A DNA stretch of 64,000 bases from NCBI GenBank assembly GCA_025603075.1, contig MU626322.1, positions 43,997 to 107,996 of the forward strand, written 5' to 3'. Both the position numbers and the translations under genes were made by a program. How positions within the stretch are numbered: position 1 is the first letter of the stretch; each line of letters starts with the position of its first letter. The notes beneath the pieces are model-generated. The model was given only the letters and a program-made list of their open reading frames with translations. It was not told the DNA's origin and made no database searches. This DNA comes from Neoconidiobolus thromboides FSU 785 (Eukaryota; Fungi; Entomophthoromycota). Below are positions 1 through 64,000 of this stretch, one piece after another.

Positions 1-495
1 ATATACTTATATTACCCTTCAGTACTAGTGTTTCCAAAACCAAAAAGATTTCCCATCAATGAAGCTCTAATCTTATATAAATCAGCTCAATTTGTGGCAG
101 AGTTTTTTTTAACAATCAAACAAAATAATATTCAGCAGAAAAACAAAAGTCAAACCACTAGTAAAAGTAATTATAATGAACTAGCCATCAACAACGAATT
201 TCATTTTAATTATAAAGCTCCATATTATACTTCAACTATGTATGTAGTGTACGTTTATTTATCATTTATTAGTGAAGAAAGATGGTTGTTGAGCCAGGGG
301 TTTGGTAAAAAGTTGATAGTTGAAGCAAAGGCTTATGTACTGAAATTATTAAAAATGTTGAAGGCTACCTGTGATTCTAAATTGAAAAGTGAAAGGTTAG
401 ATTCAAAGAGTACAATTCAATTTGTTAAAGAAAATTTGAGAAATTTTGAAATTGAGGATACATTATTATTATCTATCAATGAGATAATTAGCTAA
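1..495 (+). CDS. 3' part of Fungal_trans/MHR-like TF paralog A (5' end outside window)
   Basis: Translation (YYPSVLVFPKPKRFPINEA...EAKAYVLKLLKMLKATCDSKLKSE) aligns by eye with the C-termini of the ORFs at 13813, 18476 and 21465. Confidence 0.85.
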   Translation: MYLYYPSVLVFPKPKRFPINEALILYKSAQFVAEFFLTIKQNNIQQKNKSQTTSKSNYNELAINNEFHFNYKAPYYTSTMYVVYVYLSFISEERWLLSQGFGKKLIVEAKAYVLKLLKMLKATCDSKLKSERLDSKSTIQFVKENLRNFEIEDTLLLSINEIIS

Positions 496-1247
496 AATGT
501 AAAGAAATCGAGATGTTAACGAAATATTTATTTATTACTGTAAAAAAGGTATCATATTATTTATTTAATGTGTTCTTGAGGGGGGCGATTGGAAAGACGA
601 GACTTATTTGCTATAAAATAAATTTTTTATTGAATAATCATTAGACCTATCAATCCGATTATTATACTATTGACTAAGAGATTGATATTCTAACAAATTT
701 TAAATTGAAAAATGCTAGTTGATTCTAAAAGCAAATACAATTAGCAGCTAATAGATTGGTAGTTTTATGTCAGTTTTAAAGGATGTTATTCATTTTTTCC
801 TTAGTTTTTAAAAATTTGAAAAATATCTATTGAGTAAGATAAAAGGTTTATTACGTGTTTAACGAGTCTCTTTGATAAAATGACAATAGTTTAAAAATGG
901 AATAGCAATTATATAATCTAATTTTTTAAAACTGTCATTTTACTTTATTCTGTGCTTTAGTTAATCAAAAGTACTTAATAATTTTGACCTTTATATAAAT
1001 TGGCATTTTTTTAATGAAAGTTGATTATATTTTTTTGAAACTCTTCAAAATGTGATGCTAAAACCTTTTTAAATTGTACACATTTTCCAATTTTTTGGGG
1101 AAGATACTAAAATATCAGCTTTTATGCTCGTGTACATGATCTAATTAAAATAACTGAAAATAAAGTATAAAAGCAAATCAACTTTTGTACAGAAACAAAA
1201 ACAACTTCTTTATTTAGATATCAGGTTGTTATTACTGTTTTGGAAAA

Positions 1248-1496
1248 ATGAAACCAAACACCATTATTTACCATTTAGTTTTAATTACTGGAGTACTCTC
1301 TACTTGTAAAGTGTCTTATTTTCCCAGCCGTGGTATAAAGGAACAGAATTTTACCTGTAAAGTAAGCTGTACTAAAGTTATAACTGTCGCTTCTAACCCC
1401 AATGGTCTTATTTGCTCTTTAAATAATGATATGGTTATATGTTCTTGTGCCAATGATGGATGTGGTTCCTTGCCATCATCATTAAAATGTAAATAA
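1248..1496 (+). CDS. Small secreted cysteine-rich protein, 82 aa
   Basis: Single-exon ORF with hydrophobic N-terminus (IIYHLVLITGVLS), 8 Cys including CSC, and an NFT sequon. Confidence 0.7.
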   Translation: MKPNTIIYHLVLITGVLSTCKVSYFPSRGIKEQNFTCKVSCTKVITVASNPNGLICSLNNDMVICSCANDGCGSLPSSLKCK

Positions 1497-2074
1497 GAGA
1501 TGCATTTATTAAATTATCATTTATAAAATTATTTTTTGGTTACTTGTTATATTTTTTATAACTAATATTTGATAAATTATTATTATTATTGTTAATTAGT
1601 TTGTTTAAGTTTGAAATATCATACCTATCAGTTAAGTGGGTTTATAAAAAAAATGTAAAAAGAATACTGTTAACAAGAATGACTGTAAAAATACTAAGAT
1701 AACAATTTAAAGAAACTAAGGAGGTATTAAGTAGAAAGTTAATGGCACATAGTACTATTTTTCTATCAAATTTAGACTTTAAAAAGAATTGAAGGCAAAA
1801 GATTTATAAATGAAGGTGATACTTTGAGGGAATGTTAATATAGATTTAATTTTGTCGTTTGAATTCAAAATAAGTTTTAATAGAAATGACATCAAAGGAT
1901 CAAAAAACACGATTTAATACTTTTTTTTATAAATAGGATCAAAACTGACATCTGCTCTACTCAATCACCATACAAAAAAATTCGTTTATATAAGCTCTAA
2001 CTCTAGATACTATTGATATATTAATATCTAAAAAAACAATACGCCTTAAACCAAACCTAGCTATCCCTTTTGAT

Positions 2075-2284
2075 CTAATACCTCTTCCCGATAGCTCTAC
2101 TCATTGCCATACTTTTAGGATATAAAAATCGAGTACCAATACCCAAACAAGCGATTAAATTAATAAACATACCCCAACCAAAGCCAGAAAGAAAAGGAAA
2201 AAGTAATTGATTAGTAATTATAGTGAGGATAGTGGAGCCTATGCTAGGGGCTACTGGTGGTGACTTATTTTTTTTGAGCTGCAT
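2075..2284 (-). CDS. Small single-TM protein, possibly Mim1/Tom13-like
   Basis: 69-aa ORF; NQLLFPFLSGFGWGMF loosely resembles the Mim1 TM motif LPFxNGxMLGFG. Confidence 0.35.
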   Translation of the reverse strand: MQLKKNKSPPVAPSIGSTILTIITNQLLFPFLSGFGWGMFINLIACLGIGTRFLYPKSMAMSRAIGKRY

Positions 2285-2788
2285 TTTCGTTTTAAGATTG
2301 AAATTATAAAAAAATTAAAGATTAATTTTGAAAAATGGAAATTTTAGAAGCTATTTTTTTTGGTTAGCAATTAAAACGAAAATCAAAAGATCAAGTTTTA
2401 TCTCTAAAAACTTAGTTATAAGTTTAAATATTAGTAGATATAGCTTTATGTAAATGTGTAAAAATGATATTATGAAATTCGTTTTAAGCAATGTATTTTC
2501 ATGTATATATAGTGTATTATTATTAATAGGATGCATCTAAAAGAACGATTAAAATATTAAATATTATTGTAATATCTTGGACTAAAATTTATACTCTGGG
2601 CTTTAATTTTCAATATGACAAATAACTGTTAATAATTAAATAAAAAGCAATCCATTATTTACATATAAAGAAACCTACTATATTTATTTTTTAAAACAAC
2701 TCTTAAAAAATTCCGCATTCAAAAATTAAAAATTAAAGTATTCATCATATAACGTATTATTATCAAAAAATGTCTTTTACTTAATCAC

Positions 2789-3568
2789 CTATTGTCCCTT
2801 CCCTTTCTCTAATCCAGCAGGTGAATCTACCTTCTTGTTGATATCTTCAAATCCAACCGGTGGTGTTAATGTTTTCTTTGCTTTTTCACCAAGATAATGA
2901 TAATCTACAAATCGATAAGCTTGAGTTAATTGGGCTACTTCATTGGTGGCATGGCAAGCAAATAACAACATATTTCTTGGTTCGACCATCCATGCAAAAC
3001 GCATAAAGACAGCGGAGTAAAGGCAAAGGGCTAGAGAAATGGAGATAAATTAGTTATATTGGGCTGCCAACTTATTCTTAATCGAACAAAATAAAACAAA
3101 ATAGAAATTAAAATTAAAAACAGCTAGTTTGGATAGGCTGATAGAGTTGATAGAGTTGATAGAGTTAATAAAGGGTTCAACAAATTCAACACTTACCTGT
3201 AGTCATTTTACCAGAGATTAATTCTGGGTCTTTATTTAAATCATTCAAAGCAGCAATTGGAATACCCCAGTTAGCGACTAAAAAATAAAATTTAGTAAAT
3301 AATTTATGTTATTGAGGATCATGGACTTACCAGGTCCCCAGAAATGCTATTTAAGGTTTTAAAAATAGAATAAAATAATAAGTTTATATTTTTTTATAAA
3401 AGAGTACATGTTCTACTTACAGTACTAAAGATAAAGATTAATTATCAATGAGAATGGATAACAATATTATTAATGGTTTATTTACCTGCATAGATACTCA
3501 CGAAATTCTTTGGATTTTACTTTAGTCATTAATCTTTGAGCTATCGAATTGCTGGCTGGTCCACTCAT
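2789..3568 (-). CDS. MPC1: Mitochondrial pyruvate carrier 1 (5 exons including a 4-nt microexon)
   Basis: Spliced translation [88 protein letters not shown]. Confidence 0.95.
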
Positions 3569-3960
3569 TTTTTTAAGTTTTTTTATAAAAGAATAGAAAT
3601 GAAAAATTGATAAGAGTTTTGAAGTTTATTTTTTTTGGTGCTTAATTTTGTCCCTGAAAAAATAAAGTGAATGAAATTAGAAAGTCAATATCAGAGTGAA
3701 AGGTAAGATAAAAGTAATAACGTAAGGATCATAAATTTATTATAAAGGCTGAATATATACTCTAATTATTAACTAAAGCCATTATCCAGTTTTACTATAT
3801 CCCACACTGAATTCAAGTTAACGTACCTTCTTTATCTATTGTAAATTCCTTCTAAGCCATAGCTAATCTCCAACCAATAAAAGCATCGACATTATTTAAA
3901 ATGTCATTAACTTTTTTTGAAAAAGTGTCATAAGCTCCTTTTTTCAAAAGCAATCTTTAA

Positions 3961-6324
3961 ATGGCACGTAAAAACCCTCCCAGAAAAGCAAAGACTTCCA
4001 ATAATTATGTTTTTACTACCAACGAAGATGGGGAAGTCATTTTAGGAAAAAGTAAAGTGAATATTGAACAAGTGGATGGGGATGAGACTGTGGACGAGGC
4101 AACACTAGAAGGGGAGACGGATGGAGTAGGTAAGGAGACTTGGGGATCAAATGAAAAAAAGTGTTAATATAATATATAGATAATGTGGATAGCGAACAAG
4201 AGTTAACTGTTGTCAAGAAAACTAGCAGAAAACCTAAAAAAGTTATTGTAAAGAAAAGTAAGTTTAGAGTTATTTATGTTATTTAATTAATATTTATATT
4301 TGATCAACAGCTACTGTAACAGATAAAAAGAGCTCGATCAAGGATTATTTTACAAAGAAAACAAAAGATACTGTAGTCAGTTGCAAAGAAATTGTTAATG
4401 ATGTAAAAGAAGAATTGATAGAATCGCAAATTATAACAGATGGGTGTATTCAAAAGGTAATATTGCTTTGAGCTTATTAGAATAAATAGATGTTAAATTA
4501 AAATAAAGGAACAAGAATCCGATTCAGAAACTATTACAACTAAAAAAAGAAAGGGTAAAAAAGAGACAAATACAGAATCAAAAAGAGGCAAAAAACAAAC
4601 TAGAAAGAGAGATGAAAGCAGCGAAGAAGAGTATATAGATAATGGAATAGAAAGTGAAGAAAAATATATAGATAATGACGAAGTAGCTGAAGATGAAATA
4701 GATAAAGAAGAAGCGATAGTTAAAAAGAAAACCACAATGAATAGTAAAAAAATTAAGAGTAATTTTCCAACTACTAAAAAGAATAAATTAAAACAAAAGA
4801 TGCCAAAAACATTTGAACTTATTCAAAATAAAGAAGAAAGCGAGATAAGTGATCCTAAATTAGTCGACAGTATTTATTTTCGAAGAAGGGAATATGATGT
4901 TTTGGAAGTAAAAGAAGGAGAGTATGAGCAAATGTTTCAATCACATAATATTAAATTAAGAATCGAAGAAGAAAAGTATGAACTGAAATCATATGATGGT
5001 ATGGAAGTTAATGGGTACAAAATATTTAATATTAATTTGAGTAGTTATTGGATTGATTTTGACTATAGCGGGCAGTATTTAGCAGTAGCAGGTAGTTCAA
5101 AAGATAAGGGTAGTGAATTAAAGATGGAATTTAATTTTGATAATAAAAAAGGTTGGATCCAAATTTGGGACTTAAAGAAAATGAAGTTAATTATTAATAT
5201 TCGGCATAATTTTAGTGTTTTGTTAAAGTTGAAGTGGTGGAATATCAATATGGATAAAATCAATATTGAAAATAGTATTAGTTTAGGTTGTTTGGTAGTT
5301 AATGGAGAAGATGGTAAAATAAGACTATTTGAAATACCAAAAATAAAAGAAGAAGAAGAAATTATGCATATTGAACTAACGGATGAGTCAAAAAATATTA
5401 TAGGAATTTTAAAACACCCAGAAATTTTATATAATAATTTTGAACTGTTCAGTAATAACCTTTTAATAGCTATTAGTTTACAAGGGAATATTATCAATTA
5501 TGATTTAACAGACTGCATTTTAAATCAAAACAATATTAATAAAATACCAAAGTTTATTGCCCAACCTCATCATTCCCCAATCTCCTACATTACTTTATTA
5601 TGCAATAAATACCTATTCACATTTTCATACGATGGCAAAGCAATGATTCAATCACTTAATGATTATGAAAAGAAATTTAAATTACATACATCAAGAACAG
5701 CACCCAACAATGCTACTACTATTGTTTATGATAATCAACAGTATGTCTTATTTTCAGATCAACAAGGAGGTATAAAATGGCTACATTTTATGGATTTAGA
5801 TTTAAGCTGTAAATTATATAAATGTAACACATATCCAAAATCACCAGCGGTTAAGTATTTAGCTAGTCAATATCATCATTTAACGGCCACAACTACATTT
5901 CAAGGCACGCTGGATTTGTTTATGTGTTGGGGTATGAATACTAGGGGAGATAGGGTAAGTCGAAGCTTTGATTTTTTAATAGTTAATTGATCTTATTTTT
6001 TAATTTTGTTTTAGGCATTTTCAGAGGTAAGTATAGTGAAAGTGGAACAAGAAGACGAAAACGAAGAGTTACAGTTATCCTTATTAAAAGAGATACCTAA
6101 GGTAAAATGACATAGTTTTAATATTATTTATTTGTTTATTTATTTGTTAGGATTTATTAAAAAATGAAAAATATCATTTAAAATTATTAAAAAATACTCA
6201 ACCCCATTTTTTAACTAAGTTATATTTTAATACTGTTATATGGTGTCAGAATAAAAATAAGCCATTTTTAGTTGCTACTACAACTAATAATGGTCTCTTG
6301 ATAGTAAAGGATTTGAAAGAGTGA
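3961..6324 (+). CDS. WD40 protein with acidic/basic N-terminus, likely TFIIIC subunit (Tfc6/Sfc6/GTF3C2-like); multi-exon, ends approximate
   Basis: WD-like segments YLAVAG..IQIWD..LKWW..LGCLVVNGEDGKIRLFEIP in ORF 4737-5990; terminal exon WCQNKNKPFLVATTTNNGLLIVKDLKE*; GT-AG introns link the 3961 ORF. Confidence 0.6.
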
Positions 6325-6571
6325 AAATAAGAAATATATAATATATAGGTTTTATAGAACTTTTCAATTTAATTTATAAATAAGAAATTAAACATGTATA
6401 AATAAATTAAAGCTTAATATTGAATATTTTTTTGATATTTTACTAATTTTATAAATGAAAGATAAACAAAAAATAATACTTTTTTTAATTTGAACTTGAG
6501 TGTATAAAATTATTAAATTGTATCAAAGCCAATCTAAAAAAAATTGTTAACAACTTTAGAACTTTATGATT

Positions 6572-7621
6572 TTATAGATTGAATACTCTATCATTATAAT
6601 TATAGAATACTAAGAAAGCAAAAAATCGAAGAGAAATGTAGTATTCCAGCTTTAAATTAGAACTATGGAGGATAAAGGATTGAATCTTATTTTCTAAAAC
6701 ATGAATATCTTTTGGTCTATCGCTTATACATTTAGAAAGTAAAGACTCTTTGTTATCATACAGTGTTAAACATTTAATATTATAATTGACCAAGTAAAAT
6801 GATGAATAATTTTAATATGATCAATAAGTATGCTAATACCAATATGAAATTGCTCATTCGATATTCCTTCCTTGATCGTTTCAAATTTAAAGTTATTTTG
6901 GTGCTACAATTTAATAAAATTTTTAATGAATGAATAATTTCTGATACTTTTGAGTTGTTTATGTTTGATGAATTAATGTGCAATACACAGTCAAAAAGGT
7001 GCTTAAAGAACACACCACATTTGTAGCAATAGTTAGAATAAGTTAACAAGGTTATTTCAATTGCTAATTTAGCTGCTTTATTCTCACTTAATTTTAATAT
7101 TGTATTCTCCCTTTTCCATAAGTCGTGAGTATTAAATTGTAAGTTAATATAAGAGTCACCAATAGAAACTAAAAGTACTGCTACTGAATAACACTACTTT
7201 CTTTCGCTGTTATTTTTATAATCTAAGTGTAAACCTAATAACATGGGGATGTGTTTTTTTTGTTTAAGAATTTTACTATAATCTTTCCACTCAGATAGCG
7301 CTTAAAAAATGGAAAAATAATGAAACTAAAAAAAACAGTCTCATATGGAATAGCTATATAGATTAGAAAAGTAATAAGATAGAGTGCTAAGATACTTCCT
7401 TTTAATTCATTTAATAACGTCATCATTAATTGAATAGCACTTAAAGTAATCTTTGATTGATTTGGTTTGAGATATTGCAGTAGTTTATCTTTCAAAAATG
7501 TTTTCAAATCTGACAACCTATTATTACAACCAATATGGTTTAAACCAACTAACATGATAGGGCAGATCAACATGTTATCTCTTCTTTTGTCTATAAATTG
7601 ATTATAAGTAAATAATAGCAA
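6572..7621 (-). pseudogene. Decayed Fungal_trans/MHR-type TF gene interrupted by a MITE
   Basis: TLSAIQLMMTLL...YIAIP [MITE 7242-7345] MLLGLHLDYKNNSERK*CYS resembles the MHR pattern SLxxIQALLLL...AIRMAxxLGLHxD...ERRR; in-frame TAG and later frame break. Confidence 0.55.
7242..7345 (+). mobile_element. MITE-like ~105 bp repeat copy
   Basis: TGGGGATGTG-T-run...AAGAATTTTAC...ATAGCGCTTAAAAAATGGAAAAA...ACAGTCTCATA. Confidence 0.8.
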
Positions 7622-7624
7622 TAA

Positions 7625-7727
7625 TATGTGAGTGTTTTTTTGGCTTCACTACTTTTTCTATTTTTAAGCACTAATTGAGCAGAAAAATTATTAGTAAAAT
7701 TCTTAAACACAAAAATACATCCCCATA
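7625..7727 (-). mobile_element. MITE-like repeat copy
   Basis: Same consensus, reverse orientation, TA at both ends. Confidence 0.8.
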
Positions 7728-7915
7728 TGTTTTGTTTTGTACTTTTACAGGATATGATCAATACAATAAGTAGCTATAAGAATATATAATTGCTTTTTGA
7801 ATATAGCCATGGCAACAAAATTACCTATGGTGTATTACTTACCAGCTTTTTTGTTTAAACCTAAGACTGAATTTTATTATATTTGATTCTTCAAATAGAA
7901 CAGAACATCAAAAAA

Positions 7916-8013
7916 TGGGGATGTTTTTTTGCGTTCAAGAATTTTACCAACAATTTTTCCATTCAAATAGTGCTTAAAAATAGAAAAGTAATGAAGCCAA
8001 AAAAACACCCACA
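7916..8013 (+). mobile_element. MITE-like repeat copy
   Basis: Matches consensus. Confidence 0.75.
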
Positions 8014-8398
8014 AATATTGCTTTCATTTAACTTTAAGTAACACTATGAATTTCATTTAGAACTTAACTTTGAGTAGGATTTTAAACTTGCCCATATTAT
8101 AAGCAAAGTTTTATCATTTTATGCTAATAACAATAAATTAATATTACAGAGCCTTTTAACTTATTGCGAATAATAAAAGTTTTAAAAAAAATTAAAAAAA
8201 GTTTTTATTTTAATATAATTATAATAATACGCCAGATGATATTAAATTTTTTTAGTAAAACAAAAATAGAAGAAAAAAGTATAAGCGGGAGAATGCCATG
8301 CTCAACTCAGTACATTTTCTTATACTTTTTCAAACCTCAACATTATCCATAGTCTCCTCCCTTATTAGTTAAATAATTAATAAACTTCAGCTTTAAAT

Positions 8399-10450
8399 TC
8401 AGTTCCTCCTTTGGAATGAACTAGCGGTAGGCGACATTTCCGTAGGTGACATCGTTGCTCCTGTATTATCCATCTGCTCTGGCTCCTCATTTATGACTAT
8501 GATATTCTTTCCTCTAGCATATTTAGGATTTACTGCCCCATCTATTGAAAACTGTGACAATGGTCTACTTGGATTTGATTTGGACCTCAATCTTGTTCTA
8601 ATAGTAGGATTAGATACTGTACGTATCAAATTTTTCATTAAAGAATTTGGACTATTTTCTTGCACTCTATTCCCAACTTCTTCCATGTCCCCAACACTAC
8701 CTGAATCCATTCCCACCGTTGAATTACTTGCTAATCCGCACCCAGGAGACAATCCAGGTAAAGCATCATTATTAAATTTAGTAATTGAAGGTTTTCTATA
8801 TAAACTTGAAGCTTCCAACTGCTCATCTGTAAACAAAGTTCGCTTTTTTAAATGATCGTCTTTTTCTGGGTGGATTAAGTTGCTCAATTTAACTAACATA
8901 GATTTTCCTGAATCCACTGTCATGGTAGAAGTTCGTGATGCTTGAGGTCGTATAGTACGTTGGATGTGAACTGGTAAGCTAGAATTTTTTGGATGTGGGG
9001 TAGGCATACGATTAGAATCTACTTTAATGCTTTCCGTACCTTCTAAATTTTCTGGTGAGGTTAATGTATAACTTGTATGTGTACTTGGATCATTTTCATT
9101 TCTTATAATGTTTGCTGTTAAGTTACTGATTGTACCTGTTGGTCTAGAGGAATTGTTGCTATTATTATTGTTTTCTTCTATTTGACTTTCATTAATGTTG
9201 ATTGCTTTTTCTTTCATTTCAGGTTCTTCTAAAGCTAATGTTTCATACATTCTAGAAGTTTGTAAAATAATAACTCCGCCACAGATGCAAAAGAAAGCTA
9301 AAATAAGGGTAACAATAGAGATTGGAGAAGCGGCAAAGCCTTTATATAAGATAGCTGAGGATACAATCGTAGCTGTTGTAAATGTAACATAATACATTGG
9401 GGTGATTTCTGCTGTTACAAACTCGTTTAATGCTTTATTTAAATAATTGATCTGTGTTATGATGGTCAATACTACAAATACTATCAGTAAATAAATAAAC
9501 CAATGTGTAAATTGATTATCTCCTGAAATTGAGGTAATGATGGCACTACCTACTGCTTGCAATGTAACTACAGATAATGAACCAATAAAAGAGCAGATAG
9601 AAATGTAAATAATGGGATGTTTTTTGCCATATTTTGGGGCCATTCTATAAGCTAAAAATATAGATATTAGGATCACTAAAATAGTGTATGTTAAAAAGCC
9701 TAAATTTTAAATATGTTAATGTCTTATTAAAAGTAAAATTTATAATTTAGTTTTACCCGGAGAAATAGCAAGCTCCATAAACTGGTCGATTTTACCAGGG
9801 GCACTTTGCTCTGGTGCATGAAGTACTACAATTACGGATCCTAATAAACAAATGATACATCCAATTTTACCATGGAAATTAAGTCTTTCTTTCAAAAACA
9901 CAGAAGATAGAACAGCACTAAAACAAGCCTTGTCATTCATTATTCATATTGTTAATATTTTATATCAATACCTAACAACTACACTTAAAGCACCTAATGG
10001 AGTAACTAAAACAGCCGGTGCTAATATATAAGCTACAAAGTTGGTAACTTCACCTAAAGCCACTAATAAAAGGAGTAAGTATTTGGCTTGCAGTAATGAT
10101 TTATTAAATTACTTACTCAATATCATACCAGCCCACCACATGGTAGATTTTAGATAGCCATGACCGTCTTCTATTAATTAAAAGTATAAATATAGATGCT
10201 CAAAAAGTAATTATTTATAATCAAAACTTTATGATATAATGACAACCTACCTTCTCCTTCCACCCTTGAAGAGATTAATCCTTTTTTCTTTAAGATAAAA
10301 CTTATACCAATTAATAAGCCTAAGAGCAAATGAATTAGTAACTGAATGATTGATGTAGCTTTGACTTGAATTACCCGATAATACAGCTAAGATGATACCT
10401 ACTGCACGATAGATTGGATCACCATTCACATCTATTTCAATACCTGCCAT
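8399..10450 (-). CDS. NIPA-family magnesium transporter (DUF803) with long disordered C-tail; multi-exon
   Basis: Exons encode WWAGMIL, GEVTNFVAY..APAVLVTPLGALSVV, HAP, PIIYISICSFIGSLSV, QINYLNKALNEF. Confidence 0.92.
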
Positions 10451-12514
10451 TGTTTATTGTAAATTTCAAATTAAGTTGTGAAAAAATTAAGTTTATTTTT
10501 TTGATTGTTTAAAGTGGAAGAATGAGTAGTTGAATTGGAATTATAACGATTACAGGATAGAATTATATGATGGTAATGTATATATTTTCTTTAAAGAAAT
10601 AAATATAGCTTAATTAAAATTCAAAAGAGTAATACAAATAAAATATTAATAAAAAGGAAAAGAATAGGCTATTGAGAATAGATTTGAGTGGGGAGAATCA
10701 AAGTTTGAATTTTACAATTTGGTTAAATTACTAATCCTTCTAAAAGAAGCATGAATTCATTTTACAGGACAAAAATGAGCTCATTTTTAATGGTGATATT
10801 ACTAAATTTAGTGGGCTCAATATTTCTTTCATGCTTATCTTTTTGATTTTTTTTAGGGTAAACTTTAAGAATTGCTTGTTTTTTGTACACTGATTGATAA
10901 AAATTACGAAGAAAACGAAAGGCTCAATTGTTAAGTTTCAATTAATGGAGCAAATTAAAAATTGATGAGCTCAAAAGCCGAAATATAATTGGTAAGTCTC
11001 ATAATACCTAGCATAGCTGTTAGTAAGATTTTTTTTAAACAATTATGAGTTTAACCTGACGAGATTAATGGAAACTTCGGAATTATTATTAAGGTAAGAG
11101 AGATATTGAATTGATTTAGAAATAATTAAACTATAATATGTTTATTTAAAAAAATCAATATACTAATTAAAGCGATAGTCAGTTCTATTATCAATTATTA
11201 TAAATCAATAATATGGAAGAAATCAAACCCTTGTTCCATTCCTTGTGCCGTCGGGACAACCTAAAAAAACATTATTCTTGTTGAGCCAATCAAAAGGCTG
11301 ACTGCGAATGGTATGTTTTTTGATTATAAATTTTTATAAAAATTTAATTTCAATATGATCGACATTCATCAATAGCTTAATTTTCATTATAGATTTTCAT
11401 AGATTTTATTATTACAACTTAAAATTCTCCTTTTGGATAGTTGTTTTATATCTATTTAAATTTAACTGTGCAGCAGGGCTAATTGTTTATTTAAGCATAG
11501 ATTTTTAGATTAAATTTCAATAAAGCCTAAGGACTTTAGGCTTTGGAAAACAATCAAATAAGTAGCAGCTAAAGAGCTTTTTTAAAAACTACATATTTGA
11601 GTGTTAAACAGCTATATATGCTACTTCTTTATCAATTTTGTTAATATTTTCAAAAGGATTTGAGCATTTGTAGTTTTGGTTTATTAAATGTTATAACATA
11701 AGAGGGTAAACTTTCATTTATTTTTTAGTAGTAGCTAGGAACTTGAAGAGTTTTATCAGACATATGTAAAAGTTATATACCGGCTATATTTGATTTGATT
11801 TTATGCCGAATATTATAAATTATATAGAGTTCAATACTCCTCGATTTTTTAAATTAATTTAATCCGATGATTTAAGATAAAATGGGTAAATTAATTTTGT
11901 TTTAAAAAATAAGTTTGAACTTTAACAAAAAATGTTAGAGAATATTATTTGTACTAAACTAACGATTTATAATAGTGTTATTTAAAGATATTTTCTTAAT
12001 ATAAAAATTAAATAGCTATTTTAGAAATTGATGCATCTTTTAAAAAATAAATATAACAGTAGCTTAAGAATTGTTACAATATTTTATAAAGTTGTATTTT
12101 CTTTTTATTTTCTTACAGAAAACAAATTATCAGCTTATAATATTATTAAATAATATAAAACAAAAAAATTGTATAAATGTTTATCTATATTTAGGTTTGG
12201 AAAGAAGTTCCTTTTAAAATACTAAAAATTCTAACACTATTGAATTATATGATATTTATTTAATAATCTTTTAATAACTTTATTTATTAATTTCAAAACC
12301 TTAGATAATATTCTTAGGGATACATTAAGTTTATTATTTTTATTAAATAAAAACAAAATAAAATAAGTACAAACTCCCTGTAGTCAGTAGCTGAGATAAT
12401 AAATAGTTATATTAAATAATTTAAATTAGGGTTTTGAAAGTAATATCTGATGTAAAAGAATTTCAGTAAAGTTGAAATTCTATACCTTTCAACCCAAATC
12501 AACTATAATCATTC

Positions 12515-12880
12515 ACCTCAGCTCATTCTCATTTGAAATACTTAAATTGGCTCTTTGCTTTCTTTTGTAGCCTTTTAACTATACATCATAGCCTTTATTC
12601 GTTGTTCTCGGATGCTAAACTAAGAAAAGTATCATTGCTAGCAAGTTACTATTTATCAGTCCAAGTGCTTGCTTGGGTATCAATTGCAAATTTTCTATCT
12701 TTGAAGTACGACTATGAGCAAGGATACTGTGAGGAGGTATTAGGCAAGTAAGATTAGAGAGTAGGATGGGTTATTTAAAGAAAAAAGCTTTGCTATTTTA
12801 ATAGAGGGTTTATATATCGGGTAGGATTCAATTGACTCAATTTACAAATGAGCTTTGTATATATATTTTTACAGACCTTT
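12515..12880 (+). pseudogene. Possible chitin synthase relic (region after QRRRW through first TM segments)
   Basis: PQLI/HLKYLN...LTIHHSLYS..LRKVSLL..VLAWVSIANF, then LYIG*..TQFT..RP, follows the order of class I-III CHS motifs; stops and frameshifts. Confidence 0.45.
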
Positions 12881-13073
12881 TCATAGATAATATTGTTATT
12901 CAATTGTTTTTTTAACAAATAAAGTCTTATATTAAACTATGAAACTATTTGAACCCGTTATACTCTCTCTTAAAACAATCTTTTTACAAACATAGTATCA
13001 ATAGTTTAAGAGTCAAACATTTAATTTAATGTAATAAATATTATTGTATATCTTTAATCTTTTGTTCACTGTT

Positions 13074-13160
13074 TAGGGGTGTTTCTTTAGCTTCATCACT
13101 ATTTCCATATTTTAAATGGAAAACTAGTAAAATTCTTAAATACAAAAATACATTCCCATA
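13074..13160 (-). mobile_element. MITE-like copy, internally deleted
   Basis: Both termini present, central AGCGCT segment missing. Confidence 0.7.
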
Positions 13161-13240
13161 TCTTCTTTTTTTTCACTTTACTTACAATATAGAATAAAAA
13201 AGGTTTCTACCTGATATCAAAAGTAACGCGATGTCATGAA

Positions 13241-13337
13241 ATGGGGATGTTTTTTTTCATTACTTTCTCTTCTTTAAGTGTTATTTGAGGTGAAAGATTA
13301 TTAATAAAATTATCAAACAAAAAAATACATCCCCGTA
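13241..13337 (-). mobile_element. MITE-like copy
   Basis: Matches consensus, diverged. Confidence 0.7.
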
Positions 13338-13812
13338 TCATGCATGGTATCATGATATTAAGTAGAAATTTTTTTACAAAAAACTAAAAAAATCCTTTCA
13401 AAAATTCTATTAGTCTATTTACTTATTTGTATGACTTTTCCCTGCCTAAAATCTTGGGGGTCACTAAGTTTTAGATAAATATGAAGTTTATATATTGGTT
13501 AGCTAATTTTAATTATTATGCAATTTTTTAAAAGTTGGACTAAGAAATTTAGCATATATAGCTAGAGGTGTAACAATCATTTAAGAAAAACAAAATTGAT
13601 TCAATGCTATTACAAAAACTTTAACCAATGAAGACAAAATTAAACCAATCAAGTAACTAATTGATTTTATGAAATGAAATGTAAACTTAATTCATAATAA
13701 TAAAGGTTATTTTTCAGGTTATTTCTTTATTATAATTAACTATAATTTTTGATTTGATTTTCAAAAATACTGTTTTTATATAAATAAATTATCAAATATG
13801 TTAATCTCTTAT

Positions 13813-15723
13813 TTATCCAATAACATTATTGATAGATGTCAAGAACATTTTATCCACCACATAATTGTCCAAATTAATTTTGATAAACTCAATTGTACTC
13901 TCCGAGTCGCATCTTTCACTTTTCAATTTTGAGTCACAGGCAGCTTTCAATAATCTTAACAATTTGAGTACATAGCCTTTAGCTTCGAGGATAAATTTTT
14001 TACCGAATCCTTGATTTAGTAACCATTCTCCTTCACTAATAAAAGATAAACAAGCATAAATTATATACATAATGGAGTTATAATAAGGTCCATCGTATTT
14101 GACATGAAACCCAGCATTGGTAGCCATAGCACATCTAGCACAAGCAAAAGCACCACGATTTTTTCCATGTGTTTGTTGAATGTTATATCGTTTCATTATT
14201 AAAAAAAATTCTGATAATGATTCGACCGATTTGTATAAGATCATAGCCTCATTAAGAGGGAATTTTTTGGGTTTCGGGATAACTAGGACAGAGGGATAAT
14301 AAAGATAAATCATTACTAAATGAGCATAAGCGTTTAAATGATATTTGAATGCGTTAGATTGATAATATTTTTGTATTCTTTTCATGTTCCTTACTTGATC
14401 ATTTGACTCCATCCTTTTCACTGTGTCAGATATAGATTTGCTATATATCAATTGAGAGGTTAAATTGGTCAACGCTGTATTAAACTTTTCATTTGGTAAT
14501 TGCAACTCAGAATGAGGTATTTCATGTAGCTTATTCAACCTTGAATACTCCGACTTAACCTTTTGAATATGTGATACAATCTGCGTGAATGATTCGGTGA
14601 CTATTTTATCGCTATATATATTTTCAAACTTATTATCCGAAAAAATGCCGCTTATCTCCAAGTCAGTTGGTGAATACGAACTATTCAATTGTATACTATT
14701 TTTGGCACTTGATAGATTGATTTTTACTGGTTTAAAATTAGCATTAAAGCTTGGCATATTTGGAAACATTGTTAAAGAAGTATAATAAAATAATGATAAT
14801 GAATCCCATAAATTTGCAGCCCTTTTTTTTTCATTGAATTCAGTTTCAGGCTTTTTTACTCCTTTACCATACCACAATTTTCTTTTATCTTCCTCAGCCA
14901 TCTCTTTTTCACTCTTATCATATCCCAGCAACTGTGCCATTCTTATAGCTAAACTAAAATATCGTGTGTATGATACTAAATCTGATTTATAAGCTGAAAT
15001 AGATGCTAAAAAAAACAAACCAATTACATTTTTAAAGGATGAGTTTGCATATGCTTCCGCCAAACATTCCTTTGCTTTTTTAAAGTTAATTTTATAAACT
15101 TGCTTTGTAAGCATACCATTATTCAAGCCTGTAAAACAGGCTAACAAAGCTAGAAAAGCATAGGAAGACATATCAGGCTCGGTATTAATTAATAGAGCAT
15201 TGACTTCATTACGGGTAAACCACATTTGATATATATCAATATATTTTAAATATATAGTAACTCCAGTTTGTAAAAAAGTATCATATCCTGTAGTTGGTTG
15301 TTTTAACAAGGTAATTGGCTTAATATAATATGTGATGACTTCTTGATTGTTGATGTTTGTTAGTTCATGCTTATAAGCGTCTATCAATAGCTCAATATAA
15401 TCGTAGTCTTCATAAACGGATGCTGTGTCACGCTTTAACTGATCTAGTATTTGGACACACCAAGCTAGATATTCTAATTAGTAGTTAATAAGTTTATTAT
15501 TTGTTTTTACAAAGGCGCTTATTTACTGTGATAGAATGACAACTGCGATAAATTCAAGGCATCTGGTTGTTGTAAACTAGCTATTGCCTTCTTTGTATTA
15601 TATTCTAATTTATCCACGCGGCGCCGCCTCCAGTCCATATCGCTACGTAATTGTGCTGGTTATGAGGGTTAATATACATTAATTAAAGAAATAAGTGCAT
15701 TTACATTTCGATATTGTATTCAT
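13813..15723 (-). CDS. Fungal_trans/MHR-like TF paralog B, 3 exons, no Zn2Cys6 cluster
   Basis: 19-nt exon 1 (MNTISK), exon 2 SQLRSDMDWRRRRVDKLEY..., long exon 3 with YFSLAIRMAQLLGY and LWDSLS; GT-AG introns at the same positions as in C and D. Confidence 0.8.
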
Positions 15724-15855
15724 GATGAAGTTGGATTCTAAATAAACTAAAATGAGATATTGAAATTTTTGATTTTATTTTTTAAAATGCATTGTCAATT
15801 CATGCAATTTAAAAAGACACCTATCAAACTTAATAAAAATATAAGAATATGAGAA

Positions 15856-15960
15856 CATGGGAATATATTTTTGTATTGAAGAATTTTACTAACAATCTTT
15901 TCACCCAAATAGCGCTTAAAAAATGAAAAAAAAGTACTGAAACCAAAGAAACACCCCATA
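15856..15960 (+). mobile_element. MITE-like copy ~130 bp upstream of paralog B
   Basis: Matches consensus. Confidence 0.8.
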
Positions 15961-17473
15961 GTTTGATTTCAATTTAATTTGTCATAATTGTAAATCAAAA
16001 AATATTAGCTTGAAATAAAACAGTCACACATACTTTAGATAAAATATATTCATGTATTATTAGTGACTTATAACAAGAAGCCTATGAAGTATAACCCATT
16101 GTATTAAAACACTAACATGTCAATTTCGAGTTAGAAATGCCTCTCTGAAAATTCAAAATTTATGAGCCTTACTATTACAATTGACTAGATTATATTATAA
16201 ACTACTTGGGCATTTGAGCTTGAATTGTATCATAATTAAATTGAAACACTTTTTAAATAATTAAGTTGCGGCTATTACGGCCTTTTATGACTTTTTGAGG
16301 TAATTTTTATAATAAGATTATTTGTATAATCGATTTGTATAGTCAATCCCTATTTTTAGGTTTAATATGCCATATTCTTTCTCCTTAAATGAGCAGTCCC
16401 TTAGGTCTAAAGAGCTACAACAGTTGTAATGTTTGTTTTTATTCTAAGTTTAGTTGAATTTTGTTTAATCATTGCTATCAGATTTTCATTTATAGTGATC
16501 ATTATTTTTTAAAATTGGCAACACGAAGTGGAAGCTAATTTTTTCTTACTTCGTGTTCTAGATAACCCATTAATATTGTTATCTTTTTGTCCACTCTTAA
16601 TCAGTTGTTGTATTAATTTATATTATAATTTAACATATGTATTTTATTATATTATATTATTACTTATATCAAATTATATTTTTATGTATAAATACTAGCG
16701 ACAAATGTTAAAGAGGCAGAATCGTACTTTAGCGATATGACTAGCCTTGGCTTCTAGTTAAGATAAATACTATATTTTTTTCCTTTGGACTAATACCCAA
16801 TAATAAATGTCTATGTTCAAGAGAGGCCCTTCCAATTAAAAATATTACTTTGAAAAGCTCTCTTTCATATATTTATCAGCAAGAACTTTGAAACCTGTTA
16901 TACTCATTTGAGATCTATTCATTAAGAGACACACAAGACCTAAATGACTTCTACTTCTTACTGGAAGCAAATACAATCAAAGGAGTGGATTTATTAATTT
17001 AATATTGCAATTAAATTTCTTGAATTAAAAAAAATCAAATAAGCCATATCGAAATAAAAGCTGGATTTATATGATGCCTATTTATCCATCTTTTTTAGTT
17101 GTTTGATTATTAGTATAGAAGTGGTTTTTAGCCTGCTTTTATCATGAGTATCAAGATGCTTTATTTAATTATGCTAGGTATCAAAATTCTTTTATAAATT
17201 CTTTTGAAACGATATGAGAATATAGTTTTCCTCTCTTCATTTGATTAACTTATGAACTTTTATACACATTCAGCAATTGAAGTATTTAGATGCAAAATAC
17301 ATTAAAATATAAGCTGGGAGATACTAAGCTACTCTTGCTACTAGATCATATCCTTTGATTTAAAAATCCTCCCTTGTTAATAGTTCGGCAGCTAAGTTTA
17401 ATTTATGGTGGTTGAAGCATATGGCAACTTGATTTCGAAGTATTAAGTTGCATTAAAAATAGTCGAAATAAAT

Positions 17474-17570
17474 TATGGGGGCGGTTTTTGATTTTATCGC
17501 TTTTTTATTTTTAAGCACTATGAATGGAAAGATTGTTAGTAAAATTCTTAAATAAAAAAATACATCCCTA
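17474..17570 (-). mobile_element. MITE-like copy
   Basis: Matches consensus. Confidence 0.75.
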
Positions 17571-18475
17571 TATTATAAAATAAAAATCCATAATAATTGA
17601 ACTTGATTATTTAATTTGGCTTTTTGTTTATAAATTAATCTGCCATAATAATAGTACTTTATTTTTATAAAAATGATATTTTTCAGGAGTTCAAAGGAGG
17701 AATTGAAGATAGTTAAATGTACTTATTGAAGCTTGAACAATGAAATGAATGTGTTATAACTGGATTTAAAGGAACTTGCAATGAGGCTTTTCAAAGTATG
17801 ATAAAGGAATTTTACAGTTATATCATAAGAAGTAGAAATAATAAGAGATATTTTATCTATTATTAATGTAATAAAAACAGGTATAAAATTTTAAATATGA
17901 GCTTTTTGACTTAAAAAAGTAGCTTTATTGAGAACAAAACAGTATACTTGGCTGCATTAGTCTCATAATAAAAGTTTTATGGTCTTGGTGAACATTTGCT
18001 AACCTATCGGAGTTGATACAAATCTCTTGATATTGCTTTACACAAAATATTTGTTTTTTAGTTATAAAAATAGTAATATACAAAGAAATAAATGTAATGG
18101 TCACAAAGATAATATCTGAGACTGAAATACTATAATGGAAGTTTTTTATAAATTAGAACCAAAAATAATGTAATCCTTCTTGTGTTGTAATCAATCTATT
18201 AAAATATTTGTAAAAATTGAAAAAACTAATGATAATAGAATCAGCTTTATTTAATGCGATACAAACTAACATAAAAACAAAAATATCTAAACAATTTTTA
18301 AAGCATTTATACTTATAATAATTGTATAGTACAAGATGTTTTATCAAAAATATGAATTGATGTTATTTTTAAATATATTAGATATATTTTTTAGATTTAA
18401 CTTTTGAGAATAAGTCTATTTAACTTGATACTTATTTAAAAAAATACCTATACTATTCAATACATCAAATAGTAT

Positions 18476-20386
18476 TCATGTAATAATGTCTTTAATAGAC
18501 ATCAATATCATTTCATCTACTTCAAAACTATTTAAATTCTCTTTGATAGATTTGATTGTATTCTCCGAATCTAACTTTTCACTTTTCAATTTCGAGTCGC
18601 AGGCAGTTTTTAACAACCTCAGTAGTTTCAATACATAACCTTTAGCCTCAATCATAAACTTCTGTCCAAGCCCTTGGCTTAGAAGCCAGTCTTTCTCACT
18701 AATAAAAGCCAAATAAACATAAATTATATACATAAGCGGAGTATAATAAGGTGCATCATAATTTACCCGAAACCCATCGTTGCTAGCAAACTCGCATCTA
18801 GAACAAGCAAAAGCACCACGATTCCTACCATGAGTTTGTTGAATGTTATTTCGCTTCATTATTAAAAAAAATTCTGCTACCGATTGAGCAGACTTGTATA
18901 AAACTATAGCTTCATTGATATAAAACTTTTTAGGTCTTGGAAACACTAATAAGGAAGGGTAATAAAGGTATATTAGTATTAAGTTACAGAAAGCATTTAA
19001 GTGATATTTAAATACATTGGATTTATAACATTGTTGGATTGCTTTCATATCTTTTACTTGTTGGTTTAGCTCGATCTTTTTTGTTATTTCAAATAGGGAT
19101 GGATTGTTTACCAATTGACTGGTTAAATTCGTTAACACAGTATTAAATTTTTCTTTAGGTAATTGTAATTCATGATGGGGTATTTCATAAACTTTGTCCA
19201 ATCTTGAATAATTTAGTTTGATGTTTTGAACATGTGCTGTTATCTCAGCAAACGACTCAGCTGCTATTTTTTCACTGTGTACTTTTTCGAATTCATTATT
19301 TAAAAAAACACTGTTTATTTCCAAACCAATTGATGGATAAGAGCTATTCACTTCTAAACCATCTTGAATGTTTTTTGATAAATCGATTTTTACTGGTTTA
19401 AAGTTAACATTAAGCCTTGGCATATTTGGAAATATCGACAAAATAGTATAATAAACCAATGATAACGAATTCCATAACTCTATACCCCTTTTCCTTTTTT
19501 CGAACTCTACCTCAATCTCCTCCACTCCTTTAACATATTCTGATTTCCTTTTATTTTCCTCAAGCATCTCCCTTACACTCTTATTGTACCCTAATAACTG
19601 TGCCATCCTTATAGCTGAGCTAAAATACCGTAAGCTTACTACTGGTTCCGCTCTATACCCTGAAATAAAGCACATAAACAATATGCCAATCACATTGTCA
19701 AATGATGGATTGGCATATGCTTCCACTAAGCACTCCTTTGCTTTTTTGAAATGAATTTTATAAATATGATGTCCTAATGTACTATTTTTCAAACATAAAA
19801 AATAAGCCAACAAAACCAATATAGCATGGGAAGACAGATTAGGTTCAGCGTTAGTCAATAAGGCGCTGAATTCTTTGCGAGTATACCACATTTGATATAA
19901 GTCAATATATTTTAAATAAATCTTTAAACCAGATTGTAGAAAGGCTCCATAACCTGTGGCCGGTTGCTTTAGTAAGGTGTCTGGATTGACAAGGTAGACG
20001 ATATTTTCATTGTTGTTTATATTTACCAGCTCACGTTTATAAGTATGTATCAATAACTCAATATAATCATAGTCTTCATAAAGAGAAAAAGAGTCATACT
20101 TTAGTTGTCTTAATATTCCGATGCACCAGGCTAAATATCCTTAACTAAAATTAGTATTTATGTTTAATTTTTAAGGATATTCATTTACTATGATATGATG
20201 TCAATTGTCCTCCACTCAAGCTCCTTAGACGCTGTAAATGGGCTATTGTAGACTTTATATTATATTCCAAAGCATCCACGCGATAGCGTCTCTTATCTAT
20301 CTCACTGCGAGGTTTCCCTGTGTAATAAAATTTAGCTTATACCGGCTAAAGAAATTATATTATTTACTTTTTGATAGTGTATTCAT
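18476..20386 (-). CDS. Fungal_trans/MHR-like TF paralog C, 3 exons, no Zn2Cys6 cluster
   Basis: MNTLSK|RKPRSEIDKRRYRVDALEY...; YFSSAIRMAQLLGY; same intron positions as B and D. Confidence 0.8.
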
Positions 20387-21034
20387 GATAAAACTGATTT
20401 AAATAAATTGAAATGAAACGTTGGTTCTTATGAATGTCTATTTTTAAGGTGCATTTAAAATTTTATGCATTTTGGAAATCTGAATTAAATTTGTAGAGGA
20501 GAGGAGCATGATTTGTAATGTAAGATTGAAATTGAATGCACTTTACAGTTATTATAAAAATGCCTTGTTTTCACACCTATATCTATCTCTCTTTCGTCAT
20601 TGTCTTTTCTCTTGAAAGATTTCTTACCCTTCTAATATACCACTCCATTTACTAAATGATTTAAAAAAGGCTTGTTTTAACATATAAAGGCATCATTGTC
20701 TTTAAAACAAGTTAAAAATTTAGAATAAAAGGTGAGCACTTTAACAAAATTAAAGTAAGTAATAGATAAGTGTTAATATTGGCTATAACTCAAGAAATGA
20801 AAAAATATTAAAAATATTATTTTAAACTCAATTAAACGTTATTTATAGCAATGATAGTTACTGTTTTTTATAAACTATCATGTATTATGAATACAAGCAA
20901 AAAGGGTAGTAAATAAAAAATATTCTTATATACATTTAAAAATTAAAAAACATTAATTTGGACATAGCATTATTATAGTTTGTATAAAGAACTGAATGAA
21001 TATAAATTGCATAAATTATTTATAAAGTTAAGTA

Positions 21035-21132
21035 TATAGGAATGTATTTTTTTTAAGAATTTTACTAATAATCTTTTCGCTCATGGCGCTTAAAAATTAA
21101 AAAAAATTAAAAAATCAAAAACAACCGCTACA
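21035..21132 (+). mobile_element. MITE-like copy (diverged)
   Basis: Matches consensus. Confidence 0.7.
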
Positions 21133-21272
21133 TGCTCTATTTTTGATTTTGAAAATTCAACATTCAGTTTTTATTTAATATTTTATAAACATTATATAAG
21201 ATTGTTAGTTAACTATTTATTACAATTGTTTTTTACATTTTCTAGAATAACGATTTAATTCTATTAGATTCT

Positions 21273-21380
21273 CATATGGGAGTATTTTTTTTGACTTCAT
21301 TATTTTTTTCATTTTTTAAGCGCTATTTGAGCGGAAAGTTTGTTAGTAAAATTCTTAAATACAAAAATACATCCCCATAT
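21273..21380 (-). mobile_element. MITE-like copy
   Basis: Near-consensus: CATATGGGAG...ATACATCCCCATAT. Confidence 0.85.
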
Positions 21381-21464
21381 CTTTTAAATTTAACTTTTAG
21401 CATATTTTAAATATTTTTATATTTTGTTGAATAAATCACTATCAATACATTCATTTCCCCCTAT

Positions 21465-23376
21465 TTATCCAATAATACTATTGATAGATTTCAAAAACAT
21501 TTTATCTACCATATAGTTGCCTAGATTCTTTTTAATAAATTGAATTGTGTTTAATGACTCTAATCTTTCACTTTTTGATTCAGAATCAAGAACAGCTTTT
21601 AATAGTCTCAACAATCTTAGCACATAACACTTTGCTTTAATAATAAATCTTTGTCTAAGCTTTTGAGCCAATAACCAGTTTTCTTTGCTAATAAAAGCTA
21701 AATAAACATACACAACATGCATAATTGGGGTATAAAAAGGTCCTTCAAAATTAAGATAAAACCCATTGGCACTAGCTAACTCAGACCTAGCACATGCAAA
21801 AGCTCCACAGTTCCTACCATGACTTTGCTGGATGTTATTTTGCTTAATTATTAGATAGAATTCTGCTATCGATTGTGCTGATTTATTTAAAAGTATAGCT
21901 TCATTGATAGTAAATCTTTTAGGTTTTGGAAATACCAGTACAGAGGGATAGTATAAGTAGATAAGTGTTAAATGAACAAATGAATTCAAGTGGTAGTTAA
22001 ATGTATTGAACTCATAATATTTTTGGATTATTTTTGCCTTTTTTGTTTGCTTCTTTGAATCTATTTTTTTCACTTTATCATATAAAGATGGGTTGTAGAC
22101 TAATTGACTAGTTAAGTTAGTCAATACAATACTAAATCTTTCTTTAGTTAACTCCAATTCATGTTGAGGTATTTTATCTATAACGTCCTTTCTTAAGTAA
22201 TTTAGCTTTATTTTTTGAATATGAGCTACTATCTCAGCGGATGCCTCAGTCACTATTTTTTCACCATAAATCTTTTCAAGTTCACTGCTTGAAAAAGCAC
22301 CATCTATTTGCGATCCGCTCGGTGAGGAAGTATCATTTGCTTGTAAACCATTTTCAACACTTTTTAGTAAATTAGTTTCCATTAATTTGAAATTAACATT
22401 AAGGTTTGGCATATTTGGGTATATTGATAAGTAGGAATAATAAATAAAGGATAGTGATTCCCATAGCCTCATACCCCTCTCTTTTCTCTTAAATTCTATC
22501 TTAATTTCTTCTGGTCTTTTACTATACACCAAATTCCTCTTATATTCCTCAACCATCTCACTCGCACTCTTATTATACCCCAAAGCCTGTGCCATCCTTA
22601 TAACTAAGCTAAAATATTTTGTAACAGATGCCGAATCCGAGATATGAGCTGAAATAAAGCACATGAATAGTATACCAACTACATTACTAAAAGATGGATT
22701 GGCATATGCTCGTATCAGCCCTTCTTTTGCTTTTTTAAAATTAATTTCGTATATATGATGTGCCAACATGTTGTTTTTTGAGCGTGAAAAGTAAGCTAAT
22801 AAAGCCATAAATCCATGGGAACATAGATCTGGGGTATTGTTGGTTAATAAAATATTGACCTCTTTATGAGTATACCATACCTGATGTAAATTGATGTACT
22901 TCAAATAGATAGTGACACCATTTTCCAGAAAAGTGCCATATCCAGTAGCTGGCTGCTTTAATAAGATGACAGGTTTGATAATGTAGTCGAAGCTACCATT
23001 AATGTTAGTATCTTCTAATTCTTGTTTATAAATATGCACCAATAGCTCAATATAATCATAGTCTTCATAAAGAGAAAAAGTGTCCTGCTTTAGTTGACGT
23101 AATATTTCCATGCATTTGGCCAGATATTCTTAGACATCAGTTAGTATCTATTTATATTTTTGAAAAGTACTAATTTACTATGATATACTACTAATTGAAT
23201 TCCATCCAACCTTTTTAGACGTTCTAAGCGAGTTATTACAGACTTTATATTATATTCCAAAGCATCCACACGATAGCGCCTCTTATCTACCTCACTACGA
23301 AGTTTTTCTGTGTAATAGAAATTAATTTGTATTAGTTAAATAAACTATCCTATTTACTTGTTAATGGTGCATTCAT
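21465..23376 (-). CDS. Fungal_trans/MHR-like TF paralog D, 3 exons, no Zn2Cys6 cluster
   Basis: MNAPLT|KKLRSEVDKRRYRVDALEY...YH|KYLAKCMEILRQ; YFSLVIRMAQALGY. Confidence 0.8.
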
Positions 23377-23745
23377 GACAAATGAAAATTTACAAATCAA
23401 AAAGTAGAGTTTTATAGATTTTAGTTTTGAAATGTATCCTTATACAAGTCAAGAAATCTAGTTTAAGTTTATACGAAAAGAAAGCATATTTATGCAAAAG
23501 TTGACGGCATTTTGCTATTAGAATAAAAAGGCTTACTTTTACATAAGAATCAATAATGCCTTTAGAATTAAAAAGACTGAAATTAGAATAGGATATGAGC
23601 ACTCTAATAATCTCAAGTGAAATAACCAAGCATTACTATAGACTAAAGCTTGAAAACAAGTTGAAAAAAGAGATAAAATGTATTAAACTTTAAAAATTGT
23701 CTTACTTTATTTAAAAAAAATTGTTTTTTGCTTTAAAGTTTATTA

Positions 23746-23850
23746 TATGGGGGTGTTTCTTTTGGCTTCATTACTTTTTCTATCTTTTAAGCGCTATTTG
23801 AGTGGAAAAGTTGTTAGCAAAATTCTTAAACACAAAAATACATCCCCATA
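23746..23850 (-). mobile_element. MITE-like copy upstream of paralog D
   Basis: TA-TGGGGGTGTTT...ATACATCCCCA-TA. Confidence 0.85.
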
Positions 23851-24702
23851 TGCTTTCATTAAAAAGTAAAATGAGGATAAAAATACAGGAGACGTTAAGT
23901 ATGATTTTATTATTGCGTGCATAAATGGCTGCGAAAGTAAAAAAACATGAATTACTAGCAAACAAAAGCGACTATATGGGGCTGTATTTTTTCCATGTTT
24001 TAAGCAAAAAAAAACCCTGATATGTATTAATTGAAACTAAAGCCCAACTTTTTCCCGCTTCTGATTTTCTACATAAGTCGAACCTAAACATAAATACCAA
24101 ATAAAGAGTATGTATTGTCTAAATTAGTCAAGAAAATCAAATTCTAAACTATCAACAAAAAATATTAAAAATGTTTATTCATTATTTTAATTTTTGAATT
24201 GTAGAGATCTAATAAATTCTGATATAAATCAGACTGGAAAAAATTACTTTATATTTCATGTTGGTAAGTTCAAAGACCTGTCTAAAATTCACTTCATTTT
24301 ATTAAATATAATTATAAACATTTAGTACATATTTAAACTAATAAAAAAATTCCTTACTTTTACATAACTTTATAATTTCGATTTTAAAACTAAATGTTCA
24401 ATTGTTCTTGCAAGTAATGGCTCTATGTGAGTAAAATGAGCCAGAAGATGCAAATTGTTTTTTCCACCATAAATCATCTCATTGTATCTTGTATCAAGCT
24501 GCAGGTTTCAAAAACATTGGTATGTATTAGCATACACCTTTTTGAAAATTGTTTAAAATGATAAGATTGAATACTCACAAGTAAAATTTTAACAAAACGA
24601 TAAAGATTTATAGTTTTTTGTTAAGTTTTTTGCTTGCAGTTATCAACTGTCGGGATTGTATACACTTCAAAAGTGTACCATTTTCACATTAATCTGTGTA
24701 TG

Positions 24703-24803
24703 TATGGGGATGTTCTTTTTGATTCTATTACTTTTTCCATTTTTTAAGTGCTATTTGAGCGGAAAGTTAGTAAAATTCTTAAACAAAAAAATACATTCCC
24801 ATA
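24703..24803 (-). mobile_element. MITE-like copy
   Basis: Matches consensus. Confidence 0.8.
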
Positions 24804-25345
24804 CCCTTTTTTTAAAACGTTTGGCATATCACAAAATTAAAAGGGTTCTATTTTTTGCGCTACTTTTTGAAAGTTTAGCCTAATTGATATACTTTTGGCA
24901 AAAACAATCAAGCCAAAAAAATTATAAAAACTAATCAAATTTCAGAAATCAATTAAAAGATGGATTACAGTTTTAAAGCAAAGTTTAATAACTTTTTATA
25001 TCAGCATCAAAAATTTGTGAGTTTTATTTGTGTCATTGATTTTAAACTGTTAATTATCAAGTTTTCATAAAGCTTCAATAAGTATACAATAAGTCATTAA
25101 ACCTCCCTTTTATTTAAAATTGTAATCTATTTTTTGAATTTAATTGACTTTCTTTCAAAATTTCGTTTAGTTTTCACAATTTTTAACTCAATTGTTTTGG
25201 AAAAAAAGTGTATTAAAAGTCAGCCAAATTCCAACAAAAGTTAGCTTTATTTAAACAAAAACTTTAAGTGTGTCAATTTTAATAATTTAAGGTTTTGTGT
25301 ACCTTAATCTTTAAATTTGATTAAATTTGCAACGCTTTTCAATAG

Positions 25346-25448
25346 CATATGGGGATGTATCTTTTTGTTTAAGGATTTCACTAATAGTTTTTCCACTTAG
25401 TGTTCAAGAAATGGAAAAAGTATTGAAATAAAAAAAACACCCCCTATA
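25346..25448 (+). mobile_element. MITE-like copy
   Basis: Matches consensus. Confidence 0.75.
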
Positions 25449-27197
25449 TGTAATATTTTTATTGACCAAGTATAAAAAACTTTATAAAAAAGATATAGTT
25501 TTATGAGGATCAATTAATAAAAGTAAAAAATAATTAATTACTCTTATTAGTTTAAACAATTTTATTCAAACCCACCTTATTATCTGGGTCTTAATGACGA
25601 CTGAATTAAGTTGGGTTAACTGATCTCTACCCCGGTTTAAAGGGCTAGGCACTTGTTAAGATTAAATTTAAGTGGTTCTATTGTTTTTTTCTAAAGCTAT
25701 CAAAGCCGATTTTTTATGTCAATAATGTTTATCCATTATTTAGAGTCTATTTTAAAAATAAAAATTTATATGCTCAACAAACTGATATTCTTCAAAAATA
25801 CTTAGTGTCCAAGAGTAGCAGATAAAAAAATGTACTTTAGGTTTCAGAGATGTCACCGTTGAGAGTTATTTCAAGAAAAATATCCAAAATAAACAGTATA
25901 AATAAATTGTTATGAAATAAAACTCATTCTAAGTTGAAATAATATTAACATAAAATTTATTTATTTATACACTAAAATTACTATTTATTTTTATTTTATC
26001 TTATATTGCAAAACATTATACTCATTTATAATCAGTAATCTTCTACACCCTGTATAACTCAATAATAACATCTATCCAATTAAACTTAAACTTAATGAGA
26101 ATATAACTTAGTACTTTTAATATACTAAACAGGATTTATTAATAATCTTATAAATCAATAATTAAAAGAGCAAACAAAACCAAATAAAACAAAAGAATGC
26201 TAATTTGCTACTTAAAAATTAATAATAGATAAATACAGTACTTTTAATTACTGACATGCGCTATGTTTTTGAGGTATGAGGTTTTAAAGTTTGAACCATC
26301 AAATTTGATGTTTACGGCATCAATTGCTTTCAGTATTAGCAATTTAGTCAATTATTTCTTAAAATCGAATAGCATCTCATGATAGAAATCCAGCTTAAAG
26401 TAATGACCCACATCACTAAAATAACAAATAAAAGATCAAGCTTTTGATTAACAAATAGAACATTTTAGACAATAAAACTAACAACGCAACAAATAAACGA
26501 AAAATAGAACTTAACAATTTATTAATGAAAATTAATAATAGAAGCAACAATAAAGATACTATTTCATTTCTACTTACATATCTTATAAACAAAGGGAAAA
26601 AGGGTGACTTAAAAAAGGAAACTTAATTAATATAATGAGATTAAAGAAATAGGAATTAAGCAATAAATTTAGTTCCTCAAGTGGGTGAATAAAGAGACCA
26701 GTTTATAAATGAAAAAAAGAATGTTAGATCAACCGGAATCTAAAAATAGATTTTAAAGGAGTAAGCAAATAAAACATGAGAGGAAGTGGAGACTTTAAAT
26801 AGAAGAGGAATGATTGGGTAGTTCAGGATCGGTCTATTGGAAAAATAAGTTTAACTTTTAATTGGTCAAACTTGTAAATAGAAAATTATAAAAGCACAGC
26901 AAAAATACACAGTGATCTTTTTTTATAAAATTAAATTTTACAAGTTAGAAACTAAAGTTTAACTAATAGCCTCAAAAGTTCAGCATAGTGTATGAACTTT
27001 AGATGAAATTAAGAACCTTTATATTCAATTAATCTATATACCCATTTGATTTTCGTTTTCGTTTTATGTTCAATTAGACTACTCTATTAATTACTTTCCT
27101 AATCCCTAATATCATTTGATTTTATTTCGTTATTGTGTACTACTACGTTGTTGAACAACTTTCTTTGGTTAAACCTATTTAATAATATTATTTTACA

Positions 27198-27455
27198 ATG
27201 CTAGCTTCTCTATCTCCTCCTCATACCACTAATAATAAGGATAATTTGATTCGAAAGTTACAATATTATCTTAATTCGTATGCGATCAAAAATGCAATTT
27301 GTCCCATCTGTAGCTACAAATTAGAGTCTGTCAGTAATTTAGAAATCACAGATTTTAATCTGTGTATGTTATGTTCCAAAACCTACCCAGTAAATGATGA
27401 TGTTGATACTATTGTTCAAATGAGTGATATTGATGAAGATTTAATGATTCAATAA
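27198..27455 (+). CDS. Small putative zinc-ribbon protein, 85 aa
   Basis: CPIC-x17-CMLC followed by an acidic tail; isolated ORF. Confidence 0.45.
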   Translation: MLASLSPPHTTNNKDNLIRKLQYYLNSYAIKNAICPICSYKLESVSNLEITDFNLCMLCSKTYPVNDDVDTIVQMSDIDEDLMIQ

Positions 27456-28530
27456 ATTATCATTTTATTTAATTTGTTTTTCTGCTTTTTTACTATTTAT
27501 TATTATTTTTTATTTAACCTAATTATGAATTGTCTGCTTAGATTTTTGTTTTATTTTTAGACGCTATTTGCTTTGTTTAGGCAAATATTTTTTATGTTCA
27601 GTTTTAAAAAAGCTGTTAACAAATGGAAATATTGTTTTTGAGTTAAATATTGAAGCCATTTTAAATCAGGTTTTCTTTTTTTAAAGATTCAAGTATACTT
27701 AAATCAACAAAATGATAATTACCATTATGTTATAATTGGAATATTTAATATTCTACAAATATAAAAATACAAAGACACTTATTTTTATAATATGTGTTTC
27801 ATCAAATTAATTAATCTTCCATTTTTTTGTTATTTTTAGAGCTCATTATTTTTGTAATGATAAAAATAACTGAATACTTTATGGCTATTCCATAACTTTT
27901 ATAATAAATATATGTTAGAGATTAAAAATATATTTCATGAATTTACTTTGTTATTTTTTAACTGATATCTTTATTCTTAAAAGTATTATTAATTCTAAAA
28001 GCTACAACTTTATAATAAAACATAGCTAATGAATCATGTTCTAATTTTAGTATCATATCTTCAGCTTAAATAAGATTAAATTTAAGAGTATACTTTTAAC
28101 CAAAGTTAATAATTATAAATGATTATTAAGTTGAATTTTATTTGATCCAATTTGTTATATTATCTTAGCTGTTAGGACCTTATACACAACGTCTGGTAGA
28201 ATTGCATACTTGGAATCTTTAGTTTTTTTATAATTCATAATGAAAAAATTGTATTCTTATAACCTGTATTTTAAATGTTCTAAATATATCATTTACTAAT
28301 AAAAATCAAACCAGAATATTAAAATTGGATAGAGTGTCTATTTTGCTTATAAATTATGACATTCAAATACAGTTCTTTTAAAACTCATATTTATAATCTA
28401 TTATAACATGTATCTATATTATATTACGTTTTGTTTTAAAAATTCCAGGTAATTAAGTTAAAATGTTTTTAGTGAGTTATTTAAAACTTTATTATTATGC
28501 TATAAGCCACCTTATATTACAATTATTGTT

Positions 28531-28631
28531 TGGGGATGTTTTTTTTGGCTTCATCATTTTTTCCATCTTTTAAGCGCTATTTGAGTGGAAAAATTATTAA
28601 TAAGATTCTTAAACAAAAAAATCCATCCCCA
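28531..28631 (-). mobile_element. MITE-like copy
   Basis: Matches consensus. Confidence 0.8.
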
Positions 28632-28810
28632 TTTATTAGTAATTTTTACTAATAATTGCTTATCTTTCATGAAATTTTGTTAAATTCATACTACGCTCTT
28701 TATCCATATATCAGCTAATTTGTTTTATTTTAGAACTTCCAAAAATCTTTCAACTCTAGCTTAAGCATTAACATAACCTTCACTCACCGATTATTTAGTT
28801 TTTCAATTAA

Positions 28811-28918
28811 CATATGGGAATACTTTTTTTGACTTCATTGTTTTTTTCCATTTTTTAAGCGCTATTTAAGCGGAAAATTTGTTAATAAAATTCTTAAACA
28901 CAAAAATAGGTCCCTATA
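28811..28918 (-). mobile_element. MITE-like copy
   Basis: Matches consensus. Confidence 0.8.
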
Positions 28919-29215
28919 TTAACTCTTTTGGTTTAAATACTTCATTTATAGTCTTCTCCTTCTTACTACTCTTCCTTCAGAAACTTCATTTCTATAGATA
29001 CTATATACATTGAACTTGAAAGCCCTTGGCGCTAGAAGAAATGTCACCTTATGAAACATGTATCACAAAGTAAATAGTTAAAAATTATTACTAGCTAATC
29101 TTAAGGTTTGAGCATCTTTTGGTCTTTTTTATCTAAAAAACTCAGCCTATCTCATCTATGACTCGCCTTGAACATTGGTTCCCTTCTCTCCATTTCTGAA
29201 TAGAGTATATCGCTA

Positions 29216-29314
29216 TATATGGATGTATTTTTTTGTTTAAGAATTTTACTAACAGTCTTTCTTCTTAAATAGCGCTTGAAAATGGAAAAAGCGATGAGAT
29301 CAAAAACATTCTCA
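29216..29314 (+). mobile_element. MITE-like copy
   Basis: Matches consensus, right end diverged. Confidence 0.7.
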
Positions 29315-29789
29315 TCCCTTATTTAACGCCAACTTAGACTAGAAAAAATCCAAATTCATAAATACTTCAAAAAGCATCCCTTAAAAATAAGGTACTACTG
29401 GTCAAAATTTCTGTCTTATGATTTTATTCTTTATGTTGAATATATTTAAATTAAACCTCAAATTAGTCAAGCCACAGATATAGTTTAATATTGACTTTGG
29501 AATGACTCTAAACAAAGATCTTAGTTTAATATTTTAAACACCTTGGCATCTCAAGGAAAATAAAGTCTACTAAATATTAGAGATATAGGAAAAACCTAGT
29601 TTTGAAGCACTCAGTTTCAATTCATAATATTTTCAATATCGATTTCTGGCATCTAATAATTAAACTCAAATAGGTGGTCGTCCACTCTTTTTTTTCAACT
29701 ATTGAATTCTTTTATGATCCCTTAATTTTTAACCCACTAATAAGAAATGGATAGTCCATTCTTTTGAAGGATCGGAGAAAAAAAAATCT

Positions 29790-30660
29790 ATATATCAACC
29801 AAGGAATTTACATATCTTTACTCCCTCTCCATTCGACAATTTTATATCAGACTTTTCGAGCAAAGGGTAATATAACCTCTCTATCCTAAAGCCCTATTTT
29901 CGTATCCATCCATAGATCAAGTTCTCATTTTTAGAAGAAGTTATCCCTAAGCTCTCTACCTAAGCTCTCTATAATCATATACAGATACTCTCATACAACG
30001 TTCGCGCTACTAAATATTGCTCCTAAGTTTAAAGCGATTTTCGTTATTTTTTCTTATTACAACCAATTCAAGTTCAGGTTACTATGTAGATTCACTACCT
30101 ACTCAGCTACGTCGCATCTCTAAAAATATTTTTTATTTACATGAATTACCTGGTCCTAGTCTTCCTGGCTTACTCAATTCATTAAGTTTATGACGCTTTT
30201 TCCCTTCCTCTATAATTTTGAACCCTATTTAAACTTCTAATTATTTTGACTCGATATTGATCATCTATGAAACTTTCACAATCTTTTATTTTTACCTTCA
30301 GTCTTTTTATTCAACTTTAGTCATATTGTGTTGATAGATCAATAGACAGCCTTTTGAAGATCAAAAGTGGGATTTATTCCTCTTGTATTTCTGAGTTTTT
30401 TAAAGGAAGACAACTATTGTGCTTACTATCTTTTATTAAGAGACTTTATTGTTAATAATTGAGAGATTCAAGTTAAGTAACTTAACTGTCTACTATTTTT
30501 ATTATTATAATAAACCAATTGGGAATGATGCCTTTCAAGAAGGAGACAATCAATGAGTTATCTTGATTAAACAATACAGTTTACAAGTAATGGATAAAGT
30601 GATTATATAAAAATATATAGTTCCATTGTTGTAATAAAATATAAACCTAAAATAGGTCTT
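29790..30660 (-). mobile_element. Degraded non-LTR (LINE-like) retrotransposon reverse transcriptase relic
   Basis: Ordered remnants RPI (30651-30659), FDLQKA (30348-30365), RLGPG for GxxQG (~30150), SANVV for YADDV (29994-30008), KFLG (29798-29809) with RT-like spacing; many stops. Confidence 0.6.
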
Positions 30661-31171
30661 TTCAAGACTTTTACTTAGTTAATGATGTATTTCCCAGTGG
30701 TATACTGATATTATATATCGGTAAATAAATAAAGATAAAAGCTTATTAAATTTAAGTTTAGTTTATACAATAGCATTTATACAGTCATTTAACAAAGCTT
30801 TTAAACTATAAAAATATAAGATACATAAATAATAAAAATACTAAGATATGAATGTATGATTTGTTTTAAAATGAATATCTCGTTGCTCTTTTTCGAAAAG
30901 ATTAATTAATTAATATAAGTTTATAAGCCATGCTATCGCCTTAAACCATACTATCTCAATCATATATTGATGTTTATTGACAATAATATAAAATTATGAT
31001 ATTATTTAGTGTCACTTAAAAAGCTAAAAAAAATTTTACAACAAACCTACAGCTTCAACTTTGATTTGCCAAAAATGATAAATGCTTTTTAAACCACAAC
31101 TATTGGCTTAGCCCAACTTGGAAAGATTTAGCGCCAGCAAACGGTGAGAACCATTTTTAAGCCAATTTCTT

Positions 31172-34100
31172 ATGGATGAGCCAACCATTTATAGCAATTT
31201 GATCAAGTTAAAAGGGCTAGAGGAGGTGCAATGGTGTTGCTATTCACAGATTATTACAATGGGAGAGTTATATCATAAAGATGCTAGAGATAGTTCAATT
31301 TTTGTGACGTATAATGAGTTATTAAATAAGCAAGTGCCCTGCTTTGTTTCATTAGAAAGCTATAATGGAGATCAAGCTTTACTGATTTTATTTGTATTTT
31401 ATTTTTCGGAGGGAAGAAGAGTTAAGGTTACTAACGAGGATTTAAAAGGTTTGTTTTAGGTTTATTTCTATTTTTTTGGATTTGTTTTGATGTTCATTTC
31501 TATTAGAGGTTAAAAGTGGAATTATTACCAATGAAATGTTGCAAAAAACATCGGCTGCCGACTTATACCCTGATAAATCTCAACTATTTTCAATAAATAT
31601 TTCCAACGAAATTCATCCAAAATTCAATCAAAGTTCAACAATACCGTTAAAGTTAAATGAGTTTAATGAAATGGAGTTGCTTATATTTGCTATTAAAAAT
31701 TTATTTTCAAAGTAAGGATCACTATCTTTTTTAAATCATGATCTAACAATTTAGTGAAATTAAGAAAAAAGGAGCGATTCAGTTAGGAAGATCTTTTATA
31801 ACGCCGATAAAAAAAGTAGCTCAGATTCAAGGAACAAATGTAACTGAACAGATTAAGTACAAGTGTATTGATATTGATCCTTGGTATATGAATTCTAGTT
31901 TTTATTTCAAGCCAATTTCAAGAGATATCAATATTAAAAATATTTCTTTTTGTAAGTCTATTAATAACGGAGATAAGGTTTTATTAAGTCCACATGGTAC
32001 AGAAGGTATATTTTTGACTTTTTCTAAAATTAAAGAGCAAGAAGAAAACCAGTTATTGAATCTATGGGCTCATAAAACAAGCATCCCAATTGATATACTA
32101 GATTCGAACTATTATAATGAACATTTAAGTAGCCAAACTGGTGGAGTAAATTCAAATAAGTTTTGTATAATATTAATTTCAAAATTCAACATTCGACTTC
32201 ATTACCCATGTTCACTTGTTTTTATTGTTAATGATATAAATAAATTCGAGGAAGATGAAGCATCTAGTCAGCATAGTATTAAGGAATTACTCGATTCTTT
32301 GGTATCAAATGCACCCTCAAACAATTTAAATACAACAACGGAACCAGTGACGCCGCAGAAAATAAAAGGAAATGAGGATAATGTTTCAAAAAAAGAAAGT
32401 GTTCTTGAAAGTATGTTTGATAGAGTTAGCATCACAGATGTAGATAAATGGCTAGACTCACTTTCGCTTACGACCAAAGAAACCCCACCTAATTTACAGA
32501 ATAAAAATGGATTGATTGACACGATCCAATCTACGCATTTCGATACAGTTTCTCCATCAAATCCGGTCCCATCATTAATTTCAGGTAATATTGCTGGTAC
32601 AGATCCAACACCGCCTACAGATTATGAAGTTCCAATAGGACATGATATGTTGAACAATAGCCTCGGTTTTTTACCTGATCCATTAGAAGATTTTTGTATG
32701 GATGAGTTTGATAATTTTGGTAACTTTGAAATTACAGACACGGATTTTAGTTATTTTGATAAGAATGACTCAAAAAATAATTCAGCACACTCAATACATC
32801 CTACACTAGAACATGAGAACTTGAAAGCTACAATTAACGGAGGAAACATAATGGAAAAAGGAGAATCAAATCAGTATTTGTTTTCAAATGGTAATGAACC
32901 ACATACAATATTAAATGGAATTACAAATGATAATTTAAGTAATTTAAATGGAAAATATTTTAATAATGATAATTTGAACATGAAAAACGAATCAAATACG
33001 CCTACCGAATCAACACTTCATGAAAAACTAAGAAATCCCAATCTGCATGTAATTCTTACATCCTCAGATCCCTGGCTATCTATAAATTATAAGCCATTAA
33101 AAAATTTCATAGTCAATCGAGGATTCCTTGAAGGCGGAAAATATTCAAAATTTTCAAAAGAATTAACGAAAGCACTGAAAAAAATGCCTAGCAAACCTTT
33201 TAAGACATTAAAATATCGACCATACTATGTACCAGCTTCTTTGAAAGAGAAGGAAGATACAGATGAAGGTACATTGTTAAAAAGGTCAGGCAAAAAAAAA
33301 CGTATGGATCATAGTTGGTTGAAACAGATGCCAAGTAAAATCAGTCGCTTAAATGGGTATAAAGGGTATCAACTTACAGTCTCTAAAGATATTAAATCAA
33401 CTGCTTCAGCATCAAATTCAAATTATGAATGCTCTTCGGAATCATCTTGTATCCCCGATTCACCTCAGACAGGATTAGAGGGAAAAAGAGCCAATACTAA
33501 AGATAAAGTAAAAGAAAACGATTACTTAAATGAAGTTGTACTTTCGCCTAATTTTTCATTTGTTTGGTTAAGAGTGAATTCATCACACAATTGCAAAATA
33601 CATCCGCCCAATTTATTAATTAATGATAATATTAATGCATCACAAAGTAATACTGAAATCGGAACAAACAATATAAGTATATGGGAAGATGTAGATACAT
33701 TAAGGATATTTATGGATCAATTAAGGACATATTATTATTATCCAGATGATATTCATTCTATAAACTTTCATCAACTTCATGCATCATGTTATAATACTGA
33801 ACCATCAGAAGTATCATTATGTTGGAAAGATGTATTAAAATCATTACAATGTTTGACAACAATATTTAAAATTAACCAGCCCTCGCTAATCAATTCTAAA
33901 CTAAAGAATAAGTTTCACATAAGTGGTCCATTATCTATTAAGGATTTTCATAAAGCATTGAGTGACAGTTACTTGTATAAGCTTCAAACAAATAGCCAAA
34001 TACCTCAAACACTTGATCCTAAAATGAACCCATTTGCTTATATTTCTGGTCCTAAAATACAGGCTTATAATGTTTATAACACGCCCATTGAATTGGGTAT

Positions 34101-35770
34101 TTCTTCAGCTTCATTTTGGAAAACGTTGTCTTTACAACCTATTCATGGCATTAAAGATTTAACTGCTTTAATTGTTTTTCCACAACAATCTTTTACAACC
34201 AAACAAACTTCGTCTTTTTTTGATCAACTATTCCAAACTTATAAAGTAGTTATTGCATTATATTACTACAATTATTGTTTATTAATTTGCTTTGCTTTAG
34301 GAATGTCATTTGGGCAGTATTAATGCTTTAACAAATGTTGACTCAACTAAAAGCTACTTTCCATTTCCTAACAAAGCAAAAGGTAATTAATATTCACTAA
34401 AATAAATAACAAAATTAACTATCTTTAAGACTTCAAAGAATTAATAAATTTACTTGCTCAATTTAACTCAAATTTAGGTAAGACACAATATAATTAAATC
34501 AAAATATCAACACTAATTTTTACTATAGCAGAACAAATTTGTAACTTACCGTCAGCAGTAATTCCAAAAAAGATCATACTATTTTATGTTACTCCCCTTA
34601 ATTTAAGTTCAACAAATGCCTTATGGCTTGTCTGTAAATCATTTCGCCAGTTTGTTGCAAAAATGGAAGCTACGCTTCCAAAAACATGTCAGGTTCATTT
34701 TAAAGTAAGCCATTATTTATTATGCCTAATGATCATATGTTTATTCTTTATTAGATCATTCCTTCAATCATTTTACAATATTATCATTCAAACCAAATCT
34801 CGCTAGATTATTATTTAAAATTGTCCTTTAATATTTACTCCCAGTTTCATAAAAACGAAAATGAGGTAAGCTATTGTAATACATAACATGCTAATAATAA
34901 TTAATAAATAAATAGCCTTTAATTAATAGTCAATCCTCTACTATTTATTGCCCACCTTATTTTTTAAGTTCTCCACCACCAATACAAATTAATTATAAAA
35001 TGACGAACGAAGACGTAGCCTTGTTTGATAATGAAAATACGCTACATTTAACTTATTCATGGGGGGCCGATTATGATTGTGTCATAGCCGTATGGATTGA
35101 TCGTACTGCACAATATTTAGATCACATTCTTTTACCAGTTGATAAAAAAGCCTTCAAAGATTATTCTTTTTTAGTGGATCAACTATTTCAAGCCACAAAA
35201 AAATTTCAGGCAAAGTATTTCAAGCATAATGTACGTTTAGCTATTACCAAATTAGGGGTTATGGAAATAACTGAATTAGAAAGTTGGAAAAAATTAATTA
35301 AAAACATACCAGGTTCTTGTATTATGTGTGCAGGTCAATCTTCTGGATTGCAATTTTTTAGTGATGTGGATATCCATCATGCTTTTGAAAATATTAATAT
35401 TGAGGCTTCTTCTTTAATTATCACAGAAACAAGGGTACCCTTAAGTAAAAATTTATATTCCAGTGCAGTAGGTATCTTGAGTTATGAAGGAATACCGGCG
35501 ATTAATTTAGAAGTGTTTTTATTATATAATACATTTCAAATTGCTTCACCACCATCACCTTTAATTCCTAGTTTTCGAACGGTGTTAGCGCAACTGAATG
35601 ACCTTAGAGTACTTGATAATTCATTAAGACCACCATTTAGCGTTGGATTTCATCCCAATCTGGAGTGTTCTAACCCCATTTTATGCGATGTTTTATTGCC
35701 TTTACCGTGGAGATGGGTGCTAAGTTCTTTTCTTCACATTGAATATGTAAAGAAAATGGATTTAGTTTAA
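31172..35770 (+). CDS. MED13: Mediator kinase-module subunit Med13 (Ssn2/Srb9); multi-exon
   Basis: N-terminal SNLIKLKGLEEVQWCCY, central SSASFWKTLSLQPIHGIKDL, C-terminal LHLTYSWGADYDCVIAVWIDRTAQ. Confidence 0.78.
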
Positions 35771-36056
35771 GTAAGTACAATTTAAATAACACTAATAAGA
35801 ACAACTAAAAAGGGAAGTAATTAATTTAATAACTAAAAGTGAAATAAGTTATAATTGACAGATGATTGATTAATTAATAACATGAAAATTTAATAATATA
35901 GCTTAATACTATTTATACTGTGACATAAAAATAGAAGTGAGAGAATGTGATGAAAATAAAGAAAATGATAATTTATTAATTTATTTACTTTTTTATTAAT
36001 ACTATATTTAATGTTTAATAAAATTACATATCTATTGTTAATTATACACTTCAACT

Positions 36057-36690
36057 CTATTTTTCTTCTGCTAAACTTCTTTTTTTCCAAAAAGCTTTAC
36101 CATAATTAATCAATAACTCTTGGTTATTGCTAATATCACACAAAGTAAACACACCCATTGCTAACTCCATAGTATTCAAATCAAAAAATTCTCGAAACTC
36201 ACAGTTTGGCTTAGAGGCTATGTTTCGATAATCGTTAATATATCTTGCCTCGTTTCCTAAAAAAGGATAAAATCATATTAATACATTATGTTATATTTAA
36301 ATAAAACCCTTTACCCATTTTATCTGCATCCACTGAATATACATTTAAAAATGACAACACATAATCTGATTCTTTATCATATCCCTCTTCACCAGTAACC
36401 CAACCAACATATTTAATCAACAACTCATCTTTAACAAAACTTTTTCCACTGAATAAACCAAAATAAGGATATGCTGGATGCTGTTTATTCGTCAACGCTT
36501 TGATCTTTAATTTCTTTTGATTTTTTTTACTATCATAACTAAACACAAGTAAATCTCTAAATCGATATTTGCCTTCTTTGAAGCCTTGATAGCATTCTAG
36601 ACTGAGTGACTGAATGGATTTTTTTACAGCTGTTGTAGCATATTGAGGTTGATCAATATATTTTAGTTTAGTGTCAGGCCACGCTTTCAT
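36057..36690 (-). CDS. Small stand-alone SET-domain protein (2 exons)
   Basis: HPAYPYFGLFS..KYVG..VDADKM|GNEARYINDYR..PNCEF..ELLINYG SET motifs; intron ~36260-36315. Confidence 0.85.
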
Positions 36691-36930
36691 GAGTTATAAG
36701 TTTATGACTAAGAGGAATGGAATAAAAAGTTAAACCAATTAAAAATGAGCTCTTGAAGTGAGGTCTTTTTGATAAGGGATAAAAATTTTAATTGATAAGA
36801 AAAGTGACTGATTCAACGTCATTAATAAATAAAAATTGTATTAAAAAATAAAGAAATATATATAAAAAGAGCTGAATGAAAGGAACATTTTAATTTTGAT
36901 TTGTACTGAAAATAAAACAATATAACAGTA

Positions 36931-38254
36931 ATGATATCAAAATTATCTAGAGTAAATTTCAACCATAAAAACTTCAACAATTGAATCACTAACTTTCATT
37001 TAGTTCCCCAAATTATCTTTAACATTAAATGCAAAACGATGCCTATCACATACAACTCCAGTTACCAGCTTATTGTCCATCTATAATCAACCTAAGATTA
37101 CTTTTATCAAAGGCAAGGGCATGATACTAACGGACAATGATGGTAACAATTATTTAGACATGACAGCAGGTATAGCTGTAAACGCTTTAGGTCATAGTGA
37201 TCCAAAAATAAGCCAAATACTTTATCAACAAAGCCAAGAATTGATTCATCTATCGAATTTATACCAACATCCTCATTCAATTGAATTAAGTGATAGATTA
37301 ATTCAATATAGTAATAATGATTTTGATAAAGTATTTATATGTAACAGTGGCACCGAAGCCACCGAAGCAGCATTAAAATTTAGCCGAAAATACCAATATA
37401 TCAAATGCGGTAATAAAAGTGAAAAGTTTAATTTTATATCATTTAAAAATGCATTTCATGGTAGAAGCATGGGTGCTTTAAGTGTTACTGGGAATCAAAA
37501 ATATCAGTTGGCTTTTGAACCTTTAGTGCCTGGTGTGAAACAATTAGAATTAAATTGTTCCCTAGAAATATTAGAAAAGAGTTTGGGTAAAGATAGTAAT
37601 GTAGGTGGTGTAATTGTTGAACCGATTCAAGGAGAAGGAGGAATTCATATAGCGAGCTACGAATTTTTAAAAAATTTAAGGAAGGTGTGTGATAAAAATG
37701 ATGTCTTATTAATTTATGATGAAATTCAATGTGGTTTAGGTAGAAGTGGTAAATTATGGAGTTATCAACATTATGAAAATGTAAAGCCAGATATTTTAAA
37801 TTGTGCTAAACCTTTGGGGAATGGAATACCTATTGGTGCAACCTTAGTTAATAGTAAAGTTGGAGATTGTATTCATGTAGGTGATCATGGTACCACCTTT
37901 GGTGGTAACCCATTGGCATGTGCAGTGGCTAATTATGTAGTCAGTAGGATCAATGAAAAAGAATTTTTAAATAACGTTGATATGATGGGAGAATATTTAA
38001 TTAGTGAATTATGTTTATTACAAAATCAATATGCGTCTATTATTAAAGAGGTTAGAGGTAAAGGATTAATGATTGGGGTGGAGATTCATAAGGGATTTGA
38101 TGCTAAACAGATAGTACAATTAGGTTTAGACTTAGGGATGTTGATTATTACATGCGGAGAAAACACGATTAGAATTGTTCCTCCTTTAATTATTAATCAA
38201 GAGTATTCAGACCAATTTTTGAAGATATTTAAACAAATTTTAAATAAACTATAA
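36931..38254 (+). CDS. ARG8: Acetylornithine aminotransferase, mitochondrial (class III PLP aminotransferase)
   Basis: YLDMTAGIAVNALGH, NSGTEATE, FHGRSMGALS, EPIQGEGG, DEIQCGLGRSG, AKPLGNG, HGTTFGGNP; short first exon MISKLSR extends a transit peptide. Confidence 0.95.
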
Positions 38255-40172
38255 GTCATTTAAATCATTTAATTGGGATTTTATACCTATAATACTTGTA
38301 TTAAGTAATATTATATACTTGTTGTAAATAGTTAGTAATTCAACTATTAATAATTTGTAGTAATTATTAGTGTTTAATAGTTGATTATTCAATAAATGCT
38401 AAAATTACGGTTAGTATAAGAGTAGTCACAGAAATAATAAACTTACAACACAGTCTGTATAAAATTTTAAACTATTTTTCAATATAGTTAAACCTTGATT
38501 CAAATAATCCAACTCGTTTTCATTATTAATTTTATCTTTTTCATCATAAAATACATTTTTCCATAAATCAATTTCATCTTTTGTATACCATAAGCGTAAT
38601 AAATTAACAGTTTTATAATCTAAAGTAAAATCATTATTTAATTGTAAGTCACTAAGAAACATTAATACAAATAAACAATATTATATCAAATAATTTACTT
38701 ATCCAAATTAAACTCTTTAATAGTTTCTAATTTATTATTTATTATTTGATCATTACTATCCACTAACTTAATCCTCATAATCAAATTAAGTATGTTACTG
38801 TCTATAGGCTCATTACTGGTGCTAATAAATGTGAATAGCTTATCCTTTTCCACCTTCAACAGCTCTAAAAACACAAAGGAATCCAATTGAATATAGTTAA
38901 ACATATTTTTATCTAATATAAATCCATATTCCAATAACAGCATTAAATCATTATGTCCCCCATACTGTATAAAAATCTAAAAATAAATCAATTTTTATTT
39001 TTATTTATAACACAAAATTATTACTTGTTCCCCTTTTTTTATACTTTCCATTGTATAGAATTTACAATGACCTTGCTTCAAAACACTATTTCTCTTAAAC
39101 TCTGTACGGAACTTAATAACATTTTAATTAAATAATTGAAATAATAGTTAGTAGAGTACTTACCTTAGCATCCGTTTTATGATTTAATAAATCCATAAAG
39201 GGAATGACAGCTAAAGGAGAGTAATTGGCTAGTTGTAAGTTTTTATCAAAATCATTAAAGTAGATACAACGGGTATTCACTATTTTAAAGTTAATAGGAC
39301 GTCGTTAATGTTATCTTATATTATTACCTATTAAATAAAACCATAAAAAACTATTTTTATTTAGTAAAAATTCGTTGATTTTTATACTATTATTGTTGAT
39401 GGACTTGATAATTATAGTATTGTTAATTTTTTTTATCAAATCTGGATAGTGCTTTAATGTTGGATTAAATTTAGTTGATATTTATATTATTAAAAACTTA
39501 CTTTGATTATTTGTATTATTTTATCAAAGTCCTCATTAATTTTTGATATTCTATTTTTTACAAATACTATATCAAAAAATGAATCTATTAGTACTATACT
39601 AGTAAATAATCTTACTTTGATATTCTATTGAAAATGTTTTAAATAATTCTGAAGTCAGAAACTGGGTGTTATAAATAGTTTCTAATATTGGAAACTCTTG
39701 TGGTAAGCTCATCAAATAATCGTAATAAAATGAACTTTCATTTAGACTATGTTGTATTATTAAGTAGAACACAAGCCATGCTTGAGAGTCTAAAGACTTG
39801 ACTTTATCTTTTTTTAAATCGTCATAAAGACTAAAAGTGTTATATATGAATTGTAATACAGTGAACGAAAGTTACTTATGATTTTTTATAATATTTTCAA
39901 AACTGATAATTATGTTTCCAGGTATATTTAAATATAACTCCCCAATCTTTAACATTTTAGCTCTATTTTCCTTGTATTAATATTCAATTACTTTAAAATC
40001 CTTATTCGCAATAAGTCCATAGCCACTATCTAGATATTAAATAAACAGCTATTCCACTAAAATATGGGTTTTAGTTATTACCTTCAAACTTTTTAATCAC
40101 AACTCCATACTTTTTATATTCCACCTGATTTTCCTTCAACCATTCTAAATATTTACTAAACTTATCTAACAT
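38249..40172 (-). CDS. SETD3/SETD4/Rkm-type (Rubisco LSMT-like) protein lysine methyltransferase; many exons
   Basis: YLEWLKEN, GYGLIANKDF, VNTRCIY, LAVIPFMDLLNH, LLLEYGFIL; last intron has a TACTAAC branch site. Confidence 0.8.
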
Positions 40173-40352
40173 TTCAAAAGCATTGTAAAAACCTTCCAAT
40201 AAAACTCGAGCTTAAATTAACAATGAAAATGAAATCATCTACTAGTAAAATAACGCCACTGGAATAATATTACAAAACTAATTTAGCTTTTTTATCTTCT
40301 ATCTTTTATTAATTTAGACTATTCAATTATTATTACAAACAATTAATCAAAA

Positions 40353-41168
40353 ATGTGGATCTTTGGCTATGGTAGTTTAATTTGGAAGGTAGATTTTCCA
40401 TATGAAGAAAAGCGAGTAGGTTATATAAAAGGATATGTAAGACGATTTTGGCAATCAAGTAATGATCATCGAGGTACACCTGAAGCACCTGGTAGAGTAG
40501 TTACTTTATTAACTCATGATCATTGGTCATCTCTTGGTGATGAGGTAAGTTAAAATATTACTGAAATACAATACAAAAGTTTGAAATTTTTTATAACAAA
40601 AGCATGGCACCGATGAAGAAGCTAGAACTTTTGGTGTAGCTTATAAAATACCTGATGATAAAATTGAGGAGGTGAAACAACATTTAGATTTCAGGGAAAA
40701 GGTAAGCGGAAGCTTAGTATACAAGAAAGATCGATAATAATTTATAGAACGGCTATACTTTACATAAAGTCGATGTTTATGAACCTGGATTACAAGAGCC
40801 TATAATTAAGCAGGTAAGTTGGATTAAGGATTATTATATTATATTATTAATTATTTTATTAATTATTTTATTAGGTAGACATCTATATAGGTACTCCAGA
40901 TAATGAAGCATTTATGGGTATGATACCTATTGATGAACTGGCTTCTCATATTTATAAATCAAAAGGCAAATAGTTTTATTAATTCAACTTTATCATATTT
41001 ATAATAATGAAAAATTTAGGTCCAAGTGGAAGTAATATTGAATATTTACTAAACCTATGTGAAGCAAGTAGAATCACTTTTCCTGCAGTACCTTTGGATC
41101 CTCATCTAGTAGCATTAGAAGAAAGAGTTTTAAAATTAATTAAGGAAAATGAGAAACAGATTAAATAA
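40353..41168 (+). CDS. GCG1: ChaC-family glutathione-specific gamma-glutamylcyclotransferase; multi-exon
   Basis: [12 protein letters not shown]...[23 protein letters not shown], later LDFREK and [10 protein letters not shown]. Confidence 0.93.
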
Positions 41169-41748
41169 TACAATTAAATTGGGATTTGTTATTAGAATAA
41201 ATATTAATTATTAGACATTATAAATTTTGAGATTTGATATGTTAGATTCGATAAAAATAGACATCGTAATATAAATTACTATATAATAGTATCCAAATTA
41301 ATCCTTAACTACCAATGCGTTATTACTCTTAGACTTAGTAACAATAGCAATTTTTATTAGAAGCATTACTATTCCATTGGAGATTATTTACTCTTTAAAT
41401 TATAATAGTAACATAATTGTTAGAATTATAGCAATTCAAATAGTATGAATAGGTTATAGGGTTGTTGTTGAATAAATAAATTTTTTAATTTTGGTTTTTG
41501 TATGCTCATCATCAAATAGAATCGAGTAGATCAAAGATTGATATTAGAATCAACCTATATGAATTAGAATATTGAATAAATTATTTCTAAAAATTTTAAA
41601 CTAAACTTCAAATTTCAATTGAAACGACATTAAATTCTTAGTTGATTTGCTAAATTAAGAAAAGCATTTTATTAAATTTCAAAATTATAAAAACTTTTTG
41701 TTTTTTTCATTTTTTGTTAAATTTAACTTATTTTACTAAACACAATAA

Positions 41749-44700
41749 ATGAAAATATTATGTATAGCGGAAAAACCGAGCCAAGCTAAAGAAATAGCAA
41801 ATAAATTAGCCGATGGTGAAGTCAATTCAGTAATTTAATAAAAATAGTATTAACATTTGTTTTTCAATTACTAATTTATTTATAAATAACATAGCAATCT
41901 TCTGGTGTCGATTATATTTATAATTACACTTTCAAATTTGCATATGAAAACCAAATGTGTGATTTTACAATGACATCAATGGTAGGACATTTAATGGAAC
42001 TTGAATTTGAAGAAAACTATCGAAATTGGCATTCTTGTCATCCAAAGGAATTATTTCATTTACCAGTTTATAAAAGGATTGCTAAGGATAAAGAAAAAGT
42101 AGCAGAAAATATTAAGAAATTAGCTAGACATAGTAGATTGTTAATTATTTGGACGGATTGTGATAGAGAAGGTGAAAACATTGGTATGGAGGGTGTTAAT
42201 ATTGCTAGATCAGTGAATCCAGGGATAATTGTCAAAAGAGCAAAGTTTTCAGTTATGTTAGCAAGGTAATGGGTTTCTGTTTAAAGCTAGTGCTACTTAT
42301 TAAAGATATATAGGGAATTAAAATATGCTTGTCAAACACCAGTTAGTATTGATCAAGCTTTAGTAGATGCTGTGGATACTCGATCCGAGATTGATTTAAG
42401 AATTGGAGCAGCATTAACTCGATTTCAAACTATGTTATTACAAAAAAAGTTCCCTGATTTAGCTAATCAAGTAATAAGCTATGGTAAGAATTTTTATTAA
42501 TATTTTTTAATATAAATCATTGAATATCTAGGTTCTTGTCAGTTCCCAACGCTAGGCTTTGTGGTCGAAAGATATTTAAAGATTAAAAATTTTGTACCTG
42601 AAGATTTTTATAAAATTGACGTAAAATGTAAAAAAGGAGACATTGAAGTGGATTTCTTATGGAAAAGAAATTATTTATTTGATGAATTAATGTGTGCCAT
42701 CCTTTTTGATAAATGCTTTAAAAATCCGCTTTGTAAGATTATCAACATCACTTCCTCACCAACGAGTAAATGGTAATTACATAATATTTCAAATTAAAAC
42801 ATTAAACTAATTCTTATTTAATAGGAGACCACTACCACTTACTACTGTGGAATTACAAAAAATGGGATCAAAATATTTGAAATTGTCTTCTGACAAAGTT
42901 ATGGAAGTAAATATTTTGATGATTGTTTTTGTTTAAAAATTTAATAGATTAAAGATAGCAAATAATTTGTATAACAAGGGATTTATATCTTATCCAAGGA
43001 CTGAGACTGATCAATTTGATAAAAAAATGGATTTAAAAAGCTTAATTGAAAAACAAAAACATGATACTACTTATTTTAATTATTGTACGAAGTAAATTTT
43101 AAATCATTATAAAAATAGATATATATTAAATTCACAACTTATTTATTAATATTAGATTATTAAACAATAATAAATTTTTATGGCCCAGGCAGGGAAAAAC
43201 AAATGATATGTCTCATCCCCCGATTCATCCCACTGCAGCTTCACCTGGTTTACAAGGGGATGAAAAAAGAGTGTATGATTTTATAACAAGAAGATTTTTG
43301 GCTGCTTGTTCAGAAGATGCTAAGGGCCAACAGACAACTATTGAAGCAACAATAGCTGAAGAAGAGTTTTATGTTAAAGGTAAATAATTATAATAATAGA
43401 TAGCAATTAAACAATAAATTTAATAAAATAGGTTTGATGGTTCATGAATATAATTATTTAGAGATTTATATATATGAAAAATGGAATGATAAATTAATAC
43501 CTAGTTTTGAATTAAATGAAGAATTTATACCTTCTTATCTACAAATGAATGAAGGTAAAACAACCCCACCAAAATTAATATCTGAACCAGAATTAATTAC
43601 TATAATGAGTAAAAACGGGATTGGTAAGTTTATTAAGTTAAATTATAAACTATCATTTATTTATTTTTTAAGGTACGGATGCTACTATTCATGAACATAT
43701 TAAAAAAATATTAGGAAGAAAGTATGTTTATAAAACTGGTAATGAAAATTTATTTCATCCTCATGAACTTGGAATTGGCTTAGTTGAGGCTTATGATAAA
43801 ATTGGACTAGAAAAATCATTATCTAGGCCGTTTTTAAGAAGAGAAGTAAATTTATTAATGTTTTAATAATAATAATAATAATAATAATTTTGTTGCTATT
43901 AGTTAGAAAACAGTTTAAAAGCAATTTGTGATGGTAATCAAATAAAAGAAGATGTATTAAGGAATACAATTGCTATGTATTTAGAAGTATTTAATATAAC
44001 TAATAACAATGCTAGTGTTTTACTTGAGGTAAATAATATTTTATATTTCTGTTGAAGAACTTATACTAATGTTTATTTTATAGACAATGATCAATCATTT
44101 AAATATTACAACTAATGACGCTAGTATTGATTTTACTACTTTAGGCTGTGTAAGTTATTTTTTGTTTTTTATAATTATATGTTTTTGACTTTATTCTAGT
44201 TTCCGTCTTCTGAAGTTGTATTACAGTGTGAACGTTGTAATCAAGGAATGAATTTAAAACAAATGCCTGATGGTAAATTTTTATTAGGTAATAACAATAA
44301 CAATAACAATAACAATAAATTAAAATTTATTATAATTATAATTATTAGGTTGTAAAGGATATCCAGCATGTCGAAATAGTATGTGGTTTAATAAAGAAAA
44401 ATTCAAAAAAGTAGAAATTATGAATGAAAACTGTCAAAATTGTTTAAGAAATCGGGTTAAGTCAATTAGAAAATTAAAGCTTCATTTTGTGGATTCCATT
44501 GTTAATTCAATTGGGCTTGGAAATGTAATTATTTAATTTATTTAATTTATTTAATTTATTGATTATTAACTAGGCTTACATCGGTTGTGTATGTTGTGAC
44601 GATAGCTTGTATAATTTATTAGACTTAAAATTCAGTGTTTCTGCGGCAATTAATAATAATTCAACTCCTAATAATAATGTTAACAATTATCAGAATAATA

Positions 44701-45567
44701 GCCAAAATACGCGATCGACTTTTAATTCAAATAATAACATAAACAGTAATCAATCTATAAATAACAATCTAAGATCTAGCTATAACCCAACTAATAATTT
44801 TGTAAATAATAATAATAGAGCTACGATCAATAATAATAGTACAATAAATAATAATACTACATTTAATAATTCAAATATAGAGCAATATCGACAAGCTTTA
44901 ATTAATACAAGTTCAGTTGATCCACCACCTAGATGTCATTGTAGGCTACTAACCGATCTTAAAGAAGTTGTTCGTGAAGGGCCCAACTTCGGGAAAAAGT
45001 ATTATAAATGTGTAGGCACAGCAGGGTGTGGTTTCTTTCAATGGGCTGATTTAGCAGATAGAAATGATACGAATAATACATATAATAATAATTCAAATAT
45101 GAGTGGCACATATAATATGAACACAAATACAAATTTAAATACAAATACGAATATAAATAATCCAGTGTGCTGGAAGTGTAATCAGGTAACTTGATGATAT
45201 ATGCTAAATTTACTTTTAGTTATACTAATTTTGCTAGGCTGGCCACTATTCTAATCAATGTACAATGCAAGCAAATAATAATTATAATAGTAATATTAAT
45301 ACTAATGGTAATACTAATAACAATATTACTTGTTATCGTTGCAATCAGGTAATTTTAATATACCTACTAATTTGTTTTTTACTTATACATTGTATTTAGC
45401 CTGGTCATTACGCAACTAGCTGCCCAGGAACTTCAAATAATACACAAGCTACTTCTTCAAGAGGTAGGAGCTCCAATAGAGCTAGAAGTACAACTAAAGC
45501 TAGAGGTGGAACTAAAGTCAAAAAAACCACTAGAGCTAGAGGTGGCCGTGGCAGAGGAGGAAATTAA
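41749..45567 (+). CDS. TOP3: DNA topoisomerase III (type IA) with C4 zinc ribbon, GRF finger, two CCHC knuckles and RGG tail
   Basis: AEKPS, GHLMEL, IWTDCDREGENIG, SYG|SCQFPTLGFVV, catalytic GFISYPRTET, HPPIHP, GIG|TDAT. Confidence 0.95.
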
Positions 45568-45606
45568 CTTATTAAAATTAGAAAAAATTATAATAAACCT
45601 AAACTT

Positions 45607-46328
45607 TTAAAATTTTATTTTATTTAATTGATCAACTTCAACAACATTTTTGTCTTCCATGCTATTATCATTTAATTCATTTTCTCCATCAATTTCACTT
45701 TTATTTTCTTTTAATTTGTCTCCATATTTCTCTCTTGCTCTCTTTGCTTGTTTTTTCTTTTGTTTATTGACTTTATTTTTTTTAATATTCCTCTTCGATA
45801 ACTCTTTATTATATAAAATATCTAACTGCTCCCTCAACATCTTTCTTGCTATTTTTCGATTCTCACTTTGGGACCTTGTTTTTTGACACTGTATTGTATT
45901 TAAAGTATTAAATTCAATATAAAGGTATACAAAATTTTAGCTCACCTGTACCACGATACCTGTAGGTAAATGCTTTAATTCCACTCTACTATTCGTTTTA
46001 TTAATCGCTTGGCCACCATTCCCACTACCTTTAATAAACTTTTCGATAATTTCCTTTTCGTCTAATACAATTTTGATCTTTTCAATTTTAGACTTCGACG
46101 ATTTAACTACTAATATTTAAAAAATAGTATTCTTTTCATTTATCAATGACCTAATTATTTGAGGTTACCTTTTGATTCATCTATTTCTTGAATTACTATT
46201 GTTTCTTCAGTAATAATCTTTGTGGATAATTTTATGCCTTGATTGGAATTAAATAATAGCTTTGTGTGCCCAGTAGTAACTCGATAATTTAATTGATTCC
46301 TAAATAACGAGAAACCAAATCCCATCAT
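45607..46328 (-). CDS. Mitochondrial GGQ peptidyl-tRNA hydrolase / release factor, C12orf65(MTRFR)-like
   Basis: [33 protein letters not shown]|[15 protein letters not shown] plus basic C-tail; transit-peptide-like N-terminus. Confidence 0.88.
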
Positions 46329-46614
46329 TATGTTTTTTTTTATTAGTAAATTCAATAGCATGTTAACTTTAGATACAATATTGAAATTGTAAAATGGAAT
46401 TAGTTTGAAAGTTTTACAAGCTGTTTCAGGTTCATTAACTTTTAAAATTGTTGATTTTGGCACTTTTAAATTTCAAAATTTACTTCATTATTTTTTAATG
46501 ATGCCAAGCTCATGTATTTAATTAGAAATGATTAAGATTAATTATTTTGAAATAAAGGATACACAGTAGATAATTGGACTGAGTTTATAAATTCAACAAA
46601 TTTGAAACTGAATA

Positions 46615-46720
46615 TATGGGGGTGTCTTTTTTGATTTCATTACTTTTCTATTTTTTAAGCACTATTTGAGTGAGAAGATTGTTAGTAAAATTGATAAACA
46701 AAAAAAAATACATCCCCATA
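46615..46720 (-). mobile_element. MITE-like copy
   Basis: TA-flanked near-consensus copy. Confidence 0.85.
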
Positions 46721-47033
46721 TATTAAAATTTTAAAAATTTGAAGATGTTTTTTTGTTAAAGCTTCTACTAATACTTTTTTAATAGTATACTAATGTCCAA
46801 AGCACTATGGAATTTTAAATAAAACTAAGTAAAAATTTAAAGTAAAAAACTAGCTTAGGTAATTAAAATCAAATTTATAATAATTTCAAACAAATAAAGA
46901 AATAAGCAAAAAATAGACTAGGGAATTTAATAAGCTTAAATTTAAACAATAATCTTTTTAAATAAATTAATATTTTTTCTAAAATGTAAATATAATATTT
47001 ATTAACAAAAAATTTAAAACATAATAATTATTA

Positions 47034-47136
47034 TATGGGGATGTATTTTAATGTTAAGAATCTTGCTAATAAAATTTCTGCTTAAATAGCGCTTAAAAAA
47101 TAGAAAAAATAATGAAGTCAAAAAGACACTCCCATA
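47034..47136 (+). mobile_element. MITE-like copy
   Basis: TA-flanked near-consensus copy. Confidence 0.85.
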
Positions 47137-47750
47137 TGCTACAAACTTAAGCAAATAAATTGTTTAATTTAAAAATTAATTTGTTTAAAATAAAAGTTTA
47201 ATTTTGAAAGTTAGAAAAATAAAAAAAATAAAATAACAAACAGTTTATTAATATTTTGAAATTAGACAAAAAAATAAACCCATATCAGATGTCTTTATAT
47301 GGATAAATAAATGGAAAAATAATGAAATCAAAAAAAAAACATCGCCTTATGTTTAAAGTATTTGTTACTTTATTTTGTTAATTAAATATTAAAATACCTC
47401 ATCATGTTTTTTTATTAAGTTCAGCTATATTTTTCAGTTATAACTACAATTAATTTTATTTTTTATTAGTTTGCAATATGTTTTTTTGAAAAATACTTAA
47501 TTTATTAAAATTAAGAATTAATAATATTTTATTAAATTTTTGTTGGATTATCTACCTATAATTTCCAATTATTAAAGTTTTGTATTTTTTAAAATAGCTA
47601 TTACCCAGATGCTAGTCATTTTTAAATATGTTTTTATAGTTACTTTTTTTAATAACACAATTTTGAATATTTATTAAACTTAAAACATGTCTAATAATGA
47701 TTATAATTGGTTATGCTTACTATTTATTTATAATTTAACAATTAAATAAC

Positions 47751-47841
47751 TGTTTTTTTGATCTTTCCCTTTTTCTATTTTTTAAACACTATTTGAGTGG
47801 AAAGATTGTTAACAAAACTCTTAAACAAAAAATACATCCTC
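47751..47841 (-). mobile_element. MITE-like copy, one end eroded
   Basis: CACTATTTGAGTGGAAAGATTG...ATACATCC. Confidence 0.65.
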
Positions 47842-48053
47842 AAATATTGTTTTATAAAAAAACAGAAAAAAAGGCTATATAAAGCATAATAAGATTTGTT
47901 CCAAATAATTAAATATTTGTAGATTTAATCATAATAAAGTTAAAAGTCTCTTTTATAGAAGATTAAACTAAAAACAAAATAACTATTTGAGTGTCATAAA
48001 TGAGCTGTGTTTATGTTTTTGTAAGGCAAAATAAAATCATAGCGAACACTACT

Positions 48054-48154
48054 TGGGAGTATTTTTTTTGACTTCATTATTTTTTCTATTTTTTGAGCGC
48101 TATTTAAGCGGAAATTTTATTAGCAAAATTCTTAAAGACAAAAATTCATCCCCA
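48054..48154 (-). mobile_element. MITE-like copy
   Basis: Matches consensus. Confidence 0.8.
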
Positions 48155-48595
48155 CTTATTAAATTGATCCTAGTTAAGAAAAATCTCCAATATCTAGAGA
48201 AGGATCGAAAATTCCGATCCAATCAAACAGAATTTTTTAAGATGTTCAGTACCCAAAGGGTTAACATTGCAAAAATTGAGTGTGGGAATTTTGGTTTCTT
48301 ATTTGTAAGAACACATTATTCATCTTTATTGATACTGTATTCCTCAGCATAAAATAATCTTAGATTGTATATACCATCTAGAGAATTGATTTTACCACTT
48401 CTGTCACATTCTATGGGTATTTATTGCCCAATTTAACTCCTTTTTTCAGATTTAATTTAAATATCACTTTATTAAATTTAACTAAGTATTCAAATTGAAC
48501 AAATCTACCTAAATAATATGATTGGTCCTCATGTAAAATATAACTACTATTCTAAGTCTTGAATGAAAACAAAATACTGAAAAAACAAATAAAAG

Positions 48596-48701
48596 CATAT
48601 GAGGATGTTTTTTTTGATTTCATCATTTTTCCATTTTTTAAGCACTGTTTGAGTAGAAAGATTGTTACTAAAATTCTTAAACACAAAAAAACATCCCCAT
48701 A
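48596..48701 (-). mobile_element. MITE-like copy
   Basis: Matches consensus. Confidence 0.8.
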
Positions 48702-49064
48702 TATTTAATTTTTGAAAAGGAAACGTAAATGTCTCTATTGGCTTTAAATTGGTTTATGATTGTTTTAATTAAACAAGTTTTTAGACGCATTTAGTTCTTT
48801 CATGTTATCAAATAAAACCTTGCTATTTTATATTGAATAACAAGTTTCATGTTGCTCTGTACATTCATATCAATTGACTCAATGATATAGGTATTTATTT
48901 ATGATTTATATGTAAATTGTTTAAACAGTCTTACTTTTACTTTTACTTTTGGAACAACCTAGATAGTATCAAATAAAGTAACTTTTTATATAATTCAAAT
49001 AAATTTCGAATTAAAAGCCAATTAATAGACTATACTATTGTATTAAATAAATTTTAACAAACAT

Positions 49065-49165
49065 ACATGATAAAGCCTCTTTTTACTTCATAATTTTTCC
49101 ATTTTTGTATTTTATAGAATTTGAAAAAATGTTATTGAAGTATCAGAATAAAATACATTCCCATA
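49065..49165 (-). mobile_element. Highly degenerate MITE-like copy
   Basis: ACTTCATAATTTTTCCATTTTT and AATACATTCCCATA retained. Confidence 0.45.
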
Positions 49166-49884
49166 TTCAGTTTAAAATTAAGCTATGTCACTGCTATGCA
49201 AAAGGCAAACTTTTCTATGAGCATTCGATTATGTGATAGAGGCTCTGATGGAAATAAAGTGGCGTTAAAATAAGTAGCTTTTAAACCAAAGGTCGCTATA
49301 CTTCATGTTTTTATCCTTAATGAAATAAAAATAAGGTACTGTTAATTATAACTAATCTATTTTTTATACTTGAGGATTTTATTAATTATTCAAAGGTGGA
49401 ATTGCTATTTTTAGACTTTTTAATCTTCATTAATTTTTAAAATGTGACTATTGTAATTCTATTGTGATATAGTTAACTGCATATTTAAGATAAAAAGCCT
49501 ATGCTGAAAATCCCTAAAATATACAGATATGGTTTGGAAAATCCAAATAAATAAATAACTAGGACTAAAACTATCGCTAATTAAATCTCAATAAAGTTGC
49601 AACGCTGTAAACTACCACAAAATCATCATCAAACCCAATTTAACTCAATTTAAAATTCAGCCTACTAAATAGCTACAAATAACTTAAAAAGAAAGTCAAA
49701 GAACCAAATTTACCTCAGCCAATCAACTTAGAAGGAATGGCTAGCTTAACTGGTTCTAATAGAAATTTAGATTTTATAAATTAAGGATACCAAGCCTAAA
49801 TTTAAAAATAAGTCCAACTTCAAAAAATCGATTATTTAATTTTATACGAATAACAACAGCATTTTAAAAAGGGGGAAGAAAACA

Positions 49885-52800
49885 ATGAATCCAACAAGTA
49901 ATCCAATACCAGCCTCTGCTACAACTCCAAAGCGTGTGTGTAAGGGCTGTAATTTGGCTATTGGACATTGTTCTATTGTACAGTTTGGAAACGGGATATG
50001 GCACTTAAACTGGTAAGTGGCACTTTTTGAAATTTAAATTTATTTTTTTAAAGTTTTATAAAATGTTTATATTTCGCTCACTAATTATAAAAATATAGTT
50101 TTCGATGTGTTAAATGTTCAAGGAGTATAGAACCGGATGACAACTTATTATTATTAGCAGATGGTTCACCTTTATGTTCCAACTGTTCTCAGCACTGCTG
50201 TGTTTGCAAACTGCCTATCTATGACGAAGCAGTTATGACTGGTAAATTCATTAAAACGAATCTGTTTTATATAGCATTTACATTCATTTTTCTTCATTGA
50301 ATTTAGCTGACCAGTGTTATCATGGAGATTGTTTTCGATGTTCTAAATGTAATAGTAAAATCGATGGCTCCTTATTTGCAAGGACGAGCAATGTAATTAT
50401 AATGCTTATTGATAAAAGTTTAATTTTAGTTATTTATTATATTAGGGAATATTTTGTATGTCTTGTTACGCAGAGCGGAAAGAGCAACAAAAGAAAAAAG
50501 GGATACTAAATGGGGTTAAAAATCAGGCTAAAAATAGTAAAGAAAAATCTTTACCTTCTATTCCAGTAGAAGCTTTATTTGTAATTTTAAAACCAGGTTT
50601 TTTGATAGTATAAACTCATCTTTTTATTAGAATATCGCTAGTCCTGAGCCTTATAGTCCTACAATAACTTATCCTGAAACTACACCTGGATTACCTAAAA
50701 ACGGCGGTAAAAGAAGCAGTTTTACTAAAGAAAAAGTGGATAACAATAATAATTCAAATAATCTTAACAATCGCTCACTTGATAGTCCATTTTTACCTCC
50801 TGATACTAATAATCCAGAAACTAATCTAACTAGAAGACCTACTAATGCATCATTAAATTCTTCTTCTTCAATTGAACAATCTTATTCTTCATTTTATGTC
50901 GAAGGTCTACTTTCTGATATTAAAAATTTACAAACTCAATTAGCAGACTCGGAGTTTAATTATTCAAAGTTAAAAGTAAGTATCGTTTAGTGTAGTAATT
51001 AATTTAAATAAAGTATTAATCGTAATTATTAAATTATATAGTTACATAGCGATCAAGTGAATGAAAGGATTAAAGTATTTCAAGAAGAGTTTACGATTGA
51101 AATTAATCGACGTAAAACAGCAGAAGCAAATTTACAAAAGATACAAATGGAACATGAAAATGCTAACAGTACTGTGGCCCAATTAAGTTTAAAAATTTCA
51201 ACACTTGAGAGTAAATGTACCAAGTTAGAAAAAGAGATCATACGATTAGAAAAGAAAAAACAAAGTTTAACTAATGAAATGAATATTGTTAGCAACCCTA
51301 AACTTAACCGATTTAATACTTTACATAAAAGCAATAGGTAATAACAATTTTATTATAATAGAATTATTATATGGTTAATTAATTTGTTTAGTTCTTCAAG
51401 TTTAAGAGATTTGAATATGAATAATCTAGGGCTATCTCATTCTGATTCATTAGAAAATCTGTCAATCAAAAAGGATATATCAAGTGAACCAATTGAAATT
51501 AGGCCAGTAAATATTGAAGATAAAAGGAAACTAAATAATAATACTAATAACATAAATCACCTGACTATCAACAATAATGAAGACAATTTTAAAAGCAGAG
51601 TGACATCTGTACGGCGATCTTTAGATGTAAGAAGTATTGATAAAATGAAAGGAATAAGTAAAAGAGCATCCATGGATGAATTATCTATCTTAGAAATTCA
51701 ATCCCCTTCAAGTAGTCCAACTAACAATCTACTATCTACTTCCCCTAGTTTATTGGAATCTACTTTGCCCAATAGCCGTTTGGATAAAAACAAAGATAAA
51801 AAATTTAATTGGAGGAACGCGTTTAGAATCAATCAATCAAAGCAAGAAGCTCTTAATAATAGTGAAAGTATCAAAGGTAAATTGAGAATCAAAATATCAG
51901 ATTAAGTGATAATAAAAATTTTAGCCTCTATTTCCATTCCAATAAGTGTGTCAGATAGCTCCAAAGGTAATTAATAGTATACTATATTAGATATTAAATG
52001 TTAATGTTAATTAAAGGGAGTCCAGTTAGTACACCAGGGCAAATAGATTTAAGAGAGATATTGAATGATCATAATGTTTTCGAGAACAAAAGTACGGGGC
52101 ATCAATTTGTAAATCATAATTATTTAAGGCCTATTAAATGTGATCATTGCAAGGAAAAAATGTGGGGTATTCAAGCTAAAGAATTGAGGTGTTCAAGTAA
52201 AATTTATTATTATTATTAGAGACCAAATTAAATTATCTTTAGTATGCGGTTATCATAGTCACTCCAAATGTGTTAAAAATATTAGCACCGTTTGCTCAGG
52301 ACCAAATAAAGGGATTGAGAGTGAAAATGAACTTGCAAGTAAGAGTAATAGTAGTATTAACGAAAAGGAAAACAATAAACAGAATAGCGGTAAGTATAGC
52401 AATATAGTGATACAATAGTATACTTTATTTACTTTATTAAATTTAGAACCTTGTACTATTTTTGGAGTTGAGTTAGAAACTCAAGTGGAAATTGAGTCGC
52501 CAAGATCTATCCCTTTAATTGTTGAACAATGTGTAACATCAGTAGAAGCTAGAGGTAATTAAAAAATGATAATTAAAAGACTTTAGCTAAGTTTAAATAG
52601 GGATGGAATTAGAAGGAATTTATCGAAAATCAGGGCCACAGAGCAATATGAAAGCGTTACGTAAACAGTTAACACAGAAAGAAGATGGGCAACCACCAAT
52701 AGCTAATTTAGAAGAATTCCAGGATATCACAATTATTACTTCAGTATTAAAGCAATATTTTAGAGAATTACCGCAACCTTTATTTACATATAAATACCAT

Positions 52801-53103
52801 AATTCATGGATTGAAGTCCATGAACGTATTGAAGAAGAAAAAGCGGATGCTTATGCCAATGTATTAAATTCTTTACCAAATGTCTATAAGGATACCTTAA
52901 TCTATTTCATGGACCATTTATATAAAGTTTATTGTAAAAGAGAAATTAATTTAATGAGTAGTAAAAATTTAGGTGTGGTATTTGGACCAACATTGATGAG
53001 AAATTTAGACGAAAGAATGGATTTCGACCAGATGGCTTTAAAGAACGGAACTATCGATAATTTAATCCAATTATGGCCTGACGTTAAGTTAAGTTTGGAA
53101 TAA
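49885..53103 (+). CDS. LIM-LIM / coiled-coil / C1 / RhoGAP protein (Rga1/Rga2-like); multi-exon
   Basis: CKGC..WHLNC|FRCVKC..LCSNC, CCVC..YHGDCFRCSKC LIM domains; HQF..CDHC..C..C..H..C C1 domain; EGIYRKSG, KQYFRELP, NLMSSKNLGVVFGPTL GAP motifs. Confidence 0.92.
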
Positions 53104-53587
53104 ATCAAGTTCGAGTTTTGTGAGCTTAAAAATAGTCATTTACTTGATTTGAAACTTAAATCAAAAGCAATGAAATTAAAAAATTATCCCCTTTTATATG
53201 CTGGTTCGTTAATTGCATTTTATGCTTCTTAAGTCTAATTTTGGTTAGTAACTTTTGTTTAACTTTTTAAAAAAATGACATTCCTCTTGTCTCTTCACCC
53301 ATCCCTCTCTCTTAATCCTATCCATAGCCTCTATTCCTTCTAATCTTTACCCTTTTATTACTTATTAATATTAATTTTATATTCTAATGTATTTAATTTC
53401 TTTTTTTTATACTTTGTTATTTCATTTTATATTGGGTTAGATAAATTAAAGATCTCAAGTGTAGTTTTTTAATTTATGCAGAATGGTTTAAGTAAGATTA
53501 TGAGATATTTTAATCAGAGAATGTGATGCTTTTTGAAGGAATTTTATTATTCAAGAAACAAGTTTTGTGATTATTTTAAAAAAACAA

Positions 53588-53688
53588 TGGGGATATTTTT
53601 TTTAGCTTCAGCATTTTTTCCATCTTTTAAGCGCTATTTGAGTGGAAAAATTGTTAGTAAAATTCTTGAATACAAAAATACATTCCCA
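53588..53688 (-). mobile_element. MITE-like copy
   Basis: Matches consensus. Confidence 0.8.
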
Positions 53689-53938
53689 TTTTATGTTTAT
53701 ATGTGGTAACGTTTTCTTTGTTTCATTGATTTGTCCATTTTTTATATAACAAAATTTAAAGTTGATAAAAGTTAAATAAAAAACCCTTCCATATTAAATT
53801 TAATAAACATCAAAAATACAGCTAAAAAGTGATTGAACAAAAATACAGTTTATTAAATATACATAACTAATACACCCTATACCCTCAATTTTTAATGAAA
53901 TAATAGATTAGCAACATTTCCTCCCTTTGCTTTATGGC

Positions 53939-54847
53939 TTAAAACCCCGAAGTAGTTAAAATCAATTTAACTATATTAAAAAGTTTAAGACCTTCCAAAG
54001 ATAACTTAACGTTCATAATATTATTTAACATTTGGTTAATTTTAACTTTGTAAAGTAAAATAGGATGACTTAAATTTAAAAAACAAATAACAGCGTAAAT
54101 CATGGAATATAATAATAAATGGATGACTAAAGTGGCAGGTTGAGTTAAGATAATAGTAGGGTTAGTGATCTTATCAAATAACTCTTTAGCCTTATCTTTA
54201 GTTATCAAACTATTTAGCCTTGGACTTGGTATTAAAAAGTACTTAAAGATTAAGTTGGAGCTCAATAGTGATGCTGATTCCATTGTATTATTATTTTTGA
54301 TGGCATCCCAATCGTCCTCTACTTCAAGATCAAACTCAACATCAAATGAAAATCGCTTAGAGATATTGTTGTTATTGACATTATAGTTATATAACATTAA
54401 TTCGCTATTATTCAATTCTTTCATTATTTCAGTTGGACTAAACACGAAGCTTGGTAAATCAGGTTCTTTTTCAACAAGATTATTATGATTGTGTTTTTTA
54501 TGCTCTGTTATAAGCCACCTTTTATTTGATTGAGGTCCAAAATACCATTTTTCCTGACTTTTTAACTTGTTATTTATATTGGATTTAACTAAAACCTGTT
54601 GGCTATCAGTGGATCTTAAATAATTTGTGTTTTCAAATATATATGTTAGTTCCAATTCCTCTTTCTTTTTATCAAGTTTCTCCTCTTCGCTATTTACTTT
54701 ATTCATACATTTCACTTTATTTTTGTCTATTTTTGAAGTGTATAAATAATCAATATTTTTATCATCATAATTTATAAATTCCCACTTTTTAACCTTAGAA
54801 TGCCCTTTACTTTTAATTTCTCTCCTCGTTTGTTCTTTCATGGTCAT
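53939..54847 (-). CDS. Uncharacterised 302-aa ORF, possibly a truncated Zn2Cys6/MHR-type TF remnant
   Basis: Long ORF in AT-rich DNA; LIFKYFLIPSPRL...LLLYSMIYAV resembles the start of an MHR; out-of-frame upstream CHSYRRYYKLY. Confidence 0.4.
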   Translation of the reverse strand: MTMKEQTRREIKSKGHSKVKKWEFINYDDKNIDYLYTSKIDKNKVKCMNKVNSEEEKLDKKKEELELTYIFENTNYLRSTDSQQVLVKSNINNKLKSQEKWYFGPQSNKRWLITEHKKHNHNNLVEKEPDLPSFVFSPTEIMKELNNSELMLYNYNVNNNNISKRFSFDVEFDLEVEDDWDAIKNNNTMESASLLSSNLIFKYFLIPSPRLNSLITKDKAKELFDKITNPTIILTQPATLVIHLLLYSMIYAVICFLNLSHPILLYKVKINQMLNNIMNVKLSLEGLKLFNIVKLILTTSGF

Positions 54848-56091
54848 TGTTTTATTATTTTTTATTAGTGTATAATTTATAGTATCTCCGATAACTATGA
54901 CACTTTTTTTTATAAAAATTCAATGAATCTTCCGGCTATTATATACCTTTTCAAGCCTTTTTCATACTATTAATTAACTATTAAATCTATTTTTATTATG
55001 ATTTTTCTTGGATTACCAAATATGGTATTTTTTTTCGTTTTTTATAAAGTTTAGAATAAACTATTACTCAAATCACCGCTCTATTTTTTAATGATTAAGC
55101 TTGTTCTAATAAAATCCAAGTTAAACTTCTTTACAGGTTAAATTGTTCAGTTTTTGTCTATTTATATGCTTTGAGTTAATTTTTAACTCTTAATTTTTTG
55201 GGTTCCTGAAAAATTAAAATTGACTCAGAATCTTGTTATGCTAAAAATGGCTATTTGATTGAAGAGTGAAAATTAAATTAAAGCTTATGTTTATTTATAA
55301 ATATAATTTATACTTTTATTGTCAGAGTTCACTGAACTATTTGAAATAAAGCTTTATCTTAAACCCTCAGCCCTCAGTTACTAGATTATTGTTTATGATT
55401 TTACAATACACTTCCATAATTTTTTCAAGCGCCTTAAAAATTTTTTTACATACTTATTCATACTTTATAATAATCATTTCATTGTTTTTATTTATAATGA
55501 AAAGTGAATAAGTATCTAAAAATTTAAAGTCATTAGAACAAATTCTACAACTAGAATATAAAACACTAGTAAGTATTAACTACAATAGTAAAAAAGAATA
55601 TAATTTATTTTGCACTGCTTTATTATAAGCTGATAGTTGTTTAAAGTATGTAACAATTTAAGTATCTTAATCTTAACTTTTGACTTTTAAATTCAAATTG
55701 ATAGTAGAGCTCTATATCAAAGTAACATAATAACAAATAATCAACAATAAATAACTTATAAATGGCTAAAATGATAGCTAAGATATAACTTTAAAATAAA
55801 ACGCTATAAGTCCAAATCATGATACAGTCTTAACTTAGAGCTAATAAAATTTATATAATCCAAAAGTGCGAAATGAAAAATATTAAAAAGCGAATAGACA
55901 AATAATAAAGCTTGAAAGAGTGGGGTATATTAGTAAAGCTTAAAAAATAAGAAGATAAAAGCATAACCCCAGTTCTGTAAAAAATGATAATAACTAATAG
56001 TTTAAAAGTTCCACTATTCAAACAGTATAATAGTATATGTTTTTTCTTGTCTAAATGGGTTAAATTTTATCTCATTAAAATTATTACTCAA

Positions 56092-56792
<701 letters not shown>

Positions 56793-58042
56793 GATAAATA
56801 AATAGAAGATTGAGACTGGATAATAGTATTAATTGATATTAGGTAAACAAAAAATTAGAAGTTTTTAAAAAGTTTAAAGTTTAAAAACTGTTTGAATATT
56901 TAAGTGGTAAAAAATAATTCTTGATGTTTTTTTGCTCTTAGTTTCAACCCAAACAACATGACTTTACATTGGATTTAGGGGCTTATCTCAAAAGGAGTTG
57001 ATTGGGGAGGCACGATTTCTTGCTTGTCCAATAGCATTTGTTGTCTTAATTTAGCTTCCAACCAATAAAAATCGCTATATCCTTACTAGAACCAATAAGT
57101 TAAGATTTTAACCCCATTCTGACTTATTTATGAGCGGTAAATGACAACGTCATTTGAGCTTTGTCTTCCAATCATTTTCTATTAAATATGGCCTTTTGGA
57201 TGATTCTATAATTACTTACTTCAAATTACTAATATAGCAAGCTTTGGTTAATGTCTCTATTATTTTGTGCCTGAAGTGCATTTTCTAACGAATGTTATGT
57301 TGTAGAAATAAAAACTACGTTTATAAAAGGTTAACTTTAAATTAAATAGTCCGGACATTCTGTTCATTAACACTTTGTAACTGAATGGTTCGACCATGTT
57401 TATATGTAAGAAGCTGTTTCTTAAATACTGCTAAATATAAAAATAAAGATTTAAAGAGCTCGGCTTTTAATAAATCGAAACACTTTTTGTGGCTACTTTT
57501 TATGCTTAAGTTGCCTTTTAGAATAAAAATTATTGGCTAAAAAAATTCAAAAGTTGTTTAGTTTAAAATGCAGAACAAGTTAGTTATGTTTGTTCCTAGT
57601 TTTTAAAAGTTAGGATAGAACCAAATTGAGCACTTCTTTGAACTGTTTTTAATTTATCATGTTTAGTTTTGTTGCCTTTTTCACGTAGACCCACAATTAC
57701 TTCGGGGTATCAATAGATAGTTAAAAATTATACTTAAATGCCAAAATCGAAAACTAACAGAAACCCAAGTATTTGTAAAAGTGTATTTAATGTTTATTTA
57801 TTAATTTTAAGTTATCTAATAGATGTGTTATTTTAAATGACTAGAATAAAAAATGACATTGATATTTTTTATGTCAATTGTTCCTTAAAAATTATAAACT
57901 AATGGTAATGTTTCTAATATATTTACACCCTCTTGACGCATGCAAAGAAATGTATTAGATCCCCACTTCAAAGCTGTAAAATAATTTTAAAGTGGAAAGG
58001 TGCAAATCTAAAGCTGAAAAAAAACAAATTGGAGATAGTGTG

Positions 58043-58156
58043 AATTTGATGGAAAATGTGAGGGCATAAAATATTTGCCCAATTGCTAGCAACTACGAAA
58101 AGACTATAGTAATTGGGCAAATATCCCATATCCTCACACTTTTACTTTATCAAATT
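58043..58156. repeat. Imperfect foldback inverted repeat (~115 bp)
   Basis: Perfect 14-bp arms ATATTTGCCCAATT (58071-58084) / AATTGGGCAAATAT (58111-58124), extended by TGTGAGG/CCTCACA and AATTTGAT/ATCAAATT. Confidence 0.75.
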
Positions 58157-58238
58157 TGTGTTAGCTAAAAGTTAAATGAAATTTTAATAGATAATTAGCT
58201 ACCCATTATTTAATTAAAGAAATGAAATAGAAAGAATA

Positions 58239-58440
58239 TATAGGGATGTTTTCTTTGGTTTCATCACTTTTTTCATCTTTTAAGTACTATCTGAGTGGAA
58301 AAATCGTTAGTAAAATTCTTAAAAATACACTCCATAGGGGAGTGTTTTTTTTGACTTCATTGTTTTTTCCATTTTTTAAGCGCTATTTAAGCGGAAAATT
58401 TGTTAGTAAAATTCTTAAATGCGAAAATACATCCCCAATA
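58239..58440 (-). mobile_element. Tandem pair of MITE-like copies sharing one TA
   Basis: ...AATACACTCCA-TA-GGGGAGTG... junction at 58335-58336. Confidence 0.8.
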
Positions 58441-60185
58441 TAGTAACCATATTTCATGTAATAAATTTTATATTTATTAGCTTAAATTATTTACATTTTT
58501 AATTAAAATTTTATTTTTCTAGTATTTTTTCAATTTTAGATTTACATCTTTCTAACTTTTAGGATTATTTGTGGTCTTGAATGGGAACCCTATATAAGGG
58601 AAATTCATCAGAACATGTAATCAAACTACTACTATCTGAAATATATCTTATACTAAGGAGCTTGGTAGCAAGTTTTAAAAGTTCCTTACATGGAAGTACA
58701 ATTGTGATCTTTAGTTTTTAAGCTACATAAAGGCATCAAAGTCCCTGTATAAGTGAAGAGTACAGACTAACTAAGGTTAGAATTATAAATTATATAGGGA
58801 TATATTTTTTGTTTAGGAATTATGTGTTGAAACAAATGGAGTTGTCAAAAGTGTAATGTTACAAAACATCAATGAAAATACTTAATGATATTTATTGCTT
58901 TTAGCATTAATCATTATTGTTAAAAAAAGTGAAATTCCTAAAGACAGGATGCCAAAATAGCTTACCCACTTTCTAATTGTCTACCTCTCTTTTCGATATC
59001 CTCAGCCCCTTTAACCTCTATTCTCATCTTTATTAAAATTTTCTCTTAGTAATAAAGCACTTATGAACCTCTGACTTCAAGATTTCAAAGCGACCGAGTG
59101 TTTTATTTGGTCAAAATAAAAGTATATAATTGCAATTTTAAGTTAAATATCCATTATTAACCTGTGACATGAGGAAAGTAAAGCAAAGTAATCATCTGGC
59201 AAATGAGTCAGCTAAATGTGGCCCCAATACTAACTCATAATATTCTTTTATTTTGAATTTGATTGCTATTTGTAGTTCTACAGTGTACAAAAGATGAACA
59301 AAATAATGGGAATCGAAAAATTGTCAATTGATATTTATAATGATAACTTTTTATAGTCTTCTTTGAAGCCATACTAATAGCTTAAATCTACTATTTAAAA
59401 GAATAGGGCTTAATAGCATAGTATCTAAAAGGCATAAAAAACCGTAGTTACGATTAGTAATAGGGCAATATCAGTGTTTTCAATATGATAGAAAAAGAAG
59501 TCAACTATAAACTATTTTTATATAAACATGAAATAATAAAAAGGTCAGTAGGATTTGAACTATATCTTCTTCAGATATTTTCATTAAAAATTGGAAAACT
59601 AATGACTTAATTTAAGAAAAGACATACATAGATATGAGAATGTTTTTTACCTGTTGCTTACTATTTTTTAAAAATTTAGAAATTAACCGATGTGACTGTT
59701 TAAGTTTAAATGGGCACTGACAGATGATAAATTTTATATTTGTTCTATCATACTAGATGAGAGTTATTAATTTAATAATTGTTTTAAAATAAACAGTTAG
59801 TTAGCACTTCTTATTTAAGCTTGAATAACGTAATATGCTAGTTAGTTGACTTCCAAATTAAAGATAGAAAAAAAGGACAATTGATAAAAAAAACATCCTA
59901 TTTTTGTGTGAAATAATACTTATCTAGCATTAGTAACTAAATTCATTCCTATAATAAATTTTGGCAAATCAAATAACCTCAACTTAACAAACATTACTAA
60001 AATAACTATTTTGTTTTATGTCAATAGTTAATAAAGAAGTTTTACATTGTTAAATATGATCTAAAGTATTACATGATAGAAAAAAAAATCATTTATAGAA
60101 ACCATAACAATCATCACAATTACATTTGTTTTCAATATTATAAAATTTAGGCAGATGAATTAAATCGAATTAAGTTAATATAATT

Positions 60186-61939
60186 TTAATTTAAGTTTTC
60201 AAGAATTAAATTTAAGTTGGTAGGATAAAGTAAGTCAATGTGTCCGAACTTTAAAGTGTGGTTCTTTATATCGCTTGGCCAAACAACTTTAAATTGATTC
60301 AATACGACTACTAAAAATATCTTTTGCTCTAATAATGATAGGTTAATTCCAAGACCTAAAAATAATGATAAATAAATAGTCAATAAAATTAACGAACAAT
60401 GTTATTTTACATGATCTACTACCGGTTGAAAATGGAAGCCAAGATTTCAATTGACCCATAGTACAATCTTGGAATCTTTCAGGTATAAATTCCAAGGGAT
60501 TTTTCCAGTGAGTTTCGCTTCTCATTAAGTGATAAAAATGAGTTTGAAGCAGGGTATTAGGTGGTAGAAAATAATTTTGAAAAGTAGCTGAAGTCTTATT
60601 GATTCTTTCTAAATTGACAGCTAATGGTGGTAATAATCTTAAATTTTCTTTAATTACCATTTCTAAGTATGGTAAGTTTTTCAATTCTTCCTCGCTTATA
60701 TTATTTATATCTTTTATATTGCTTTGTATTTCTTTGCGCACCTTGTCTTGGATTTCCTATAAATTCGTATGTAAATAATAATAATAATAAAATGATTGTT
60801 TTACAGGGTAAATAGCTAAGTGGTATAACAACCCACTAAGGGACATAGAAGTTGTATCATGACCAGCAACAAAAAGAATCTTAAAGGTCCACTAAGATAA
60901 TTGCAATGTTATTTTTAAAAGTAAATATATATTATAAATCATTTACCAGCATCTCTTTATAAGTCAATCTATAATCTTCAGTGACGTTTTCTGAAGATGT
61001 ATTAACTAAAGCAGTAAGCGCATCATTTTCTGGATCAATCTTGTTTCCGTCTAATAACTTTTTACGTTCAACTATATAACTCTCAATCATATCATCGAAC
61101 TGTTTAACTATTTCTAATTCTTCGGGTCTAAAACGATCCAGAAATGGAAAAATAATGTACAAAGGTTTATTAACTATTATCATAGATTGAAGGTACAACT
61201 CAGCAGCCTTACTATGTTGCTCTTCTAATTCCTAGGATCAAATGTATTAGCTTACATTTTAATAGAAAAATAAATTAAATTACTTTAAAATCAATATCAA
61301 ACACTAGTTTTCCTAACATGTCTAAAGTCAACCTAGAAAAATTAGTACTATTAACAATTTACATCATAAAATTTACTTTTCAGTTAGAATATGGGGGTTG
61401 ATTTTCTCACTGCCATCTTTACTAATTTCTCGAACTTTATTACAAAATTTAATACATTGATCAACTAAAAGTTTAGCATCCCATTTCTTTTTAAAGAATT
61501 GATTGATAGCACGACGATGTTTTCTCCAATCTTTACCATTAGAATAAACAATATTATCACCAAAGAATTCACCTGCGGTAGTGTTACCAATAACTTGAGT
61601 TAATAATTGTTTTTCAAATTTTTGACTATCATTTAATACAGTTTGTACATCTTCTTCTCGACTTAGATAAACAACCCATCTCCCGAATATCCATACCTAC
61701 TGCTTGTTAGCTATCTTGCCTTATATTTATATATTTAATATTACTATACATATGCCTTCTTTTTCTAATAAATCTTTGTAGATCTCATATCTTCCTTCAA
61801 AGCTAAGAGTTTTTAAGATGGCAAGGAACGATTTGTAAAATGGTACCCTTGGCAAATGACGGAGTTGCTTTGGTGGCAATGTTAATTGATATAGCGCCCC
61901 AAAGATTATCAGAGTTATTAAAATTGAAATTAAAAACAT
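60186..61939 (-). CDS. Cytochrome P450 monooxygenase; multi-exon
   Basis: N-terminal TM then PP motif, FVAGHDTT I-helix, ENLR (ExxR), FIPERF, heme motif PFSTGSRSC-LG with the Cys codon split by an intron. Confidence 0.93.
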
Positions 61940-62210
61940 TTGAATTTCAAAAGAAAGATTAAGGAGTTGGCTCTATGTTTTCACATTTATATATTTGTTT
62001 CACATAAGATTAATTTTTTCGATCCTTTTGCTTTTTTTCAATTTATATTATTCAAGTTTCTATCTTTTTGATTATCTGTTTACCCTTTTTTTCCAATTTT
62101 ATTTTTCTAACATTTTAATCCAAATATCAGAAATGGTAAAAACTCCATTTTAAATATAAATTCAATAACCAAGTTTGTAATGCAATTCTTTTTAAGTCAA
62201 AAAAGAGATA

Positions 62211-62309
62211 ATGGGAGTATATTTTCTTTTTAAGAATTTCATTAATCTTTTCGCTCAAACAGCACTCAAAAAATGGAAAAAGTAATGAAACCAAAGAAAA
62301 CATCCTCTA
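62211..62309 (+). mobile_element. MITE-like copy upstream of the P450
   Basis: Matches consensus. Confidence 0.7.
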
Positions 62310-62995
62310 CTAGTGTGGCATCCCCCAACTTTAGCCTCAGGGTTGACACTTAGACTGTAATGCCTAATATTGTTGTTTTATTTTAAATGTATGCTTATTA
62401 GTTGTTTATTATAGAATAAGAAAATAAAAATTAAGCCCAAAATCAGCTATAGTGCTATTTCAGAGACTTAAATCATCGGTATATAGTATACATTTAAAAT
62501 AAAACAGTTACATATTGGTAGTTACATTAAAATATAGATTCAAATTGAATTTAATCTACTTTTTATAACAAGTTTACCTACTTTTAATAAATTGATTTAG
62601 AGCAAATAATAAATTCTACAATATAAATCAACAATCAGTTGAGAATTACATCAACTATGAAGACTTTGAGATTATTTAACAAATCATACTATTCTAAATA
62701 AAAAAATTAAATCTTACAATTTAATCACTTTTATTTCTATTACTAATACCTCCATCAAAATCATTATAGTACAAAACGTCTATTTAAGGAATGATAAGTT
62801 TATAGGGTTTTATAAATTACTACTTTAGCTTAGATTATTAAAAAGGTAATTGTAAACTAAGATTAATTTTGTTCCTTTTCTCTTCGTCTTAATTTTTAAC
62901 TTAATTAAAAACACTTATCTATAAGAGTTCAAGATTTTCAAAAAAAAGATCAAACAAAATTTAAAGATATATAATATATAATAATAGTTTATTTT

Positions 62996-63514
62996 TTAAA
63001 TATAGTTGACATTACAAGAAGCATCTTGTTGAAGCTGACAGAGATAACCACTACCAGATCTACTAATTCTAAAAGTATTGGCAGGACAAATAAGTCTGAG
63101 AGTAGATGCATTTTGTACTCCGTTAATACCATAAATAGTAAGAGTATAAGTGCCATCACCATTATTAATATAGTTAATACTTGGAGAATAGATAGTATAG
63201 TAATTATCAACAGCTCCATAAAATTGATTAGCTCCATTCCATCCTGTAATACCGCTATAATATGGATAACCATTGTAATATCCTCCATTTCCATAATGAC
63301 CTCCATTGTAATTACCAAATAATAAGTTAAATGTTGTCTTTAAGACATGAGCAATTAAACCAAAAGTTCTTCCTTGAACATTACTCTTTTGAGTAGTATC
63401 CAAAGTTGGTGTTATAATTTCACCTGCTGGTGGAATACTAGGAGTTGATTGAGCTGCACCATTAGCGTAACCTAAAGCTACTAAAGATAAAAGGAAGACA
63501 GAAGCGAATTTCAT
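62996..63514 (-). CDS. Orphan secreted protein, 172 aa
   Basis: Signal peptide MKFASVFLLSLVALGYANG, P/T-rich spacer, amphipathic segment, G/Y/N-rich repeats, C-terminal domain with 3 Cys. Confidence 0.85.
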   Translation of the reverse strand: MKFASVFLLSLVALGYANGAAQSTPSIPPAGEIITPTLDTTQKSNVQGRTFGLIAHVLKTTFNLLFGNYNGGHYGNGGYYNGYPYYSGITGWNGANQFYGAVDNYYTIYSPSINYINNGDGTYTLTIYGINGVQNASTLRLICPANTFRISRSGSGYLCQLQQDASCNVNYI

Positions 63515-64000
63515 TGTTTATTTGTTTGTTTTGAATATATTTTTTGATGATTTTTTTGTTCATTATTTTCTTGTTTATATACCTTTTTGATTTCTGGTAT
63601 TGTTCACTACACTATACATAGCTTCAAAAGTAACTTTAATTATAACAAATTTTTATTTTATTATAAAATAATACTCGTAAAATAAGGCTTATCAATCATG
63701 AAAAAGCCCAAATTTTATTTAATGCTTTTGGTAAAAACTTCGGGCCTTTAATGCTATTTGTTGTTTTCGAGTTTTAGCAAATCAACACAGTAAGTTACTC
63801 TAGCATTTATAAACCGAAGATCAAATTCAAATGTTCTTTTATACAAATAAATATTATAGTTACCATGTTATCGTTTTATAATAATTTAAGACAAAATTGT
63901 CTTAAATTATTATAGTTTAGCATATTAGATCGTTATGTTTATCACTTTTAACTGCCCTTTCTTATTCTTTTCATGATATCTAGCTTAAATTTTAGTTTTA

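What the first reader, a model, noticed from the sequence alone, without database searches (positions are those of the whole stretch)
13813..23376. Tandem family of MHR-like transcription-factor paralogs with no DNA-binding zinc cluster
Seen: three intact tandem genes (B, C, D; roughly 590-610 aa) with identical structure. A 19-nt ATG exon (MNTISK/MNTLSK/MNAPLT) splices directly to a short basic segment plus coiled-coil-like helix (KRRYRVDALEYNIKS..L), followed by a long domain with the AIRMAQxLG motif. No Cys cluster occurs in these exons and no conserved splice acceptor precedes the ATG. Established: the Fungal_trans/MHR domain normally follows an N-terminal Zn2Cys6 cluster, and apparent MHR-only models are often annotation artefacts. 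Inference: a lineage-specific expansion of DBD-less proteins that keep the dimerisation helix. They could act as heterodimeric modulators, dominant-negative partners or ligand sensors for canonical Zn2Cys6 TFs, or bind DNA through the basic segment. This is the best candidate for an undescribed system in the window.
Basis: partly seen in the sequence, partly recalled or inferred. Interest (0 to 1): 0.75.

Follow-up and report, generated by a model that had tools for sequence, protein, structure and literature searches.

The report
Headless Gal4-type regulator gene family
Three tandem genes of the fungus Neoconidiobolus thromboides encode Gal4-type regulators that keep the linker, dimerising helix and regulatory domain but truly lack the zinc-cluster DNA-binding head. 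They give a real test case for whether this domain can work without one.

Summary
Genes B, C and D (minus strand, 602, 603 and 603 aa) share one structure: a 19-nt ATG exon, a 129-nt exon for a basic patch plus a three-heptad helix, and a large exon of 1661 nt (B) or 1664 nt (C, D). NCBI's model of D is the same.

- **The large exon is a divergent middle homology domain (MHD, Fungal_trans).** hhalign against canonical Zn2Cys6-MHD proteins gives probability 98%, E 6.5e-14. The ten best structural matches are all Cep3. Relatives in Conidiobolus coronatus pass Pfam's cut-off.
- **No zinc cluster exists.** There is none in the 64-kb window, in 30 paralog loci, or beside any family locus, although the genome has at least 117 Zn_clus hits elsewhere.
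- **The start is fixed.** Stop codons lie 4-21 codons upstream of each ATG. Distant paralogs, and C. coronatus and Entomophthora muscae homologs, also start a few residues before the basic patch.
- **The family is large and selected.** It has about 33 intact loci plus decayed copies. pN of about 0.2 against pS of about 0.65 shows purifying selection.

This is a genuine MHD-only branch. The CeGAL paper (PMC10141177) holds that such proteins are mostly annotation errors.

Function is inferred, not shown: nuclear dimeric regulators without sequence-specific DNA binding of their own. The scan has already reported this family on other DNA of this genome (s1-245227).

The parts
15705..15723 (-). Gene B exon 1 (19 nt, ATG; MNTISK)
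   Evidence: Read. In-frame stop 17 codons upstream. Database fragment P0018 starts the same way.
15527..15655 (-). Gene B exon 2 (129 nt): basic patch plus heptad helix
   Evidence: Phase-1 junctions, GTAAAT donor, same length as in C and D.
13813..15473 (-). Gene B exon 3: divergent MHD (Fungal_trans-like), stop included
   Evidence: Family profile E 5.7e-192.
20368..20386 (-). Gene C exon 1 (19 nt, ATG; MNTLSK)
   Evidence: In-frame stop 4 codons upstream.
20189..20317 (-). Gene C exon 2 (129 nt): basic patch plus heptad helix
   Evidence: Exon 1, intron 1 and exon 2 are 77% identical to D's over 242 nt (D5).
18476..20139 (-). Gene C exon 3: divergent MHD, stop included
   Evidence: Family profile E 4.1e-190.
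23358..23376 (-). Gene D exon 1 (19 nt, ATG; MNAPLT)
   Evidence: Identical to the NCBI model P0001. The 63-nt open stretch upstream holds no AG.
23179..23307 (-). Gene D exon 2 (129 nt): basic patch plus heptad helix
   Evidence: One helix over residues 12-37, pLDDT about 75.
21465..23128 (-). Gene D exon 3: divergent MHD, stop included
   Evidence: AF2 model pLDDT 77. Cep3 is the top structural match.
1..495 (+). 3' end of a fourth paralog (contig C65:42824-44485, +), cut by the window edge
   Evidence: L005. Family profile E 6.2e-57 over profile positions 373-531. P0003, 599 aa, gave the locus L005 exon-3 frame its N-terminal sequence; exon-3 residues were not compared one by one.

Best explanation
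B, C and D are three of five intact tandem paralogs, plus one pseudogene, on this contig. They belong to a large family of Neoconidiobolus thromboides.

**Shown.** The genes encode 'headless' Gal4/Cep3-type (CeGAL-like) proteins. Each has a short N-terminus and a basic patch running straight into a three-heptad amphipathic helix. A roughly 500-residue all-helical middle homology domain follows. There is no Zn2Cys6 cluster or any other recognisable DNA-binding domain. The genes are intact, old duplicates under purifying selection.

**Inferred origin.** The family probably arose from a canonical Zn2Cys6-MHD factor by loss of the Cys6 head. This happened before Conidiobolus, Neoconidiobolus and Entomophthora diverged. 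The family then expanded by tandem duplication in N. thromboides.

**Inferred mechanism.** The basic patch serves nuclear import and perhaps non-specific DNA contact. The coil and the MHD mediate homo- or heterodimerisation, as in Gal4 and Cep3. The proteins would then act as regulatory subunits without sequence-specific DNA binding of their own. They would be recruited by, or would titrate, DNA-binding partners, with the MHD as the signal- or partner-binding module.
For: **Gene structure.** All three genes share one structure, and NCBI's model of D is identical.

**MHD identity.**
- hhalign of the family alignment A1 against canonical Zn2Cys6-MHD proteins: probability 98.15%, E 6.5e-14, 275 columns.
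- The A1 profile hits the genome's canonical PF04082 proteins at 1.3e-9 to 8e-6 over the RMAQ-LG core.
- Among 1.84 billion representatives, the weak tail (E 1e-5 to 1e-3) includes Zn2Cys6-MHD factors.
- C. coronatus family members pass Pfam's Fungal_trans cut-off: P0041 at 44.4 bits, P0022 at 23.8 bits.
- Foldseek's best matches and the top 10 VIA-align matches are Cep3 chains, Z 10.8-12.6, about 340 residues aligned over model residues 55-540.

**No head.**
- No Cys6 pattern in the window or in 30 paralog loci.
- None of 117 Zn_clus hits lies next to any family locus.
- The local Zn-cluster HMM scores at most 9.2 bits against 35-50 for controls.
- No C2H2 or half-cluster pattern, and stops lie 4-21 codons upstream of each ATG.
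- Distant paralogs have their Met a few residues before the basic patch, with stops just upstream.
- All 33 proteins with E <= 1e-10 lack Cys6, including E. muscae P0062.

**Selection.** pN is 0.20-0.27 against pS 0.62-0.72, giving dN/dS 0.13-0.20. Exon 2 of C and D is about 70% identical at the protein level against 59% for exon 3.

**Clade.** In the tree the headless rows cluster together, and E. muscae and C. coronatus members nest inside N. thromboides subclades.

**Helix.** The N-terminal helix spans residues 12-37 in the full-length model.
Against: - No transcript data were available, so expression and the 5' end rest on the gene model and on conservation.
- The window genes themselves fail Pfam's Fungal_trans cut-off (D 14.8 bits against 23; B and C no hit).
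- Structural Z of 11-13 is in the range that helical repeat proteins reach by chance, and Foldseek E-values are only about 0.014.
- Homology of the N-terminal segment to the canonical linker and coil is positional, not statistically significant.
- One Zn-bearing chytrid protein (P0051, long branch) falls in the basal polytomy of the headless group, so a single loss is not proven.
- Nothing tested here bears on dimerisation, localisation, partners or DNA binding.
Confidence: 0.8

Rival explanations
1. Annotation artefact: the genes are ordinary Zn2Cys6-MHD factors whose zinc-cluster exon was missed, as in most MHD-only models.
For: The CeGAL paper (PMC10141177) finds an upstream DBD for about 86-90% of MHD-only models. 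The short 19-nt first exon is the kind of feature gene callers get wrong.
Against: - No Zn-cluster signal in the whole 64-kb window or within 1.5 kb of 30 paralogs, while controls score 35-50 bits.
- None of the genome's 117 Zn_clus hits is near a family locus.
- In-frame stops lie just upstream of each ATG, and there is no AG in D's open stretch.
- The Met-then-basic-patch start is conserved in distant paralogs and in two other genera.
Confidence: 0.04
2. The proteins bind DNA themselves. The basic patch runs continuously into the coiled coil, so it would work as a minimal bZIP-like dimeric DNA-binding element, making these true transcription factors with a replacement DBD.
For: The basic residues directly precede the heptads in one predicted helix, residues 12-37. 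The R-S-x-x-D...R-V-D/E-x-L-E block is conserved from Entomophthora to Neoconidiobolus. The N-terminal exon is more conserved than the MHD.
Against: - No bZIP or other DBD family hit at E <= 1 on ten full-length members.
- The basic stretch is short (5-13 residues), interrupted by acidic residues, and lacks the bZIP N-x7-R signature.
- The same kind of basic linker exists in canonical factors, where the zinc cluster does the base reading.
Confidence: 0.15
3. They are not regulators of transcription. The MHD-like helical scaffold has been recruited to another role, such as a cytoplasmic adaptor or sensor, or a Cep3-like structural assembly factor.
For: The only solved MHD protein, Cep3, is a kinetochore component. 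The MHD's biochemical function is unknown, and it drives protein-protein contacts (bioRxiv 10.64898/2025.12.09.693112). The neighbouring genes give no functional hint.
Against: About 33 intact, rapidly diversifying paralogs fit a regulator family better than a structural one. The linker and coil typical of DNA-bound dimers are retained and conserved.
Confidence: 0.12
4. Decaying or non-functional duplicates of no biological consequence.
For: Several family copies are pseudogenes with multiple stops. MITE-like repeats surround the genes.
Against: B, C and D have intact 602-603-codon frames with conserved splice sites. pN is far below pS although synonymous sites are saturated. Family members occur in other genera.
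Confidence: 0.02

Closest known systems
CeGAL family (Zn2Cys6-MHD factors such as Gal4 and Cep3; Mayer et al. 2023, PMC10141177)
   Same: Homologous middle homology domain (hhalign 98%, E 6.5e-14). Cep3 is the best structural match. A basic linker and a short coiled coil sit in the same position relative to the MHD. Overall size is about 600 aa.
   Different: The defining N-terminal Zn2Cys6 cluster is absent; the protein starts about 10-35 residues before the coil. The MHD is so divergent that most members fail Pfam PF04082.
Database 'MHD-only' proteins (IPR007219 without a DBD)
   Same: Same nominal architecture. The C. coronatus homologs carry exactly this UniRef label ('Xylanolytic transcriptional activator regulatory domain-containing protein').
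   Different: Most MHD-only entries are truncated gene models with a Zn2Cys6 exon within about 1 kb upstream. Here the absence is verified in the genome, conserved over dozens of paralogs and three genera, and under selection.
DNA-binding-deficient dimerisation partners of other factor classes (Id/Emc HLH proteins, microProteins)
   Same: Dimerisation module kept and DNA-reading module lost. That is the logic of the proposed mechanism.
   Different: This is an analogy only. There is no homology and no interaction data, and here the large regulatory domain is also kept.

Membership tests
Fungal_trans / middle homology domain (PF04082, IPR007219) | Match to the Pfam model above the gathering score (23 bits) | tested here: not met
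   D scores 14.8 bits, E 0.015; B and C give no hit. Only 3 of 20 family members hit at all, best E 1.2e-4. Family members from C. coronatus do pass: P0041 at 44.4 bits and P0022 at 23.8 bits.
Fungal_trans / middle homology domain (PF04082, IPR007219) | Profile-level homology to the MHD of bona fide Zn2Cys6-MHD factors, including the RMAQ-LG core | tested here: met
   hhalign A1 against A2: probability 98.15%, E 6.5e-14, 275 columns. hmmsearch against own-genome canonical proteins: 1.3e-9 to 8e-6. Canonical factors appear in the tail of the 1.84-billion-protein search.
Fungal_trans / middle homology domain (PF04082, IPR007219) | Cep3-like all-helical fold | tested here: met
   AF2 model pLDDT 77, pTM 0.75. 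Foldseek's best hits are Cep3 chains, probability 0.99-1.0 but E about 0.014. The VIA-align top 10 are all Cep3, Z 10.8-12.6, about 340 residues aligned. This is moderate for a helical protein.
CeGAL (Zn2Cys6-MHD supra-domain family) | N-terminal Zn2Cys6 binuclear cluster (PF00172) on the same polypeptide | tested here: not met
   no cluster, half-cluster or sub-threshold HMM signal in the window or the paralog loci, and stop codons lie upstream of the ATGs.
CeGAL (Zn2Cys6-MHD supra-domain family) | Basic linker and coiled-coil dimerisation element between the DBD and the MHD | tested here: inconclusive
   Heptad a/d positions V-L-I-V-L-L are read directly from D's exon 2, and the helix spans residues 12-37. 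An N-terminal profile lands right after the Zn cluster in five canonical proteins, but at only about 0.5-6 bits.
C2H2-MHD factors | C2H2 fingers upstream of the MHD | tested here: not met
   No C2H2 pattern at 12-32 kb on either strand. No zf-C2H2 Pfam hit on full-length members.
bZIP | bZIP basic region signature followed by a leucine zipper; Pfam bZIP match | tested here: not met
   No bZIP family at E <= 1 on ten full-length members. The N-x7-R signature is absent from the basic patch.

The most novel reading that the evidence does not exclude
The MHD can act without any attached DNA-binding domain. On this reading an ancient, diversified clade of headless Gal4-type proteins in Entomophthorales forms its own regulatory layer. 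It would work either as partner or titrating subunits of zinc-cluster factors, or by binding DNA through a new basic-helix dimer that replaced the zinc cluster.
Probability: 0.3. Interest if true: 0.8.

Novelty: new variant of a known kind. Interest (0 to 1): 0.6.

Why it matters
The Zn2Cys6-MHD pair is the largest fungal transcription-factor family, yet what the MHD does is largely unknown. The most recent large analysis concluded that MHD-only proteins are nearly all annotation errors. [quoted passage not shown]

Here the head is verifiably absent. The truncated architecture is conserved across three genera and dozens of paralogs, and selection maintains it. That makes the question directly testable, because these proteins isolate the linker, coil and MHD functions from DNA reading.

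It also shows that transcription-factor censuses which drop DBD-less proteins would miss a gene family in Entomophthorales. In N. thromboides this family is about as large as the set of PF04082-detectable MHD genes.

Tried and rejected
- **Word-index protein search** with D's large exon found only three proteins, all from this contig. It is too insensitive for this family.
- **Profile search of PDB sequences:** no hit at E <= 10.
- **Foldseek alone:** no match at E <= 0.001. The Cep3 ranking needed VIA-align.
- **N-terminal 80-residue profile against canonical factors:** placement after the Zn cluster is suggestive but the scores are insignificant. It is not used as evidence of homology.
- **The many other roughly 600-aa Zn_clus ORFs of this genome** (clusters on C118, C326, C133, C303): tested as possible headed sisters. 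They match neither the family profile nor PF04082.
the family profile finds nothing there at E <= 1. The ORFs there are mostly MITE-like repeat.
- **Literature searches** for Conidiobolus transcription-factor work, or for functional MHD-only examples, gave nothing specific.
- **Joined spliced proteins for B and C were not built or searched.** Exons were handled by reference, and the full-length analyses used the database protein P0001 for D.
Full report
**Source and setting.** The window is contig C65:43997-107996 of a 24.6-Mb, roughly 27% GC assembly. The exact match of gene D's product to NCBI's K502DRAFT_349133 identifies the organism as Neoconidiobolus thromboides FSU 785, an entomophthoralean fungus.

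**Observation.** Three long minus-strand frames of 524-548 codons lie at 13813-15387, 18476-20053 and 21465-23111. Reading the 5' regions gives one structure for all three genes:
- a 19-nt exon starting at ATG (B 15723, C 20386, D 23376);
- a phase-1 intron with a GTAAAT donor;
- a 129-nt second exon;
- a second phase-1 GTAAAT intron (TACTAAC in D, TACTAAT in C);
- a third exon of 1661 nt (B) or 1664 nt (C, D).

The products are 602, 603 and 603 aa. The NCBI/JGI model of D (P0001, 603 aa) is identical to this reading. B and C were handled exon by exon by reference, and full-length work used P0001 as the database supplied it.

The cluster extends beyond the finding. The 3' end of a plus-strand copy lies at window 1-495, and a further intact copy and a pseudogene lie just upstream on the contig.

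**Identity of the large domain.** Pfam alone is not convincing. D reaches 14.8 bits on Fungal_trans against a cut-off of 23, and B and C score nothing. Only 3 of 20 family members hit at all. Four further lines establish homology:
- *Own-genome profile search.* A profile of 20 paralog exons (A1) was run against 40 Zn-cluster ORFs of the same genome. It picks out only those that are strong PF04082 proteins, at E 1.3e-9, 1.7e-8 and 8e-6. The match falls over the core that ends in the RMAQ-LG motif.
- *Profile-profile comparison.* hhalign of A1 against 12 canonical or Fungal_trans-bearing proteins (A2) gives probability 98.15%, E 6.5e-14 over 275 columns. The RMAQ-LG helix, the following W-rich helix and the LYYP/LLHR helix are in register.
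- *Bridge sequences.* HMMER search of 1.84 billion representatives with A1 found 54 proteins at E <= 1e-3. Among them are C. coronatus proteins that pass Pfam's own cut-off: P0022 (A1 E 2e-28; Pfam 23.8 bits) and P0041 (A1 E 9e-6; Pfam 44.4 bits).
- *Fold.* An AlphaFold2 model of D's large exon (pLDDT 77, pTM 0.75, all-helical) has Cep3 chains as Foldseek's best matches. Probability is 0.99-1.0 but E is only about 0.014. Cep3 also fills the whole VIA-align top ten: Z 10.8-12.6, about 340 residues aligned across model residues 55-540. Generic helical repeats follow at Z <= 10.1.

Cep3 is the only MHD protein with an experimental structure (bioRxiv 10.64898/2025.12.09.693112). Taken alone the Z-scores would be ambiguous for a helical protein. 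Together with the sequence evidence they are not.

**Is the zinc cluster really absent?** This is the crux. Mayer et al. 2023 (PMC10141177) showed that about 86-90% of database MHD-only proteins have an unannotated DBD exon upstream. The tests here were:
- *Cys6 pattern.* A six-frame scan of the window and of 30 paralog loci with 1.5-kb flanks found nothing.
- *Genome-wide PF00172 search.* It finds at least 117 clusters, so the method works on this genome. None lies next to any of the family's loci. The few shared contigs (C19, C65, C133, C196, C278) have them many kb away or inside other genes.
- *Local Zn-cluster HMM.* It was built from 40 of this genome's own clusters and run without filters on every stop-to-stop fragment of 8 or more residues. 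It scores 35-50 bits on four control loci. It scores at most 9.2 bits (E 0.8) anywhere in the window or the 30 family loci. That best hit lies in paralog locus L015; the best window fragment scores 8.4 bits and is on the wrong strand.
- *Other patterns.* No C2H2 or CX2CX6C half-cluster pattern occurs between 12 and 32 kb.
- *Upstream stops.* In-frame stops lie 17, 4 and 21 codons upstream of the ATGs of B, C and D. D's 63-nt open stretch contains no AG, so no acceptor could join an upstream exon in frame.
- *Distant paralogs.* Paralogs at 20-30% identity carry the initiator Met in the same exon as the basic patch, a few residues before it, with stops immediately upstream.
- *Whole family.* All 33 database proteins at E <= 1e-10 lack a Cys6 cluster. 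These include independently annotated proteins of C. coronatus and of Entomophthora muscae (P0062).

The one thing missing is transcript evidence.

**The N-terminal segment.** In D, exon 2 encodes a basic stretch running straight into V-D-A-L-E-Y-N-I-K-S-V-I-T-R-L-E-R-L. The a/d positions read V, L, I, V, L, L, which is three clean heptads. The full-length model puts residues 12-37 in one helix at pLDDT about 75.

Across the family the pattern is Met, then a few residues, then a basic patch (often K/R-x-R-S-x-x-D), then an R-[ILV]-x-x-L-E-type coil, then a conserved Y-L-x-W motif. E. muscae P0062 keeps the same P-R-S...R-V-E-E-L-E block as the window genes.

This is the position and flavour of the K-R-G-P-x-K-G-Y-I-E-x-L-E-x-R-L linker and coil that follows the sixth cysteine in canonical factors. 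An N-terminal profile lands right after the cluster in five canonical proteins, but at only about 0.5-6 bits. I treat that as positional correspondence, not demonstrated homology.

Exon 2 of C and D is about 70% identical in protein against 59% for exon 3. The N-terminus is therefore at least as constrained as the MHD.

**Family size, age and selection.** The A1 profile finds 71 matching pieces in the genome. These comprise:
- roughly 33 loci with uninterrupted frames of 480 codons or more;
- about ten loci cut by contig ends;
- at least six copies with multiple stops.

Clusters lie on C8, C70, C65, C165, C41 and C159. That is comparable to the 36 PF04082 matches in the genome.

Among the five intact C65 copies, protein identity is 54-62%. 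pS is 0.62-0.72 (saturated, dS 1.3-2.5) and pN is 0.20-0.27. dN/dS is therefore 0.13-0.20. These are old duplicates under purifying selection.

A quick maximum-likelihood tree of 34 headless and 12 canonical rows was built:
- the five C65 copies form a 100%-supported clade;
- the headless proteins cluster together, needing 2 label changes against 10.9 expected by shuffling;
- E. muscae and C. coronatus members nest inside N. thromboides subclades with SH-aLRT support of 99-100.

Several subfamilies, and hence the headless state, therefore predate the split of these genera. One long-branch Zn-bearing Batrachochytrium protein sits in the basal polytomy, so a single loss is likely but not proven. 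The nearest headed relatives are ordinary Zn2Cys6-MHD proteins of Basidiobolus, chytrids and Glomeromycota.

**Mechanism.**
- *Shown:* the architecture, the absence of a head, conservation and selection.
- *Inferred:* the proteins are nuclear (basic patch). They dimerise through the coil and the MHD, as Gal4 and Cep3 do. Lacking a base-reading module, they would act through partners.

Possible partners are other family members, canonical zinc-cluster factors, or general co-regulators. The MHD of PnPf2 mediates homodimerisation and co-factor binding. I put this partner-subunit model at about 40% of the total probability and direct DNA binding by the basic helix at about 15%. A non-transcriptional role takes about 12%. 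The remainder is unassigned, apart from a few per cent for an annotation artefact or non-functional copies. Neighbouring genes are unrelated housekeeping genes and give no hint: a WD40 protein, a NIPA transporter, Med13, an aminotransferase and a RhoGAP.

**Comparison and novelty.** The family works like, and descends from, CeGAL factors, but it fails CeGAL's defining feature. It is a verified instance of the 'MHD-only' class, whose reality the CeGAL authors questioned. Neither Conidiobolus nor the UniProt accessions of the C. coronatus homologs appear in the supplementary files held for that paper.

I class it as a new variant of a known kind. The scan has already reported the same family on other pieces of this genome (s1-245227 with follow-up; s1-264058 and others). 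My conclusions were reached independently and agree.

**Score.** Interest is 0.6. The family is a real, sizeable, conserved exception that makes an open question testable, but it has no functional data yet.

Noticed in passing
window 13125-13164, 13264-13341, 15847-15932 (inverted), 17492-17581, 21047-21112 (inverted), 21266-21385, 23737-23856; also 7235-8041: A MITE-like repeat, 40-120 nt per copy at 79-98% identity, lies in both orientations between and around the paralogs. It creates spurious small ORFs (FKRYLSGK...). It may have helped unequal crossing-over or may simply accumulate in these intergenic regions.
   Followed up: partly
G000 contigs C118, C326, C133, C303 and others (loci L035-L069): Dozens of single-exon ORFs of about 540-640 aa carry a clear N-terminal Zn2Cys6 cluster. 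Their C-terminal 500 residues match neither PF04082 nor the headless family profile. They are often in tandem clusters and look like a second lineage-specific zinc-cluster expansion with an unassigned regulatory domain.
   Followed up: partly
window 14128-14169 and the equivalent sites in C and D: Loop HG(R/K)N(R/C)GAFAC(A/S)R(C/S), with two or three Cys, inside the MHD of the C65 copies. It has low pLDDT (model residues 430-438) and is absent from the plus-strand copy (L005) and from distant paralogs. It is unlikely to be a metal site.
   Followed up: partly
window 23400-31880: About 8.5 kb upstream of gene D holds no ORF of 120 aa or more on either strand. It is repeat-rich and AT-rich. No family or Zn-cluster signal is present.
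   Followed up: partly
The headless-family profile finds nothing there at E <= 1, and the ORFs are partly MITE-like sequence.
   Followed up: partly
P0055 / P0063 (Polyrhizophydium stewartii): These chytrid models start MMCTYKNS..., just where the last Cys of a zinc cluster would sit, followed by the LQERLERLE coil. They look like the truncated-model artefact described in the CeGAL paper and contrast with the family here.
   Followed up: no
G000:C65:38444-39598 (+), outside the window: A pseudogenised copy of the same tandem cluster, with several stops in three frame pieces.
   Followed up: no
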